A stretch of 64,000 nt of DNA. Source: Torpedo marmorata. Lineage: Eukaryota. The notes below the pieces were generated by a model. It worked only from the letters and a program-made list of their open reading frames with translations. It had not been told where the DNA came from and made no database searches. Below are positions 1 to 64,000 of the stretch, in pieces. The stretch spans positions 72,912,001-72,976,000 of the forward strand of contig OZ360237.1 in assembly GCA_977017645.1 (NCBI GenBank), in the 5' to 3' direction. Each line of letters starts with the position of its first letter. The first letter of the stretch is position 1. The position numbers and the translations under genes are program-made.

Positions 1-1488
1 TGCTGTCCAGGTGTTCCAAGGCTTTGCTTAGAGCCAGTGAGATGGCATCCGCCGTAGACCTGTTACTACAATAGGCGAACTGGAATGTATCCATGTCACT
101 GCTCAGACAGGGGCTGATATGCTTCATCATCAGCCTTTCAAAACACTACATCACTTTTTTTTAAAAATATTTTATTTAAAATATAATTATAAAATACAAA
201 ATTATCAAAATACATGTGATATATTTTCACCCTCCCCTCCCTCCCTTCCCCCTCCCTCTCTACTCTACTAAAAAAGAAAGAAAAGAAAGAAAAAAGAATA
301 GAGTGTGGAGAATGTCATTCTAAAAAAAAACAACTATAAATTAATTTTATTGTGGAACACAGGTTCGCCAGTCAGACCCGGTATCAAGAGATCTTCAAAT
401 CCTTAAACCCACAGTTTTTGTATATGGGCTCCATACCTTCAAAAAGAAATTATATTTATTACGTAAATCATAGGTAATTTATTTCAAGTGGTATGCATGA
501 ACGAAGTTCTACATGCCATTTTTCTAACCCTAAATCTACATCAGATTTCCATGTAATAGCAATGCATTTCTTTGAAACAGCTAAGCAATTTGCAAAAATT
601 CTATTTGGTACATATATTTAATCTCATTTTACTACTAATTCTTTTAATATCTCCAAACAAAAATATCCTAGGATCCATTGGGAGTGTAATTCTTAATACT
701 TTATCTAAAAACTACATTACTGTTGATGTAAGTGCTACTGGTCGATAGTCATTAAGGCAGGTTACTACACTCTTCTTGGGCACCGGTATGATTGATGCAT
801 GTTTGAAACGGGTCGGTACCACGCCCAACTGGAGTGAGATATTGAAGATATTCGTGAATACCTTGGTAAGTTGGTCAGCACCGATTTTTAATACTCAGCC
901 AGGTACTCCATCCGGGCCGGATGCTTTCCTCGGTTTCACTCTCCTGAAGGCAGCACGCACATCATCCTCAGATACGGACAGGGTGGGATCGTCAGGGGAC
1001 GTGGGGGTGCGGAGGGGTGGTTCCTTGCTGTTAATGTCATCAAATTAGGCGTAGAAGGCATTGAGTTCCTCTGGGAGAGAAGCTTTGCTGTCAGCTACTT
1101 TACCGGATTTGGTTTTGTAACAGGTTATGGGATTCAGACCCTGCCACAGCTGTCGGGTGTCCCTTGTTGTTTCCATTTTCATCCGGAATCTCCACTTTGC
1201 CCGGGAGATAGCCTTCCGCAGGTCATACCTGCTCCTACTGTACTGATCTGGATCTCCGGACTTAAATGCCTGTGATTTGGCTCTCAGCAGGATCTGGATT
1301 TCATTGTTCATCCAGGGCTTCTGTTTGGGGAAAACCCTGAATGATTTGGTGGGGACACACTCATCCACAGCTGTTTTGATAAAGTATGTGACAGCCTCGG
1401 TGTACTCGTTCAGATTCTCAGCAGAGTTCTTGAACACCGCCCAATCCGTTGACTCGAGGAAGTCTTGTAACCGTTCTTCAGCCTCCTG
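1..1488 (-). mobile_element. Rex1/Babar LINE (family B), 5'-truncated, runs off the window start; interrupted by an L1 fragment
   Basis: ORF 1045-1539 (ERLQDFLES..KPWMN..LPEELNAFYA) is near-identical to ORF 62388-63317. Bases 1-154 and 721-1044 are collinear with 62391-62880. Confidence 0.93.
155..710 (-). mobile_element. L1-clade LINE 3' fragment (ORF2 C-terminus, 3'UTR, polyA)
   Basis: Reverse complement aligns with the 3' end of the L1 at about 36040-36661. T-rich tail at 155. 10-bp TSD ACTACATCAC (145-154) / ACTACATTAC (711-720). Confidence 0.9.
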
Positions 1489-2049
1489 TGAGTCGTGTGG
1501 AGTATTAAAGTGACCAGCAAGCAGAAGGTTCAGGGTCACTGCAGAATGAACAGAAGAGGATAAATCCAGCTTCAGAGATAATCAACACCTTCTGGAAATC
1601 ACACAAGGAATTTTTGAGAAAAGACGCCAAAGATTCTCACGATGTGCATTGCAAGTGGTTCTAATTTACTATTGTATTATAAAGTTCACACCACCCCTCC
1701 ATAAAACATTGTCTTCCCACTAAGTGTGATGAGTGATGTAGTCTGAGTGTGCTCATACTTACTTCTTCCATGTCTGGGTAGGAAATAGTACATCTCAACT
1801 AATTTAATTAATTATACCTTTTACATATCAAAAACCTGTTTTATCATTGAACAACTCTTGCTGTTTAAGTGAGAGAGTGTACAGTATATTTGATTTCAAA
1901 CATTCACACTTCCTGCCATTAATCTTCTTGACTGTCAATGGTATTAATTGTATGCACACCATATAATGAGGGAGGACATCATTTAATGCTAAAGAGGGAA
2001 GGAATGCTCATTGTTCAATGGTTAAGAGCAATTGGGCATGGTGATCTAT

Positions 2050-2181
2050 TAATTTTTATTTAGAGATACAGCATGGTAGCAAAACCCCTCCAGCCCACAA
2101 GCCCACGCTGCCCAAATTCACCCAGATCATTTCACCTACTAACCCCATAAGTGTTTGGAATGTGGGAGGAAGCCGGAGCAC
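2050..2181 (-). mobile_element. V-SINE (HE1-like) 3' half
   Basis: Reverse complement has the GTGCTCCGGCTTCCTCCCACATTCCAAA core and the same tail as the copies at 11676 and 48270. Confidence 0.75.
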
Positions 2182-2379
2182 AGGTGCTCCAGAATAAAGG
2201 TTGGCTGTCGATGGACAGTGATCATTTGCTGCAAGACTCCCCCAACCCCAGCTACAGGCCCAAACAAGCCTGTGGCTGATCTCCTGAGATTGGCCTTTGG
2301 AGGATAGGGTGGCACATTTTCCACCCTTGGAAACCAGATACCATTCTGGCCACTGTAAGCAGTAAGCCTGCCAATCCAG

Positions 2380-3720
2380 TGCATTTTCCTTTAAGGTGTG
2401 GTGCAGATGATTTCACACAGTACCTCATATGAGGTCAAACCAAGCCTTTGTATCTTTACGGGTAATGTATCTAAATGCTTCTCAACCATTGGAAGGTAGA
2501 ATATTTAAAAACAAGTAGAATTTATTTCAGTGTCCTTCATACATTTTTGTTGGTTTTGGTCTTCTTCATGTTCTTTTCATAAGAAGACAATTTTGTGTCA
2601 GTGACCGTTTCATCCCTAATTGATGAAGCAAAGTCCTAAAGTTCTGACTTAAAATTACATAGACAGTACGACAGACAAGTAAGCAACTCACCCCATCCGA
2701 TCCATGTTGCCATTGTGCTTCCTTTGAACTTACTCCCATTTTTACTTGTGTAATTTCATCTGCATTACCCTTTGTAACTTTTTCTTTCCTATACTTCTCT
2801 GGCCTCACCATCATTGATGACCATCTTATGTCAATAGCTCTTCCATACATTTGAAATATTTCTTCTCACTGAAAGACATCGTTTAATTTTTCTCGCAGAC
2901 TCTTTTCTCCAGCTAAGAGAGATCCCGTCTGTGCATCCTTTTCTGGTGAATGTAACCTTGTATTTCCAATGATTTAGTTTCTTCATCACTTCTAAATCTT
3001 TATTTTATATTATGTAGTAACCAGAATTATACACAATACTTTTAAGTATCCTCTAACCAAAATCTAACAAATATTGAGCATAATTTCTTTGCATCTCTTT
3101 TGTTCCTTTACCCCTTTTAGTTTCTAATTTTCCCATTCAGTATGTGGGCCTTCTTATTTTTCTTACATGTATTTAATATTTCACAATTACCTGTGTTCAA
3201 AATTGTTTGCCTGCGGCACAGCTATTCTTGAATTGTTTAGAGGCTTCTGATTGTTTGCTGTGCATCTTAGTATCTCTGACATCTCTCACACTGCAACTTG
3301 TTGACACTTCAAATTTGGAAATGGTGTTTTCAGTTCCAAAGTCAAAATGTATTATTATAAATTGTTAAGAGTGATGATCCTAAAACAGGCCCTTTGTGAC
3401 CCCCTTCTCCTGCCTTCTGCCACTCTGAATTGCTGTCCAATTTTAGGCTTTCTGTGCTACAGCCAGAGAATTATCCGTTCTTTTGACCTCACCTTCATTA
3501 TGCAGCTCTTTATCAAAGGGATTTGGAAACCTAGATAAATTGAATTTACCAAATTATTCTTTATGTACCTGCTTAAGCACCCCTTCAAATAATTCAGTAA
3601 AGTTGGTCAATTTCGCTTTTTAAGTTCATGTTGACTGTTCATTAATGCAGTGTTCAGTTCTTGAAGTATTTCTTTCTTCTGCTTTAGTCAGGCTCCAATA
3701 TTTACCCTCCCATTGATATT
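2380..3720 (-). mobile_element. Old, highly decayed CR1-like LINE fragments
   Basis: Patchy similarity to the CR1 at 23052-24302, e.g. ACACAATACT..AAGT..CTAACCAA near 3030. No ORF. Confidence 0.45.
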
Positions 3721-3814
3721 AAGATCTCTCTCTCTCTCTCTCTCATTGAATGAAAGTACAATGTTAGCTAGCTGCCACTCCTGAGGAAGGAGGAAGGGGC
3801 AGGGGGAGGAGATT

Positions 3815-4017
3815 GTTTCAGGCCTGAGTCCCTTGTCAAGTTATGAGCATCTAGCCCTTTCCTCTCTCTTCTCCTCCTCCCACCTTTTTATTCAGGCTCC
3901 TGCCTGTATTTTGCTTATACCTTGACGAAGGGCTCAGGCCCAAAACGTTGGTTACACTTTACTTCCTATTCATGCTACAGTGACCTCCTCAGTTTCTCCA
4001 CCACATATGTGTATTGC
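3815..4017 (+). mobile_element. Penelope-like 3' tail remnant with a partial inverted copy
   Basis: 3911-3945 (..CCTTGACGAAGGGCTCAGGCCCAAAAC) matches the PLE tail at 10492. 3815-3849 is its degenerate reverse complement. Confidence 0.7.
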
Positions 4018-4269
4018 ACCCAACTGATAAGACATGCCCTAAATACAATCTAGAGATTTTTATCTTTTCCCAAAGTGATTTTTTTTGTTTTGTTTCCAAT
4101 CATGCCTGGCCATTGGACCAAAATAGTGCTTGATCTTTCAGTTGAACTTTGCTAATGGAACAGCGCTTGGGTATAAAATTTAAAATTAACTCAAATCCAA
4201 CCTGGTCACAACCAATCCTTGTCAACACTGTGTTCAAAATAAGATTCTATACCCAGTGCAATCATACCA

Positions 4270-5109
4270 GAAATATACAATATAATGCCTGTTGAAATAT
4301 ACAATATAATTCCTGTTGAATCAGAATCAGAATTTATTGTCACGAACAAGTCATGAAATTCGGTGTTTTGCGGCAGCATCATAGTGCAATTAACATTCAT
4401 ATTAACCATCTAACGACATTACTATAAAAATTATAAACAATAGTGCACGAAAAGTAAGGCAGTGTCTTTGATTCATTGATTATTCAGGAATCTGATGGCA
4501 GCGGGGAAGAAGCTGTCCTTGTGCCGTTGAGTGCTCGTCTTTAGGCTCCTGTACCTTTATCCTGATGGAAGCAGAGTGAAGAGGGCATGGCCTGGGTGGT
4601 GGGGGTCTTTGAGGATAGAGGCTGCTTTTTTAAGACACCGCCTCATGTAGATGTCCTCGATGGAGTGAAGTTTGGTGCCTGTGATGTCACAGGCCGAGTT
4701 AACAACCTTCTGGAGTTTACTCTTGTCCTGGGAGTTGGCGCCTCCATACCAGGCAGTGATGCAACCAGCCAGAATGCTCTCCACGGTACACCTGTAGAAG
4801 TTTACGAGAGTCTTTGGTGACATACCGAATCTCCGCAGACACCTCACAAAGTATAGCCGCTGACGAGCCTTCTTTGTGATTGCATCCACGTGGATGCTCC
4901 AGGACAGATCCTCGGAGATGTTGACACCCAGGAATTTGAAGTTCTTGACCCTCTCCACGACTGAGCCCTCGATGAGGACTGGGTCGTGTTCCCCTGACTT
5001 CCTCCTGAAGTCCACAATCATCTCCTTGGTTTTGCTGAATATACAATATAATTCCTGTTGAAATATACAATATAATTCCTGTTGAAATATACAATAAAAT
5101 TCCTGCTGA
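4270..5109. repeat. 24-bp tandem unit GAAATATACAATATAATTCCTGTT flanking the Rex insertion (2 copies left, 3 right)
   Basis: Directly visible at 4270-4317 and 5037-5109. Confidence 0.9.
4319..5036 (-). mobile_element. Rex1/Babar LINE (family A), 5'-truncated
   Basis: Encodes [35 protein letters not shown]. 3' end is AATAAA plus a (TTCTGA)n tail. Confidence 0.95.
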
Positions 5110-6109
5110 TCTGTTTGAGGATGAAAAAAAGAGACATTGGTTAAGAACTGAGGACACATATAGTGAATCCATCCTAACTGGATAAAATGCTGAGAGGGAC
5201 AGGTATTGCACACCACAGCATGACATGACCCAATGCTAATAATGTATGAGAGCACACAGCTGACCTGATCTTGTCCAGCTGCTGAATCGCTCAGGTCAGA
5301 GAGCCAGGCCTCTTTTATGAAGCAGGGCATCCCTTTTAACAAAGATAAAGCTTGCATTTATAAAATACCTCCTAGTCCTTGAGAAGTCCAAAATCATTTT
5401 GCAGCCATTGAATTACTTGAGAAGTGCTGTCATTATTCCCTCACTATCAAACGCGACAACCAGTATTTGAATGGCAAGATCTAATAGGCATTTGTTGTTA
5501 ATAAATCTGTTCTTTTTTATTGATAAGAGAGTGCCAGCTCCCCATAGTTCTGGAGGTTTATTCACATGACGTCAAATCACTTGCTACAAGCCCACTGTTT
5601 ACAAATATTAATATGAAGTTGAGAGGCTTTACACGTGGTTGTTAACCAGCAGTTTTTGCCCAGGGACTTCATGAATCAGAGCAAACAAAAAGTGCCCAAG
5701 TGTGTCAAACACATATGTAGTACAAAGGTCCTGGACAAGAAATCATGATGGTCAAAGAATTGGCAACAAAACTTGTTTTTAGCTTTGGGAAGATGCATGT
5801 AGAAGGATGAGCAATTATTTTTATTTGAAATACAGAGGAGCATGAATGCTGAGGTAGAGTCATCAAGTTCTACAGCATGGAAGCAGCTGCAACTCACCCA
5901 TAATTATAACCAGACTGATAACCGTAACTATATGGATGCAATTAGAAAGAGGGGGAATTGGGAGATTGGTGGTGGTATGAAGACATGAATTGTGGAATAT
6001 GTAAAATATGTTGGTACTGATACAGTTAAATAGCTAGAAATCAATTCTTTACTACAAATGGGGGCATTCAGTGGGTGTATAAGGGAGTGAGGTCGCGCCA
6101 CTTTGAACA

Positions 6110-6210
6110 AAGGTAAAGGTAAAAAGGTAAAGGTTCCATTATTGTCACGTAATACTACATTTAGAATGTAACATACATGAAATTCTTTAATTTTTGTCTA
6201 CCGTAAGGAA
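6110..6210 (-). mobile_element. 3' tail of the non-autonomous GC-rich retroelement family
   Basis: AAAGGT-repeat tail followed by GTTCCATTATTGTCACGTAATA..CATGAAATT..GTAAGG, similar to 58802-58890. Confidence 0.6.
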
Positions 6211-6228
6211 GCCAATGCATCAAATGAG

Positions 6229-6522
6229 TTCAGATTTCAGATTTATTGTCAGAGTACATACATGACACCACATACCACCCTGAGATTCTTTTTTCTGCGG
6301 ACGAGGCAGAATTACCACTTATTGGTAGTGCAAAAAAATACACAGATTATACATGTAAACAAATAAAGAAATGTAAACAGATAACGAATGTAAACAAACC
6401 GACTGTGCAGTACAGAGCGAATAAAAAAATCAATAAAGTGCACAAGTAAGAGTCCTTAACTGAGTCCCTGATTGAGTTTGTTGTTGAGGAGTCTGATGGT
6501 GGAGGGGTAGCAGCTGTTCCTG
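6229..6522 (-). mobile_element. Rex1/Babar family B 3' end
   Basis: Collinear with 61178-61463 (TTCAGATTTCAGATTTATTGTCAGAGTACATAC...). Confidence 0.9.
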
Positions 6523-6627
6523 TTAAGTTGTGATGTATAAATATTGGACTTTTAAAGAGTTTCTTGATTGATGAGCAAGGAGAAGAGATAAGTTTACTTC
6601 CTGGTTTTCTTTCTCGATAGAGTTTTA

Positions 6628-7541
6628 ATCACAGGCGCGCTTCAAGGATGCGTGCTTAGCCCACTGGTCTACTCACTCTACACCCCTGTCTGTGTGGGTA
6701 GGCACAATTCAAATGCCTTCTAAAAATTTGCCGATGACACCATGGTTGTCGGCAGGATCACAGACAGCAATGAGGAAGCGTTCAGGAGTGAGATAGATCA
6801 GCTAGTTGAGTGGTGTCGCAACAACAACCTTACACTCAAAATTAGCAAAACCAAAGAGCTGATTGTGGACTTCAGGAGGGGGAAATCAGGAGAACACGAA
6901 CCATTCCTCATCAAGGGATAAGCAGTGGAGAGGATCAAGAACAAATTCCTGGGTGTCAACATCTCTGAGGATCTGTCCTGGAGCCTCCATGTTGATGCAA
7001 TCATGAAGAAGGCTCGCCAGTGGCTATACTTTATGAGGTGTCTGAGGAGATTCGGTATGTCACCAAAGACTCTCAAAACTTCTACAGGTGTACCATGGAG
7101 AGCATTCTATCTGGTTGCATCACTGTGTGGTATAGAGGTGCCAATGCACAGGACAGGAAAAAACTCCAGAGAGTTGTTATCTCGGCCAGCGACATCATGG
7201 GCACCAGACTTCACTCCATCGAGGACATCTACAAGAGAGAGGCAGTATCTTAAGAAAGCAGCCTCTATCCTCAAGGACCCCCATCACCCAGGCCATGCCC
7301 TCTTCTCACTGCTCCCATCACGAAGGAGGTACAGGAGCCTGAAGACGAGCACCCAACGGTACAAGGACATCTTCTTCCCCTCCGCCAACAGATTTATGAA
7401 TGGACAATGAACGCAGACACTACCTCACTTTTTTCTATTTTCTTGCACTATTTATTTATTTTGAAATGTAATTTATAGCAGTATTTGCACTGTAATGCTG
7501 CTGCAAAACAACAAATTTCTTGACACTAGATTCTGATTCTA
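6628..7541 (+). mobile_element. Rex1/Babar LINE, older family-A-like subfamily, 5'-truncated and frameshifted
   Basis: QGCVLSPL and FADD-coding region at 6640-6740, ORFs 6925-7410 and 7020-7253, TTCTGATTCT tail. Confidence 0.9.
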
Positions 7542-8623
7542 ATCAAGTTTTAACTACTTGATATGTTTGCTCACACCCCTGCCAATGAAATGCTTCTTAA
7601 TATTTAAGAAGTGAAGTGGCAATAGTAGCGCTTCATACCCCAACTGTCCCATGCTGCTGAAACGACTGTTGTGCAGTGGAAAAGAAACACCTGCTCTAAT
7701 ACCCTGAGCGTGGGTACAGTGACAGCTCTACTCAATGGAGAAGGAGCTGGGTGGGATAAATGAGTCTTATTCCAGGTACAGCAACAGTGCTCTCCAGGTG
7801 AGCTAGAGAATGAGGAAGGGGGGGGGGGGGGGGCGCGGGGAAAGGGGAACATATTCCAAAGCTTGAATAGAAATCATGCTGCTCTCACCTGCTGCACCAG
7901 CCCAAATGAGCTCAGAGGTTTTAGTCTTGTTTCTCAGTCTGCCTGTTTGCCCAGTGCAGGCAGGTGTGAATTTTTACTCAAACATTTATCTTGCAATCAG
8001 TTCCTCATTGTGCTGTGGACAAGGAGAGATCTCTTCACCAAGGCATCCTCATCCTACTGGACACCTCTTTTTCTTCCCTCATTGATTGTCATCTGGTGAC
8101 TCATAGACTTGCTAATTACTTTGTGTGCGTGAAAAGCTTGCCGCCAATTCCAGAGGATTTCTTTCCCCACCAACCGCCTTTCTGTTCCCTTTTTATTTGC
8201 CCAGTGACCTCCGACCCCACTCTGTTGACTCTGAAGCTATAGAAAACCAAAAGAAATAAACGTCCCCTCCCCCAATACCCATTTTTTTCTCTCTCGTCCA
8301 CCTTGTATCCTTGTTTTTCAGCTGTGTTTCGTTAGACTGCTATATTTATCAGTGTCAACAGCAAAGCTGCAAAAAAGAATCTGGGCTGAAAAATAATTAA
8401 AATGGTGATAAAATGTGTGTAATTATTTTTGAGATCAAATCCTTCAAAAACATGTTTGTCTTCCAGTTAATCAGCACTGAGCCAACAAATGTTATTGCAG
8501 AGTATACTGGTGCATTGGAAGTTAATTTTCGATGTATTATTGATGGCCCATTGCTAATTGGGTATCAGTGGCAAGACCAGTATCTGAAAATCATTTAAAA
8601 AATGCAGAAGCTGGGAATCTGAA

Positions 8624-8966
8624 ACTTTCACACTGCCAACCCTCCTAGGAAGCGGCTAAACTTACCGGGCATGCTACACTCAGGAGCCTTTCCCACTGCT
8701 CCATGATTTACCTGGTTAATTGGCAACCCGGGATTTTAAGCTCCAGCGGTGACAATGCGAGAGCAGGTTGTGCTTTCACACCGCCAGAAGGTGATTAGTG
8801 AGTTAACTCGGCTGGGCCTTGTCACTTGCCCCCACCAAGTGTCAGAGCCTGGTTGAATTTAACTCGCCCTGCCCGGTTGGGGCTTTTCACACCACACAAT
8901 TACTGTGTACGGACCTGGTAAATTACCCGGTTCAACCCACATGTAGTTGGCAGTGTGAAAGGGGCT
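8624..8966. mobile_element. PIF/Harbinger-like MITE
   Basis: Terminal inverted repeat CTTTCACACTGCCAAC (8624) / GTTGGCAGTGTGAAAGGGGC (8946). Internal CTTTCACAC repeats. The left tip is eroded. Confidence 0.7.
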
Positions 8967-8973
8967 AAGAACA

Positions 8974-10305
8974 GATGTCCAATCCCTTTATACCTCTATC
9001 CCCCACACAGAAGGTCTGAAAGCACTTCGCTTCTTCCTGGACCAAAGACCCGACCAGTCACCCTCTACCACCACCCTCTTCCGCCTGGCAGAATTCGTCC
9101 TCACTCTCAATAACTTCTCCTTCAACTCATCCCACTTCCTCCAAATCAAAGGAGTAGCCATGGGTACCCGCATGGGTCCCAGCTATGCCTGCCTGTTTGT
9201 GGGCTTTGTGGAGCAATCCATGCTGCAAGCCTACACAGGCAAGACCCCTCATCTCTTCCTCCGTTATATCGACGACTACATCGGGGCTGCCTCATGCACC
9301 CGCGATGAGCTTGTCAACTTCATCCACTTCGCATCCAACTTCCACCACGATCTCAAACTCACCTGGTCCATCTCTGATAACACTCTCCCCTTCCTGGATC
9401 TCTCTGTCTCCATCTCGGGAGACAAGCTTTCCACTGACATTTACTACAAACCCTCCAACTCCCACAACTATCTGGACTACACATCCTCACACCCTGTCCC
9501 CTGCAAGGACTCTATCCCCTTCTCTCAATTTCTCCGCCACCGCCGCATCTGTTCCCAAGATGAGGTGTTCCACCACAGATCTTCAGAAATGTCTGCCTTT
9601 TTCCCCTCCACCACCATCAACTCAGCCCTCAACCGCGTCTCCTCCATTTTCCGCTCATCTGCCCTGGCCCCCTCTGCCCCCAGACGCAACAAACATAGAA
9701 TCCCCCTCATCCTCACCTACCACCCCACCAGCCTCCGCATCCAACACATTATCCGCCGGAATTTCCGGCACTTACTACAGGATCCCACCACCAGACACAT
9801 TTTTCCTTCTCCTCCCCTCTCGGCCTTCCGTAGGGACTGCTCCCTCCGCGATTCACTCGTGCACTCATCCCTCCCCACCCATCGCACCCCCGGCACCTTC
9901 CCCTGTGCCCGCAGGAGGTGCAACACCTGCGCCCACACCTCCCCCCTCACCACGGTCCAGGGCCCCAAACAGGCCTTCCAAGTGAAACTACACTTCACTT
10001 GTACATCCAGAGAACTTATTTACTGCATCCGGTGCTCCCTTTGTGGCTTTCTCTACATTGGAGAGACCGGTCGTAGATTGGGAGACCGCTTTGCTGAGCA
10101 CCTCCTCTCCATCCGCAACAACAGCGACCTCCCAGTAGCCAACCATTTCAATTCCGGGTCACACTCCCACACTCACATGTCTGTGCATGGCCTTATGTAC
10201 TATCCCACCCAGACTACCCGTAAATTGGAGGAACAACATCTAATTTTCTGTCTGGGCACTCTCCAGCCAGATGGCATTAACATTGACTTTTCTGCTTTCC
10301 ACTAA
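8974..10305 (+). pseudogene. Truncated PLE ORF: RT core, Cys/His linker, GIY-YIG nuclease
   Basis: Frame is open from DVQSLYTSIP (RT motif A) through GVAMG, RYIDD, CARRRCNTC and LIYCIRC..LYIGETGRRLGDRFAEH. Has a 12-nt in-frame deletion relative to the 39966-40985 copy. Confidence 0.92.
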
Positions 10306-10604
10306 ACCTGCTTGTCATTCCCTTCCCCTCCCCCCTCACCTGTCCTTCCTGTTTTTCTCCACCTACCTAGCCATCCCTCCTCCCCCTCTTTGCTGCTGTC
10401 CCCTCCCTCCTTTCTCCACCTATCATCCCCTGCCTTTGCCACCCCCCCTTCCCCCCTCACTCTTTCGTTCGGACGCCTGCCGGTATTTTCTCATACTTTG
10501 ATGAAGGGCTCAAGCCCGAAACGTCGGTTATGTATTTCTACCTTTGCTACATAAAATACACTGTTTGACCTGCTGAGTTTCTCCAGCATTTGTGTTTTTT
10601 AATT
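8976..10604 (+). mobile_element. Penelope-like retroelement (RT plus GIY-YIG endonuclease), 5'-truncated
   Basis: 10-bp TSD TAAGAACAGA (8966-8975 / 10605-10614). Open frame with PLE motifs. Pyrimidine-rich 3'UTR with a hammerhead motif. Confidence 0.95.
10492..10532 (+). ncRNA. Minimal type I hammerhead ribozyme motif (UUGAUGA core variant)
   Basis: CATACT-TTGATGA-A-GGGC TCAA GCCC-GAAAC-GTC-GGTTATG. Stem II is GGGC/GCCC, stem III is the loopless palindrome ACGT, and the predicted cut is after C10525. Same motif at 41340-41380 (+), 39739-39779 (-), 28511-28551 (-); mutated at 31593, 44900, 49603 and 3915. Confidence 0.75.
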
Positions 10605-10857
10605 TAAGAACAGAAAATGCTGGGAAAACTCAGCAGGTTAGACAACATTTATAGAAAGAGTAATAATTGACATTTCCGGTCTGCCTTGGTCAGAACTGTG
10701 AGAGAAAAAATGGCGGTACTGCCGCAGCTGCGGTAACGGCAGCGATGCTGCTGGTGCGGACATGGAAGGAGACGAGACGGGTCCTGCAGTGCAGTTCCGT
10801 AGAGTCCTACCACCTGATTGTTATGCCAATGGCCCGCTAAAGGTTTAAACCTCCTGT

Positions 10858-11193
10858 CAGTGTTGGCGCCAAGGGGGGCATTCGTGGGCATTGCCCCCCC
10901 AAGCGAGGTGCTGTGCCCCCCCATCGCTTGCCGTCAGACCCGCCCCCGCCCGCGTCACTAGTGTGCATCAAGCATCACTAGCGCTTGCTAGTGACTCTCG
11001 ACGCAATAAAAGCAGCGCTTACGGCTGCTACCGCCAGAGGGGACGGAGGAGGTGGAGATTTACGTCCGTTCGGATGGTAGTCCACCAGCACCCCCTCCCC
11101 CCCTCCCGCTGAGCGAGTTTACGACTGTCGGACTGTGCCCCCCCCCGGTTACCCTAATGCCCCCCTCTAACACTCGTTCTGGTGCCGACCCTG
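10858..11193. mobile_element. hAT-superfamily MITE (336 bp)
   Basis: 14-bp imperfect TIR CAGTGTTGGCGCCA / TGGTGCCGACCCTG. Perfect 8-bp TSD CCTCCTGT (10850-10857 / 11194-11201). Confidence 0.9.
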
Positions 11194-11675
11194 CCTCCTG
11201 TAGAACAGGGTGGCAGTGGTTTTATAACGTAACAAAACCCACAGAAGTCCATGCCTGAGGTAACAGCACCCATACTTGGTAAACCAGGCCATGAGGGTTG
11301 TGGGCTCCGGGAAAGCATCGGAGCAGGAGAACACCCCCCTGCTGAGAAGGAGAAGCCTGGAGATGACCCTACGGGGAGGAGACCCCAGCAGAGGACCAGC
11401 GAGGGGCTCAGCGGCTCAAAGACTAACACAAAGATGCGGGCTGCTGGTTTCAGGACCAGGGTTCATGAGGGTGTTGATGGCAGCAGGGCTCATGAAGGGC
11501 CTCAGGCATTAACAACTTCCTAATTGTATCAGGGATTTGGAAACAGGGACTGAGGGGGTGACTTGGATGCCTGGAGCTGCAACAGATAGGAGACTGTGTG
11601 GCTACGGAGGTTATGGGAGCGCAGGAGGTGGTGGGATCCACGAACGTGCAATGTGTCTGAGGGGACTCTCCTTTT

Positions 11676-11960
11676 AAATTTTTTAATTTACACATACAGC
11701 ACGGTAACAGGCCATTTCGTCCCACGAGCCCATACCGCTCAATTACAACCAATTAACCTACAATCCCCGGTACGTATCGAATGTTGGGTGGAAACCGGAG
11801 CCCCCGGATGAAACCCACGCAGACTCGGGGAGAACGTACAAACTCCTTACAGACAGCGCGGGATTCGAACCCCAGTCCCGATCAATGGCGCAGTAAAGGT
11901 ATTGTGCTAACCGCTACCCCAACAATGCCGCCCAACCACGCTAGGCCAAACGTGCTGCCC
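11676..11960 (-). mobile_element. tRNA-derived V-SINE (HE1-like), full length, with a duplicated 5' tip
   Basis: Reverse complement has B box GGTTCGAATCCC, an A-box-like head, V-domain GGGCTCCGGTTTCCACCCAACATTC and a CR1-like 3' tail. Confidence 0.88.
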
Positions 11961-12419
11961 TTCTCTTTGCTTCTCTTTCTCTTCTTGGCAGGGGCGGTGG
12001 GTGGACTAATGGCCCCCCCTCTTTGTGTGCCTTTACTGAACATGTTTTGTGAGTTTATGTACATGACAAAAAGGAACTTTGAAAGAGTGAGATGGAAGAA
12101 GGTTTTCAGTGGGAAGGAAGGTGGAAGAGCAATGTGTTGAACAAAGAGTGTGCCTGTGAGAGGATGAACTGAAATGGCTTCATGGGGGCAGTTCCCAGCC
12201 CATTAACCTTCTCAGTTTATTTGATGGTTAGGTGGTGGGACCTTCTCAGCAGGCTCGACTTGTGCATTTAGGATAAGCAAAAACGAGCCCACAAGATATA
12301 AAAACAGAAAATGGAAAATGGTGGGATTCAGGCAGCGTCTGTGGAAAGGTAAATAATTTCTGCTTTGGATGGAGGGCTCTTCATCAAACATGAGAATAAG
12401 AAAAATAAATTAGTTTGTT

Positions 12420-13290
12420 TGGGAGACCAGTATTTATTGCTCATCCCTAACTGCAATTAGGAATGAAGAGCCTCCACCGCTGTCCACATGACGAAATTTC
12501 TCCTATCTTGCTCGAGAGCCAGGGTTTTGACCCAGTGATAATGTGGTGACTTGTGCCCAATGAGAGTATACAGGTGGAAACAATGCCATATCCTTGACTT
12601 CTGAGGTGGTAGAGGTTTTGGAATGGACATCAGAAAAATTTGTGAAGTTACTGCAATGCATTTTATGAATGATAAACACTATATTCATTGCAGCAGTGGC
12701 AAAAGGAGTGAATGTTTAAGATTGTGGATGGATGCTACTCAAATGAGCTACTTTGCCTTCAGTAGCATCAGGCTTCTCAGCTGTTCTTCGAGCGAGACTC
12801 ATTTGGCAAATGGAGAGTAGTCCATCACACTCTTGACCTTGCAAATAGCAGAAGTCAGGAGGTGAGTCATTCAATATGTAATACTCTAGGCTCTGACCTG
12901 CCCTGTATTTATGTTGCTGGACCATGGTTAATTCTGGCCCTGAATGTTGTGGGGAGACAGAGAGATAATTCAGTAATAGAATGCCATTGAACATCAATAA
13001 GGATGGATAGATTTCTCTTGCTGAATTGCCTAATGCTTGTGCACGCGAATATTACTTGCCACTTATCAGCCATGGCTGTTGTCTTGGTCTTGTGCCATTC
13101 AGATATAGATTATTTCATTATCTGAGGAGTTGAAAGTTGATTAACAAAAGCCCATTGATGAAGCAGCTGAAGATGGATGAGCCTTGAACACGGGACTGAG
13201 GAACCCTTGCAGCAATATTCTGTGGATGACATGATTGGCCTCCAACAACAGCAACTCTCCTTCTTAATTTTACTTAAGGCAGTGGAAAGT
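12420..13290 (-). mobile_element. Old decayed LINE (CR1/L2 group)
   Basis: Recognisable remnant motifs (TTTATTGCTCATCCCTAA.., GAACCCTTGCAGCAAT..GGCCTCCAACAAC). No ORF. Confidence 0.4.
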
Positions 13291-14489
13291 TTCATCCCTG
13301 ATTTCTATTGAAAGGAAGATTAAAGATAAAGTAATTCCACAATTTATGAACATTCCATTTATGATTTTTTTTTAAATAAAGCCATTAATTCTTTGGAGTC
13401 ATGAAAAATCAAAAGAACTCCAGATACTGGAAAGCTGAAATAAAAATAGAAATTTCTGGAAATGATCATCAAGATAGGCATCAGCTGTGCAATGAAAAAC
13501 AGAATTAAGTTTCATATTGAAGAATTGCTCTCTGGGGTACGTGAGTTTGATTTGCGCATTTAGTTTTTGCCATCACAAAGTGCACACCGCTCTCGGTGCA
13601 CGGGAATACAATGTGCCAAAATACTCAGAATGCATTTTACTAAAGCCTCTTCAATTTCCAGAATTTCACATAACAGTACGTTTTCTAGAAATGCAACCCT
13701 CTCATTAATCAAGGAGTTCCTGTACGCACTCTCCCATTCCTCGATGCTTCCCATGATACCAAGGAGTGAAATGAGGCCAAATTAATTCCAAACTGGTGGG
13801 ATAGTTTCTCATTATGGAGAGGTGCATCAGTGATACAACTGCACAGGGAGTGGGATTGCCGAGAGTGGAAGTGGGAGCTTGCTGATCAAGTAAAATCAAG
13901 TTCAAGTACATTATCACATGTACCAAGGTACAGTGATAGTTTGTTTTGCTCACAGTCATCTCCTACATAGCACAGCAGAGAAGTGCCAAGTTACAGAGAG
14001 AGATCAGAAAGAGATGTGGACCAGAACCAACGTGACACTAAAATTGAGCCATGGCTGGATGCACTAATGTAGCAGGCAATACTTTCTTTTACCACTCTCT
14101 CCACCTCATTCCTCCTGAGTTATCATTAATTACTATGTGTTTGTTCTAATTCTGCTGCTCAAATGCAGCCCTCATTTTGCTTAAAAAACTGTAGGTTCAG
14201 ATATTAAGGGGTATGCATTGGGAGTAATTATCTGTATTTCTGAATTAAAGTCGTAGATTCTTGGTTTGATCACTGATCTAAGTGACAACTTTTTCAAAGC
14301 ACATGCTAGACCTCTGCAGCTGCTGGTGTTCTTAACTCAGATGAAGGGAAATGTCCAGCAAGATTGAATAGATAGGGTCTCATTTCCATTAAAAAAACAT
14401 TTCTTGGCTGACAAGTACGGTTTCAGAGTGGATAAAGAATTTCCACTTGTGAGGGGGTGCATGTCCAGAGGTCAAAAATTCCGTTAAAA

Positions 14490-14670
14490 TCTGCAGATAT
14501 TGGAGACCTGAAATAAATCCAGAAAATACACTCAGCAGGACAAGGAGCATCTGCAGAAAGAGAAACAGTGAATGTTTTGGGTCCAGGTTGAAGGATCACA
14601 GACTATTTCTTTTCACAGATGCTGCCTGACATGCTGTGTTTCCAGCTGGTTCTGTAGTTATTCCAGAATT
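14490..14670. mobile_element. Head-to-head pair of old PLE-tail remnants
   Basis: CACTCAGCAGGACAAGGAGCATCTG is an imperfect inverted match to CAGATGCTGCCTGACATGCTGTGT. Confidence 0.6.
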
Positions 14671-14947
14671 TTGTCGACAATTTTGATGTCCTTTCCTACT
14701 TCTTGTCGAGGGCGAAGATTCATCAGACTGCACCCAGGTTGACAGGTTCACCATATGAGGAGAGATTGAAAAGGCTAGGCTTTGTCTTTTGGAATTTTCT
14801 AGAATGGGAATTGACTTCACTGAGAAAGGACTTGAGAGGAGAGTCTGGGGAAGATGCTTCTCCTGCCTATTAGGTTAGAGTTTGGGGCACACAAATAAAA
14901 AGTAGGATATTTAGGACAGAGGTGAGGAGGAATTTCTTAATGTAGAG

Positions 14948-15124
14948 CAAGAGTGGCCAACCTTTTAATTTTTAATTTAGACATACAGCACAGTAACAGG
15001 CCATTTCGGCCCACGAGTCCGTGCCGCCCAATTAACCTACACCCCCAGTACGTACTCGTGGCCCGAAATGGCCTGTTACCGTGATGTATGTCTAAATTAA
15101 AAATTAAAAGGTTGGCCACCCCTG
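14948..15124. mobile_element. Hairpin element: hAT/Charlie-like termini enclosing two inverted SINE 3' tails, inserted in an old CR1 3' region (about 14750-15260, +)
   Basis: 71-bp arms 14948-15018 / 15054-15124 with 5 mismatches and a 35-nt loop. Confidence 0.75.
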
Positions 15125-15939
15125 ACACTGAGGGTGGTGAATCTTTGCAATACTGTGCCCCAGATGGTTGTAGAGACATGGATTGTTCTCAAAGCAGAGA
15201 TCAATACATTTCTAGATGCTAATGAGTCAAGCAATAGGATAGTGCAGGAAAGTGGTGTTAAGGTGTATCACCCATATGCTTTGTAAGTGTTTCTTTCCTG
15301 CCATGATCAGCTTTCCTGCATGAACCCCAAAACAGTAAAATGATTGCTACCTTTGTTCTGTACCATCTGATCTCTCTCTCTCTCTGTAACACTGCTATGG
15401 GCCTTATTTGTTGTACTATGTATGTGATGTCGAATAGTCTGCAAGCAAAACAACCTCTATCACTGCATCTTTGTAGATGTGACAATAAACAAGCTTGATT
15501 TTACTTGATTTACTTGAACAACAGAGCAGACCCGGCTCCTCCTTCTTCTGTTCTCCTGTATTATGCTACGATGAGGTATGAATGTGGGACCCATTACCAC
15601 AGGAAGTCACTGGAGTGAATAGTATAGGTACATTAAAGGGGAGGCTGGACAAGCATCTGAGGGAGAAGGAAATAGGGGATAACGCTGCATCTGAGGTACA
15701 AGGGAATAGGGGGTTACTGATGGATTTGCTTGAGATATGTCAGGAGGAAGCTTAAAAGGCGCAAAAGTAGTAGCATGGGATTATTGGGCCAAATGACCTG
15801 CTTCTGTGCCATGCATCCCATGTGCCATGGTACAGCGGAAGGGTTCAACAATAATATCAGGAATGAAGGGCTCAGTCCTGAAACGTTGGTTACGAATGCT
15901 GTGTCACCAGCTGAGTTTCTCCAGCACTTTTCTGTGTTG

Positions 15940-16910
15940 CAGTACAGCGCAGGAACAGGCTTTTCAGCCTACAATGTCTGTGCTGAGCACGATGCCAAAT
16001 TAAACTAAATCTCTGCTGCCGGCTCATGATCCATACTCCTCCACTCTGCATATTCATGCCTCTGTCCAAAAGCCTCTTCAACGCTTTGGTTGTATCTGCT
16101 TCCACCACTGCTCCTTGAAGCCCATTCCAGACACCAATCACTCTGCGCAAAAAAACTTCAGAATCAGAATCAGAATTTATTTTCATGAACAAATCACGAA
16201 ATTCAGTGTTTTGCGGCAGCATCATAGTGCAAACATTCATATTATGAACCATCTTGCAACAATAATATAAAAAATAAAAATAATAGTGCACGAAAAGTAA
16301 GGCAGTGTCTTTGGTTCATTGATTATTCAGGAATCTGATGGCAGCGGGGAAGAAGCTGTCCTTGTGCCGCTGAGTGCTCGTCTTTAGGCTCCTGTACCTT
16401 TTTCCTGATGGTAGCAGAGTGAAGAGGGCATGGCCTGGGTGGTGGGGGTCTTTGATGACAGAGGTTGCTTTTTTAAGACACTGCCTCATGTAGATGTCCT
16501 CGATGGAGTGGAGTCTGGTGCCTGAGATGTCGCAGGCCGAGTTAACAACCCTCTGGAGTTTATTCTTGTCTTGAGATTTGGCGCCTCCATACCAAACAGT
16601 GATGCAACCAGCCTGTATGCTCTCGACGGTACACCTGTAGACGTTTTCGAGAGTCTTCAGTGACATGCCGAATCTCCTCAAGCACCTCACAAAGTATAGC
16701 CGCTGACGAGTCTTCTTCGTGATTGCATCATTATGGAGGCTCCAGGACAGATCCTCGGAGATGTTGACACCCAGGAATTTGAAGTTGCACATTGCTTTTA
16801 AACTTCTCCTCCCTCATCTTAAGTGCATGTGCTCTAATACTTGACCTCTTTATCCAAGGAAATATGATTCTGACTCTACCCTATCATAATTTGATAAACT
16901 TCCATCAGGG
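15940..16910 (-). mobile_element. CR1 LINE 3' end split by a Rex insertion
   Basis: 15940-16159 and 16786-16910 are collinear with the CR1 3' region at 23070-23420. Confidence 0.7.
16160..16785 (-). mobile_element. Rex1/Babar family A, 5'-truncated
   Basis: ORF 16316-16792 ends ..FFPAAIRFLNNQ. (TTCTGA)n tail. Confidence 0.95.
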
Positions 16911-17352
16911 TAAGATGTCCCCTGTAAAATTTCCCTTCCTCAATAGTATTCAATAACTCCTGGCACAGAGGTGCACACACGGATGAGATCAGAATCTGAT
17001 GTGGGGAGTGGGGGGGTGGGGGGGGGGGAGCGGTGCAGAGTTTGTAAAAAGAATTGAACTGTATCTCAGAAAGATTTGTTTCTAAGAAGAGATCATACTG
17101 TATGTAATAGCTGAACAACTAGGGGCTGTTAAGTACGTAAGGCAATTTGTAAAGATAATGAGTCCACTGAAAGAGGATTGTATGAATTGCTTTAAACTAC
17201 ACAAGTGACCCTTTGTTAGTCAACATGCTTAGCACCATTGTAAATTAATCCAGGCCTGAATGGACTCCTGTGTCCCTCATAATAACATATTTTAGATTAA
17301 ACGCATAAAACTTTGTTCGAACGTAAATCCTAATTTAGCATTGTATGCACCA

Positions 17353-18376
17353 GAATCAGAATCAGAATCAGAATTTATTGTCATGAACAAGTCATGAAAT
17401 TTGGTGTTTTGTGGCAGCATCATAGTGCAAACATTCATATTATTACCATCTTACGACATTACTATAAAAAATATATATAAATAATAGTGCACGAAAAGTA
17501 CCGGTAAGTCAGGGTCTTTGGTGCATTGATTATTCAGGAATCTGATGGCAGCGGGGAAGAAGCTGTCCTTGTGCCATTGAGTGCTCTTCTTTAGGCTCCT
17601 GTGCCTTTATCCCGATGGTAACAGAGTGAAGAGGGCATGGCCTGGGTGGTGGGGGTCTTTGATGACAGAGGTTGCTTTTTTAAGACACCGCCTCATGTAG
17701 ATGTCCTCGATGGAGTGAAGTCTGGTGCCTTTGATGTCACAGGCCGAGTTAACAACCCTCTGGAGTTTATTCTTGTCCTGAGAGTTGGCGCCTCCATACC
17801 AGGCAGTGATGCAACCAGCCAGAATGCTCTCCACGGTACACCTGTAGAAGTTTACGAGAGTCTTCGGTGAAATACCGAATCTCCTCAGACACCTCACAAA
17901 GTATAGCCTTCTTTGTGATTGCATCAACATGGAGGCTCCAGAACAGATCCTCGGAGATGTTGACACCCAGGAATTTGAAGTTCTTGACCCTCTCCACGAG
18001 TGAGCCCTCGATGAGGACTGGGTCGTGTTCCCCTGACTTCCTCCTGAAGTCCACAATCATCTCCTTGGTTTTGCTGACGTTGAGCGCAAGGTTGTTGTCG
18101 TTACACCATTCAACGAGCTGATCTATCTCCCTCCTGTACGCTTCCTCATTGCCGTTTGTGATTCTGCCAACAACTGTGGTGTCATCGGCAAACTTGTAGA
18201 TAGCATTGGAATTGTGCCTGGTCCCACAGTCATGGGTGTATAGCGAGTAGAGCAGTGGACTAAGCACGCATCCTTGGGGTGCGCCTGGGTTGATAATCAG
18301 TGAGGAGGAGACGTTGTTTCCAATTCGTACTGACTGTGGTCTTCCGATGAGAAAGTCAAGGATCCAGATGCAGAGT
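17353..18376 (-). mobile_element. Rex1/Babar family A, 5'-truncated
   Basis: [22 protein letters not shown] motifs, repeat tail, 7-bp TSD TGCACCA (17346-17352 / 18377-18383). Confidence 0.95.
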
Positions 18377-18929
18377 TGCACCAAAGCAGAATGTGGGTGA
18401 TTTGGCTGCTGCTTGCTTCATGTTGGCATAGTTAGGCTTTGAGTATAAACGTTAGATTGTTAGGGATGTAAATCATTTCTTACCGCAGCCTACAACAATT
18501 ATGTTTACTGATTGGCACAAGCAATTATTGAATTGCCTCAAGCAAAGTATTCCCAGCTTCTTGTCCTGGGTTGTTGATGACAGTCATTAACATTTTAGTT
18601 TGTGTGTCACGCAGGTTTGCTGTACCCAGTAGGAGTATAACGTTCCAAAGTATTTGAACACTCTGTCTATCTTCGTTCGTAATTTTTTTTTTTGTTGGGA
18701 GTTAAAAAAACACAATCTACAAAAGCCTCTTTAAAGATACAGACTCTGGAACTGGGCCTGTTCAAACAGGAAGCAGAAACCAGAGACAAAAGCTTAGGAC
18801 TGGGTGAGCTACATGTAGTAAGGCACTGGCTGCATGGAACTGCAAATTGACAGAGCATATGTGACAATATGTTGGAAAAAGGAAAAAAAGTACCAGTACA
18901 TTGAAATTGAGGAATCTAAGTTCGTCAGG

Positions 18930-19310
18930 GTACATATGGTGTAATACCACAGTGGAAGAAAGGAATTGGGCAGCTAGTTGTGACCAGTCACTGACAGTGT
19001 GGAAGAATGGGAGGACTGTGAGCAGTACAAAGCTGGTGAAGAGTGGGGATTGGGCAGTGAAGCATTGCTCTTCACCAGCAGTGAGGTGAGGATGGGGCAG
19101 TGAAGCATAGATCTACACTGGCAGTGAGGAATGGGGATTGGGAAGCACCGTGTCTCTACACTGGCAGTAAGTCATGGAGTTGGTGGAGCAGTGTGGTTTT
19201 ATATTGGCAGTGCATAATAAGGGCAGTACAGTGTGGCTCAACATTGGGAGTAAAGAGTGGGGATTGGGCAGTGTCATGTCACTGTGCACTGGCGGGAAGA
19301 AATCATGAGT
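18930..19310. repeat. Degenerate minisatellite, unit about 40 bp (CACTGGCAGTGAGGAGTGGGGATTGGGCAGT...)
   Basis: Recurring TGGGGATTGGG and CACTGGCAGT motifs at roughly 40-bp spacing. Confidence 0.6.
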
Positions 19311-19789
19311 TGAAGTCCCACCTGCTGCCATTGGAGTGGAACATCCACAAAGTGAGCGAATTGTCAGCAGACTCCCCACATGCAATTCTTTATATCACCC
19401 TTAAAGAGTAACTCTGTGTCAAGAGGGCAAGAACAATTCAAATTGTCATTGTTTTCACTCATTATTCCATTCCCAAGACCACGCTCTCCCTGACCTGAGA
19501 ATGTGATTAAAACAGGAATTTCCTGCCTGGCTTGGTTGAATGGTTCAATCCGCAGCACAGTGAGTTTACCAGCCAATGGGAAATCTCTGGAGCATTGTTG
19601 TGATTCAACATCTAAACAAAGTACTCAAAGTTCACACTGATTCTGCCACGATTTCTGACAGGATGGCATCACTGCCTGTTTTATGATGATTTATTACAGG
19701 CGTATGGATTTTTCTGGCATCTTTACAATAATGTTCCTCACAGGTGGCTCATTTGAGTAAAAGTTTGGCTGCAAATCTTATGAGCTGAA

Positions 19790-20082
19790 AAATCACTTTT
19801 TCCCAGGGTAGGAAATACTTAAGGGCATAACTTTAAGGTGAGCCGGGCAAAGTTTAAAGGTGATTTATAAGGCAAGTTTTTCCACACAGAAAACGTGCTG
19901 GAACACGTTGCCAGCGGAGGTGGCAAAAGCAGATATTATAACAACATGTAAGATGCATTTAGGTGGACAGATGGAATGGAGTGATATAGACTATGTGCAG
20001 ACAGATGAGATTAGATTAAATTGGCATCATGGACACCTTGGACATTGTGGGCCAAATGTTCTCTGCCTGATGTTCTATGTAT
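19790..20082 (+). mobile_element. CR1 LINE 3' end, decayed
   Basis: GGGCATAACTTTAAGGTGAG..TGGAACACGTTGCCAGCGGAGGTGG..GGGCCAAATG; reverse-complement match to 23070-23350. Confidence 0.75.
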
Positions 20083-21379
20083 ATGAAGACTGGCAATTGA
20101 ATGCTTGGTCCGATAAGTAGGTTATAACAGAAAATATTGGAAATACTCAGAGTTTACGCAACATCTCAAGGACAACTCTCATGAGAATCCATGTTCATTT
20201 AAAAAAATGCATCGAGCATTTAGTGTGAGCAAGAGGAGGAAGTGCTGGAATGCTTTTTAGTTTAAATGGGCCTCAGGGGTTGCCCAAAGGGTTGTGGGAA
20301 AGGAAGGTGAAATGATAGAATAAAGGACTGGATGAATGCAGCTCGAGCCATTTCTCAGAAGAATGTCATTTACCTGAGTCTGTTTCTCTTTCCGCACATG
20401 CTACCTGACCTGCTGAGTGTTTTGAACTTTTCCTGTTTATATTACAAATTTCCAATATATGCAGTTTTACTTGATCTTTTTTTTTATTACAGTGGTACGA
20501 AGTAGGACAGAAATAAGAGTTTTTTTTTGTTGGAATTGGATGATTGTTGGAGGAGCAGTTCCAGAGTTGGGGGTGGGAGAAGCAAACCTCCACCCTGTGT
20601 AAAATGGGTTCAAGATTCCCAGAAGATGACTAAACATGGAATGAGCACCAATGACTCTTATATTTGTTCTTCCATTCATAGTTATCTGCTTGTGTTGATA
20701 GATTTGCTTTGTAGGAATTTGTATGAAGAGGGTTTTGGATTGGGATTGTGGGTGGATCGCAAGAAAACTGGCAATCTATGGAACTGCCTGAATTTGATGT
20801 CTTCATTCCTTGTTGTATCACCTCACCTCCCTCAACCACCAACTCCAACCCTCCCCATCTCACTTTAAAATTTAAAAAAACATTCCGACATTTTTTCATG
20901 CTGCCCACACTTAAATGCTCAATGAAAGTTGAAACGCACGTGGGTGTTTACATGCACCTCGCACAGAAAGGTCGGAAAGAAAGATTTTTCCTATTAATCC
21001 ACTAGTTGCTGGGATGGAAGCTGATTAGCATGTTGATAATGGAAGTCTAAAATGAAATGGGACAAACCCTGGTTTGAAGAGTGACTATTCTTACAGTAAA
21101 ACAAAGGGCATTTTGTTGGCCAAGGTGGCAGCACAAAGACATTGGCTGATTGACATTTGTATGCGGGCGTGTCAGTGACTTTGACAGAGATTTTCAATGA
21201 AACCTTTGTTTGGAGAGCTTGTCGTGTTCTACTGCTAGGGAAACTGTTTTCATTTTCTTATCGGTACTGTGCTAGCTGGGATTGCTATTAAAGAACTGCT
21301 CGATTCTTATGATGATTTATGATGTGCAGTTCAAAGTACACACTACTTTAATTTGGAATTGAAAACTTGGATAAATCAT

Positions 21380-21785
21380 AGAATTATGGAAGCAGAAATG
21401 GTCCCTTCTATCCATAATATACATCTTAAGCAACAGGTACCTATCAATATTTTTCCAATTTATTAGCACTTGATCTGTAGGTCTTCTATGCCTTGGCGAT
21501 TCATGTGTTCATCGAGGTACTTCTTAACTGTTGTGAGATTACCTGTCTCCACCAGTGACTCAAGCAGTGCGTTCCAAATTGCAACCACTTTCTGGGTGAA
21601 TAGGTTTTTCCTCAGATCCCTCTAAAACTTGTATCACTTGCCTAAATTCATGCCATCTGGTTTTAGATACTTAGGCTATTGGGAAAAAATTCCGACTAGT
21701 TATCTTGTGGATGCCCGTCATAATTTTATAACACTCCATCAGATCCCACTCCAGCCTTCCTCACTCCAAGGAAGACAAACCAGGC
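21380..21785 (-). mobile_element. CR1 LINE 3' end, decayed
   Basis: ATCATAGAAT tail and ACCACTTTCTGGGTGAA..CCTCAGATCCCTCTAAA, collinear with the 23052 copy. Confidence 0.7.
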
Positions 21786-22039
21786 CTCAAGCAGTGTTCT
21801 TGTCCCCCAGTTCCCACATACACTCTCCAGCTGCAGCTTTTCAGGTTGGAACTCCTTGCCCTCACCCCTTCATCCTCCTACCTTGCGAAGTGATGAGTTG
21901 GCCGAACTCAACAAAGGCAATGATATGATTGGTAAAAGTTAATAATGCTTCTAGTTCAGAGAGGGGGCACATCAGAGAGCATTCTTGCTGAAGATATATA
22001 TAAAAACAAAGGAGCTGGTCCTAGACTTCAGGGAGTGGG

Positions 22040-22710
22040 AGGAAGCACACACTCTCATAGTCAACGGTGCTTAGGTGGAGAGCGTTACGTTTGTAGGTGC
22101 AGCTATCGCAAACAATCTTTCTTGGTTCAACCACATTGATGCCACAGCCAAGAAAGTGCAGCTACGCCACTGAAAAGAATAAAAGAAACTCAGCAAGTCC
22201 CCAATGTCTCCTACTAACTTTGATAGGTGCGCCATGGAAATATCCTATCCAGAGGCACCACTGCTTGCTATGGGAACTGCTCTGTCCAAGACTGTGATAA
22301 ATTTCAGAGAGTTGTGAATGCAACTCAGGCCATCAGACAAAGCAACTGACCCTCCATTAACTCTGTCTACACTTTCTGCTGCCTCGGGATAGCAGCCAAC
22401 ATAAAAGGCCTACTCCACCTTGGCCACCTTCTCTTCTTTCCCCTCCTGCCAGGCAGAAAATACTTGAGTGTGAAAACACACATCACAAGATTCGGAAACA
22501 GTTTCTTTCCCACTGTTATCAGATGGTTGAATTAACCTCCCATTGGTAGAATGGTGGTTCTCTTGCACTGTTTTAATTGAATAGTTTCTCACTACCACTG
22601 TACTCTGCACTTTTGTTTTATTTTGCAGTTAAATATGGACGACGCCGAGATAGCACACAAAACAAAGCTTTCCACTGCACCTCGGTGCATATGACAACAA
22701 ACACCTCACT
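22040..22710 (+). mobile_element. Old Rex1/Babar-like LINE 3' part (third family)
   Basis: Degenerate equivalents of LSW..HIDA..KK and FFP..IR coding segments. Ends ATGACAACAAA. Confidence 0.65.
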
Positions 22711-23051
22711 ATCAAGGCTCTGCAATGATGCTTCTTCCTCCACATCCTCTCCAATGAAAAGTTTATTGGCAGCTGCCCTCAGGTCTTTTACATGAAAAAT
22801 TGCCATTTGGTAAAGAAACAAGGTTTAAATATTTGGAACTGGAACAATCCTACAAGATTTTTCTGTGCTGATTTGACCTGTTAGATAAGGTTTTGAAAAA
22901 TGAAGATTTACCTCAGGAGAGAGCTGCTTATTTATTTTAGTATTGCAATCTTTTTAAAACAACTTTGTTTGTGTAAGCATGTTGTCTGGGCACCCAAAAC
23001 AGCTGACCAGAAGATGCTACTCTACTCTATTCCAAATCAAAATTTTGTAAT

Positions 23052-26000
23052 CATAAAACCATAGATCATTACAGCACAGAAACAGGCCCCTTCGGCCCTT
23101 CTAATCTGTGCCAAGAAAATGTTTTGCCTTGTCCCACTGACCTGCACCCAGTCCATAACCCTCCATACCTCTCCCATCCATGTACCTGTCCAAATTCTTC
23201 TTAAATGTTAAAATTGAGCCCACATTCTCCACCTCAGCTGGCAGCTCGTTCCACACCCCCACCACTCTCTGTGTGAAGAAGTTCCCCCTCTCATGTTCCC
23301 CTAAACTTTTCCCCTTTCACTCTTAACCCATGTCCTCTGGTTTGTATCTCACCTACCCTCAATGGAAAAAGCCTATCTACACTTAATCTGTCTATCCCCC
23401 TCATAATTTTAAATACCTCTATCAAATCTCCCCTCATTCTTCTACGCTACAGGGAATAAAGTCCTAACCTGTTTAACCTTTCCCTGTAACTCAGTTCCTG
23501 AAATTCGGGCAACATCCCAGTACATCTTCTCTGCACTCTTTCTATCTTATTGATATCTTTCCTTTAGTTAGGTGACCAAAACTGCACACAATACTCCAAA
23601 TTTGGCCTCACCAATGTCTTATACAACTTTACCATAACATCCCAACTCCTATACTCAATACTTTTATTTATGAAGGCCAATATGGCAAAAGCTCTCTTTA
23701 TAACCCTATCCACCTGTGACGCCACTTTCAGGGAATTATGTATCTGTATTCCCAGGTCCCTCTGTTCTACCGCACTCCTCAGCGCCCTACCATTTACCGT
23801 GTATGTCCTTTCTTGGTTTGTCCTTCCGAAATGCAACACCTCACGCTTGTCTGTATTAAATTCCATCTGTCGTTTTTCAGCCCATTTTCCCAGCCGGTCC
23901 AGATCCGTCTGCAAGCTTTGAAAACCTTCTTCGCTGTCCACACCTCTAATCTTAGTGTCACTGCAAAATTGCTGATCCAATTTACCACATTATCATCCAG
24001 AGCATTGATATAGATGACAAACAACAATGGTCCCAGCACTGATCCTGAGGCACACCACTAGTCACAGGTTTCCATTCTGAGAAGCAGTCATCCACCACTA
24101 CTCTCTGGCTTCTCCCATCCAGCCATAGTCAAATCCAATTCGCTACTTCACCATGAATAACTAGCATCTGAACCTTCCTGACTAACCTCCCATGTGGGAC
24201 CTTGTCAAAGGCCTTACTAAAGTCTATGTAGACAACATCCACACCCTTTCCTTTGTCAACTTTCCTGGTAACCTCCTCGAAAAACTCTATATGATTGGTT
24301 AAATCAGAATCAGAATCAGAATCAGAATTTATTGTCATGAACAAGTCATGAAATTCGGTGTTTTGTGGCAGCATCATAGTGCAATTAACATTCATATTAA
24401 CCATCTAACGACATTACTATAAAAAATTATAAACAATAGTGCACGAAAAGTAAGGCAGTGTCTTTGGTTCATTGATTATTCAGGAATCTGATGGCAGCGG
24501 GGAAGAAGCTGTCCTTGTGCCGTTGAGTGCTCGTCGTTAGGCTCCTGTACCTTTTTCCCGATGGAAGCAGAGTGAAGAGGGCATGGCCTGGGTGGTGGGG
24601 GTCTTTGAGGATAGAGGTTGCTTTTTTAAGACACCACCTCATGTAGATGTCCTCGATGAAGTGAAGTTTGGTGCCTGTGATGTCACAGGCCGAGTTAACA
24701 ACCTTCTGGAGTTTACTCTTGTCCTGGGAGTTGGCGCCTCCATACCAGGCAGTGATGCAACCAGCCAGAATGCTCTCCACGGTACAGCTGTAGAAGTTTA
24801 CGAGAGTCTTTGGTGACATACCGAATTTCCGCAGACACCTCACAAAGTATAGCTGCTGACGAGCCTTTTTTGTGATTGCATCAACGTGGATGCTCCAGGA
24901 CAGATCCTCGGAGATGTTGACACCCAGGAATTTGAAGATCTTGACCCTCTCCCCTACTGAGCCCTCGATGAGGACTGGGTCATGTTCCCCTGACTTCTCC
25001 CTGAAGTCCACAATCATTCTCCTTGGTTTTGCTGACGTTGAGCTCAAGGATGTGGCCATTACACCATTCAACGAGCTGATCTATCTCCCTCCTGTACGCT
25101 TCCTCATTGCCGTTTGTGATTCTGCCGACAACTGTGGTGTCATCGGCAAACTTGTAGATGGCATTGGCTTTGTGCCTGGCCCCACAGTCATGGGTGTATA
25201 ACGAGTAGAGCAGTGGACTAAGCACGCATCCTTGGGGTGCGCCTGTGTTGATAATCAGTGAGGAGGAGACGTTGTTTCCAATTCATACTGACTGGTCTTC
25301 CGATGAGAAAGTCAAGGATCCAGTTGCAGAGGGGGATACAGAGGCCTAGAGTTTGTAGCTTCTTGACCAGCACTGAGGGAATAATGGTATTGAAGGCCGA
25401 GCTGTAGTCGATGAAGAGCAACCATATGTATGAATTGCTGTTTTCGAGGTGATCCAGAGCTGAGTGGAGAGCCAGCGATATTGCATCTGCTGTGGAGTGA
25501 TTGTGGCGATAGGCGAATTGCAGTGTGTCCAGATCTTTGCTTAGGTATGTGTTAATTCTGGCCATGACCAGCCTCTCAAAGCATTTCATCACAGTAGAAG
25601 TTAGTGCTACTGGGCAGTAGTTGTTGAGGCAGCCCACACTACTCTTCTTGGGTACCGGGATGATTGATGCCCTTTTGAAGCAGGTGGGAACCTCTGACTG
25701 CCGCAATGAGAGGTTGAAAATGTCCGTGAACACTCCATCTAGTTGGTTGGCGCAGATTTTCAATACCCTGCCAGGTATGCCGTCAGGGCCTGACGCCTTG
25801 CGAGGGTTCACCCTCTTGAATGATGTTCTGACGTCACCCTCAGAGTCAGATATCACAGGGTCCTCAGCCTTTTAAGGGATTCTAGTAGGCACTGTTTTGT
25901 TCTTCTTCTCAAAGCGGGCATAGAAGATGTTCAGCTCATCGGGTAGTGAAGCATCACAGCCGTCTATAGTGTTCGCCCTCGCTTTGTAGGCTGTAATGGC

Positions 26001-28022
26001 CTGCACTCCCTGCCATAGCTGGCGTGTATCTGTCTCTGTCTCTAGCTTCCTCCGGAATTGCCACTTTGCTTCAGAGATAGCCTTCCGCAGGTCGTGCCTG
26101 GACTTTTTGTAAAGATCCTGGTCCCCGGCCTTAAACGCCCTTGTTCTCGTCCTCAGCAGGTTGCTAATTCTGTGATTCATCCAGGGCTTCTGGTTGGGGA
26201 ACACCCGGTATTTGCGTGTGGGCACACACTCATCCACGCAGGTCTTGATGAAGTCGGTGACACCTGTTGCATATTCATTTAGGTCTATGGCTGAGTGCTT
26301 GAATATGTTCCAGTCCACCGATTCAAAGCAGTCCTGCAGACGCTCCTCCACCTCCCTCGACCATACTTTCGCCGTCCTCACCACTGGTGCTGTGGTCTTC
26401 GGTCTCTGCTTGTACGCCGGGAGTAGAAGTACTGCCAGGTGATCAGACTTGCCGAAGTGCGGTCGTGGTATGGCTTGGTATGCGTTCTTCACGGTGGTGT
26501 AGCAGTGGTCGAGTGTGTTGATTCCCCTGGTCTCGCAAGTGATGTGTTGGTGGTAGTTTGTCAGTGACTTCTTCAGATTGGCCTGATTGAAATCTCCCAC
26601 AATGATTGGGAAGGCATCAGGATGTGCTGTCTCATGGCTGTTTATCACAGTGCTCAGTCCCTCCAGTGTCAGCCTTGCGTTAGCCTGGGGCGGAATGTAC
26701 ACTGCGACCAGGATGATGGCGGTGAACTCCCTCGGCAGATAGAATGGGCGACACTTGATTGCCAGATGTTCCAGGTCGGGGGAGCAGGACTGGGACATGA
26801 CCATCACGTCTGTGCACCACGATGAATTGATGATGACACAAACGCCATCTCCCCTGGTTTTTCCAGACGCCGGTGTTCAGTCAGCGCGATGGAGGGTGTA
26901 GCCCTTGGGCTGTAGCGCCGTGTCTGGAATGTCCTCGTTTAGCCACGTTTCTGTAAAGCACATCACGCAGCACTCCCTGATGACTCTCTGATGTTGAAGT
27001 CTGGCTTGGAGTACATCAAGTTTATTCTCCAAGGATTGTACGTTGGCCAGGAGGATGGTAGGGAGCGGAAGCTTCAGATCCCCGCGTCTCAGCTTGACTT
27101 GTAGCCCCCCTCTGCGTCCACGTGGTCGGGACTTCTTTACCTGGCCCATGGGTCCACTGCCGGTAGGTCCCGCAGTGTTTAAACGGTCCGTGCGCTGTCC
27201 GTTTAAATCCTGCGCGATTTGGAAGTGTGCTGAGTGCCTGCTGTCTGCGACTCCCGCGAAGTTTAAATGGCCCGTTCTCTGGCTGTTTAAAACTCCCGCG
27301 GTGTTGTTGTAGTACTTGCGTGAGTTGTTTAAAGGTCCAGTGGCCCGACGGAGACTGCCGTTTTTGCTGATTCCTAGGTCTGCCAGCGATCTTTGTACAT
27401 CCACGTTGTCGGGTAAGTTTGATTTTATGTTTCTTATTTTTTGTTGATTTTTAGAAGTTCTGAACGGGAATATTTGATTATTCCCGTCAGAGCTGCACGC
27501 AAAGAGTCGCCGCTGTAAGGCGCCATCTTGAACATCTTGAATACGACCTACCACACACAATGATATGTTGACTATCCCTAATCAGTTTTTGGCTATCCAA
27601 ATAATTGTATATCCAATCTCTTAGAACACCTTCCAATAATTTACATACTACTGATGTCAGGCTCACCAGTCTATAATTTCCAGGGTTACTTTTGGAGCCT
27701 TTTTTAAACAACGGAACAACGTGAGCTACCATCCAATCCTCCGGCACCACACACGTGGCTAAGGACTTTAAATATTTCTGCCAGAGCCACTGCAATTTCT
27801 ACACTAGCCTCCTTCAAGGTCCGAGGGAATATCTTGTCAGGCCCTGAGGATTTATCCACCCTTACTTGATTTAAGACAGCAAACACTTCCTCCTCTTTAA
27901 TCTGTATAGGTTCCATGACACTGCTTGTTTTCCTTACTTCACATGACTCAATGCCTGTTTCCTGAGTAAATACTGATGAAAAAATACATTTAAGATCTCC
28001 CCCATCTCTTTTGGCTCCATAC
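23052..28022 (-). mobile_element. CR1 LINE (HER1-like), 5'-truncated, split by a full-length Rex1
   Basis: ORF pieces [56 protein letters not shown]. Segments are 23052-24302 and 27538-28022. Confidence 0.93.
24303..27537 (-). mobile_element. Full-length Rex1/Babar family A LINE (about 3.2 kb; APE endonuclease plus RT, disrupted)
   Basis: 5' end CAAGATGGCGCC. ORF pieces ILLANVQSL..FTETWL, VGDFN..LDHCY..SDH, DYSSAFN, FADD. (TTCTGA)n tail. Several frameshifts and stops. Confidence 0.96.
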
Positions 28023-28034
28023 AAATCCTGTCTG

Positions 28035-28204
28035 AACCCACACCAAACATTGGGAATATATCATTGACCCATTCCATAAGATGGTGATGTACCACTGACT
28101 CACTCCATAGAAAAGTGATACACCACTGATCATCTCATTAGGATGGTGATATATCACTAACCCATTCTCCACAGAATGGTGATACACCACTGACCCTCTC
28201 CATA
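28035..28204. repeat. Minisatellite, unit about 30 bp (ATGGTGATACACCACTGACCCATTCCATAGA), 5-6 degenerate copies
   Basis: Directly visible periodicity. Confidence 0.8.
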
Positions 28205-28406
28205 GAATCAGAATCAGAATCAGAATTTATTGTCATGAACAAGTCACGAAATTCGGTGTTTTGCGGCAGCATCATAGTGCAAACTTTCATATTCTGAACC
28301 ATCTTACAACAATAATATAAAAAAATAAAAATAGTAGTGCACGAAAAGTAAGGCAGTATCTTTGGTTCATTAATTATTCAGGAACCTGATGGCAGCAGAG
28401 AAGAAG

Positions 28407-29657
28407 TAAAACACGAAAATCTGCAGACACCGTGGTTGAAGTAAAAATAACAAATGCTGGAGAAACTCAGCAGGTCAAACAGTGTATTTTATGTAGCAAA
28501 GGTAGAAATACATTACCGACGTTTCGGGCTTGAGCCCTTCATCAAAGTATGAGAAAATGCCGGCAGGCATTCAAACAAAAGAGTGAGGGGGGAAGGGGGG
28601 TGGCAAAGGCAGGAGATTATAGGTGGAGAAAGGAGGGAGGGGACAACAGCAAAGAGGGGGAGGAGGGATGGCTGGGTAGGTGGAGAAAAGCAGGAAGGAC
28701 AGGTGAGGGGGGAGGGGAAGGGAACGACAAGCAGGTTTAGTGGAAAGCAGAAAAGTCAATGTTAATGCCATCTGGCTGGAGAGTGCCGAGACGGAAAATG
28801 AGATGTTGTTCCTCCAATTTGCGGGTAGTTTGGGTGGGATAGTACATAAGGCCATGGACAGACATGTGAGTGTGGGAGTGTGACCCGGAATTGAAATGGT
28901 TGGCTACTGGGAGGTCGCTGTTGTTGCGGACGGAGAGGAGGTGCTCAGCAAAGCGGTCTCCCAATCTACGACCGGTCTCTCCGATGTAGAGAAAGCCACA
29001 AAGGGAGCACCGGATGCAGTAAATAAGTTCAAGTGAAGTGTAGTTTAACTTGGAAGGCCTGTTTGGGGCCCTGGACCGTGGTGAGGGGGGAGGTGTGGGC
29101 GCAGGTGTTGCACCTCCTGCGGGCACAGGGGAAGGTGCCGGGGGTGCGATGGGTGGGGAGGGATGAGTGCACGAGTGAATCGTGGAGGGAGCGGTCCCTA
29201 CGGAAGGCCAAGAGGGGAGGAGAAGGAAAAATGTGTCTGGTGGTGGGATCCTGTAGTAAGTGCCGGAAATTCCGGCGGATAATGTGTTGGATGCGGAGGC
29301 TGGTGGGGTGGTAGGTGAGGATGAGGGGGATTCTATGTTTGTTGCGTCTGGGGGCAGAGGGGGCCAGGGCAGATGAGCGGAACATGGAGGAGATGCGGGT
29401 GACGGCTGAGTTGATGGTGGTGGAGGGGAAGCCACCTTTGTGGAAAAAGGCAGACATTTCAGAAGATCTGGAGTGGAACACCTCATCTTGGGAACAGATG
29501 CGGCAGAGGCGGAGAAATTGAGAGAAGGGGATGGAATCCTTGCAGGGGACAGGGTGTGAGGAAGTGTAGTCCAGATAGTTGTGGGAGTTGGAGGGTTTGT
29601 AGTAAATGTCGGTGGAAAGCTTGTCTCCTGAGATGGAGACAGAGAGATCCAGGAAGG
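28407..29657 (-). mobile_element. Penelope-like element, 5'-truncated
   Basis: GIY-YIG-coding ORFs 28737-29486. 12-bp TSD GCAGAGAAGAAG (28395-28406 / 29658-29669). Confidence 0.95.
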
Positions 29658-30237
29658 GCAGAGAAGAAGCTGTCCTTGTGCCGCTGAGTGCTCGTCTTTA
29701 GGCTCCTGTACCTTTTTCCTGATGGTAGCAGAGTGAAGAGAGCATGCCCTAGGTGGTGGGGGTCTTTGAGGATAGAGGCTGCTTTTTTAAGACACCGCCT
29801 CATGTAGATGTCCTCGATGGAGTGAAGTCTGGTGCCTGTGATGTCACAGGCCGAGTTAACAACCCTCTGGAGTTTTTTCTTGTCCTGAGATTTGGCGCCT
29901 CCATACCAGACAGTAATGCAATCAGCCAGAATGCTCTCCACGGTACATCTGTAGAAGTTTACGAGAGTCTTCGGTGACATACCGAATCTTCTTAGACACC
30001 TCACAAAGTATAGCCGCTGGCGGGCCTTCTTCGTGATTGCATCAACATGGAGGATCCAGGACAGATCCTTGGACATGTTGACACCCAGGAATTTGAAGTT
30101 CTTGACCCTCTCCACTACTGAACCCTCGATGAGGACTGGGTCATGTTCCCCTGACTCCCTCCTGAAGTCCACAATCATCTCCTTGGTTTTTCTAACGTTG
30201 AGCTCAAGGTTGTTGATGTGACACCATTCAAAGAATA

Positions 30238-31208
30238 GTCAGTACGAATTGGAAACAACGTCTCCTCCTCACTGATTATCAACACAGGCGCACCCCAAGG
30301 ATGCGTGCTTAGTCCTCTGCTCTACTCGTTGTACACCCATGACTGTGTGGCCAGGCACAATTCTAATGCCATCTACAAGTTTGCCGATGACACCATAGTT
30401 GTCGGCAGAATCACAAACGGCAATGAGGAAGCATACAGGAGGGAGATAGATCAGCTCGTTGAATGATGTAACGAAAACAACCTTGAGCTCAACGTCAGCA
30501 AAACCATGGAGATGATTGTGGACTTCAGGAGGAACACGACCCAGTCCTCATCGAGGGCTCAGTAGTGGAGAGGGTCAAGAACTTCAAATTCCTGGGTGTC
30601 AACATCTCCGAGGATCTGTCCTGGAGCCTCCACGTTGATGCAATCACAAAGAAGGCTCGCCAGCGGCTATACTTTGTGAGGTGTCTGAGGAGATTCGGTA
30701 TGTCACCGAAGACTCTCGAAAACTTCTACAGGTGTACCATGGAGAGTATTCTGGCTGGTTGCATCACTGCCTGGTATGGAGGCGCCAACTCTCAGGACAA
30801 GAATAAACTCCAGAGAGTTGTTAATTCGGCCTGTGACATCACAGGCACCAGACTTCACTCCATCGAGGACATCTACACGAGACGGTGTCTTAAAAGAGCA
30901 GCCTCTGTCCTCAAAGACCCCCACCACCCAGGCTATGCCCTTTTCACTCTGCTACCATTGGGAAAATGGCACAGGAGCATAAAGTCAAGCACTCAACGGG
31001 ACAAGGACAGCTTCTTCCCCGTTGTCATCAGATTCCTTAATAATCAATGAACCAAAGACACTGACTTACGTTTCGTGCACTATTATTTATAATTTTTTTA
31101 ATAGTAATGTTGTAAGATGGTAATAATATAAACGTTTGCACTATGATGCTGCCGCAAAACTCCGAATTTCATGACTTGTTCATGACAATAAATTCTGATT
31201 CTGATTCT
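30238..31208 (+). mobile_element. Rex1/Babar family A, 5'-truncated, inserted antisense into its own family
   Basis: ORF 30565-31050. Tail AATAAATTCTGATTCTGATTCT. Confidence 0.93.
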
Positions 31209-31523
31209 ATCTCCCTCCTGTACGCTTCCTCATTGCCCTTTGTGATTCTGCCGACAACTGTGGTGTCATCGGCAAACTTGTAGATAGCATTGGAATTGTG
31301 CCTGGCCACACAGTCGTGGGTGTATAATGAGTAGAGCAGTGGGCTAAGCACGCATCCTTGGGGTGCGCCTGTGTTGATAATCAATGAGGAGGAGACGTTG
31401 CTTCCAATTCGTACTGACTGTGGTCTTCTGATGAGAAAGTCAAGGATCCAGTTGCAGAGTGGGGTACAGAGGCCCAGAGTTTGTAGCTTGTTGACCAGCA
31501 TTGAGGGATTAATGGTATTGAAG

Positions 31524-32035
31524 TAAAAACACAAAATGCTGGAGAAGCTCAGCAGGTCAAACAGTGTCCTTTGTGTAGCAAAGGTAAAGATACATAACCG
31601 ACATTTCGGGCTTGAGCCCTTCATCAAAGTATGAGAAAATGCCGGCAGGCATCCGAACAAAAGAGTGGGGAGAGGGGGGGGGGTGAAGGGGGGTGGCAAA
31701 GGCAGGAGATGATAGGTGGAGAAAGGAGGGAGGAGACGGCAGAAATGAGGGGGAGGAGGGATGGCTGGGTAGGTGGAAGAACTGGAAGGAGAGGGAAGGG
31801 GGGAGGGGAAGTAAAAGGCGAGCAGGCTTAGTGGAAAGCAGAAGAGTCAATGTTAATGCCATCTGGCTGGAGAGTGCCCAGACGGAAAATAAGGTGTTGT
31901 TCCTCCAATTTGCAGGTGGTCTGGGTGGGATAGTACATAAGGCCATGGACAGACGTGAGTGAGGGAGTGTGACTCGGAATTGAAATGGTTGGCTACTGGC
32001 AGGTCGCTGTTGTTGCGGACGGAGAGGAGGTGCTC
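31524..32035 (-). mobile_element. Penelope-like element 3' fragment
   Basis: EHLLSVRNNSDLPVANHFNS coding plus 3'UTR. 12-bp TSD ATGGTATTGAAG (31512-31523 / 32036-32047). Confidence 0.93.
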
Positions 32036-32163
32036 ATGGTATTGAAGACTGAGCTGTAGTCGATGAAGATCAGCCGTATGTATGAGTTGCTGTTTTCGAG
32101 GTGTTCCAAAGCTGAGTGGAGAGCCAGCGATGTTGCATCTGCTGTGGAGCGATTGTGATGATT

Positions 32164-32313
32164 GTATCAACATGCATCAACATGGAGGCTCCAGGACAGA
32201 TCCTCGGAGATGTTGACACCCAAGAATTTGAAGTTCTTGACCCTCTCCACTACTGAGCCCTCGATGAGGACTGGGTTGTGTTCCCCTGACTCCCTCCTGA
32301 AGTCCACAATCAT
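32164..32313 (-). mobile_element. Extra internal Rex family A fragment at the host 5' junction
   Basis: Repeats the MIVDFRRESGEH..LSWSLHVDA segment already present at 30035-30180. Confidence 0.85.
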
Positions 32314-33619
32314 CCTATTTGATAGCATAGCAATGCAGTACTCACCCACTCGATAGGATGGTGATACTCCATCCCAATCTGCTTTATTTTGGAGCAACTG
32401 TACTACTACAAATCATAGCATTGTGATACTTTATTGTAACTCATACCAGGGCAGTGACATTACACCATGGAATGTCAATGCTTTGTCTCAACCTACAGGC
32501 AGCAATGATGTAATTTGCACTCTCTAATATTTGCCTCTTTGTGGGTGGGTGTCGACTTCCTCCCTCACTGACACCACCTCTATAAGGATAGCAGACATTT
32601 ATAACAACTGGAAAATGCTGAAGAAATGTGCTCATCACTTTGCAAATTCCAAGAATGCGTCTATGGTCGCTTGCACATGTGAGCAGAATGTTCCGTGCCC
32701 ACACAGGTCATTTTATTAAATCTGCATGGATTATAGTCATTGAATACTGTCCAAGTCGCCCACATGACATTGGAAAATGTGATCAGAAGCTTTTAAAGCA
32801 CTTCACGAATATTTTTAAACCTAACCAACCTAATTTGAACTGCTGCTGCATGTAATGGAACAAAAAGATTGAAACCAGCCTTACAATTGTCTAAGGGCTC
32901 CTCAAATCTGGCCTCATGTGCATCCTTGATTTTTATCTTCTTTGGCAGTCAGTCTCTGGAATTCCCTTCCCATATTTCCCTGCTTCACTTTCCCCCTGAC
33001 CTTTCTTTTAAGATAATCATTAAAAACTGTCTCTCTACCCTAATGTGAGCTCGGAGTTTAGTTCCAAAAGTTGTTTGACACTGCACTTTGACTCGAAAAT
33101 GCCACGTCAGACGAACTGCAGAAATACAAGTTATTGTCCTTGTTATGCCCTCAGTATTCTTGATGCTGGCACTGTAAGAAAATAAAAAGTGAGGATAATA
33201 TTCCACCGCTCACTTTTCAGCATTTCAACTCTTTGCTTGATCAAAAAAGCAAAATGCAAAACCAACCAAAATCCAAAGTATTTGAGATGATCTAAAGCAT
33301 AGCTTTCCCCTGGGGAATATTGTGCACTAAAGGTAGAGTCATACAGCATGGTGAGAGGTCCTTTAGCCCACTGGGAATATCTATGGACTATCAACCACCA
33401 ATTTACATGAATTTCCAATGTATTCAGCCACATTCCCATCAACTCTCCCAGATTCTACCACTCACCTACACACTGGGAACTACTTTCAGTGGCCAGTTAA
33501 AGAAGTTAACGTACCATCCATCATGCCCTTGAGGTGTAGTAAGAAGTCAGACCACCCGGGGAAAATCTATGCAGTCACAGAGTGAATGTAGGGACTCCAC
33601 TTGAGGTCAGAATTGAACC

Positions 33620-36353
33620 AAAAATAGAAAAATTAATTGGTAGAACAAAACAAAGATATTATGAATTGGGAGAAAGAGCACATAAAGTTCTAGCATGGCA
33701 ATTAAAAAAAGAACAAGTTTCTAAAATTATAAATGCTATAAGAAAAAAAAGTACTGGTGAAATAACCTATAAACCTCAAGAAATAAACGATTCCTTTAGA
33801 GAATATTATCAGAATTTATACACTTCACAGATTGATCAAGATGTTACAAAAATTGATAATTTTTTATCTAAAATTACATTGCCTAAATTAAATAATTTTA
33901 ATAGAGATTTGTTAGATTTACCTATTACAATGAGAGAAGTAGTTGAAGCTTTATCGACATTGAAAAGTGGTAAATCTCCTGGTGATGATGGATTTCCGAT
34001 AGAGTTTTATAAGAAGTTTAAAGATTTACTGATACCTATATATATGGAAGTATTGACTCAAATAAAGGAAACTAATTTATTACCGAAAACATTTTTAAAT
34101 GCTGTTTTTACAGTTATACCAAAGAAAGATAGAGATGTATTAAAAACTGAGTCATACAGACCTATATCACTGTTGAATGTAGATTATAAATTAATGGCAA
34201 AAATTTTGACAAACAGATTAGCTAAGTTTTTACCGCTTTTAATACATCCAGATCAAGCAGGATTTATTAAAAATAGATATTCGAAGGATAATATAGCAAG
34301 ATTAATAAGTTTAATTAATTTGCAAAAAAGGAAACAGGATTTACCGTTGGTGATAACATTAGATGCAGAAAAAGCATTTGATTGATTAGAATGGAATTTT
34401 TTATTTAAGGTTTTAGAGAAATATGGGTTTGGAAATACTTTTATAAATTGGATTAAGACTATATATAAGGAACCTACAGCTAGAGTAATTACAAATGGTC
34501 AGATATCATCTAAATTTTCCTTGACGCGATCAACAAGACAAGGATGTCCTTTATCACCTGCTTTATTTGTATTGGCAATGGAACCGCTGGCTGAAATGAT
34601 TAGGAAAGATATCAATATAAATGGGATTAAGGTAGGTGCAGAAGAGCATAAAATTAGTTTATTTGCAGATGATGTATTAATATATATGACAAAATCTATT
34701 GGATCGCTTCAACAATTAGCTAAGATACTGAGGGAGTATGGTGAGATATCTGGTTATAAAATAAATTCAGATAAGAGTGAAATAATGGCTTTATCTCAAG
34801 GAGATTATACTAAATGTAAAGAGGTTACAGGATTTAAATGGGCTAAAGAAGCAATTAAATATTTGGGAGTTAAAGTAGATACAAAATTGGAAAATTTATA
34901 TAAATTAAATTATATACCTCTATTTCAGAAAATAAAGAAAGATTTGGAAAATTGGAAAGATTTACCTATAACCCTAATGGGAAGAGTGAATTGTATTAAA
35001 ATGAATATCTTTCCAAGAGTTCAATACCTTTTTCAATCTATACTTTTTGGAATTCCTCAAAAATTTTTTAAAGATTTAAAAATCATTGTTAGAAAATTTT
35101 TATGGAAAGTAAAATTAGCAAGGGTAAGTATGGATAAATTAACTTGGGAATATGAGATGGGTGGATTACAACTCCCTAATTTTCAATATTATTATAAGGC
35201 AGCACAATTAAAGTTTATTAATCAATTTTTTGATTTAACTAAATCTACTGCTTGGATTAATATAGAATTGAATAATATAGGGGAAAGATATAAGGAAGAT
35301 ATTATTTATAAATGGAATTCTAAATTATTATTAGTTAAAAAGAAAAAATCACCGATTATTAAACATTTACTGGAAATCTGGACTCAGTTAGACAATGAGA
35401 TAGGACGAAAAGGGTCATTATCTTTGAATATGCCATTGTATCAGAATTTATTGTTACCTTTTTCTATTGATAATCAATTTTTAAAATTATGGTTTCAAAA
35501 AGGAATTAAGAAGATTAAAGATTGTTTTGAGGCTGGAAGATTTGTTACATTTTCTAGGTTGAAAGAAAAATTTGGAATATTGGATAATACAATTTTAGCT
35601 TATTATCAGGTTAAAGGATTTTTAGTTGAGAAATTGGGGAATCAATTAATAACTCCTAGACAGGATGGATTAGAATTATTAATTACTAATGGAAATGTTA
35701 ACAAGTTTATATCACAAATGTATAGATTACTTCAGAGAAAGATGCTTAAGGTAGGATTGCATAAATCAAGATTAAATTGGGAATCAGATTTAAATATTAA
35801 TATAGATGAAAAACATTGGAAAGAATTATGTAAATTGAGTATGACCAAAATTATTAATGTTAGATATAGATTAGTACAATATAATTTTTTTCATCAATTA
35901 TATTTAACACCTAAAAAATTAAAGAAATTTAATCCGGCATTATCAGATATGTGTTTTAGATGTAGGGATGAAATAGGTTCTTTTGTACACTGTACATGGT
36001 CATGTTTAAAAATTCAAAATTTTTGGTCTAAAGTTAAGGATTTTTTGGATAGAATTTTTAATATTACGGTTCCAATGGACCCTATGTTATTTTTATTTGG
36101 AGATATTAAAAAATTTAGTATTAGAAATAGATTGAATATGTATCAAATAGAATTTTTACGAATTGTTTTAGCGGTTTCAAAAAAATGTATCGCTATTACT
36201 TGGAAATCAGATTTAGATTTGAGTTTAGATAGATTACATGCAGAATTACGTTCTTGTATACCATTGGAAAAAATTACATATAATTTACGTGATAAATATC
36301 ATTTCTTTTTGAAAATTTGGAGCCCATATATGAGAATTATGGGTATGAATTAA
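33620..36353 (+). pseudogene. L1 ORF2 (RT plus C-terminal CCHC) with a single nonsense codon
   Basis: ORFs 33582-34385 and 34521-36353 share one frame, and the gap after TGA 34383-34385 is open (DAEKAFD*LEW). Motifs YRPISLLN, RQGCPLSP, FADD, CFRC..HCTWSC. Confidence 0.94.
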
Positions 36354-36661
36354 TTCTCTAGAAGTTGGTACCGCTGGCAAAAATAACCTCCAATATATAA
36401 ATAGAATTAGCTTGTAATTTGTTTTCTCCTCACTTTAACTCTTTAATTCTTTATTATTCAACTCTTTTCTTTTCTTGTCTTTATAACTAACATTCTTTTT
36501 TTTTCTTCTTTTAGAATAGTGTTGGGGGGGTTGGGGAGGGAAGGGTGGGAGGGGGGGAGGTAATATATCACATGTATTTTAAATGATATACTATTTTTGA
36601 TTCATGTATTTTGTGATTTTAAAATTTAAATAAAATTATTAAAAAAAAAGAAAAAAAAAAA
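33620..36661 (+). mobile_element. L1-clade LINE, 5'-truncated, very AT-rich
   Basis: 11-bp TSD AGAATTGAACC (33609-33619 / 36662-36672), G-rich tract in the 3'UTR, AATAAA and polyA. Confidence 0.96.
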
Positions 36662-36845
36662 AGAATTGAACCCAGGTCACTGGAGCTTGCAGGCAGCAGC
36701 CCCATTACCTGCACCACATAGTTTGGAGGAAATATGTATCTATGCTTCAAGCAAGGAATGGTCTTGTTTTCATTGTTAAAATTATATATTTTAACATTTG
36801 ACATATCAGAGCAACTCGTATCCTAATGAGGCATTGAATGAGAAC

Positions 36846-37008
36846 CCAACCATCTTGATTATAGCACTAGCTGTGTCCACATATTTTAGTGGAATGGAGG
36901 TGATTGAGGAATAAGTTCCAGGTTCCACCATCTTGATTTCAGCACTTGTTGTGACCTTACACTTTAGTGGAATGGAGGTAACTGAGGAACAACACGTTCA
37001 AGGTTCCA
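36846..37008. repeat. Diverged tandem duplication, about 79 bp x2
   Basis: ACCATCTTGATT..AGCACT..TTTAGTGGAATGGAGGT..TGAGGAA..AGGTTCCA occurs twice in tandem. Confidence 0.85.
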
Positions 37009-37177
37009 ATGCATGAACTATAATTGAGGCTAAGTGATGCACCAGCCTAAACTGATGTCGACTCAGATGGAAAACTGCCGAATGTGAATAAAAGTTTCCC
37101 ATCAGCAAAAAATTGTCATGTGGATTCAGAATAAGCCACACACTGTCATTGGCGTGGCACTGACTTGAATAACCAGT

Positions 37178-37546
37178 TCAGAATCAGAATCAGAATTTAT
37201 TGTCATGAACAAGTCATGAAATTCGATGTTTTGCGGCAGCATCATAGTGCAAACATTCATTTTACGAACCATCTTACGACATTACTATAAAAAATTATAA
37301 ACAAAATTTTGGGGGTCATCTTATATGAGCTAAAACCATGAAATTCAGACTGAAATTGGGTCTCGTCTTATCTGAAGGTCGCCTTATCCACCGAAATATA
37401 CGGTAGTCTTTATTTGTAACCTGATTATTGTCCATTTTGCTTCCAGTGACCTTGTGACTGGAATTAGCACGAACAGTAAGGCAGTGTCTTTGGTTCATTG
37501 ATTATTCAGGAATCTGATGGCAGCGGGGAAGAAGCTGTCCTTGTGC
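37178..37546 (-). mobile_element. Rex1/Babar family A 3' end containing a captured segment of about 160 bp
   Basis: 37178-37304 and 37467-37546 match the Rex A 3'UTR; the middle matches 39331-39489. Confidence 0.9.
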
Positions 37547-38847
37547 TTCAATGTACTAATTACATTAAGGTCTGCAGGTATGGAGTGTGGGCATTCATCA
37601 GCCATGTTGGTTGGCAGAGCTGAACAAGCTGTCATTACTACTCAGGAGTGTACAGGCCAAGAGTAAAATAAAGACAGTGAGAGATTAGAAAAACTGCAGC
37701 AAACTGTGGAATAGATTGAATATGCTGCTGGGTAATTTATTCATAAAATGTTCACAGACTTCTCTTGGTTTTTTTTTGGAACGACTATAATTTGCCTCCA
37801 GAGAAGTTTCTCTTTCCCTTGTTTCCTTATTTTAAACACCATGGCATGACATTCATCTTGGGTGGTTGCACAAACTGAGTGATAACCAATCAGCAGCTTG
37901 TTTGCACCACCAAGACAAATATTGCCAGGTTATTTTTTTAAAACCACATTTTCACCACAGTTTCAATTATATCATGCCACTCACAGATCCCAGTCAAAAC
38001 AGCTGAACTAACTATTTAACAGTTATTCCTTGTTATTGAATTCCATCTTCTTCCGTATTTTTAATGAGCTGAAGGTTTTCTTCATCCTTTGTGCACCAAG
38101 TAAATATAGCTATATATATATATATACAGGTATATATACTGTATATATTTTAAAAAAACACCCTCATTACTGGAGAAATAGCCTTAAGATTTTCCTGAGC
38201 TCCCTATAATTATTTTTAAACCTATTTTTGGTTGAAATTATATTTCATCCAATCTTCCTGTCTACAAAGTTCCTGTGTTATTGAAAGCCTACTGCGTCTT
38301 CTTAATACAACTCTTTACTTTCTTGACTATATTAAGCTCCATTGCCCTTTAATCTTTTCTGATTTTTGTCTTGCACGACTTTTGAGGTATTGTTTTATGT
38401 CCTCTTGCATTTTTGTTTGTAAATGCAAAACCCAAAAAATTCAGTTTAATGAGAAATATTCCAATATCTGATTGTAGTAGTTTCATGAAACATTATGGAA
38501 GCAGATAGAGAATAAAATGTGATTTTATCTATTTTTTAAAATCTAAAGTTGATAAATTCAAAAGATAATTCAGAGACCTCATAAGCAGCTTTTATACTTT
38601 GTTTTAAAACAGGCAAGAGGAAACCATTATGGTGAAAGACTTTGAAATTTTTTTTTTAAGATCTTATGGCTAAATAGCAAATAAAATGTAGGTATTAGAG
38701 AAAGATGAAAAGTAGACAAACAAAATTGTAAAAGGACATTTAAATATAAAGGGGGAAGAAAGAAATAGGAACAGTTGATGAAAGAATTGCCTAGTGATGT
38801 TTGGAGTGGCAGTGAGTTATTATGGACAGGAGTCTTACCTGCGCATA

Positions 38848-39423
38848 CCGTATATTTCGGCGGATTAGACGACACTTGAAGCACCCAAAAAATAAAGAAA
38901 AAAAGGGGTCGTCCTGTAGGCCAGATACAAACACAGCGACCTTAAAAGTCTACTCAAAATACCACTTGATTGGTTCCATAACCCACCCAGACCCCACCCT
39001 ATAACAAATTTTTAAGCTACCAGTATATTAAATGTGGTGTTAAACCAATAAAAGAATTGTTAAAAAAAAACCACATCGCATTTAAAATCCTTGAAATTCA
39101 CTAGCTTCATCGTCTGAGGCAAAGAACTCGGCAAGCACATCCGGAGTCTCACTGTTTACACGTCATCATATGGGTCCCAGTCTGAAACTGGTGAGTCGGC
39201 TTCCGCTTCATCGTCAGTGTCCTACAATAAATCATCCTCCGTACCATCCATTGCACTAGAGATTTTTAACTTAAAACTTGCTTCATACTTTCTTCATTTT
39301 GCTGGTGGCTCCATGATAACAAGTTGATAAAAAATGTTGGGGGTCATCTTATATGAGCTAAAATTCAGACTGAAATTGGGTCTCGTCTTATCTGAAGGTC
39401 GCCTTATCCACCGAAATATACGG
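38848..39423. mobile_element. Tc1/mariner (Tc2/pogo-like) non-autonomous DNA transposon
   Basis: TIR CCGTATATTTCGGCGGATTAGACGAC / GTCGCCTTATCCACCGAAATATACGG, with a TA TSD on both sides. Confidence 0.9.
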
Positions 39424-39671
39424 TAGTCTTTATTTGTAACCTGATTATTGTCCATTTTGCTTCCAGTGACCTTGTGACTGGAATTAGCATATATTCAAGA
39501 GTTTTAGAAGATACACATTTAAAACACTTTCCTTGTAATACTGGCTGCAATTAAAAAGCACTTAAATTTCTGAAAAACACATTGGAAAGTTGCTTTGAAA
39601 TTTCATTAAGGAACACCTTGGAATGAATTTAATGTCCATTAACTATTAGAAAAGATTAATATAATGCTCTT

Positions 39672-41485
39672 AAAAAACACAAAAGCTGGAGAACTCAGCA
39701 GGTCAAACAGTGTCTTTTATGTAGCAAAGGTAGAAATACATAACCGACGTTTCGGGCTTGAGCCCTTCATCAAAGTATGAGAAAATGCCGGCAGGCGTCC
39801 GAACAAAGGAGTGAGGGGGGAAGGGGGGTGGCAAAGGCAGGAGATGATAGGTGGAGAAAGGAGGGAGGGGACAGCAGCAAAGAGGGGGAGGAGGGATGGC
39901 TGGGTGGGTGGAAAAAAAACAGGAAGGACAGGTGAGGGGGGAGGGGAATGGAACAACAAACAGGTTTAGTGGAAAGCAGAAAAGTCAATGTTAATGCCAT
40001 CTGGCTGGAGAGTGCCGAGACGGAATATGAGATGTTGTTCCTCCAATTTGCGGGTAGTGTGGGTGGGATAGTACATGAGGCCATGGACAGACATGTGAGC
40101 GTGGGAGTGTGACCCAGAATTGAAATGGTTGGCTACTGGGAGGTCGCTGTTGTTGCGGACGGAGAGGAGGTGCTCAGCAAAGCGGTCTCCCAATCTACGA
40201 CCGGTCTCTCCAATGTATAGAAAGCCACAAAGGGAGCACCGGATGCAGTAGATAAGTCCTTTGGATATACAAGTGAAGTGTAGTTTCACTTGGAAGGCCT
40301 GTTTGGGGCCCTGGACCGTGGTGAGGGGGGAGGTGTGGGCGCAGGTGTTGCACCTCCTGCGGGCACAGGGGAAGGTTCCGGGGGTAGGATGGGTGGGGAG
40401 GGACGAGTGCACGAGTGAATCGCGGAGGGAGCGGTCCCTACGGAAGGCCGAGAGGGGAGGAGAAGGAAAAATGTGTCTGGTGGTGGGATCCTGCAGCAAG
40501 TGCCGGAAATTCCAGCGGATAATGTGTTGGACGCGGAGGCTGGTGGGGTGGTAGGTGAGGATGAGGGGGATTCTATGTTTGTTGCGTCTGGGGGCAGAGG
40601 GGGCCAGGGCAGATGAGCGGGAAATGGAGGAGATGCGGGTGAGGGCTGAGTTGATGGTGGTGGAGGGGAAGCCACGTTTGTGGAAAAAGGCAGACATTTC
40701 AGAAGATCTGGAGTGGAACACCTCATCTTGGGAACAGATGCGGCGGAGGCGGAGAAATTGAGAGAAGGGGATGGAGTCCTTGCAGGGGACAGGGTGTGAG
40801 GATGTGTAGTCCAGATAGTTGTGGGAGTTGGAGGGTTTGTAGTAAATGTCGGTGGAAAGCTTGTCTCCCGAGATGGAGACAGAGAGATCCAGGAAGGGGA
40901 GAGTGTTATCGGAGATGGACCAGGTGAGTTTGAGATCGTGGTGAAAGTTGGATGCGAAGTGGATGAAGTTGACAAACTCCCACAACTATCAACGATGAGC
41001 TTGTCAACTTCATCCACTTCGCATCCAACTTTCACCACGATCTCAAACTCACCTGGTCCATCTCCGATAAAATTGGAGGAACAACATCTCATATTCCGTC
41101 TCGGCACTCTCCAGCCAGATGGCATTAACATTGACTTTTCTGCTTTCCACTAAACCTGTTTGTTGTTCCATTCCCCTCCCCCCTCACCTGTCCTTCCTGT
41201 TTTTTTTCCACCCACCCAGCCATCCCTCCTCCCCCTCTTTGCTGCTGTCCCCTCCCTCCTTTCTCCACCTATCATCTCCTGCCTTTGCCACCCCCCTTCC
41301 CCCCTCACTCCTTTGTTCGGACGCCTGCCGGCATTTTCTCATACTTTGATGAAGGGCTCAAGCCCGAAACGTCGGTTATGTATTTCTACCTTTGCTACAT
41401 AAAAGACACTGTTTAACCTGCTGAGTTCTCCAGCTTTTGTGTTTTTTACTACATTATTACGGTGTCTACAGATTTTCGTGTTTAT
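39672..41485. mobile_element. Penelope-like element with inverted (fold-back) structure
   Basis: Minus arm 39672-40975 carries ORF 39966-40985; plus arm is 40993-41485. 16-bp TSD TTAATATAATGCTCTT (39656-39671 / 41486-41501). Confidence 0.95.
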
Positions 41486-42142
41486 TTAATATAATGCTCT
41501 TGATAAGAACAGGAACACACTTGTTTACATTTTAATTTTGAGAAGACTTAACTGAGTTACAGGATCAATAAATTGTCCTGTGCCAATTACTCTACGGTGC
41601 AACATCACGGGCTGGCTTTTACATAGTACTAACCAATTTAGTGAAAAGTAATTCAGCAGGGTCATGATTTGTGCCACTATCCTAGTTTCTCCCTTCCCAT
41701 CCCTAAAATGTATATTAATAGTCACATTATCTAGTTACTGTGCATATAGTGACATCATTCTAGATGGCATGTTTTTCTGTGATTTTCCAGATTCAGAAAT
41801 ATCCATAGAAGTACCAATGCCTGAGATTGTTTAGGATTTTTTAATGAGGAACGAGAATGCTTTGCTTCAAACCATGAGACTCATTGGAATTTCCTGTAGT
41901 TGACAGGTTTCCATTCTGCTTCAAGCAATCCATGCAGGAGACATTGGGATGAAACTACTTTGTGGGCTGATTTAACGTATTCTCTTTAGCGAAGGACATT
42001 AAAGGCTCTTATTCCACGAGAATCGGCACCAATCACTGGTCCCAAAAATTCTTACCGTTTTCCAACGAGGTTGAGTGCGAATGAAGAAATCAGCTCTCCA
42101 AGTTTCCAATGTGTTCAGAAGATTATTTTGCACACTCAATTA

Positions 42143-42471
42143 TGATTTTTACACAGCCGCTGCATAACGGGAAATTCTCGCAAATTTCCCGCAACGCTGG
42201 CTGTGTAAAAAGGTCGTGACGGAAATTAGTAACTAATTTCCGTCCCGACATTTTTCCTGCAGCAGCCCTAGACATTTTTGCGGACTGCCTGCAGTCTAAA
42301 TTGAACTGCAGGCGGTCCGCAACAATGGGCTAATGAATACGACGTCCATCCTCCGAAATCACCGCAATACAGGAAGTTAGTGTAAACGTCCTTCCTGTGT
42401 GAACGGCCACTCCAGGTGGTAATTATGCAAATTGATGATGGGAAATTCTCGGTACTTATGTTTAAAAGCCA
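42143..42471. mobile_element. PIF/Harbinger-like MITE
   Basis: Imperfect TIR TGATTTTTACACA / TGTTTAAAAGCCA flanked by TTA and TAA. CpG-rich interior with palindrome GCGGACTGCCTGCAGT..ACTGCAGGCGGTCCGC (about 42281-42320). Confidence 0.65.
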
Positions 42472-42859
42472 TAAATTATTCTTATTTTGTTTGGGTGGTA
42501 GCTCAGAATGGCAGCAATATATTAGCAGGGCAATTTACAGTTCCCCCAAATTTTCTTTTGGTTGGAGTGTGAAATGGGCTGCTAATTTGCCTTCATCTCT
42601 TTTGCTTAATCACCCATTTTTATTTTTAAAGTTTCTACCTTTCTTCTGCCTTACCCATCCCCACTCTGAAAAATAACCTGAACCAAGTACTGTTCTGCAC
42701 CAGCCTCCAGAAGGAGGGCACCAACAGCTTCTCTCTCCTATTCTGATGTCCCTTCCACTATACAGGCTTGACCTCTGTTGCTCACTCTCTGTAGTGCCTC
42801 AAAGAGTGGATCATCAGTGGATTGGAACCATTTTCCAAACACATTCTAGGATATGTCGA

Positions 42860-44155
42860 TTAATGCACAAAATTGAAGAGCATGGGTTTAGGAGTAACAT
42901 TAGTATATGGATTGAAAATTTGTTGGGACAAAACAGAGTAGGAATATATAGGCAATTACAAGTATGATACTGTAGGAATCAATGCTTTGGCTTAAGGTAT
43001 TCACGATATATATCAATGATTTGGGTGAAGGAACTGAATGTAATATTTCTATATTTGGTGATAACATAGAACTGGAAGAGATTGTGAGTTGTGAGGAGGA
43101 GGATGTGAGGTTTCAAATGATTTAGTCATGTTGAGTGAGTTGGCCAGTATGTTGCAGATGCAGTATGATTGTGAAGAAATTTGAAGTTGTCCTCTGTGGG
43201 ATCAAAAATAGAAAGACAAAGTATTATTTAAAAGTTGATTAATCTGATAATGTTGATGTACAATGAGATCTGCCTGACCTTATGCATGTAACTGAAATCT
43301 AACTTACAAGTGCAGAAAGTAATTAAGAAGGGAAATAGTATAATGATAGATTGCTCTTGAGTGCAGGAGGTTTTGAATTTAGAAATAAGGATGTCTTGCT
43401 ACAACTATTCAAGTCCTTGTTGAGACCACACCTATAGTATTGCATACAGTTTTGGTCTCTTTGCTTAAGAAAGAACATGATGCCATAGGAAGAATGCAGC
43501 AAATGTTCACCAAACTGATTCTTAGGATGATCAGATTGTTGTGTGAGGAGAGCTTGGGTCTCTTCAGGCTTGTATTCACTGGAGTTAACAAGAATGAGAG
43601 GGAATGTCATTAGCAGGCACAAAGTTCAGACAGTACTGAATAGGCTGGATACAGAATGGATATATCCAGCCAGGAATGGGGTTGGGAGGGTGAGGTAAGT
43701 GTGATGAAGGGTTTAGAATTAGAATCAGTGAATTAGGATAAAATGTTTAGGACTGACATAAGATCAAGATTACTTTGTTGTCATGTAATAGTACAGAAAT
43801 TGTAATATTACAAAAAAATTGCCTTCTGCCTGCGGTAAGGCAAAGAGTCGTCTTTAGTTTCGAGAGGAACAGTAAGAGAGGAAGAGAAGGAAAAGAGAGT
43901 GCTCTCAGAGTCACTGAGTGTCTGTGGATTAAGGAGGTACTGCTTCACACAAAGAGTGGAATTTTTCACCTCAGAACACTGTGGAGGCCAATTTGCTGAA
44001 TAGATTTAAGGAGAAGATAGATGAATTTCCAGACAACAATAGGTGTGAAGTGGAAAGAGAATAAGGTATTGAAATGGAGGATGAACCAGGATCGGATTGA
44101 AGGTTCAAAGGGCTGAATGGGCTACTCCCACTCTTGTTTTCTGTATTTTATGTTT
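42860..44155 (+). mobile_element. Old CR1 LINE (RT C-terminal half and 3' end)
   Basis: Degenerate YINDL, RPHL.YC.QFWS and GGGCTGAATGGGCTACTCC tail segments. Confidence 0.8.
43762..43930 (-). mobile_element. 3' fragment of the non-autonomous GC-rich family inserted in the CR1
   Basis: TTTGTTGTCATGTAATA..TGCCTGCGGTAAGGCAAAGAGTCG..AAAAGAGAGT..CAGAGTCACTGAGTGTCTGTGGATT matches 58818-58985 and 60078-60252. Confidence 0.75.
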
Positions 44156-44795
44156 ATATGTGACCACCTTTCCAACTCACCTAAAAACCAACACCTCCAA
44201 CACCTTCAAAAGTGCAGGGACCCTCTAAGAAATTCAACTCCAAGGTCTTTAGCAGCAATTATGAGAGTCAATGATTTCAGATCATTGACAATCCTATTCT
44301 CCACAATTTCTTACCATTTTGCATGGACACCATATCTTATACAGAGTGCCAAATCATATCAATATATAAATTGAGGACAACTTTTAAAGTTGGGAAATTT
44401 CCCTTGAATGCAGTTGAAATGTAAAAAAAAATCATTCTTAAGTAGCAGATATTGAAAAGGAAAAATAATCCAAGATTGTATTTGAACCATCTATTAATAT
44501 ATACTACATGTTATCATCAGTAGGATAGAAAAATAAGCAATGGCTCCTGTTTCTTTTACCAAATGTATCTCATGGTCTCTGTTGGCCAATACCAAGTTAG
44601 TCTCTCACTGTTAATCCATTACTAGAATTTCTCAAGCACAAAACATCAGCAAGAATGTTCCATTACACAATTTCTTATGTGCTTTAAATTGTAATTGAAA
44701 TATCTTTTCCAAAAATGGAATACAATTAAAACAACATTCAAGGCAATAAATGTGGTAAAACATGTAATTTGGACAAACAACAATCATTTAACTGG

Positions 44796-44937
44796 TAAAA
44801 CACGAAAATCTGTGGACACCGTGGTTGAAGTAAAAAACACAAATGCTGGAGAAACTCAGCAGGTCAAACAGTGTCTTTTAGGTAGCAAAGGTAGAAATAC
44901 ATAACCGGCGTTTCGGGCTTGAGCCCTTCATCAAAGT
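44796..44937 (-). mobile_element. Solo PLE 3' tail (142 bp) starting at the hammerhead motif
   Basis: Matches 28407-28550. 10-bp TSD ATTTAACTGG (44786-44795 / 44938-44947). Confidence 0.9.
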
Positions 44938-45242
44938 ATTTAACTGGAATGGTTAGCTAGAAAACAATTTGAACTAGAGTACTGAATATATTAAGGGTTT
45001 TGTTAGAGGAAAGGCCTTATATTTTCAATTCCTGTTCAGTAAGCACAAGTAATCACCACCTTTTCAGGGAATGCTGAATTGTTTTCTTAGATAGAAGTTG
45101 CTCTGAATAAATTGCTCTGGTTGTACTCTTTTGAAGTAATGATTTCAGCATTCATATGTGTGAATTCTTAAAACTGGCAGACAAATTTTTGACTCCAGTG
45201 AAGGTTTCATATTTCAAGGGAAAAAGTTTCAAGGGAAAAACG

Positions 45243-45690
45243 AATCATACAGTAGGGCAAAATCAGTCCGTCTAGCCCACCTTGCCTTTGAAATGGCTAT
45301 CCAGTTAATCCCAGTTTCCTGTTCATTCCCAAAAGCCATAAATGTTTTTTCCTTTTCAAGAATATGCTCAATTTATTTTTGAAAGTTCTGGTTCAGTAGC
45401 TTCATTCAATTCCACAACTCTTTCAGGCAATGTATTTAAAATCATAATAATTCATCTGTGCCAAGAAATATTACTTCATCTCACTACTTTCTTCAGTGGT
45501 TACTTTACAACTGTATTGTTCGGTTTCCCACTAGACCAGTGAAAGCAGTTAATCCTAATCTTATCTGAAAAACTCTCCCTGATTTTGAATGCCATCACTA
45601 AATTTTCCCTTAATCTCTATTTTAAAGAGAACATTTCCAGCTTCATGTGCAAAACCAAAGTTCCTCATTGCTGGTGCCATTCCCCTCTCC
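45243..45690 (-). mobile_element. Old CR1-like 3' end
   Basis: Degenerate similarity to the other CR1 3' ends in the window. Confidence 0.5.
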
Positions 45691-46076
45691 AAGCTTATTT
45701 TTATCGCGTTGTGCTCCTAACTGTGATTGAGGCCAAGCTCAAGGTTGTGTAGCGTCACATATCTTTCCTGCTTCTTGGTTTAAAAAGGCAATTTGGGCTT
45801 TGGTGAAAGGAGTTCATCAAACGTACCTTATATTGAGGAAGCAACAACTGGTAGTGATCCATCTGAAAGAAAATGCTGGAATTATTTTCTTTGTAATAGT
45901 ATGTTGGGTTGGCCGTCTTGGATACGTTTCATCAGCTTATTTTTTCTCTGTTTTTTTCTGTCTTGTTCCTCATTCACTTGGCAGCAAGGTGGCCAAAGGA
46001 ACTGCTCACACTAACCATCCGAGACTCTCATTTGTATAAAACAATATTTTAAAATTTATTTTAATAGATTATAATA

Positions 46077-46776
46077 CCGGTATGCGCCGCTTAAAGTCCG
46101 TTCGGGCAACGTCCGACCGCATATACGTCCGTGGTCCCATAATTATTCAGTGACCACGAGCAAGTCCGCAGCAATTTAGAAAAAGCGATCACTAGCTATA
46201 GGAAATTGTATACTGTATACTCACACTGATCCCACTGCCCCGCTCTCTCCCCACAGCCCTGTGTCGGTCCCCACACTGATCCCATTGCCCCGCTCTCTCC
46301 CCACAGCCCCGTGTCGGTCCCCACACTGATCCCACTGCCCTGCTCTCTCCCCACAGCCCTGTATCGGTCCCCACACTGATCCCATTGCCCCGCTCTCTCC
46401 CCACAGCCCCGTGTCGGTCCCCACACTGATCCCACTGCCCTGCTCTCTCCCCACAGCCCTGTATCGGTCCCCACACTGATCCCACTGCCCCGCTCTCTCC
46501 CCACAGCCCCGTGTCGGTCCCCACACTGATCCCACTGCCCCGCTCTCTCCCCACAGCCCCGTGTCGGTCCCCACACTGATCCCACTGCCCCACTCTCTCC
46601 CCACAGCCCTGTGTCGGTCCCCACACTGATCCCTACTTACAAATAAAAAGTTTACAGGTACACTACAGTATCCCATATAGCTTTGCTAATATATAATATG
46701 GTGTTCGCACAACATCCACATCGCATAACGCCCAATTTCACAGAACTTATCATGGACGTTAAGTGGCGCATACCTG
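46077..46776. mobile_element. Tigger/pogo-like MITE (Tigger3/Golem-like end)
   Basis: TIR CCGGTATGCGCCGCTTAAAGTCC / GGACGTTAAGTGGCGCATACCTG. TA on the left, TG on the right. Subterminal GACCGCATATACG..GTGGTCCCATAA resembles Tigger3 (from memory). Confidence 0.82.
46221..46633. repeat. 50-bp minisatellite, 8 full copies plus a partial
   Basis: Unit CCACACTGATCCCACTGCCCCGCTCTCTCCCCACAGCCCCGTGTCGGTCC at an exact 50-bp period. Confidence 0.97.
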
Positions 46777-46798
46777 TGCTTGTCCTGCATATGTATTA

Positions 46799-47935
46799 CT
46801 AGCAGGATACCCGGCGGTGCCCGGGCTTTGCTCCACAATGTTGGCATACCTCTGACATGGAGCCAATTACAACTGCATTAATGGAAGAATACTCAATGTC
46901 AACTGAGTAATTGAATGCAGCATTTAGCAGGTTGGCTGTAGTAAATGGTGCTGCCCTTCAGCTGGTGGCTTTTGTTCGCATTGCTTGGAAGTCTTGCTTG
47001 TTCTTCCTCAGCAGACTCTTGTTGTCTTCTCATGGAATGCCTGGCGGCATCAGCACTGAGGTGGGCTTGGCGTTGTTCCTCAGTTTCCTGCTGCCTGCTC
47101 CTTGTTTGTCTGGAGGCCTGAGCACTGAGGCGGGCCTGGTGTTGCTGTTCTGTTTCCTGCTGCCTGCTACTTGCATGTCTGGAAGCATCAAAGGTGAGGC
47201 GAGACTGATGTTCCTCTGCTGTCTCTTGCTTTCTCCTTTGTCTAACTCCCTGGGCTTGTGAAGAGCTTCTGCCAATGTTGCTTTGCTTTTTTGGGCCCAT
47301 ATTGAACTGGGTTTGGCCACTTGTTTTTATTCTGAATGTACATTGATGCACAGCACTGTAACTAATTGAGGTGTCTCTGGTGCAAGTTCAAATTTTTTTT
47401 TGAACTTTTGAACTTCATATGACCTTAAAGGTTAAATTCAATGTGGTCATGACATTCAGCATCAAATGTCACCACAATTATAGTAAACAGTAATGCAAGT
47501 CAGTGCATAGTAAATACTTTTATATCGTAAATACTTTTATAATAAACAGTAATGCAAGTCAGTGGAAGCTGGTCAAAAAACACTTTTGAACTTCATATGA
47601 CCTTAAAGGTTAAATTCAATGTGGTCATGACATTCAGCATCAAATGTTACTCCTACTGAACCTCTTTGGACATTTCTAGAGTGCTCTTAGCTGGTCAAAA
47701 AACACTTTTGAACTTCATAAAAATTTCTATATCGATTCCCTGAGGCTGTACAGTCATTTTCACCATTTTGTCCTCCTGCCACTTCAGATGACCTTAAAGG
47801 TTAAATTCAATGTGATCATGACATTCAGCATCAAATTTTACCCCTACTGAACTTCCTTGGACATTTCTAGAGTGCTCCATATTAATTTGCATGGAGAACA
47901 GACAAACAGACATACATGCACAAATATATATTAGA
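46799..47935 (-). mobile_element. Helitron internal-deletion derivative (1137 bp)
   Basis: Minus strand starts TCTAATATATA and ends with the hairpin CCCGGGCACCGCCGGG then CTAG. Inserted between A and T with no TSD. Tandem repeats at 47400-47880. Confidence 0.92.
46828..47300 (-). pseudogene. N-terminal fragment of a Helitron Rep/helicase ORF
   Basis: MGPKKQSNIGR followed by (RQQETEEQRQARL)-type repeats. After a frameshift: AAFNYSVDIEYSSINAVVIGSMSEVCQHCGAK, the start of the Helitron zinc finger, fused to the 3' hairpin. Confidence 0.82.
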
Positions 47936-48269
47936 TTTGTCTGTATGTGTGTTATGTCTGTTTGTACGTCTGCATGTTTTTGCACCAAGGACCGGAGAAC
48001 GCTGTTTCATCGGGTTGTACTTGTACAATCAGATGACAATAAACTTGACTTGACTTGAGGTGCTGAAGATGGATTTGTTCTCTTTAAAATAAGGGGAAAT
48101 TTACTGATGGTGTTGAACGTTCAGAGTAAATTAATATAAACTGCTTTCCCAGGGTAGAGAGATGAGGTGATTTCTTTTTAGCACAGACTTTCACTGATGA
48201 AACACGGTTAAAAGACTCCAGATTTCACTCCTGCGGTGAAATACTGAAATGTTGGCGTGAGTAATTTAA

Positions 48270-48522
48270 GGCGGTATAGTTAGCATAGCAGTTAGAACAA
48301 CCCTATTACAGCACCAGCGACCTGGGTTTGAATCCAGTGCTCTCCATAAAGAGTTTATACATTTCCTCATCACCGCGTGGGTTTCCTGCAGGTGCTCCGG
48401 TTTGCTCCCACATTCCAAAGACGTATGGGGTTGATAGGTTGATTGGGCACATGGGTGTAATTGTGTGGCGTGGGCTCATGGGCTGGAAGGGTCGGTTACC
48501 GTGCTGTATTTCTAAATTAAAT
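48270..48522 (+). mobile_element. tRNA-derived V-SINE (HE1-like), full length
   Basis: A box TAGCATAGCAGTT, B box GGTTTGAATCC, V-domain GGTGCTCCGGTTTGCTCCCACATTCCAAAGAC, tail GTGCTGTATTTCTAAATTAAA. Confidence 0.88.
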
Positions 48523-49136
48523 CCAAGCCCAATGTGCATATAGTTGAAGCAGAATTAGTTCTACTGCTCAACTCAGTCTTCTCGTTCTGTCTGTACTGAC
48601 TATTTCTCACTAAGACCCTCCTTTCTAGCCAGTTAACCATATGGGATGTTCGGAGAGGTCAAGCAAGTTGCAGTCAATTACTTTTTATACCCAACATGTC
48701 CATCATGTCTGTGTTGCTTCATAATCTGTCATAAGTGGTGCTTACATTCCTTGGAATAATCACGTAGATCGCTTGTCCCTGGTTAGCACAATAAATGCTT
48801 TTTAAAGGAAAGTGAACACGTGTACACGCACGAGAATAGACAATTACAATTAGGGAAATGTTAAAACAAATGTAAATGCTGGAATCCTGAAATAAAAACA
48901 GAAACATTCGGCTGGTCAGGAAGAATCTGCAGAAAGAGAAACAGCTGCATCTCAGTTCTGTGACCCATCATCAGATCGTTAAACTACCGAGTGTTTCCAT
49001 TATTTTAAGCTTGAATTTAGTTACATTTAGGGTTCTGGTAAAATACAAGCAGGGCAAAAAGAGTTAAAGATTTTGCTCAAATGGCCAATGGATGTGACGG
49101 GACAATAGATGCCTAATGGAGAATAGATGGCTGATG

Positions 49137-49749
49137 TCGAGCACCTTCGCTCTGTCCTCATCAGTGACAGGGATCTCATAGAGGCCAACCATTTCAATTC
49201 TGGTCCCACCCCCATACTCACATGTATATCCATGGCCTCATGTATTATCCCACCAAGACAATCCGTAAATTGGAGGAACAACACTTGATTTTCCACCTGG
49301 GCACTCTCCAGCCGGATGGCATTAACATCGACTTCTCCAGTTTCTGCTAACCTGCTCTCCATTCTCCCTCCCTTCCCTTCCCCTTGTCTTCTTTCCCTTA
49401 GTTCTCCACCCCCTTCCCTCTCTATTCACCGAGCCACCCCTCCTCCCCCTGCTTGCTGTGGGAGGCCTGCTGATCTGGGGAAAAGGATACTGTGCCTTCC
49501 CTCCCTTCTCCACCTACTTCCTCCTGCCTTTTGGGACCATACTCCTCCCCCCCCCACCCCTCCCCCGCTACCTTTTTGTTCAGACGCCTGCCGACATTTT
49601 TCCATACCTTGATGAAGGGCTCAAGCCCAAAACGTTGGTTATGTATCTTTATCTTTGCTATATAAAGTACACTGTTTGATCTGCTGAGTTTCTCCAGCAT
49701 TGTGTTTTTACTTCAACCACGGTGTCTGCAGACTTTCATGTTTCATTTC
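49137..49749 (+). mobile_element. Penelope-like element 3' fragment (diverged subfamily)
   Basis: Homologous to 10095-10604. 12-bp TSD AGATGGCTGATG (49125-49136) / AGATGGCTAATG (49750-49761). Confidence 0.9.
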
Positions 49750-50487
49750 AGATGGCTAATGGATCAGAATTCTACTCTAAGGTTAAGCCACAAATCACTC
49801 AGAATGGTAGTGCTATATTTGAATCCTGAAGCATAAAGCACAGTGGATTCTCAATGTCCTCTCACTGAGCACTCATTACACCAATTGAGTTTGATATTTC
49901 TGACCTGTGCACTCATCCAATGTAGCTCAACATAATAAAAAAATAAAATACTGCTTTTATCTCTGGTTTTAGGCAGACTTCCAGCATCGACCGTTTTTTT
50001 GCTTTTGGTAACTCAATGCAGGCTTGAAGAACGGTCGGCAGTTTGGATTAATTAGGTATTGACTTCATAACAACCTTATTTATTCTCTTGAAAACTGTTT
50101 CTGCTGCATAATGACCTTTTCTTCTCTTGTTTATAACTATTTACCTATCATGATTAGTATATTTAACCCTTTTCCCCCTGGATTCCTTTTTAATGTTCAT
50201 CTGTGATATCCTCCTAAGAGTCTGCACCTGCAACATCATCCGGAGTCCTGACTTCCTGAGTGTTACTGGAGTTATTTCAGATTTCCAATGCTTGTATCTG
50301 TTCCATTCAGCCAGCAACCAAAACTGTTCATTTCCTCTCATTCACTGGTAGTGCATCAGAAATCTCATTGACTTTTGAATGGGATTTCTGCTGCACCATT
50401 GCCTTGCTTACAATGGCAGAATAATGACTGCTCAGAGAAACTTCATAGTCTAAAGCACACTGTTTTAAAATGCAGGACCCATGAGAG

Positions 50488-50642
50488 ACTGCAGGTGCTG
50501 AAATCTGTAGCAAAGTCCAATCTGCTGGAGGAACTCAACGGATCAAGCAGTATCAGTGCGGAAAAAGAATGGTCCAAAACATTGGTAGTTCTTTTACTCC
50601 CACTGATGCTGCTCGACCCACTGAGTTCCTCCAGCAGATTGT
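50488..50642. mobile_element. Palindromic PLE-tail-derived short element
   Basis: AATCTGCTGGAGGAACTCA..AGCAGTATCAGTG pairs with CACTGATGCTGCT..TGAGTTCCTCCAGCAGATT. Confidence 0.7.
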
Positions 50643-51296
50643 GACCTGTTTTAAAGTGTAGACCCTACTCTTAAGATTATGGGCTTCAGGAAGAGGCTAG
50701 CTTTGCATACGATGCAATTTGCAAACACTGTAAACCAGTCCAACTGGATTTTGCAGCTTCTAAGTTATTGCCAGTAGTATCTAAAATACATTTAGCCAAT
50801 ATATTCTCTCCCTTAATTCTTCTGTAGGGTTAACTCAGATTTCCATTTTAAGGTCCTTAAAGAGGATATTGAACTTAATTCTTGACAAAGAGTTCTGACC
50901 AGAAATGTTGAATGCCTATGGATGCTGTCTGACCTCATTGTTTGCTGTTGAATTTAATTGTTGAAGTGGGTGCAATTTGACCCAACTCCAAACAGGAATT
51001 TATTTTTATTTTTTTAAAAACTGCAAATGCTGGAAGACTGAGTGAAAACAGAAAATGCTCGAAACTCCAAACAACTCAGGCAGCATCTGAGGAGAGTGGA
51101 ACAGAGTTAATGTTTCAGGTGAAGTACATTCTGATGAGGTATGTTTCTACCTGCACACATTCAGTCCATATTTTATCATCTCACTCTCCCTTCCGTACAC
51201 ACCTACCCCCAACCTCATTTTTAAAATAAAAGATTACAGCAATTTTTCCTCTTGCACTCACTGAAGTGATCCTGCTGCAAGGTCTTTGACCTGAAA

Positions 51297-51600
51297 TTTA
51301 GATTTAGATTTATTTTTGTCACATGTACCAAGTTAGGAGCATTCCATTCAAGGGCTAGCAAAGATTTGTCAAGCTTTGGTGCCACAGTGAAAGGAGAAAA
51401 AGAAAGAAAAGTAAAGAAAGGATGCAATTCTCTTCAGACAGCGTAGCCTCTCATGCGGCTGCATCCCCAGCACTACCTGTTCCCGTAGGGGGGAGGCTAG
51501 TGGACACCGGGCTCGGGCCCCCATGTCCAGCTGTCCTTTTCGACCCCTGCTCTCGATTCCCTGAAGCAGTCGATGCCTGCAGCCTGTGGGAGGCCTGCTG
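51297..51600 (-). mobile_element. Diverged 3' fragment related to the non-autonomous GC-rich family
   Basis: TTTAGA-repeat tail followed by TTTATTTTTGTCACATG. Purine tract then CTCTTCAGA..CCAGCACT, as in 58940-59000. Confidence 0.5.
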
Positions 51601-52759
51601 ATCTGGGGAAAAGGATACTGTGCAGAGGATTGAAATATCCCACCACTGGGCTTCTGTTGATTGCACCTGCCAACACAAGTGCAGAGGTCATGTGTAGTCT
51701 AACTTATGGTTTGCCAATCTAGGGCTTTCCCTGCCTGCTAGCTTCCAAACAGCTTCAGCAGACTCGCTATATGGGGAAAATGCTGATCTTTTGTAGTAAA
51801 GAGAGCAGAAAATGAACCTGGCAGTAATAAAACAACAAATCTCGCCAGGCAACTACAGTTCCTGGTGGTTATTTCAATGGGTTCTTAATTTTTTTCCCCT
51901 CTGTGTCTGGATGCTTAGCTGTCATCATTTGGTGTGGGGCTTTCTATCCACACTGTGAATGTTGTGGTGTTTACAGCTGACACACACTGTGGTTTCAGAT
52001 AAATACAGATGGTGACTGTCTCTGAGGGAGGCTTTACAGATCAGAGGAGATTTATGTAGCCTTGCCGCTAAGACAGCTGCATGTACCTCGCTGTTCCTTT
52101 CATGGAGGATAAGGATGGGCTGAATCAATAGTTGACCCACTCTCACTCCAATGTAATGTCACTGCATTCTGATTTAATTCTCTTCCCCACTCTCTCTCTT
52201 TCTGCAGTCTGTCATTGTTCTTCATATTGTCACTTTATGGTTTGCATTGACTGGGTAACACCTGCTGCCTTGAATAACATAGAGTGCAGGGAAATATGGC
52301 AAAAGAGAGAGAGGATACAATATCTTCTATTTCAGTCCCGACTCCCTCGAAGTGTCTTGGGAGTTTTTTTTAAATATTTTGGGACCATTTAAAGGTGCAA
52401 GCAATTACACCTGCACCAATCAGAAAGTGAGTGACCAGCAGGAGAAAACGATCCTCTCTCTGACCTGTGATCCCACCGGCACTCACTCTGCTGTTCCCCC
52501 AGGTTGATTTCACAGTGTTGGGGCAGTGGCATCATGCCAGTCCCCACTGGCACAGTGACCTTGAGTGGAGCTCTTGTGGCACCAGCCCCATTCTCAGTGA
52601 CTTGAATCTGCCAGAAGACCTGCCATTGCTCGGGTTTTCTTCAAAGGCTCAGGCATTAGGAACGCAGCTTGGTGTCAGCTTGCATTAGCAGACTGAGCCT
52701 TTGACAAACCAAAACCTTTGGCTTTATTCTCTGCCACAGGCAAATAACTATCCTTAATC

Positions 52760-54400
52760 CATGGTCCTAAAACATTTCAAATGGATATTAATATATCAAA
52801 AGTTTTACACAGTAAATCACAATTTAACCCTTTAAATCCTGTTATCATCCTTGCAAATTTGCAAGCCACCTTTTAAAATGCAAAAAATCTTTCGAGATGA
52901 TCATTGCCCAAAATAGAATGCATTCTAAAGATGGTGTCAGATCAATACTATAGCTAAAGTCTTAAGAACAAAAGGAAAGACTTTGTTAGCCTTTTTAAGG
53001 TCCTTTATTTGTAGCTGTACAACTGTTTTGGTGGTGTCCATCTCTTAACACTTAAATGCCTTTCCTCCACTCGGGTTCTGAGTCTGGCTCTGTTTAGAAA
53101 CAATAAACTCTGACTTGTAATTCACAAATCCAAAGTGGGTGACTATTACTTTCCCAAAAATGAACTCCATATGCAATAGTTTACTCGTATACTTTGTATG
53201 TCCCTTTGTAACTTGCTAAAACAGCATATTGTGCCTCTTAACTTAGTGTCATCCCCATACTTGGATATATTATGTTCTATTTCTTTGTTCAAGACATTAC
53301 CATACATGGTAAAAACTCAAAACTCCAGTAGATCCCTGGAGAATACAATGTCACATCCTGGCAGTCAGTGAATATTTCCTGTTCTCTTCCTCTCCCTGTC
53401 TTGCTACTGAACCAATTACCACCCCATAATACATCTAATTCCAAGCTTTCGCTTTGCTCATATTTATTGATAAAATCTTTAAGAGCACAAAGGAACAGAA
53501 GTATATACACTTTAGTTCGCCGGGTGATGTCCATTCACAATATGACATAAACGTGGCCTGATGATCATACTTTCTTTAAATATATTTATAACAGTATATT
53601 TTTTGGTATCCTTGCTCTTCATTTCTTGCATTACTTTCTTTAATTCCCTTTTTAACTTAGAGTGTGCTGGATATTTACTTTTCCCTGCATCATGTAAGCC
53701 TTTTCTTTCAGCGTGACTCTGTTTCTGGTCTTAATTGTTGACTGTGTTTGCTTAATTACATAAGTGGAAACTTACCATTTTAAGGGAATGTACTGGTTTT
53801 GGATTGTACCAGATGTTCCTATGAAGGCCTCACTCATCCACTAACAATGCAACCCAGTTGACTGTGATAAGTTTATTCTTTCAAAGTTTCTCTTATTTAC
53901 ACTTCAAATCCTTTGTGTGTAATTTTCCATAACACAACCAATATCAAATTCAGTTTCATCATGGACATCATTTCCCAGATATTCTCATAGATTGTTAACT
54001 AATTCCTGTTACTCTTCAACCCTGGATTATTAATAATATGAAAAAGGCGAGTCATACAAAATAAAACTCAGACACATCACTGCACACTTCCCTCCAGTCC
54101 AACAACTGTTTGCCCACACACTCTGCTTCCTGACCTTTACCCAATTTCATACCATATAGACACTATACCTTAGATCCCTATTTGCTACTGTATGAAGTTC
54201 ACATGTACAATAATCAAGTGTACAGCCCTCATCCACTCTTTCCATTATTTCATCAATTAGTCAAACAGCATTTGCTTTTAGCAAATCTCTGTTGCTGTTC
54301 ATTTAGCAACCCACATTTTACCAAGAACCAGATAATTTTGCCAATACTGACATTCGCCTTGTTCGTTTGCAGTATGAGATTTAGCAGTTTCTCACTTTTT
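52760..54400 (-). mobile_element. Old decayed CR1-like LINE sequence
   Basis: Remnants such as CCCAAAATAGAATGCATTCTAAAGATGGT and AATTTAGTGTCATC-like segments. No ORF. Confidence 0.4.
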
Positions 54401-54413
54401 TAGATGTAGATTT

Positions 54414-54588
54414 TCAAATTTCAAATTTGAATTTATTGTCAAAGTACATACATGACACCACATACATCCCTGAGATTCTTTTTCCTCTGCGGCCCAGGCA
54501 GAATTTCTATTTATCAGTAACTGTAAACTGTACGCAAGAAAGTTACGTATACAAAAGAGGGAAATGTAAACAAAGAAGAAATGTAACA
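54414..54588 (-). mobile_element. Rex1/Babar family B 3' end
   Basis: TTTATTGTCAAAGTACATACATGAC..CCTGAGATTC, as at 6240 and 61190. Confidence 0.8.
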
Positions 54589-54905
54589 TCTGCAATATTC
54601 CAGTTCTTTGGTTTGTCTAAGTGTAATGGAAATATTGTGGAATTACCATTCTTCCTTCTGTCAGCTACCTATTGAATACCATTTAAACTTGGTGACTTTC
54701 CCACTTTCCCCGCTACCATTGTTCCAACTGTTTCTTCTATATTTTTATCCTTTCTAATTTCTTTTCTTTCATCTCCTTTACTATCATTTTGGCTATCAAA
54801 TGATACTATTTTTTATCTATTACTATCAAATTCTAAGTACCACCTCAAGCATTACTTCTATTTCCACAAGATCTTGATTTTGCTCCAAAATTCAGCTCTT
54901 TCTCC

Positions 54906-56556
54906 ACATCCCCTGACGATCCCATCCTGTCCGTATCTGAGGATGACGTGCGTGCTGCCTTCAGGAGAGTGAATCCGAGGAAAGCATCCGGCCCAGATGG
55001 AATACCTGGCTGCGTATTAAAGATCTGTGCTGACCAACTTACCAAGGTATTCATGGATATCTTCAATATCTCACTCCAGCAGGGCGTGGTACCCATCTGT
55101 TTCAAACAGGCGTCAATCATACCGCTGCCCAAGAAGAGTGCAGTAACCTGCCTTAACGACTATCGACCAGTAACACTTATATCAACAGTGATGAAGTGTT
55201 TTGAAAGGCTGGTTATGAAGCATATCAGCTCCTGTCTGAGCAGTGACATGGATCCATTCCACTTCGTCTACCGTAGAAACAGGTCTACGGCGGATGCCAT
55301 CTCACTGGCTCTACACAAAGCCCTGGAACACCTGGACAGCAATGATGCATACATCAGGATGCTCTTCATCAACTACAGTTCGGCATTTAACACCATCATC
55401 CCCTCAAAACTAATCAGCAAACTCCAAGACCTGGGAGTTAACACCCCACTGTGTAATTGGATCATGGATTTCCTCACCTCCACACCACAATCAGTGAAGA
55501 TTGGTAAGAACTTCTCCTCCACAATCTTCATCAGTACCGGAGCACCACAGGGCTGTGTCCTTAGCCCCCTGCTCTACTCACTTTACACCTACGACTGTGT
55601 AGCTCGGTACGATAATAACTCCATCTACAAATTTGCCGACGATACCTCGGTAGTGGGTTGTATAAAGGAAGGGGATGAGTCAGCATACAGGATGGAGATT
55701 GAAAACTTGGCTGAATGGTGCACTAACAACAACCTTGCACTCAATGTCACCAAAACTAAGGAGCTGATTGTTGACTTCAGGAAAGGAAAGCCAGAGGTAT
55801 AAAAAATCCAGTGATCATTGGGGGATCAGAGGTGGAGAGGGTGAGCAAATTTAGGTTCTTGGGAGTCACTATCTCGGAGGATTTTTCCTGGAGCCAACAC
55901 ATCGATGGCATCGTGAAGAAAGCACGTCAGCGCCTCTACTTCCTCAGGAGTTTGCGGAGGTTTGGTATGACACCAGAAACCCTGGCAAATTTCTACAGAG
56001 GTGTGGTGGAATGTGTGCTGATCGGCTGCATCACGGTCTGGTATGGGAATCCCTGAGCATAAAGCCCTCCAAAAGGTAGTGGATACAGCCCAGGACATCA
56101 CAGGCATAACCCTCCCCATTATTGAGTACATCTACAGGGAACGCTGCCGTCGGAGGGCAGCACCAATCATTAAAGACCCACACCACCCAGCACACTCTCT
56201 GTTCTCGCTGCTGCCATCAGGAAAGAGGTATAGGTGCCACAAGACTCGCACCACCAGGTTCAGGAACAGCTGCTACCCCTCCACCATCAGACTCATCAAC
56301 AACAAACTCAATCAGAGACTCATTTAAGGACTCTTACTTGTTCACTTTATTGATTTTCTTTTGTTCTCTCTGTATTGCACAGTCACTTTGTTTACATTTG
56401 TTGTCTGTTTACAGTTCTTTTATTTGTTTACATGTTTACGCTGTGTACAGTTTATTTTCTGCACTACCAATTAGTGGTAATTCTTCCGCGCCTGCAGGAA
56501 AAGGGAATCTCAGGTGTCATGTATGTACTCTGACAATAAATCTGAAATCTAAATCT
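54906..56556 (+). mobile_element. Rex1/Babar family B, 5'-truncated, RT region
   Basis: ORF 54948-55802 ([22 protein letters not shown]) plus downstream frames. Tail AATAAATCTGAAATCTAAATCT. Confidence 0.95.
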
Positions 56557-58801
56557 CTTCCTCTGATTTTCCTTTTACAATTTGTATGTTTAGAATATTG
56601 TCCCAGATAGTTTTCTCAATGCATTCCAGAAATTCATGGATTTATGACTAGTGTGGTTCTGCTTTCATGCTTATGTGAAAATTAACCTCTTTTTTTTACT
56701 TTTATAACCATTGTATTTCTTTTGTATTTATTCTTCCCACACCTCTAGATTTAAATATGCTCCCACTTTATTAGTGCAAGTGAGCAGTTCCTGCGGGAGT
56801 GCTGCATCCTTTGTTGTTCTTTAACTGTAGTCTTCTTTGTTCATTCATCCTTATTGAATCCTTGTTTTAATTGTTATGATTGTCTTTTATCATTGTTCAT
56901 TCTCCTCAACTTTTCCTGATCAAATTATTTTTTTCTAAATATTTGTGTGCCATTGTGGGGAATAATTCTCAAACAAATTGAAAGGAGTTTTAATCATCAC
57001 CATTACCCTCTCCTTTTTGGTCAGTTGCTTTTCCCCAATTGATAGATTGTCCATTGGTCTTATTCTTTTTTCTGTGAGATTTAAACCCATTTAAAATATG
57101 TAAGAAGATCAGTTGATATTTTAAATACATAAATTTCTGCAATACTCATCAAATCAAGCAGCATCTGTGGAGAGGGAAACAGAGTCAATGATTCAGGTCA
57201 ATGAACTTTCAGAACAGTGCTTGTTCCATGTTGCATCTACATTCCTTTCCTTTAATTTCTAGGTATTTACTTAGCTTCTATTTTCCACTCTGATAACTCC
57301 TGTGGATCCCACATTGAAGGAAGTTCTGTCTAATACAGTGTTTCTGAGGAATCAGTAAACTAGAAGACAGGACCCTGATAGTTATCTCTGGGGCGAAAGG
57401 ACCTGCTAGTTGTGACACTCTTCAGAGATTATTTCAGTGCCATTGGATAAAAAGATCCCAGAATCCAACCGACTCTGCTACGCAGATCACAAGTCGCTTT
57501 GCGCACCCCTTTCCAACTTATGCTGAATGGCATTTTGCTGATTCAGTTCTGCCCCTGCTTACCCAGCCTTAATTGAGTTACAACCCCATTTCAGAGCAGG
57601 AAGTTAAGTACTTCGTGGAGGGAGATTCATCGATAGGCCTTTGAACAAAAAAGTTGTGAGAGTATTGCCGACTGATTGGACTCACCTCCTGCAGATACAG
57701 TTCATTCACTGAATGTACTGGAAGTAAATCAAGCTTGAAGTCAATTCGTCTGGTCAGAGCTGGCGACCAAAGACGTTTTTCTTTTCCCCTCCAGCCCTCC
57801 GTTTGCTCAGCAGACGTTTGTTCCCCAGTTACCTAGCATCTTCACGTGTTGACCCAGGTTCTTGGATCAATGGTTTCCTCACACTCCTTCAACCCTCATC
57901 TGGTGTATATTGCTAAATTGTGTCCTTCTTGAATCACCACAGCTTACACCTTCATCTGTAGTCTCTGTGTTAAATATTGTGTGATCATGCATTTCACTGA
58001 TGTCATTGTATAAATATGTCAGGCTGCGAAATGGGTTGTTTGAAAAGTCGTTGACGAAAGGGTTGGTGGAAGTAATGTCTCCCTTGAAACATAAAGTGTC
58101 GGGGTGAGTTTTTCACTTCCTGCTTTGTTTTTGTTACGTGCATACCACATGCAGTGAGTAATGTGCCCTTTAAAATGACGAGATAGGAGCAAATGCTCCC
58201 AAGGTCATTTGTGTGGGTGTTGACTGAATGATATCATCAGATTCTCCCAGACATTGACTCTCATTCTCTGGGTGTAGCATGGGAACAGGAAGGAAGCTGA
58301 TGTCATCAGGAATTATTGTTTAATAGAAGATCAGTTGTCATAGTACTACCTGATAGAGGGGGCTGAGGAACAAAAGGCCTCTCCAGAATCCACTTGAATT
58401 AGATCTCTGCCTGGAAACTGGACAATCATTTGTGGAGAGTGGGTACCCCAAAAAAACCCACAAAATATTGATTGAAAAGGAAGCTACAAGAACATTAATG
58501 TGGTTTCCATGAAGAGGTGCACTGAATGGCGACCAGTGTGTTTTCCAATGGGAATCGTTGTGACAAAGCTTCTGTCATTTTGCTACTTGGTACTCAGCCC
58601 CTAAGGACGCAATCCCGGTGGCAATCAGCCCCCAAAACCACACAGGCTGCCATGGGTGAGAGGGAGGTTGGAGGGGAGAGCATCTTCTCAAGAATGAAAC
58701 ACTTTGCCTTCTGGCTCATGGAGACAATGCCCCTGGTGTTGTCTGTCATGTTTGTAATCCTTGCAGTATTATGGTGGAGCCACATATAAGATTATTTTCT
58801 T

Positions 58802-59565
58802 CAAGGTTCAAGGTTCCTTTTGTTGTAATGCAATAATATATAAAGATGTAATATACATGATATGCTTCAACTTTTGCCTGCTGTAACACAAACAAAGAGT
58901 CGCTATGAGCATTGCCCAGGCCCCTAACAATAAGTGAAAAAAAAGGAAAAGAGAGTCCCTTCAGAGACACTGTGGGTCCGTGGTTTTGCCTCCAGCGCTC
59001 CAGTAGCCTCTGCAGCCACACAGTCTCCTGTTTCACCGTTTGGCAAGTCAAGCTCCAGATCCAAACCACCGATACAATCAGGAAGCTTTCAGTACCTGAG
59101 GCCCTTCGCGAGCCCTTCTTTCCCTGAGCAACCTCTGGAATCCCATTTCCGATACCTGGTTCCCATGAGACAGTTTCCAGCAGCCCGCAGCCTGTTCGGG
59201 TCCTTCGGCTGCATGTTGCCAACAGCCCGCAGCCTGTGTGGGTTCTTCAACCGATGAGCCCCTCGCTGGTCCGTTGCCATGGTCACTGTCGTCTCCCATG
59301 CTTCTCCTTCTCAATGAGGGGTGTGTTCTCCCTGTTTCTGCCCAGAGTCAGCAACCCCTCATGGTACACTGTCCAGCATGGGCACTGACATCCATGGTTG
59401 CACTACAGTATTTAAAAAAACACTGTCAGTTCCCTTAACAAGCCGTTTAAAGCCTGTATGGAGCCATCGGCATCAGGACAAGGCAGTAGGACCCTATGGA
59501 GCAGCACTCTCCCAGGTCCGCACCACCAACAGGGCTGCTATTACAGCAGCTCTGGAAGCATTGCT
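58802..59565 (-). mobile_element. Non-autonomous GC-rich retroelement (copy B, full length, 764 bp)
   Basis: Perfect 11-bp TSD ATTATTTTCTT (58791-58801 / 59566-59576). (CCTTGAA)n tail. Homologous to copies A and C. Confidence 0.85.
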
Positions 59566-59634
59566 ATTATTTTCTTGCTAGTTACATTATGTAAAAAGAC
59601 CTTTCGGTAACCCCACATCCATCTGGTTTCATGG

Positions 59635-59895
59635 CTTCCATCTCTTCTTTACCTACTCCTGTATTTACTTTTCTCGAACTTTTCTCCCCCTTCACCCCCC
59701 CCCACCCTTACAGTGGTCTGTATCTCCACCTCTCACACATTCTATCCTATACCCTATTACCTCTCGCCCCCTCCCCTAGCTTCTTTTCCCTTTTGTATAA
59801 ATAATACCACAACCCCCTTAACTTTAGTCTCAATAAGGTTTCCAGATCCAAAATGTGACTGACCATTTCTACCCATCGATGATGTCTATGCTGAA
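59635..59895 (+). mobile_element. Old PLE 3'UTR remnant
   Basis: Pyrimidine tract followed by a degenerate hammerhead region (GTCTCAATAAGGTTTCCAGATCCAAAATGT). Confidence 0.45.
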
Positions 59896-59905
59896 CGACT
59901 AAATG

Positions 59906-60990
59906 AACTGCTCACACTAACCATCCGAGACGCTACTATTTATTAAACAATATTTAATTAGTTTAATATATGCACATTTGTCCTGCGTATATATTGCTTG
60001 TCTGTATGTGTGTTATGTCTGGTTGTGTGTTTGCATGTTTTGCACCGAGGACCGGGGCTTCAAGATTCAAGATTCAATTTATTGTTGTCGTAATAAAACA
60101 GTGTCATATTACATGAAATTTCTTTTTGCCTGCTGCAAGGCAGACAGATTCGCCACCGGCAGAAATTGCCTAAGTGCCTCTAACATTCCTTACAGTCAGA
60201 GAAAGAGAAGCATAAGAGAGTCCTTCCAGAGTCACCGAGTGTCCGTAGATTCGCCTCCAGCGCTTCTGCAGCCTCCGCAGCCACACAGAGTCCAGTCCAA
60301 ACCATCGGCATCCCGAGCTTCAGATCCGAACCTCCAACACGGTCAGGTCACCCTCGGCACCTCCTCGCATTCCGGTTCCGAAACCTGGTACTCCTCCAGC
60401 CTGTTCGAGCCAGTCTCCAATAGTCCGCAGCCCGGCGCGAGTCTCCCGACAGGAGTCTCCAGCAGCCCACAGCCTCCACGGGTTCCTCGCCTCGAGTTGC
60501 CAGCAGCCCGCCGCATGCACTGGTCCTTCAGCCTCAGAGCCCCTCACTAGTCCGCCGCCATGGTCACCGTCCCGTGGGTCGTCTCCTCCGCTTCTCCTTC
60601 TCAGACGGGGGGGGTGGGGTGATCTTTCCGTCCTCTGGTGCCCTGCTCCAGTCCACTTCCCCGGAGTCTGCAGCCCCTCGTGGCTGCTGCCGATTAATAG
60701 GCAGTGCCATCTTTGGCGCAGACCCGCGGTCGCGGGATCTCAAATAAAACCACCGTCGGCTCCCTCAACGGGCCGTTCAAAGCCCGTGCGGAGCCGACGG
60801 CAGTCGACTGGGCGGTTGGACCCCGTGGGAGCGCTACATCTCCGCTCCCTAGCCCCCCGCGGCTTCGCACCAGCGGCAGCGCTGCCGCTACAGCGGCTCC
60901 GGCAGTGCCGCCATGCACCATGTAGAAGAGCGCTGTTTCATCAGGTCCTACTTGTGCAATCGGATGATAATAAACTTGAACTTGAACTGA
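59906..60990 (+). mobile_element. LINE 3'UTR fragment (same family as 45985-48058) split by copy C
   Basis: GAACTGCTCACACTAACCATCCGAGAC head. Tail AATAAACTTGAACTTGAAC. Confidence 0.85.
60059..60914 (-). mobile_element. Non-autonomous GC-rich retroelement (copy C, CpG-rich, apparently young)
   Basis: Head ATGGCGGCACTGCCGGAGCCGCTGTAGCGGCAGCG. Tail AATAAATTGAATCTTGAATCTTGAA. Many intact CpGs. Confidence 0.85.
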
Positions 60991-61177
60991 GTTCCCCCAG
61001 CAGCACATTGCTTTCTCAAGATCTGCAGTCTTTGTGTTTCTCTATTTTTCAAAAACATTTTGTTAGTTTTAGCAAAGCTGGCAATGTGTATGAGCAGCTT
61101 CTAGTGGGAATTAGAGCGGCCTTGAGGAGTGGCAGCAGGGTGGCCCTTTAAATAATGCTAAATGAAGGGTGCCAGAT

Positions 61178-63960
61178 TTCAGATTTCAGATTTATTGTCA
61201 GAGTACATACATGCAATCACATACAACCCTGAGATTCCCTTTTTCCTGCGGCACGGCAGAATTATCACTAATTGGTAGTGGAAAAAATAAACTGTACACA
61301 GCGTAAACATGTAAAAAAATAAAGAACTGTAAACAACCTGACTGTGCAATACAAAGAGAACAAAATGAAAATCAATAAAGTGCACAAGTAAGAGTCCTTA
61401 AATGAGTCTCTGATTGACTTTGTCATTGAGGAGTCTGATGGTGGAGGGGTAGCAGCTGTTCCTGAACCTGGTGGTGCGAGTCTTGTGGCACCTATACCTC
61501 TCTCCTGATGGCAGCAGCGAGAACAGAGCGTGTGCTGGGTGGTGTGGGTCTTTGGTGATTGCTGCTGCCCTCCGACCGCAGCGTTCCCTGTAGATGTGCT
61601 CAATAGTGGGGAGGGTTTTGCCTGTGATGTCCTGGGCTGTGTCCACTACCTTTTGGAGGGCTTTACGCTCATGGGTATTGGTGTTCCCATACCAGACCGT
61701 GATGCAGCCGGTCAGCATACTTTCCACCACACCTCTGTAGAAATTTGCCAGGGTTTCTGGTGTCATACCAAACCTCTGCAAACTCCTGAGGAAGTAGAGG
61801 CGCTGACGTGCTTTCTTCACGATGCCATTGGTGTGTTGGGTCCAGGAAAGATCCTCCGAGATAGTGACTCCCAAGAACCTAAATTTGCTCACCCTCTCCA
61901 CCTCTGATCCCTCAATGATAACTGGATTGTATACCTCTGGCTTTCCTTTCCTGAAGTCAACAATCAGCTCCTTAGTTTTGGTGACATTGAGTGCAAGGTT
62001 GTTTTTGGTGCACCATTCAGCCAGGTTTTCAATCTCCATCCTGTATTCTGACTCATCCCCATCCTTTATACAACCTACTACCATGGTATCGTCGGCAAAT
62101 TTATAGATGGTGTTATTCTCTTACCGAGCTACACAGTCGTAGGTGTAAAGTGAGTAGAGCAGGGGGCTAAGAACACAGCCCTGTTGTGTTCCGTTACTGA
62201 TGAACATTATGGAGGAGAAGTTCTTACCAATCTTCACTGATTGTGGTGTGGAGGTGAGGAAATCCATGATCCAATTACACAGTGGGGTGTTAACTCCCAG
62301 GTCTTGGAGCTTGCTGATCAGTTTTGAGGGGATGATGGTGTTAAATACCGAACTGTAGTCGATAAAGAGCATCCTGATGTACGCATTTTAGCTGTCCAGG
62401 TGTTCCATGGCTTTGTGTAGGGCCAGTGAGATGGCATCCGCCGTAGACCTGTTTCCGCGATAGGCGAACTGGAGTGGATCCATGTCACCGCTCAGACAGG
62501 AGCTGATATGCTTCATCACCAGCCTTTCAAAACACTTCATCACTGTTGATGTTAGTGCTACTGGTCGATAGTCGTTAAGGCAGGTTATTGCACTCTTCTT
62601 GGGCACCGGTATGATTGACGCCTGTTTGAAACAGGTGGGTACCACGCCCTGCTGGAGTGAGATATTGAAGATATCCATGAATACCTTGGTAAGTTGATCA
62701 ACACAGATCTTTAATACACGGCCATGTACTCCATCGGGGCCAGATGCTATCCTTGGAGTCACTCTCCTGAATGCAGCACGCACTTTATTCTCAGATATGG
62801 ACAAGGTGGGATCGCCAGGGAACGTGACGGTGCGGAGGGATGGTTCTTCGCTGTTACTGTCATCAAATCGGGCATAGAAGGCGTTGAGTTCCTCTGGGAT
62901 AGAAGCTTTGCTGTCAGCTACATTACTGGATTTGGTTTTGTAACAGGTTATGGCATTCAGACCCTGCCACAGCTGTCGGGTGTCCCTTATTGTTTCCATT
63001 TTCATCTGGAATCTCCACTTCGCCCAGGAGATAGCCTTCCAGAGGTCATACCTGCTCCTGCTGTACTGATCTGGATCTCCGGACTTAAATGCCTGCGATC
63101 TGGCTCTCAGCAGGTTCCGGATTTCACTGTTCATCCAGGGCTTCTGGTTGGGGAACACCCTGAATGGTTTGGTGGGGACACACTCAACCACAGCTGTTTT
63201 GATAAATTGTGTAACAGCCTCGGTGTACTCGTTCAGATTCTCAGCAGAGTTCTTGAACACCGCCCAATCCGCTGACTCGAGGAAGTCCTGTAACCGTTCT
63301 TCAGCTCCTGCGACCACGTCCTAGCTGTCCTGACCTCCTGAGCCTCTCTCTTTAGGCTCTGTCTGTACGAAGGCATAAGGAGCACAGCCAGGTGATCAGA
63401 CTTGCCAAAGTGCGGTCTCGGGAAAGAACGGTAGGCCTTCCTTATCTTCGTGTAGCAGTGATCAAGTGTGCTGGGACCTCTGGTACAGCAGGTTACATGC
63501 TGGTGGTAGTTAGGCAGGGTTTTCTTGACACAGGCCTGATTAAAGTTGCCAACTAAGATTTGTAGTGCGTCGGGCTGGGCCGTCTCTTGTTTACTGACCA
63601 CATCACGCAGCTCCGCGAGTGCCTGCTTGTAATCGGCATCGGGAGGGATGTAAACTCCAGTGAGAATCACAGATGAGAACTCATGGGGTAGATAGAAGGG
63701 TCTGCATTTAATCGAGATTTGCTCTAAAGCAGTAGAGCAGGAGGTCGACATAACTCCAATGTCCGTGCACCACCTTGTATTAACGAAAAAGCACACACCG
63801 CCTCCTCTCCCTTTTCCAGAATCCAAGTTCCGATCCAGTCTAAGGATGGTGAAACCGTCTGGTCAGATAGCGGTGTCTGGTGTGTTCTCTGTTAGCCAGG
63901 ACTCGGTGCAGCAAACAACTTAGATTTGTCTTACTTGTCTCTGGTAGAGTAGCCTTGCCC
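61178..63960 (-). mobile_element. Rex1/Babar family B, near full length (APE plus RT, disrupted)
   Basis: ORFs 63233-63826 (GGGV..LDHCY..SDH), 62388-63317, 62121-62372 and 61398-62084. (TCTGAAA)n tail. Confidence 0.96.
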
Positions 63961-64000
63961 TCATTAGATACATTAGGTCCACTGAATTAGATACATTAGA

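What the first reader, a model, noticed from the sequence alone, without database searches (positions are those of the whole stretch)
58791..60914. ORF-less, tRNA-less 0.8-0.9 kb retroelement family with a Rex-like ATGGCG head and Rex-like tail
Seen: three full-length homologous copies (10706-12083 +, 58802-59565 -, 60059-60914 -) and three tail fragments (6110, 43762, 51297). They share a head (ATGGCGG.ACTGCC..AGC.GC.GTA.CGGCAGCG in A and C, decayed in B). They have no conserved ORF and no Pol III A/B boxes. They end in ATGAC/ATTAC-AA(T)AAA plus a short tandem tail whose unit differs between copies. Copy B has a perfect 11-bp TSD. The full-length Rex1 in this window also starts AAGATGGCG and ends ATGACAATAAA plus a tandem tail. 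Known: AANATGGCG is the YY1 site used by LINE internal Pol II promoters, and non-L1 LINE enzymes recognise 3' tails. Inference: a long-lived Pol II-driven non-coding passenger of Rex1/Babar with subfamilies of different ages, which spreads CpG-rich promoter-like DNA. It fits neither a classic SINE nor a simple truncated LINE. I cannot tell whether it is already catalogued.
Basis: partly seen in the sequence, partly recalled or inferred. Interest (0 to 1): 0.72.

Follow-up and report, generated by a model that had tools for sequence, protein, structure and literature searches.

The report
Protein-free hitchhiker of Rex1 retrotransposons
An abundant 850-base jumping repeat in this fish genome encodes no recognisable protein and has no small-RNA promoter; it starts and ends like the genome's Rex1-type retrotransposons and shares its tail with two ordinary SINEs, so it is likely made from its own polymerase II start signal and copied by borrowed Rex1 enzymes.

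Summary
The family is real. In a 1.46-Mb sample it has 61 copies (2.5% of bases; roughly 2.6e5 genome-wide by extrapolation), and 33 of 55 copies with a 3' end start at one fixed ATGGCGGC head. All 30 tail-anchored and all 30 head-anchored loci were this ~850-nt element, none a coding LINE. It has no Pol III boxes, Rfam hit or coding constraint. Subfamilies range from about 4% to 14% divergence. The TGACAATAAA-plus-tandem end is shared with several Rex1-type families but not with CR1 or L1-like ends. Full-length Rex1 also starts at AAG|ATG, its own start codon, which resembles TISU/YY1. A 5S-headed and a tRNA-Thr-headed SINE share the last ~125 nt. Corrections: there is no family-wide TSD, and two of the three 'tail fragments' belong to other elements. 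No Rex copy sampled is homologous beyond the terminal motifs, so the partner and the origin of the body remain open. Pol II use and trans-mobilisation are inferred. The scan noted similar elements in three windows of other genomes, and the 5S SINE in this genome. Repbase and Dfam could not be checked.

The parts
60059..60914 (-). Copy C, full-length member of the young subfamily (~850 nt, 60% GC, CpG o/e 0.86)
   Evidence: 39 other scored copies at 91-93% identity; composition
60907..60914 (-). Fixed head ATGGCGGC (TISU/YY1-like core; opens an 8-codon micro-ORF)
   Evidence: stop after 8 codons in 74 of 92 copies
60706..60713 (-). Second, internal AAGATGGC motif; not used as an alternative 5' end
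   Evidence: 0 of 40 copies start there
60059..60195 (-). Tail module: three predicted hairpins, TGACAATAAA, (TTGAATC)n; homologous to the tail of a 5S SINE and a tRNA-Thr SINE
58801..59567 (-). Copy B, full-length member of an old subfamily (CpG-decayed), tail GGAAC(CTTGAAC)n
59566..59576 (-). 11-mer AAGAAAATAAT, repeated at 58791-58801; a lone case, partly element leader and tail
10706..12084 (+). Copy A, old full-length member split by two later insertions
   Evidence: aligns to the B-type majority sequence in three blocks
10858..11193 (.). MITE-like insert in copy A with imperfect 14-nt inverted ends and an 8-bp duplication CCTCCTGT
11671..11964 (.). Second insert in copy A, another dispersed repeat (also at 48270-48521)
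43760..43930 (-). 5'-truncated family member
6123..6214 (-). Tail of the 5S/tRNA-Thr SINE pair, not of this family
51296..51332 (-). Extreme 3' end resembling a different, low-copy Rex-type family, not this family
24302..27529 (-). Full-length Rex1-type LINE (RexA): AAG|ATG start, endonuclease, RT, PF09004, TGACAATAAA(TTCTGA)n; candidate mobiliser family
61173..64000 (-). 5'-truncated second Rex1-type family (RexB); its 3' end is the closest LINE match to the family tail
   Evidence: E=4e-5; up to 16.3 bits; similar three-hairpin fold
59888..60991 (+). 3' end of a third Rex-type family (RexC) into which copy C inserted: no target gap, 12 extra nt at the 5' junction

Best explanation
This is an abundant, non-coding retroelement of about 850 bases with a fixed start and a Rex1-type end, likely transcribed by polymerase II from a TISU/YY1-like signal in its first bases and likely copied in trans by Rex1-type enzymes that would recognise its predicted 3' hairpin and AATAAA-tandem tail. 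Shown: the unit, its fixed 5' end, random 5' truncation, blunt TSD-free insertion with extra 5' bases, a ladder of subfamilies, ends shared with Rex1-type LINEs, and a ~125-nt tail shared with a 5S SINE and a tRNA SINE. Inferred: the polymerase, YY1 binding, the hairpins, and that Rex1 supplies the enzyme. The partner family is not identified; RexB is the closest of those sampled. The GC-rich body has no known source.
For: Unit: 30 of 30 tail-anchored loci are the family and none has RT continuous with the tail; 19 reach the head and 11 are truncated at scattered points. 30 of 30 head-anchored loci reach the tail within 782-858 nt. 33 of 55 copies in the block sample start at the head. Retrotransposition marks: variable tandem tail and 5' truncation; of 22 rebuilt empty sites, 14 show -1 to +4 nt, 6 lose 6-21 nt and 2 duplicate 5 or 11 nt. 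Rex link: TGACAATAAA-type ends with a tandem unit close five Rex-type clusters (53, 24, 17, 5 and 4 copies), while CR1 ends in (TTATATGG)n and the L1-like element in an A-run. The C profile hits the RexB end at E=4e-5. RexA and the young subfamily are of similar age (about 4% from majority). 17 of 20 full-length RexA copies begin AAG|ATG and 15 of 20 are open from that ATG into the endonuclease. Promoter: no A/B boxes, CpG o/e 0.93 in the young majority sequence. TISU positions 5-12 are needed for transcription and positions 1-4 are not (PMC2518114, passages); in the family ATGGCGGC is constant and the bases before it vary by subfamily.
Against: No sampled Rex 3'UTR is clearly homologous: best 16.3 bits, family medians at most 5.5 bits against shuffles up to 5.6. 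No Rex 5' region matches beyond the head motif. The head motif also occurs in other repeats (22 of 34 sites). The three hairpins are 91% paired, but covariation does not exceed shuffles (159 of 500), and the RexA end folds no better than shuffles (z +0.73). There is no start-site, polymerase or mobilisation data. The Rex1 label rests on domain layout (one ORF, endonuclease, RT, PF09004), not on a phylogeny.
Confidence: 0.75

Rival explanations
1. Bipartite internal-deletion derivative of a rare or extinct Rex1 family: the body is that LINE's 5' region and the tail its 3' end. Same mechanism, but a specific origin.
For: The head equals the 5' end of two Rex families (RexA; one copy of a second family starting CAAGATGGTGGCGC). 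Rex ORFs start at the head ATG, and the family keeps an 8-codon micro-ORF there. The tail homology with the SINEs is longer than any Rex match, which suggests an unsampled donor.
Against: No homology to the Rex 5' regions found (best E 0.29) or to any of the 110 clustered Rex 3' ends. The body shows no coding decay. Only about 2 Mb of 6.2 Gb was examined, and few Rex 5' ends.
Confidence: 0.35
2. Mobilised by another LINE clade (L2, CR1, L1/Tx1), with the Rex-like end a convergent polyadenylation-type motif.
For: Sequence similarity to Rex tails is weak. CR1 and L1-like LINEs are abundant in the sample. L2 ends were not examined.
Against: CR1 and L1-like ends differ. The lack of TSDs and of poly(A) argues against L1 (L1 behaviour recalled).
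Confidence: 0.1
3. Not self-promoting: copies come from a few master loci under a host promoter, or the 5' end is cut by a ribozyme.
For: The ladder-like tree fits few masters. The bases before ATG differ by subfamily. R2 SIDEs use a ribozyme (PMC3414825, abstract).
Against: The 5' end stays at the same motif across subfamilies about 14% and 4% diverged. No Rfam ribozyme hit at E<=1. The head folds no better than shuffles (z 0.05).
Confidence: 0.1
4. Solo LTR, classic SINE or 3'UTR of a longer coding LINE.
For: The length and promoter-like composition fit an LTR.
Against: No TG..CA ends, variable tandem tail, 5' truncations, no TSD, no internal region in 60 anchored loci, no Pol III head.
Confidence: 0.02

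Closest known systems
Sadhu retroposons of Arabidopsis (PMC2848041; abstract and Background read)
   Same: Non-coding, non-LTR, no small-RNA head or A/B boxes, conserved 5' motif, presumed internal promoter, LINE-mobilised.
   Different: Sadhu has poly(A), 7-16 bp TSDs and 39 copies. This family has a hairpin-AATAAA-tandem tail, no TSD and on the order of 1e5 copies.
ORF-less bipartite non-autonomous LINEs: RIME, NARTc, Bov-A, RTESINE1/2, Vingi derivatives (PMC5786205; parts 1-4 of 5 read)
   Same: Starts and ends like a LINE, no ORF, presumed Pol II.
   Different: That paper lists only the RTE, Ingi, Vingi and R2 clades as sources. Here the ends are Rex1-type, and no parent LINE matching the body was found.
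R2 and R2/R1 SIDEs of Drosophila (PMC3414825; abstract)
   Same: Short non-autonomous elements whose 5' and 3' modules can come from different sources.
   Different: SIDEs are ribozyme-processed, rDNA-specific and rare.
SINEs sharing a tail module, e.g. CmiSINEs/SacSINE1-CM with L2-2_CM (PMC5499810, passages); SINE2-5_NV with Rex1-24_NV (PMC3747384, table passage)
   Same: Several elements share one tail longer than the LINE match; a Rex1-dependent SINE is known from a sea anemone.
   Different: Those are all Pol III SINEs. Here the same tail sits behind a 5S head, a tRNA head and a 720-nt head-and-body with no Pol III signal.

Membership tests
Classic SINE (7SL, tRNA, 5S head) | Small-RNA-derived head with Pol III boxes | tested here: not met
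   No Rfam hit on the copies at E<=1; no A/B/C boxes. The same library detects the 5S and tRNA heads of the sister SINEs.
Classic SINE (7SL, tRNA, 5S head) | LINE-type 3' tail | tested here: met
   Tail shared with two SINEs (77-80% identity to the B majority) and terminal motif shared with Rex-type LINEs
Bipartite ORF-less non-autonomous LINE | 5' part homologous to the 5' end of the parent LINE | tested here: inconclusive
   Only the 9-13 nt head matches; profile E>=0.29; few Rex 5' ends sampled
Bipartite ORF-less non-autonomous LINE | 3' part homologous to the parent's 3' end | tested here: inconclusive
   RexB E=4e-5 and 16.3 bits at best; motif-level only
Bipartite ORF-less non-autonomous LINE | No coding capacity | tested here: met
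   Indels in multiples of 3: 16 of 48; shared substitutions 19/18/21 by codon position; no Pfam hit on four open frames over B and C
Sadhu-like Pol III-free retroposon | Poly(A) tail and 7-16 bp TSD | tested here: not met
   Tandem tail; no TSD
Sadhu-like Pol III-free retroposon | Transcription starting at the element's 5' end | not testable with these tools
   Only assembled contigs were available
Truncated LINE 3'UTR | Scattered 5' ends and RT upstream in longer copies | tested here: not met
Solo LTR | TG..CA ends, 4-6 bp TSD, paired copies around an internal region | tested here: not met
Rex1/Babar (for the candidate helper) | Single ORF without ORF1, endonuclease plus RT, 3'UTR followed by an oligonucleotide repeat | tested here: met
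   features as in PMC13343379 and PMC6274825 (passages)
Rex1/Babar (for the candidate helper) | RT phylogeny within the Rex1 clade | not tested
   No reference set on hand; the link of PF09004 to Rex1 is recalled
Already catalogued repeat | Match in Repbase or Dfam | not testable with these tools
   Libraries not held

The most novel reading that the evidence does not exclude
Rex1 supports an undescribed class of Pol II passengers in cartilaginous fish. One portable 125-nt tail has been fitted with three different promoters (5S, tRNA-Thr and a TISU/YY1 Pol II head), and the Pol II version covers about 2.5% of the genome. Rex1 itself would use one TISU-like motif at its first bases as both promoter and start codon, and the passenger would keep that signal with an 8-codon micro-ORF.
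Probability: 0.45. Interest if true: 0.72.

Novelty: new variant of a known kind. Interest (0 to 1): 0.56.

Why it matters
It would extend ORF-less, Pol III-free non-autonomous retroelements to the Rex1 clade, which a 2018 survey did not list. It would also make one of them a major genome component that scatters CpG-rich, promoter-like DNA. Three heads on one tail give a natural experiment on module exchange and on what a Rex1 enzyme recognises. The AAG|ATG start suggests how a LINE with almost no 5'UTR can be both transcribed and translated, which is directly testable.

Tried and rejected
TSD as a family feature: the longest flank match equals mismatched-pair controls, and 2 of 22 empty sites show a duplication of 5 nt or more. 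Internal AAGATGGCGGC as a second start: suggested by best hits beginning at query 226-231, rejected by 0 of 40 pattern-anchored copies. A LINE partner carrying the full tail: the one RT-plus-tail case was a SINE inserted in a Rex 3'UTR. Compensatory covariation in the tail: not above shuffles. HDV-like ribozyme at head or tail: no Rfam hit; the layout did not fit by eye. Antisense protein: no codon bias and no Pfam hit; the Atlas gave no answer. Origin from other AAGATGGCGGC-bearing repeats: only the motif matches, at most 4.6 bits. ARAGORN at a relaxed threshold gave 5 scattered calls per sequence, treated as noise. Expression: no RNA holder listed; one run guessed to be RNA has contigs over the body but cannot show starts. 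Literature: ten full-text searches listed no description of this family; most hits were seen as listings only, subscription papers are not covered, and no supplements were read.
Full report
Setting. The window lies in a 6.2-Gb genome rich in Rex1-type, CR1, L1-like and Penelope elements. That it is a cartilaginous fish, probably a ray, is inference: rays have among the highest Rex1 coverage (PMC13343379, passages), and earlier scan notes on this genome say ray.

The observation. Copies A, B and C align from head to tail. A carries two later inserts, one a MITE-like piece with an 8-bp duplication. Of the three 'tail fragments', only 43760-43930 is the family. 6123-6214 is a SINE tail, and 51296-51332 resembles the end of another Rex-type family. 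The 11-mer around B is real but is 1 of 13 among full-length B-type copies, and its upstream half overlaps an A-rich leader that other B copies also have.

A real unit with fixed ends. An exact tail 29-mer occurs 15,890 times and an exact head 31-mer 3,937 times, with 0 for the reversed controls. Of the first 30 tail-anchored loci, all were the family, 19 reached the head, 11 were truncated at scattered points, and none had RT continuous with the tail. All 30 head-anchored loci reached the tail within 782-858 nt. In seven blocks totalling 1.464 Mb (one centred on the window, the rest picked arbitrarily) a profile found 74 elements. I removed 13 as SINE tails, leaving 61 (36.9 kb, 2.5%; 3-16 per block); 33 of the 55 with a 3' end start at the head. 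The reversed control on 464 kb gave 0 hits. Extrapolation gives about 2.6e5 copies, a rough figure. Young copies are 96.0% identical to their majority sequence (n=30), old ones 85.6% (n=18, best hits), and a tree of 116 full-length copies forms a ladder with intermediates. Public runs of 12 coded organisms hold words of copy C, five at a share above 0.2. In two of four runs laid, hundreds of contigs leave the element exactly at 60914 into unrelated flanks.

Non-coding, no Pol III head. No Rfam family hits the copies at E<=1 and there are no A, B or 5S boxes. The young majority sequence has an open antisense frame of 284 codons (5 of 1000 shuffles). However, indels (16 of 48 in multiples of three) and shared substitutions (19/18/21 by codon position) show no coding constraint, and the frame is broken in the old subfamily.

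Insertion marks. Flank matches equal controls. For 22 of 66 copies the empty site could be rebuilt from other repeats: 14 are near-blunt, 6 lose 6-21 nt, 2 duplicate 5 or 11 nt, and a median of 7 unassigned bases, leader included, precede the ATG. Copy C sits in the 3' end of a Rex-type element with no gap and 12 extra bases. This resembles what I recall of L2/CR1-group insertion rather than L1 or RTE; I found no paper to cite for it.

The tail. TGACAATAAA-type ends followed by a tandem unit close five clusters of Rex-type 3'UTRs, whereas CR1 ends in (TTATATGG)n and the L1-like element in an A-run. Sequence similarity to Rex beyond the motif is weak: RexB is best, at E=4e-5 and 16.3 bits. The last ~125 nt are clearly shared with two short elements. 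An exact 37-mer of their tail occurs 16,863 times. Of 30 loci, 27 carry 5S-derived sequence upstream by inspection, 1 a tRNA-Thr head and 2 are truncated; Rfam confirmed 5S in 12 and tRNA in 1 of 20 tested. Single sequences fold into three hairpins (z -4.66 for the SINE, -3.20 for C, -0.58 to -2.32 for older subfamilies); RexB folds alike (z -1.34), RexA does not beat shuffles. Over 35 copies the helices are 91% paired versus 31-60% when slid, but covariation does not exceed shuffles, so the structure is predicted, not shown.

The head. 17 of 20 best-hit RexA copies begin AAG|ATG (three may be duplicates of one locus), and 15 of 20 are open from that ATG into the endonuclease, so this LINE has almost no 5'UTR. 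TISU is a YY1-bound element just after the start site that also directs translation from very short leaders; its AUG context is AAGAUGG, and positions 5-12 suffice for transcription (PMC2518114, abstract and passages; the 12-letter consensus is recalled). In the family ATGGCGGC is constant while the preceding bases vary: AAG in 10 of 13 of one subfamily, 3 of 17 of another, A-runs in old copies. A stop follows 8 codons later in 74 of 92 copies, TAG in 64 and TAA in 10. The motif is not Rex-specific: 22 of 34 such sites lie outside the family. No Rex 5' region or other motif-bearing repeat matched the body. YY1 binds at +13 to +21 of human L1 (PMC4908685, passages).

Mechanism. Most likely: Pol II starts a few bases before ATGGCGGC; the RNA's 3' hairpin and AATAAA-tandem end recruit a Rex1-type protein in trans; target-primed reverse transcription inserts a blunt, often full-length copy; successive masters changed the tandem unit while the ends stayed. 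The unit, ends, insertion marks and tail sharing are shown. Polymerase, YY1, structure and helper are inferred.

Comparison and novelty. It works like Sadhu and like ORF-less bipartite LINEs but fails or leaves open their defining tests. Kojima 2018 lists only RTE, Ingi, Vingi and R2 as sources of such elements. Ten paper searches found no description; Repbase, Dfam, subscription papers and supplements were not seen. Earlier scan notes describe similar elements in three windows of other genomes and the 5S SINE in this one. These are unchecked leads and not support; sequence look-ups with B and C found no earlier match. Verdict: new variant of a known kind, interest 0.56.

Noticed in passing
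L281-L310; window 6123-6214: A 5S-headed SINE (~235 nt) and a tRNA-Thr(TGT)-headed SINE share one tail with this family; 16,863 exact copies of a tail 37-mer; about 2.7% from majority, so young.
   Followed up: yes
window 27529-27120 (-); L161-L180: The Rex1-type ORF starts at the fourth base of the element (AAG|ATG), open into the endonuclease in 15 of 20 copies; almost no 5'UTR.
   Followed up: partly
window 27530-27540 (-): This RexA copy has a short duplication of its head (TCAAGATGT before TCAAGATGG) and appears to sit blunt inside a CR1 copy.
   Followed up: no
window 60249-61148 (+): Long open antisense frame over copy C; 284 codons in the young majority sequence (5 of 1000 shuffles), no codon bias, no Pfam hit.
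   Followed up: partly
copy C about 60350-60530; 116 full-length copies: A GGGCTGCTGG-type unit occurs 0-3 times per copy and sits in a ~40-nt duplication in old copies; it could be the seed of the GC-rich minisatellites that other scan notes report in related elements.
   Followed up: partly
sample blocks, e.g. L218 and L229: Other repeat families carry clustered AAGATGGCGGC plus GGAAGT motifs, possibly promoters of L1-like elements; some have L1-like coding sequence 2-5 kb downstream.
   Followed up: partly
window 10858-11193: MITE-like insert with an 8-bp duplication (hAT-like by recall) inside copy A.
   Followed up: partly
window 27506-27524 (-) versus the family tail: The RexA 5' end has GCCTTACAGC then GGCGACTCTTTG; the old family tail has the same two words in swapped order. 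BLAST E 0.6-7, so possibly chance.
   Followed up: partly
window 9307-10607, 28436-29663, 39670-40979: Young Penelope-type copies (RT plus GIY-YIG), 94-95% alike.
   Followed up: no
window 46222-46633: 50-bp GC-rich minisatellite, 8.2 copies, 94% matches.
   Followed up: no
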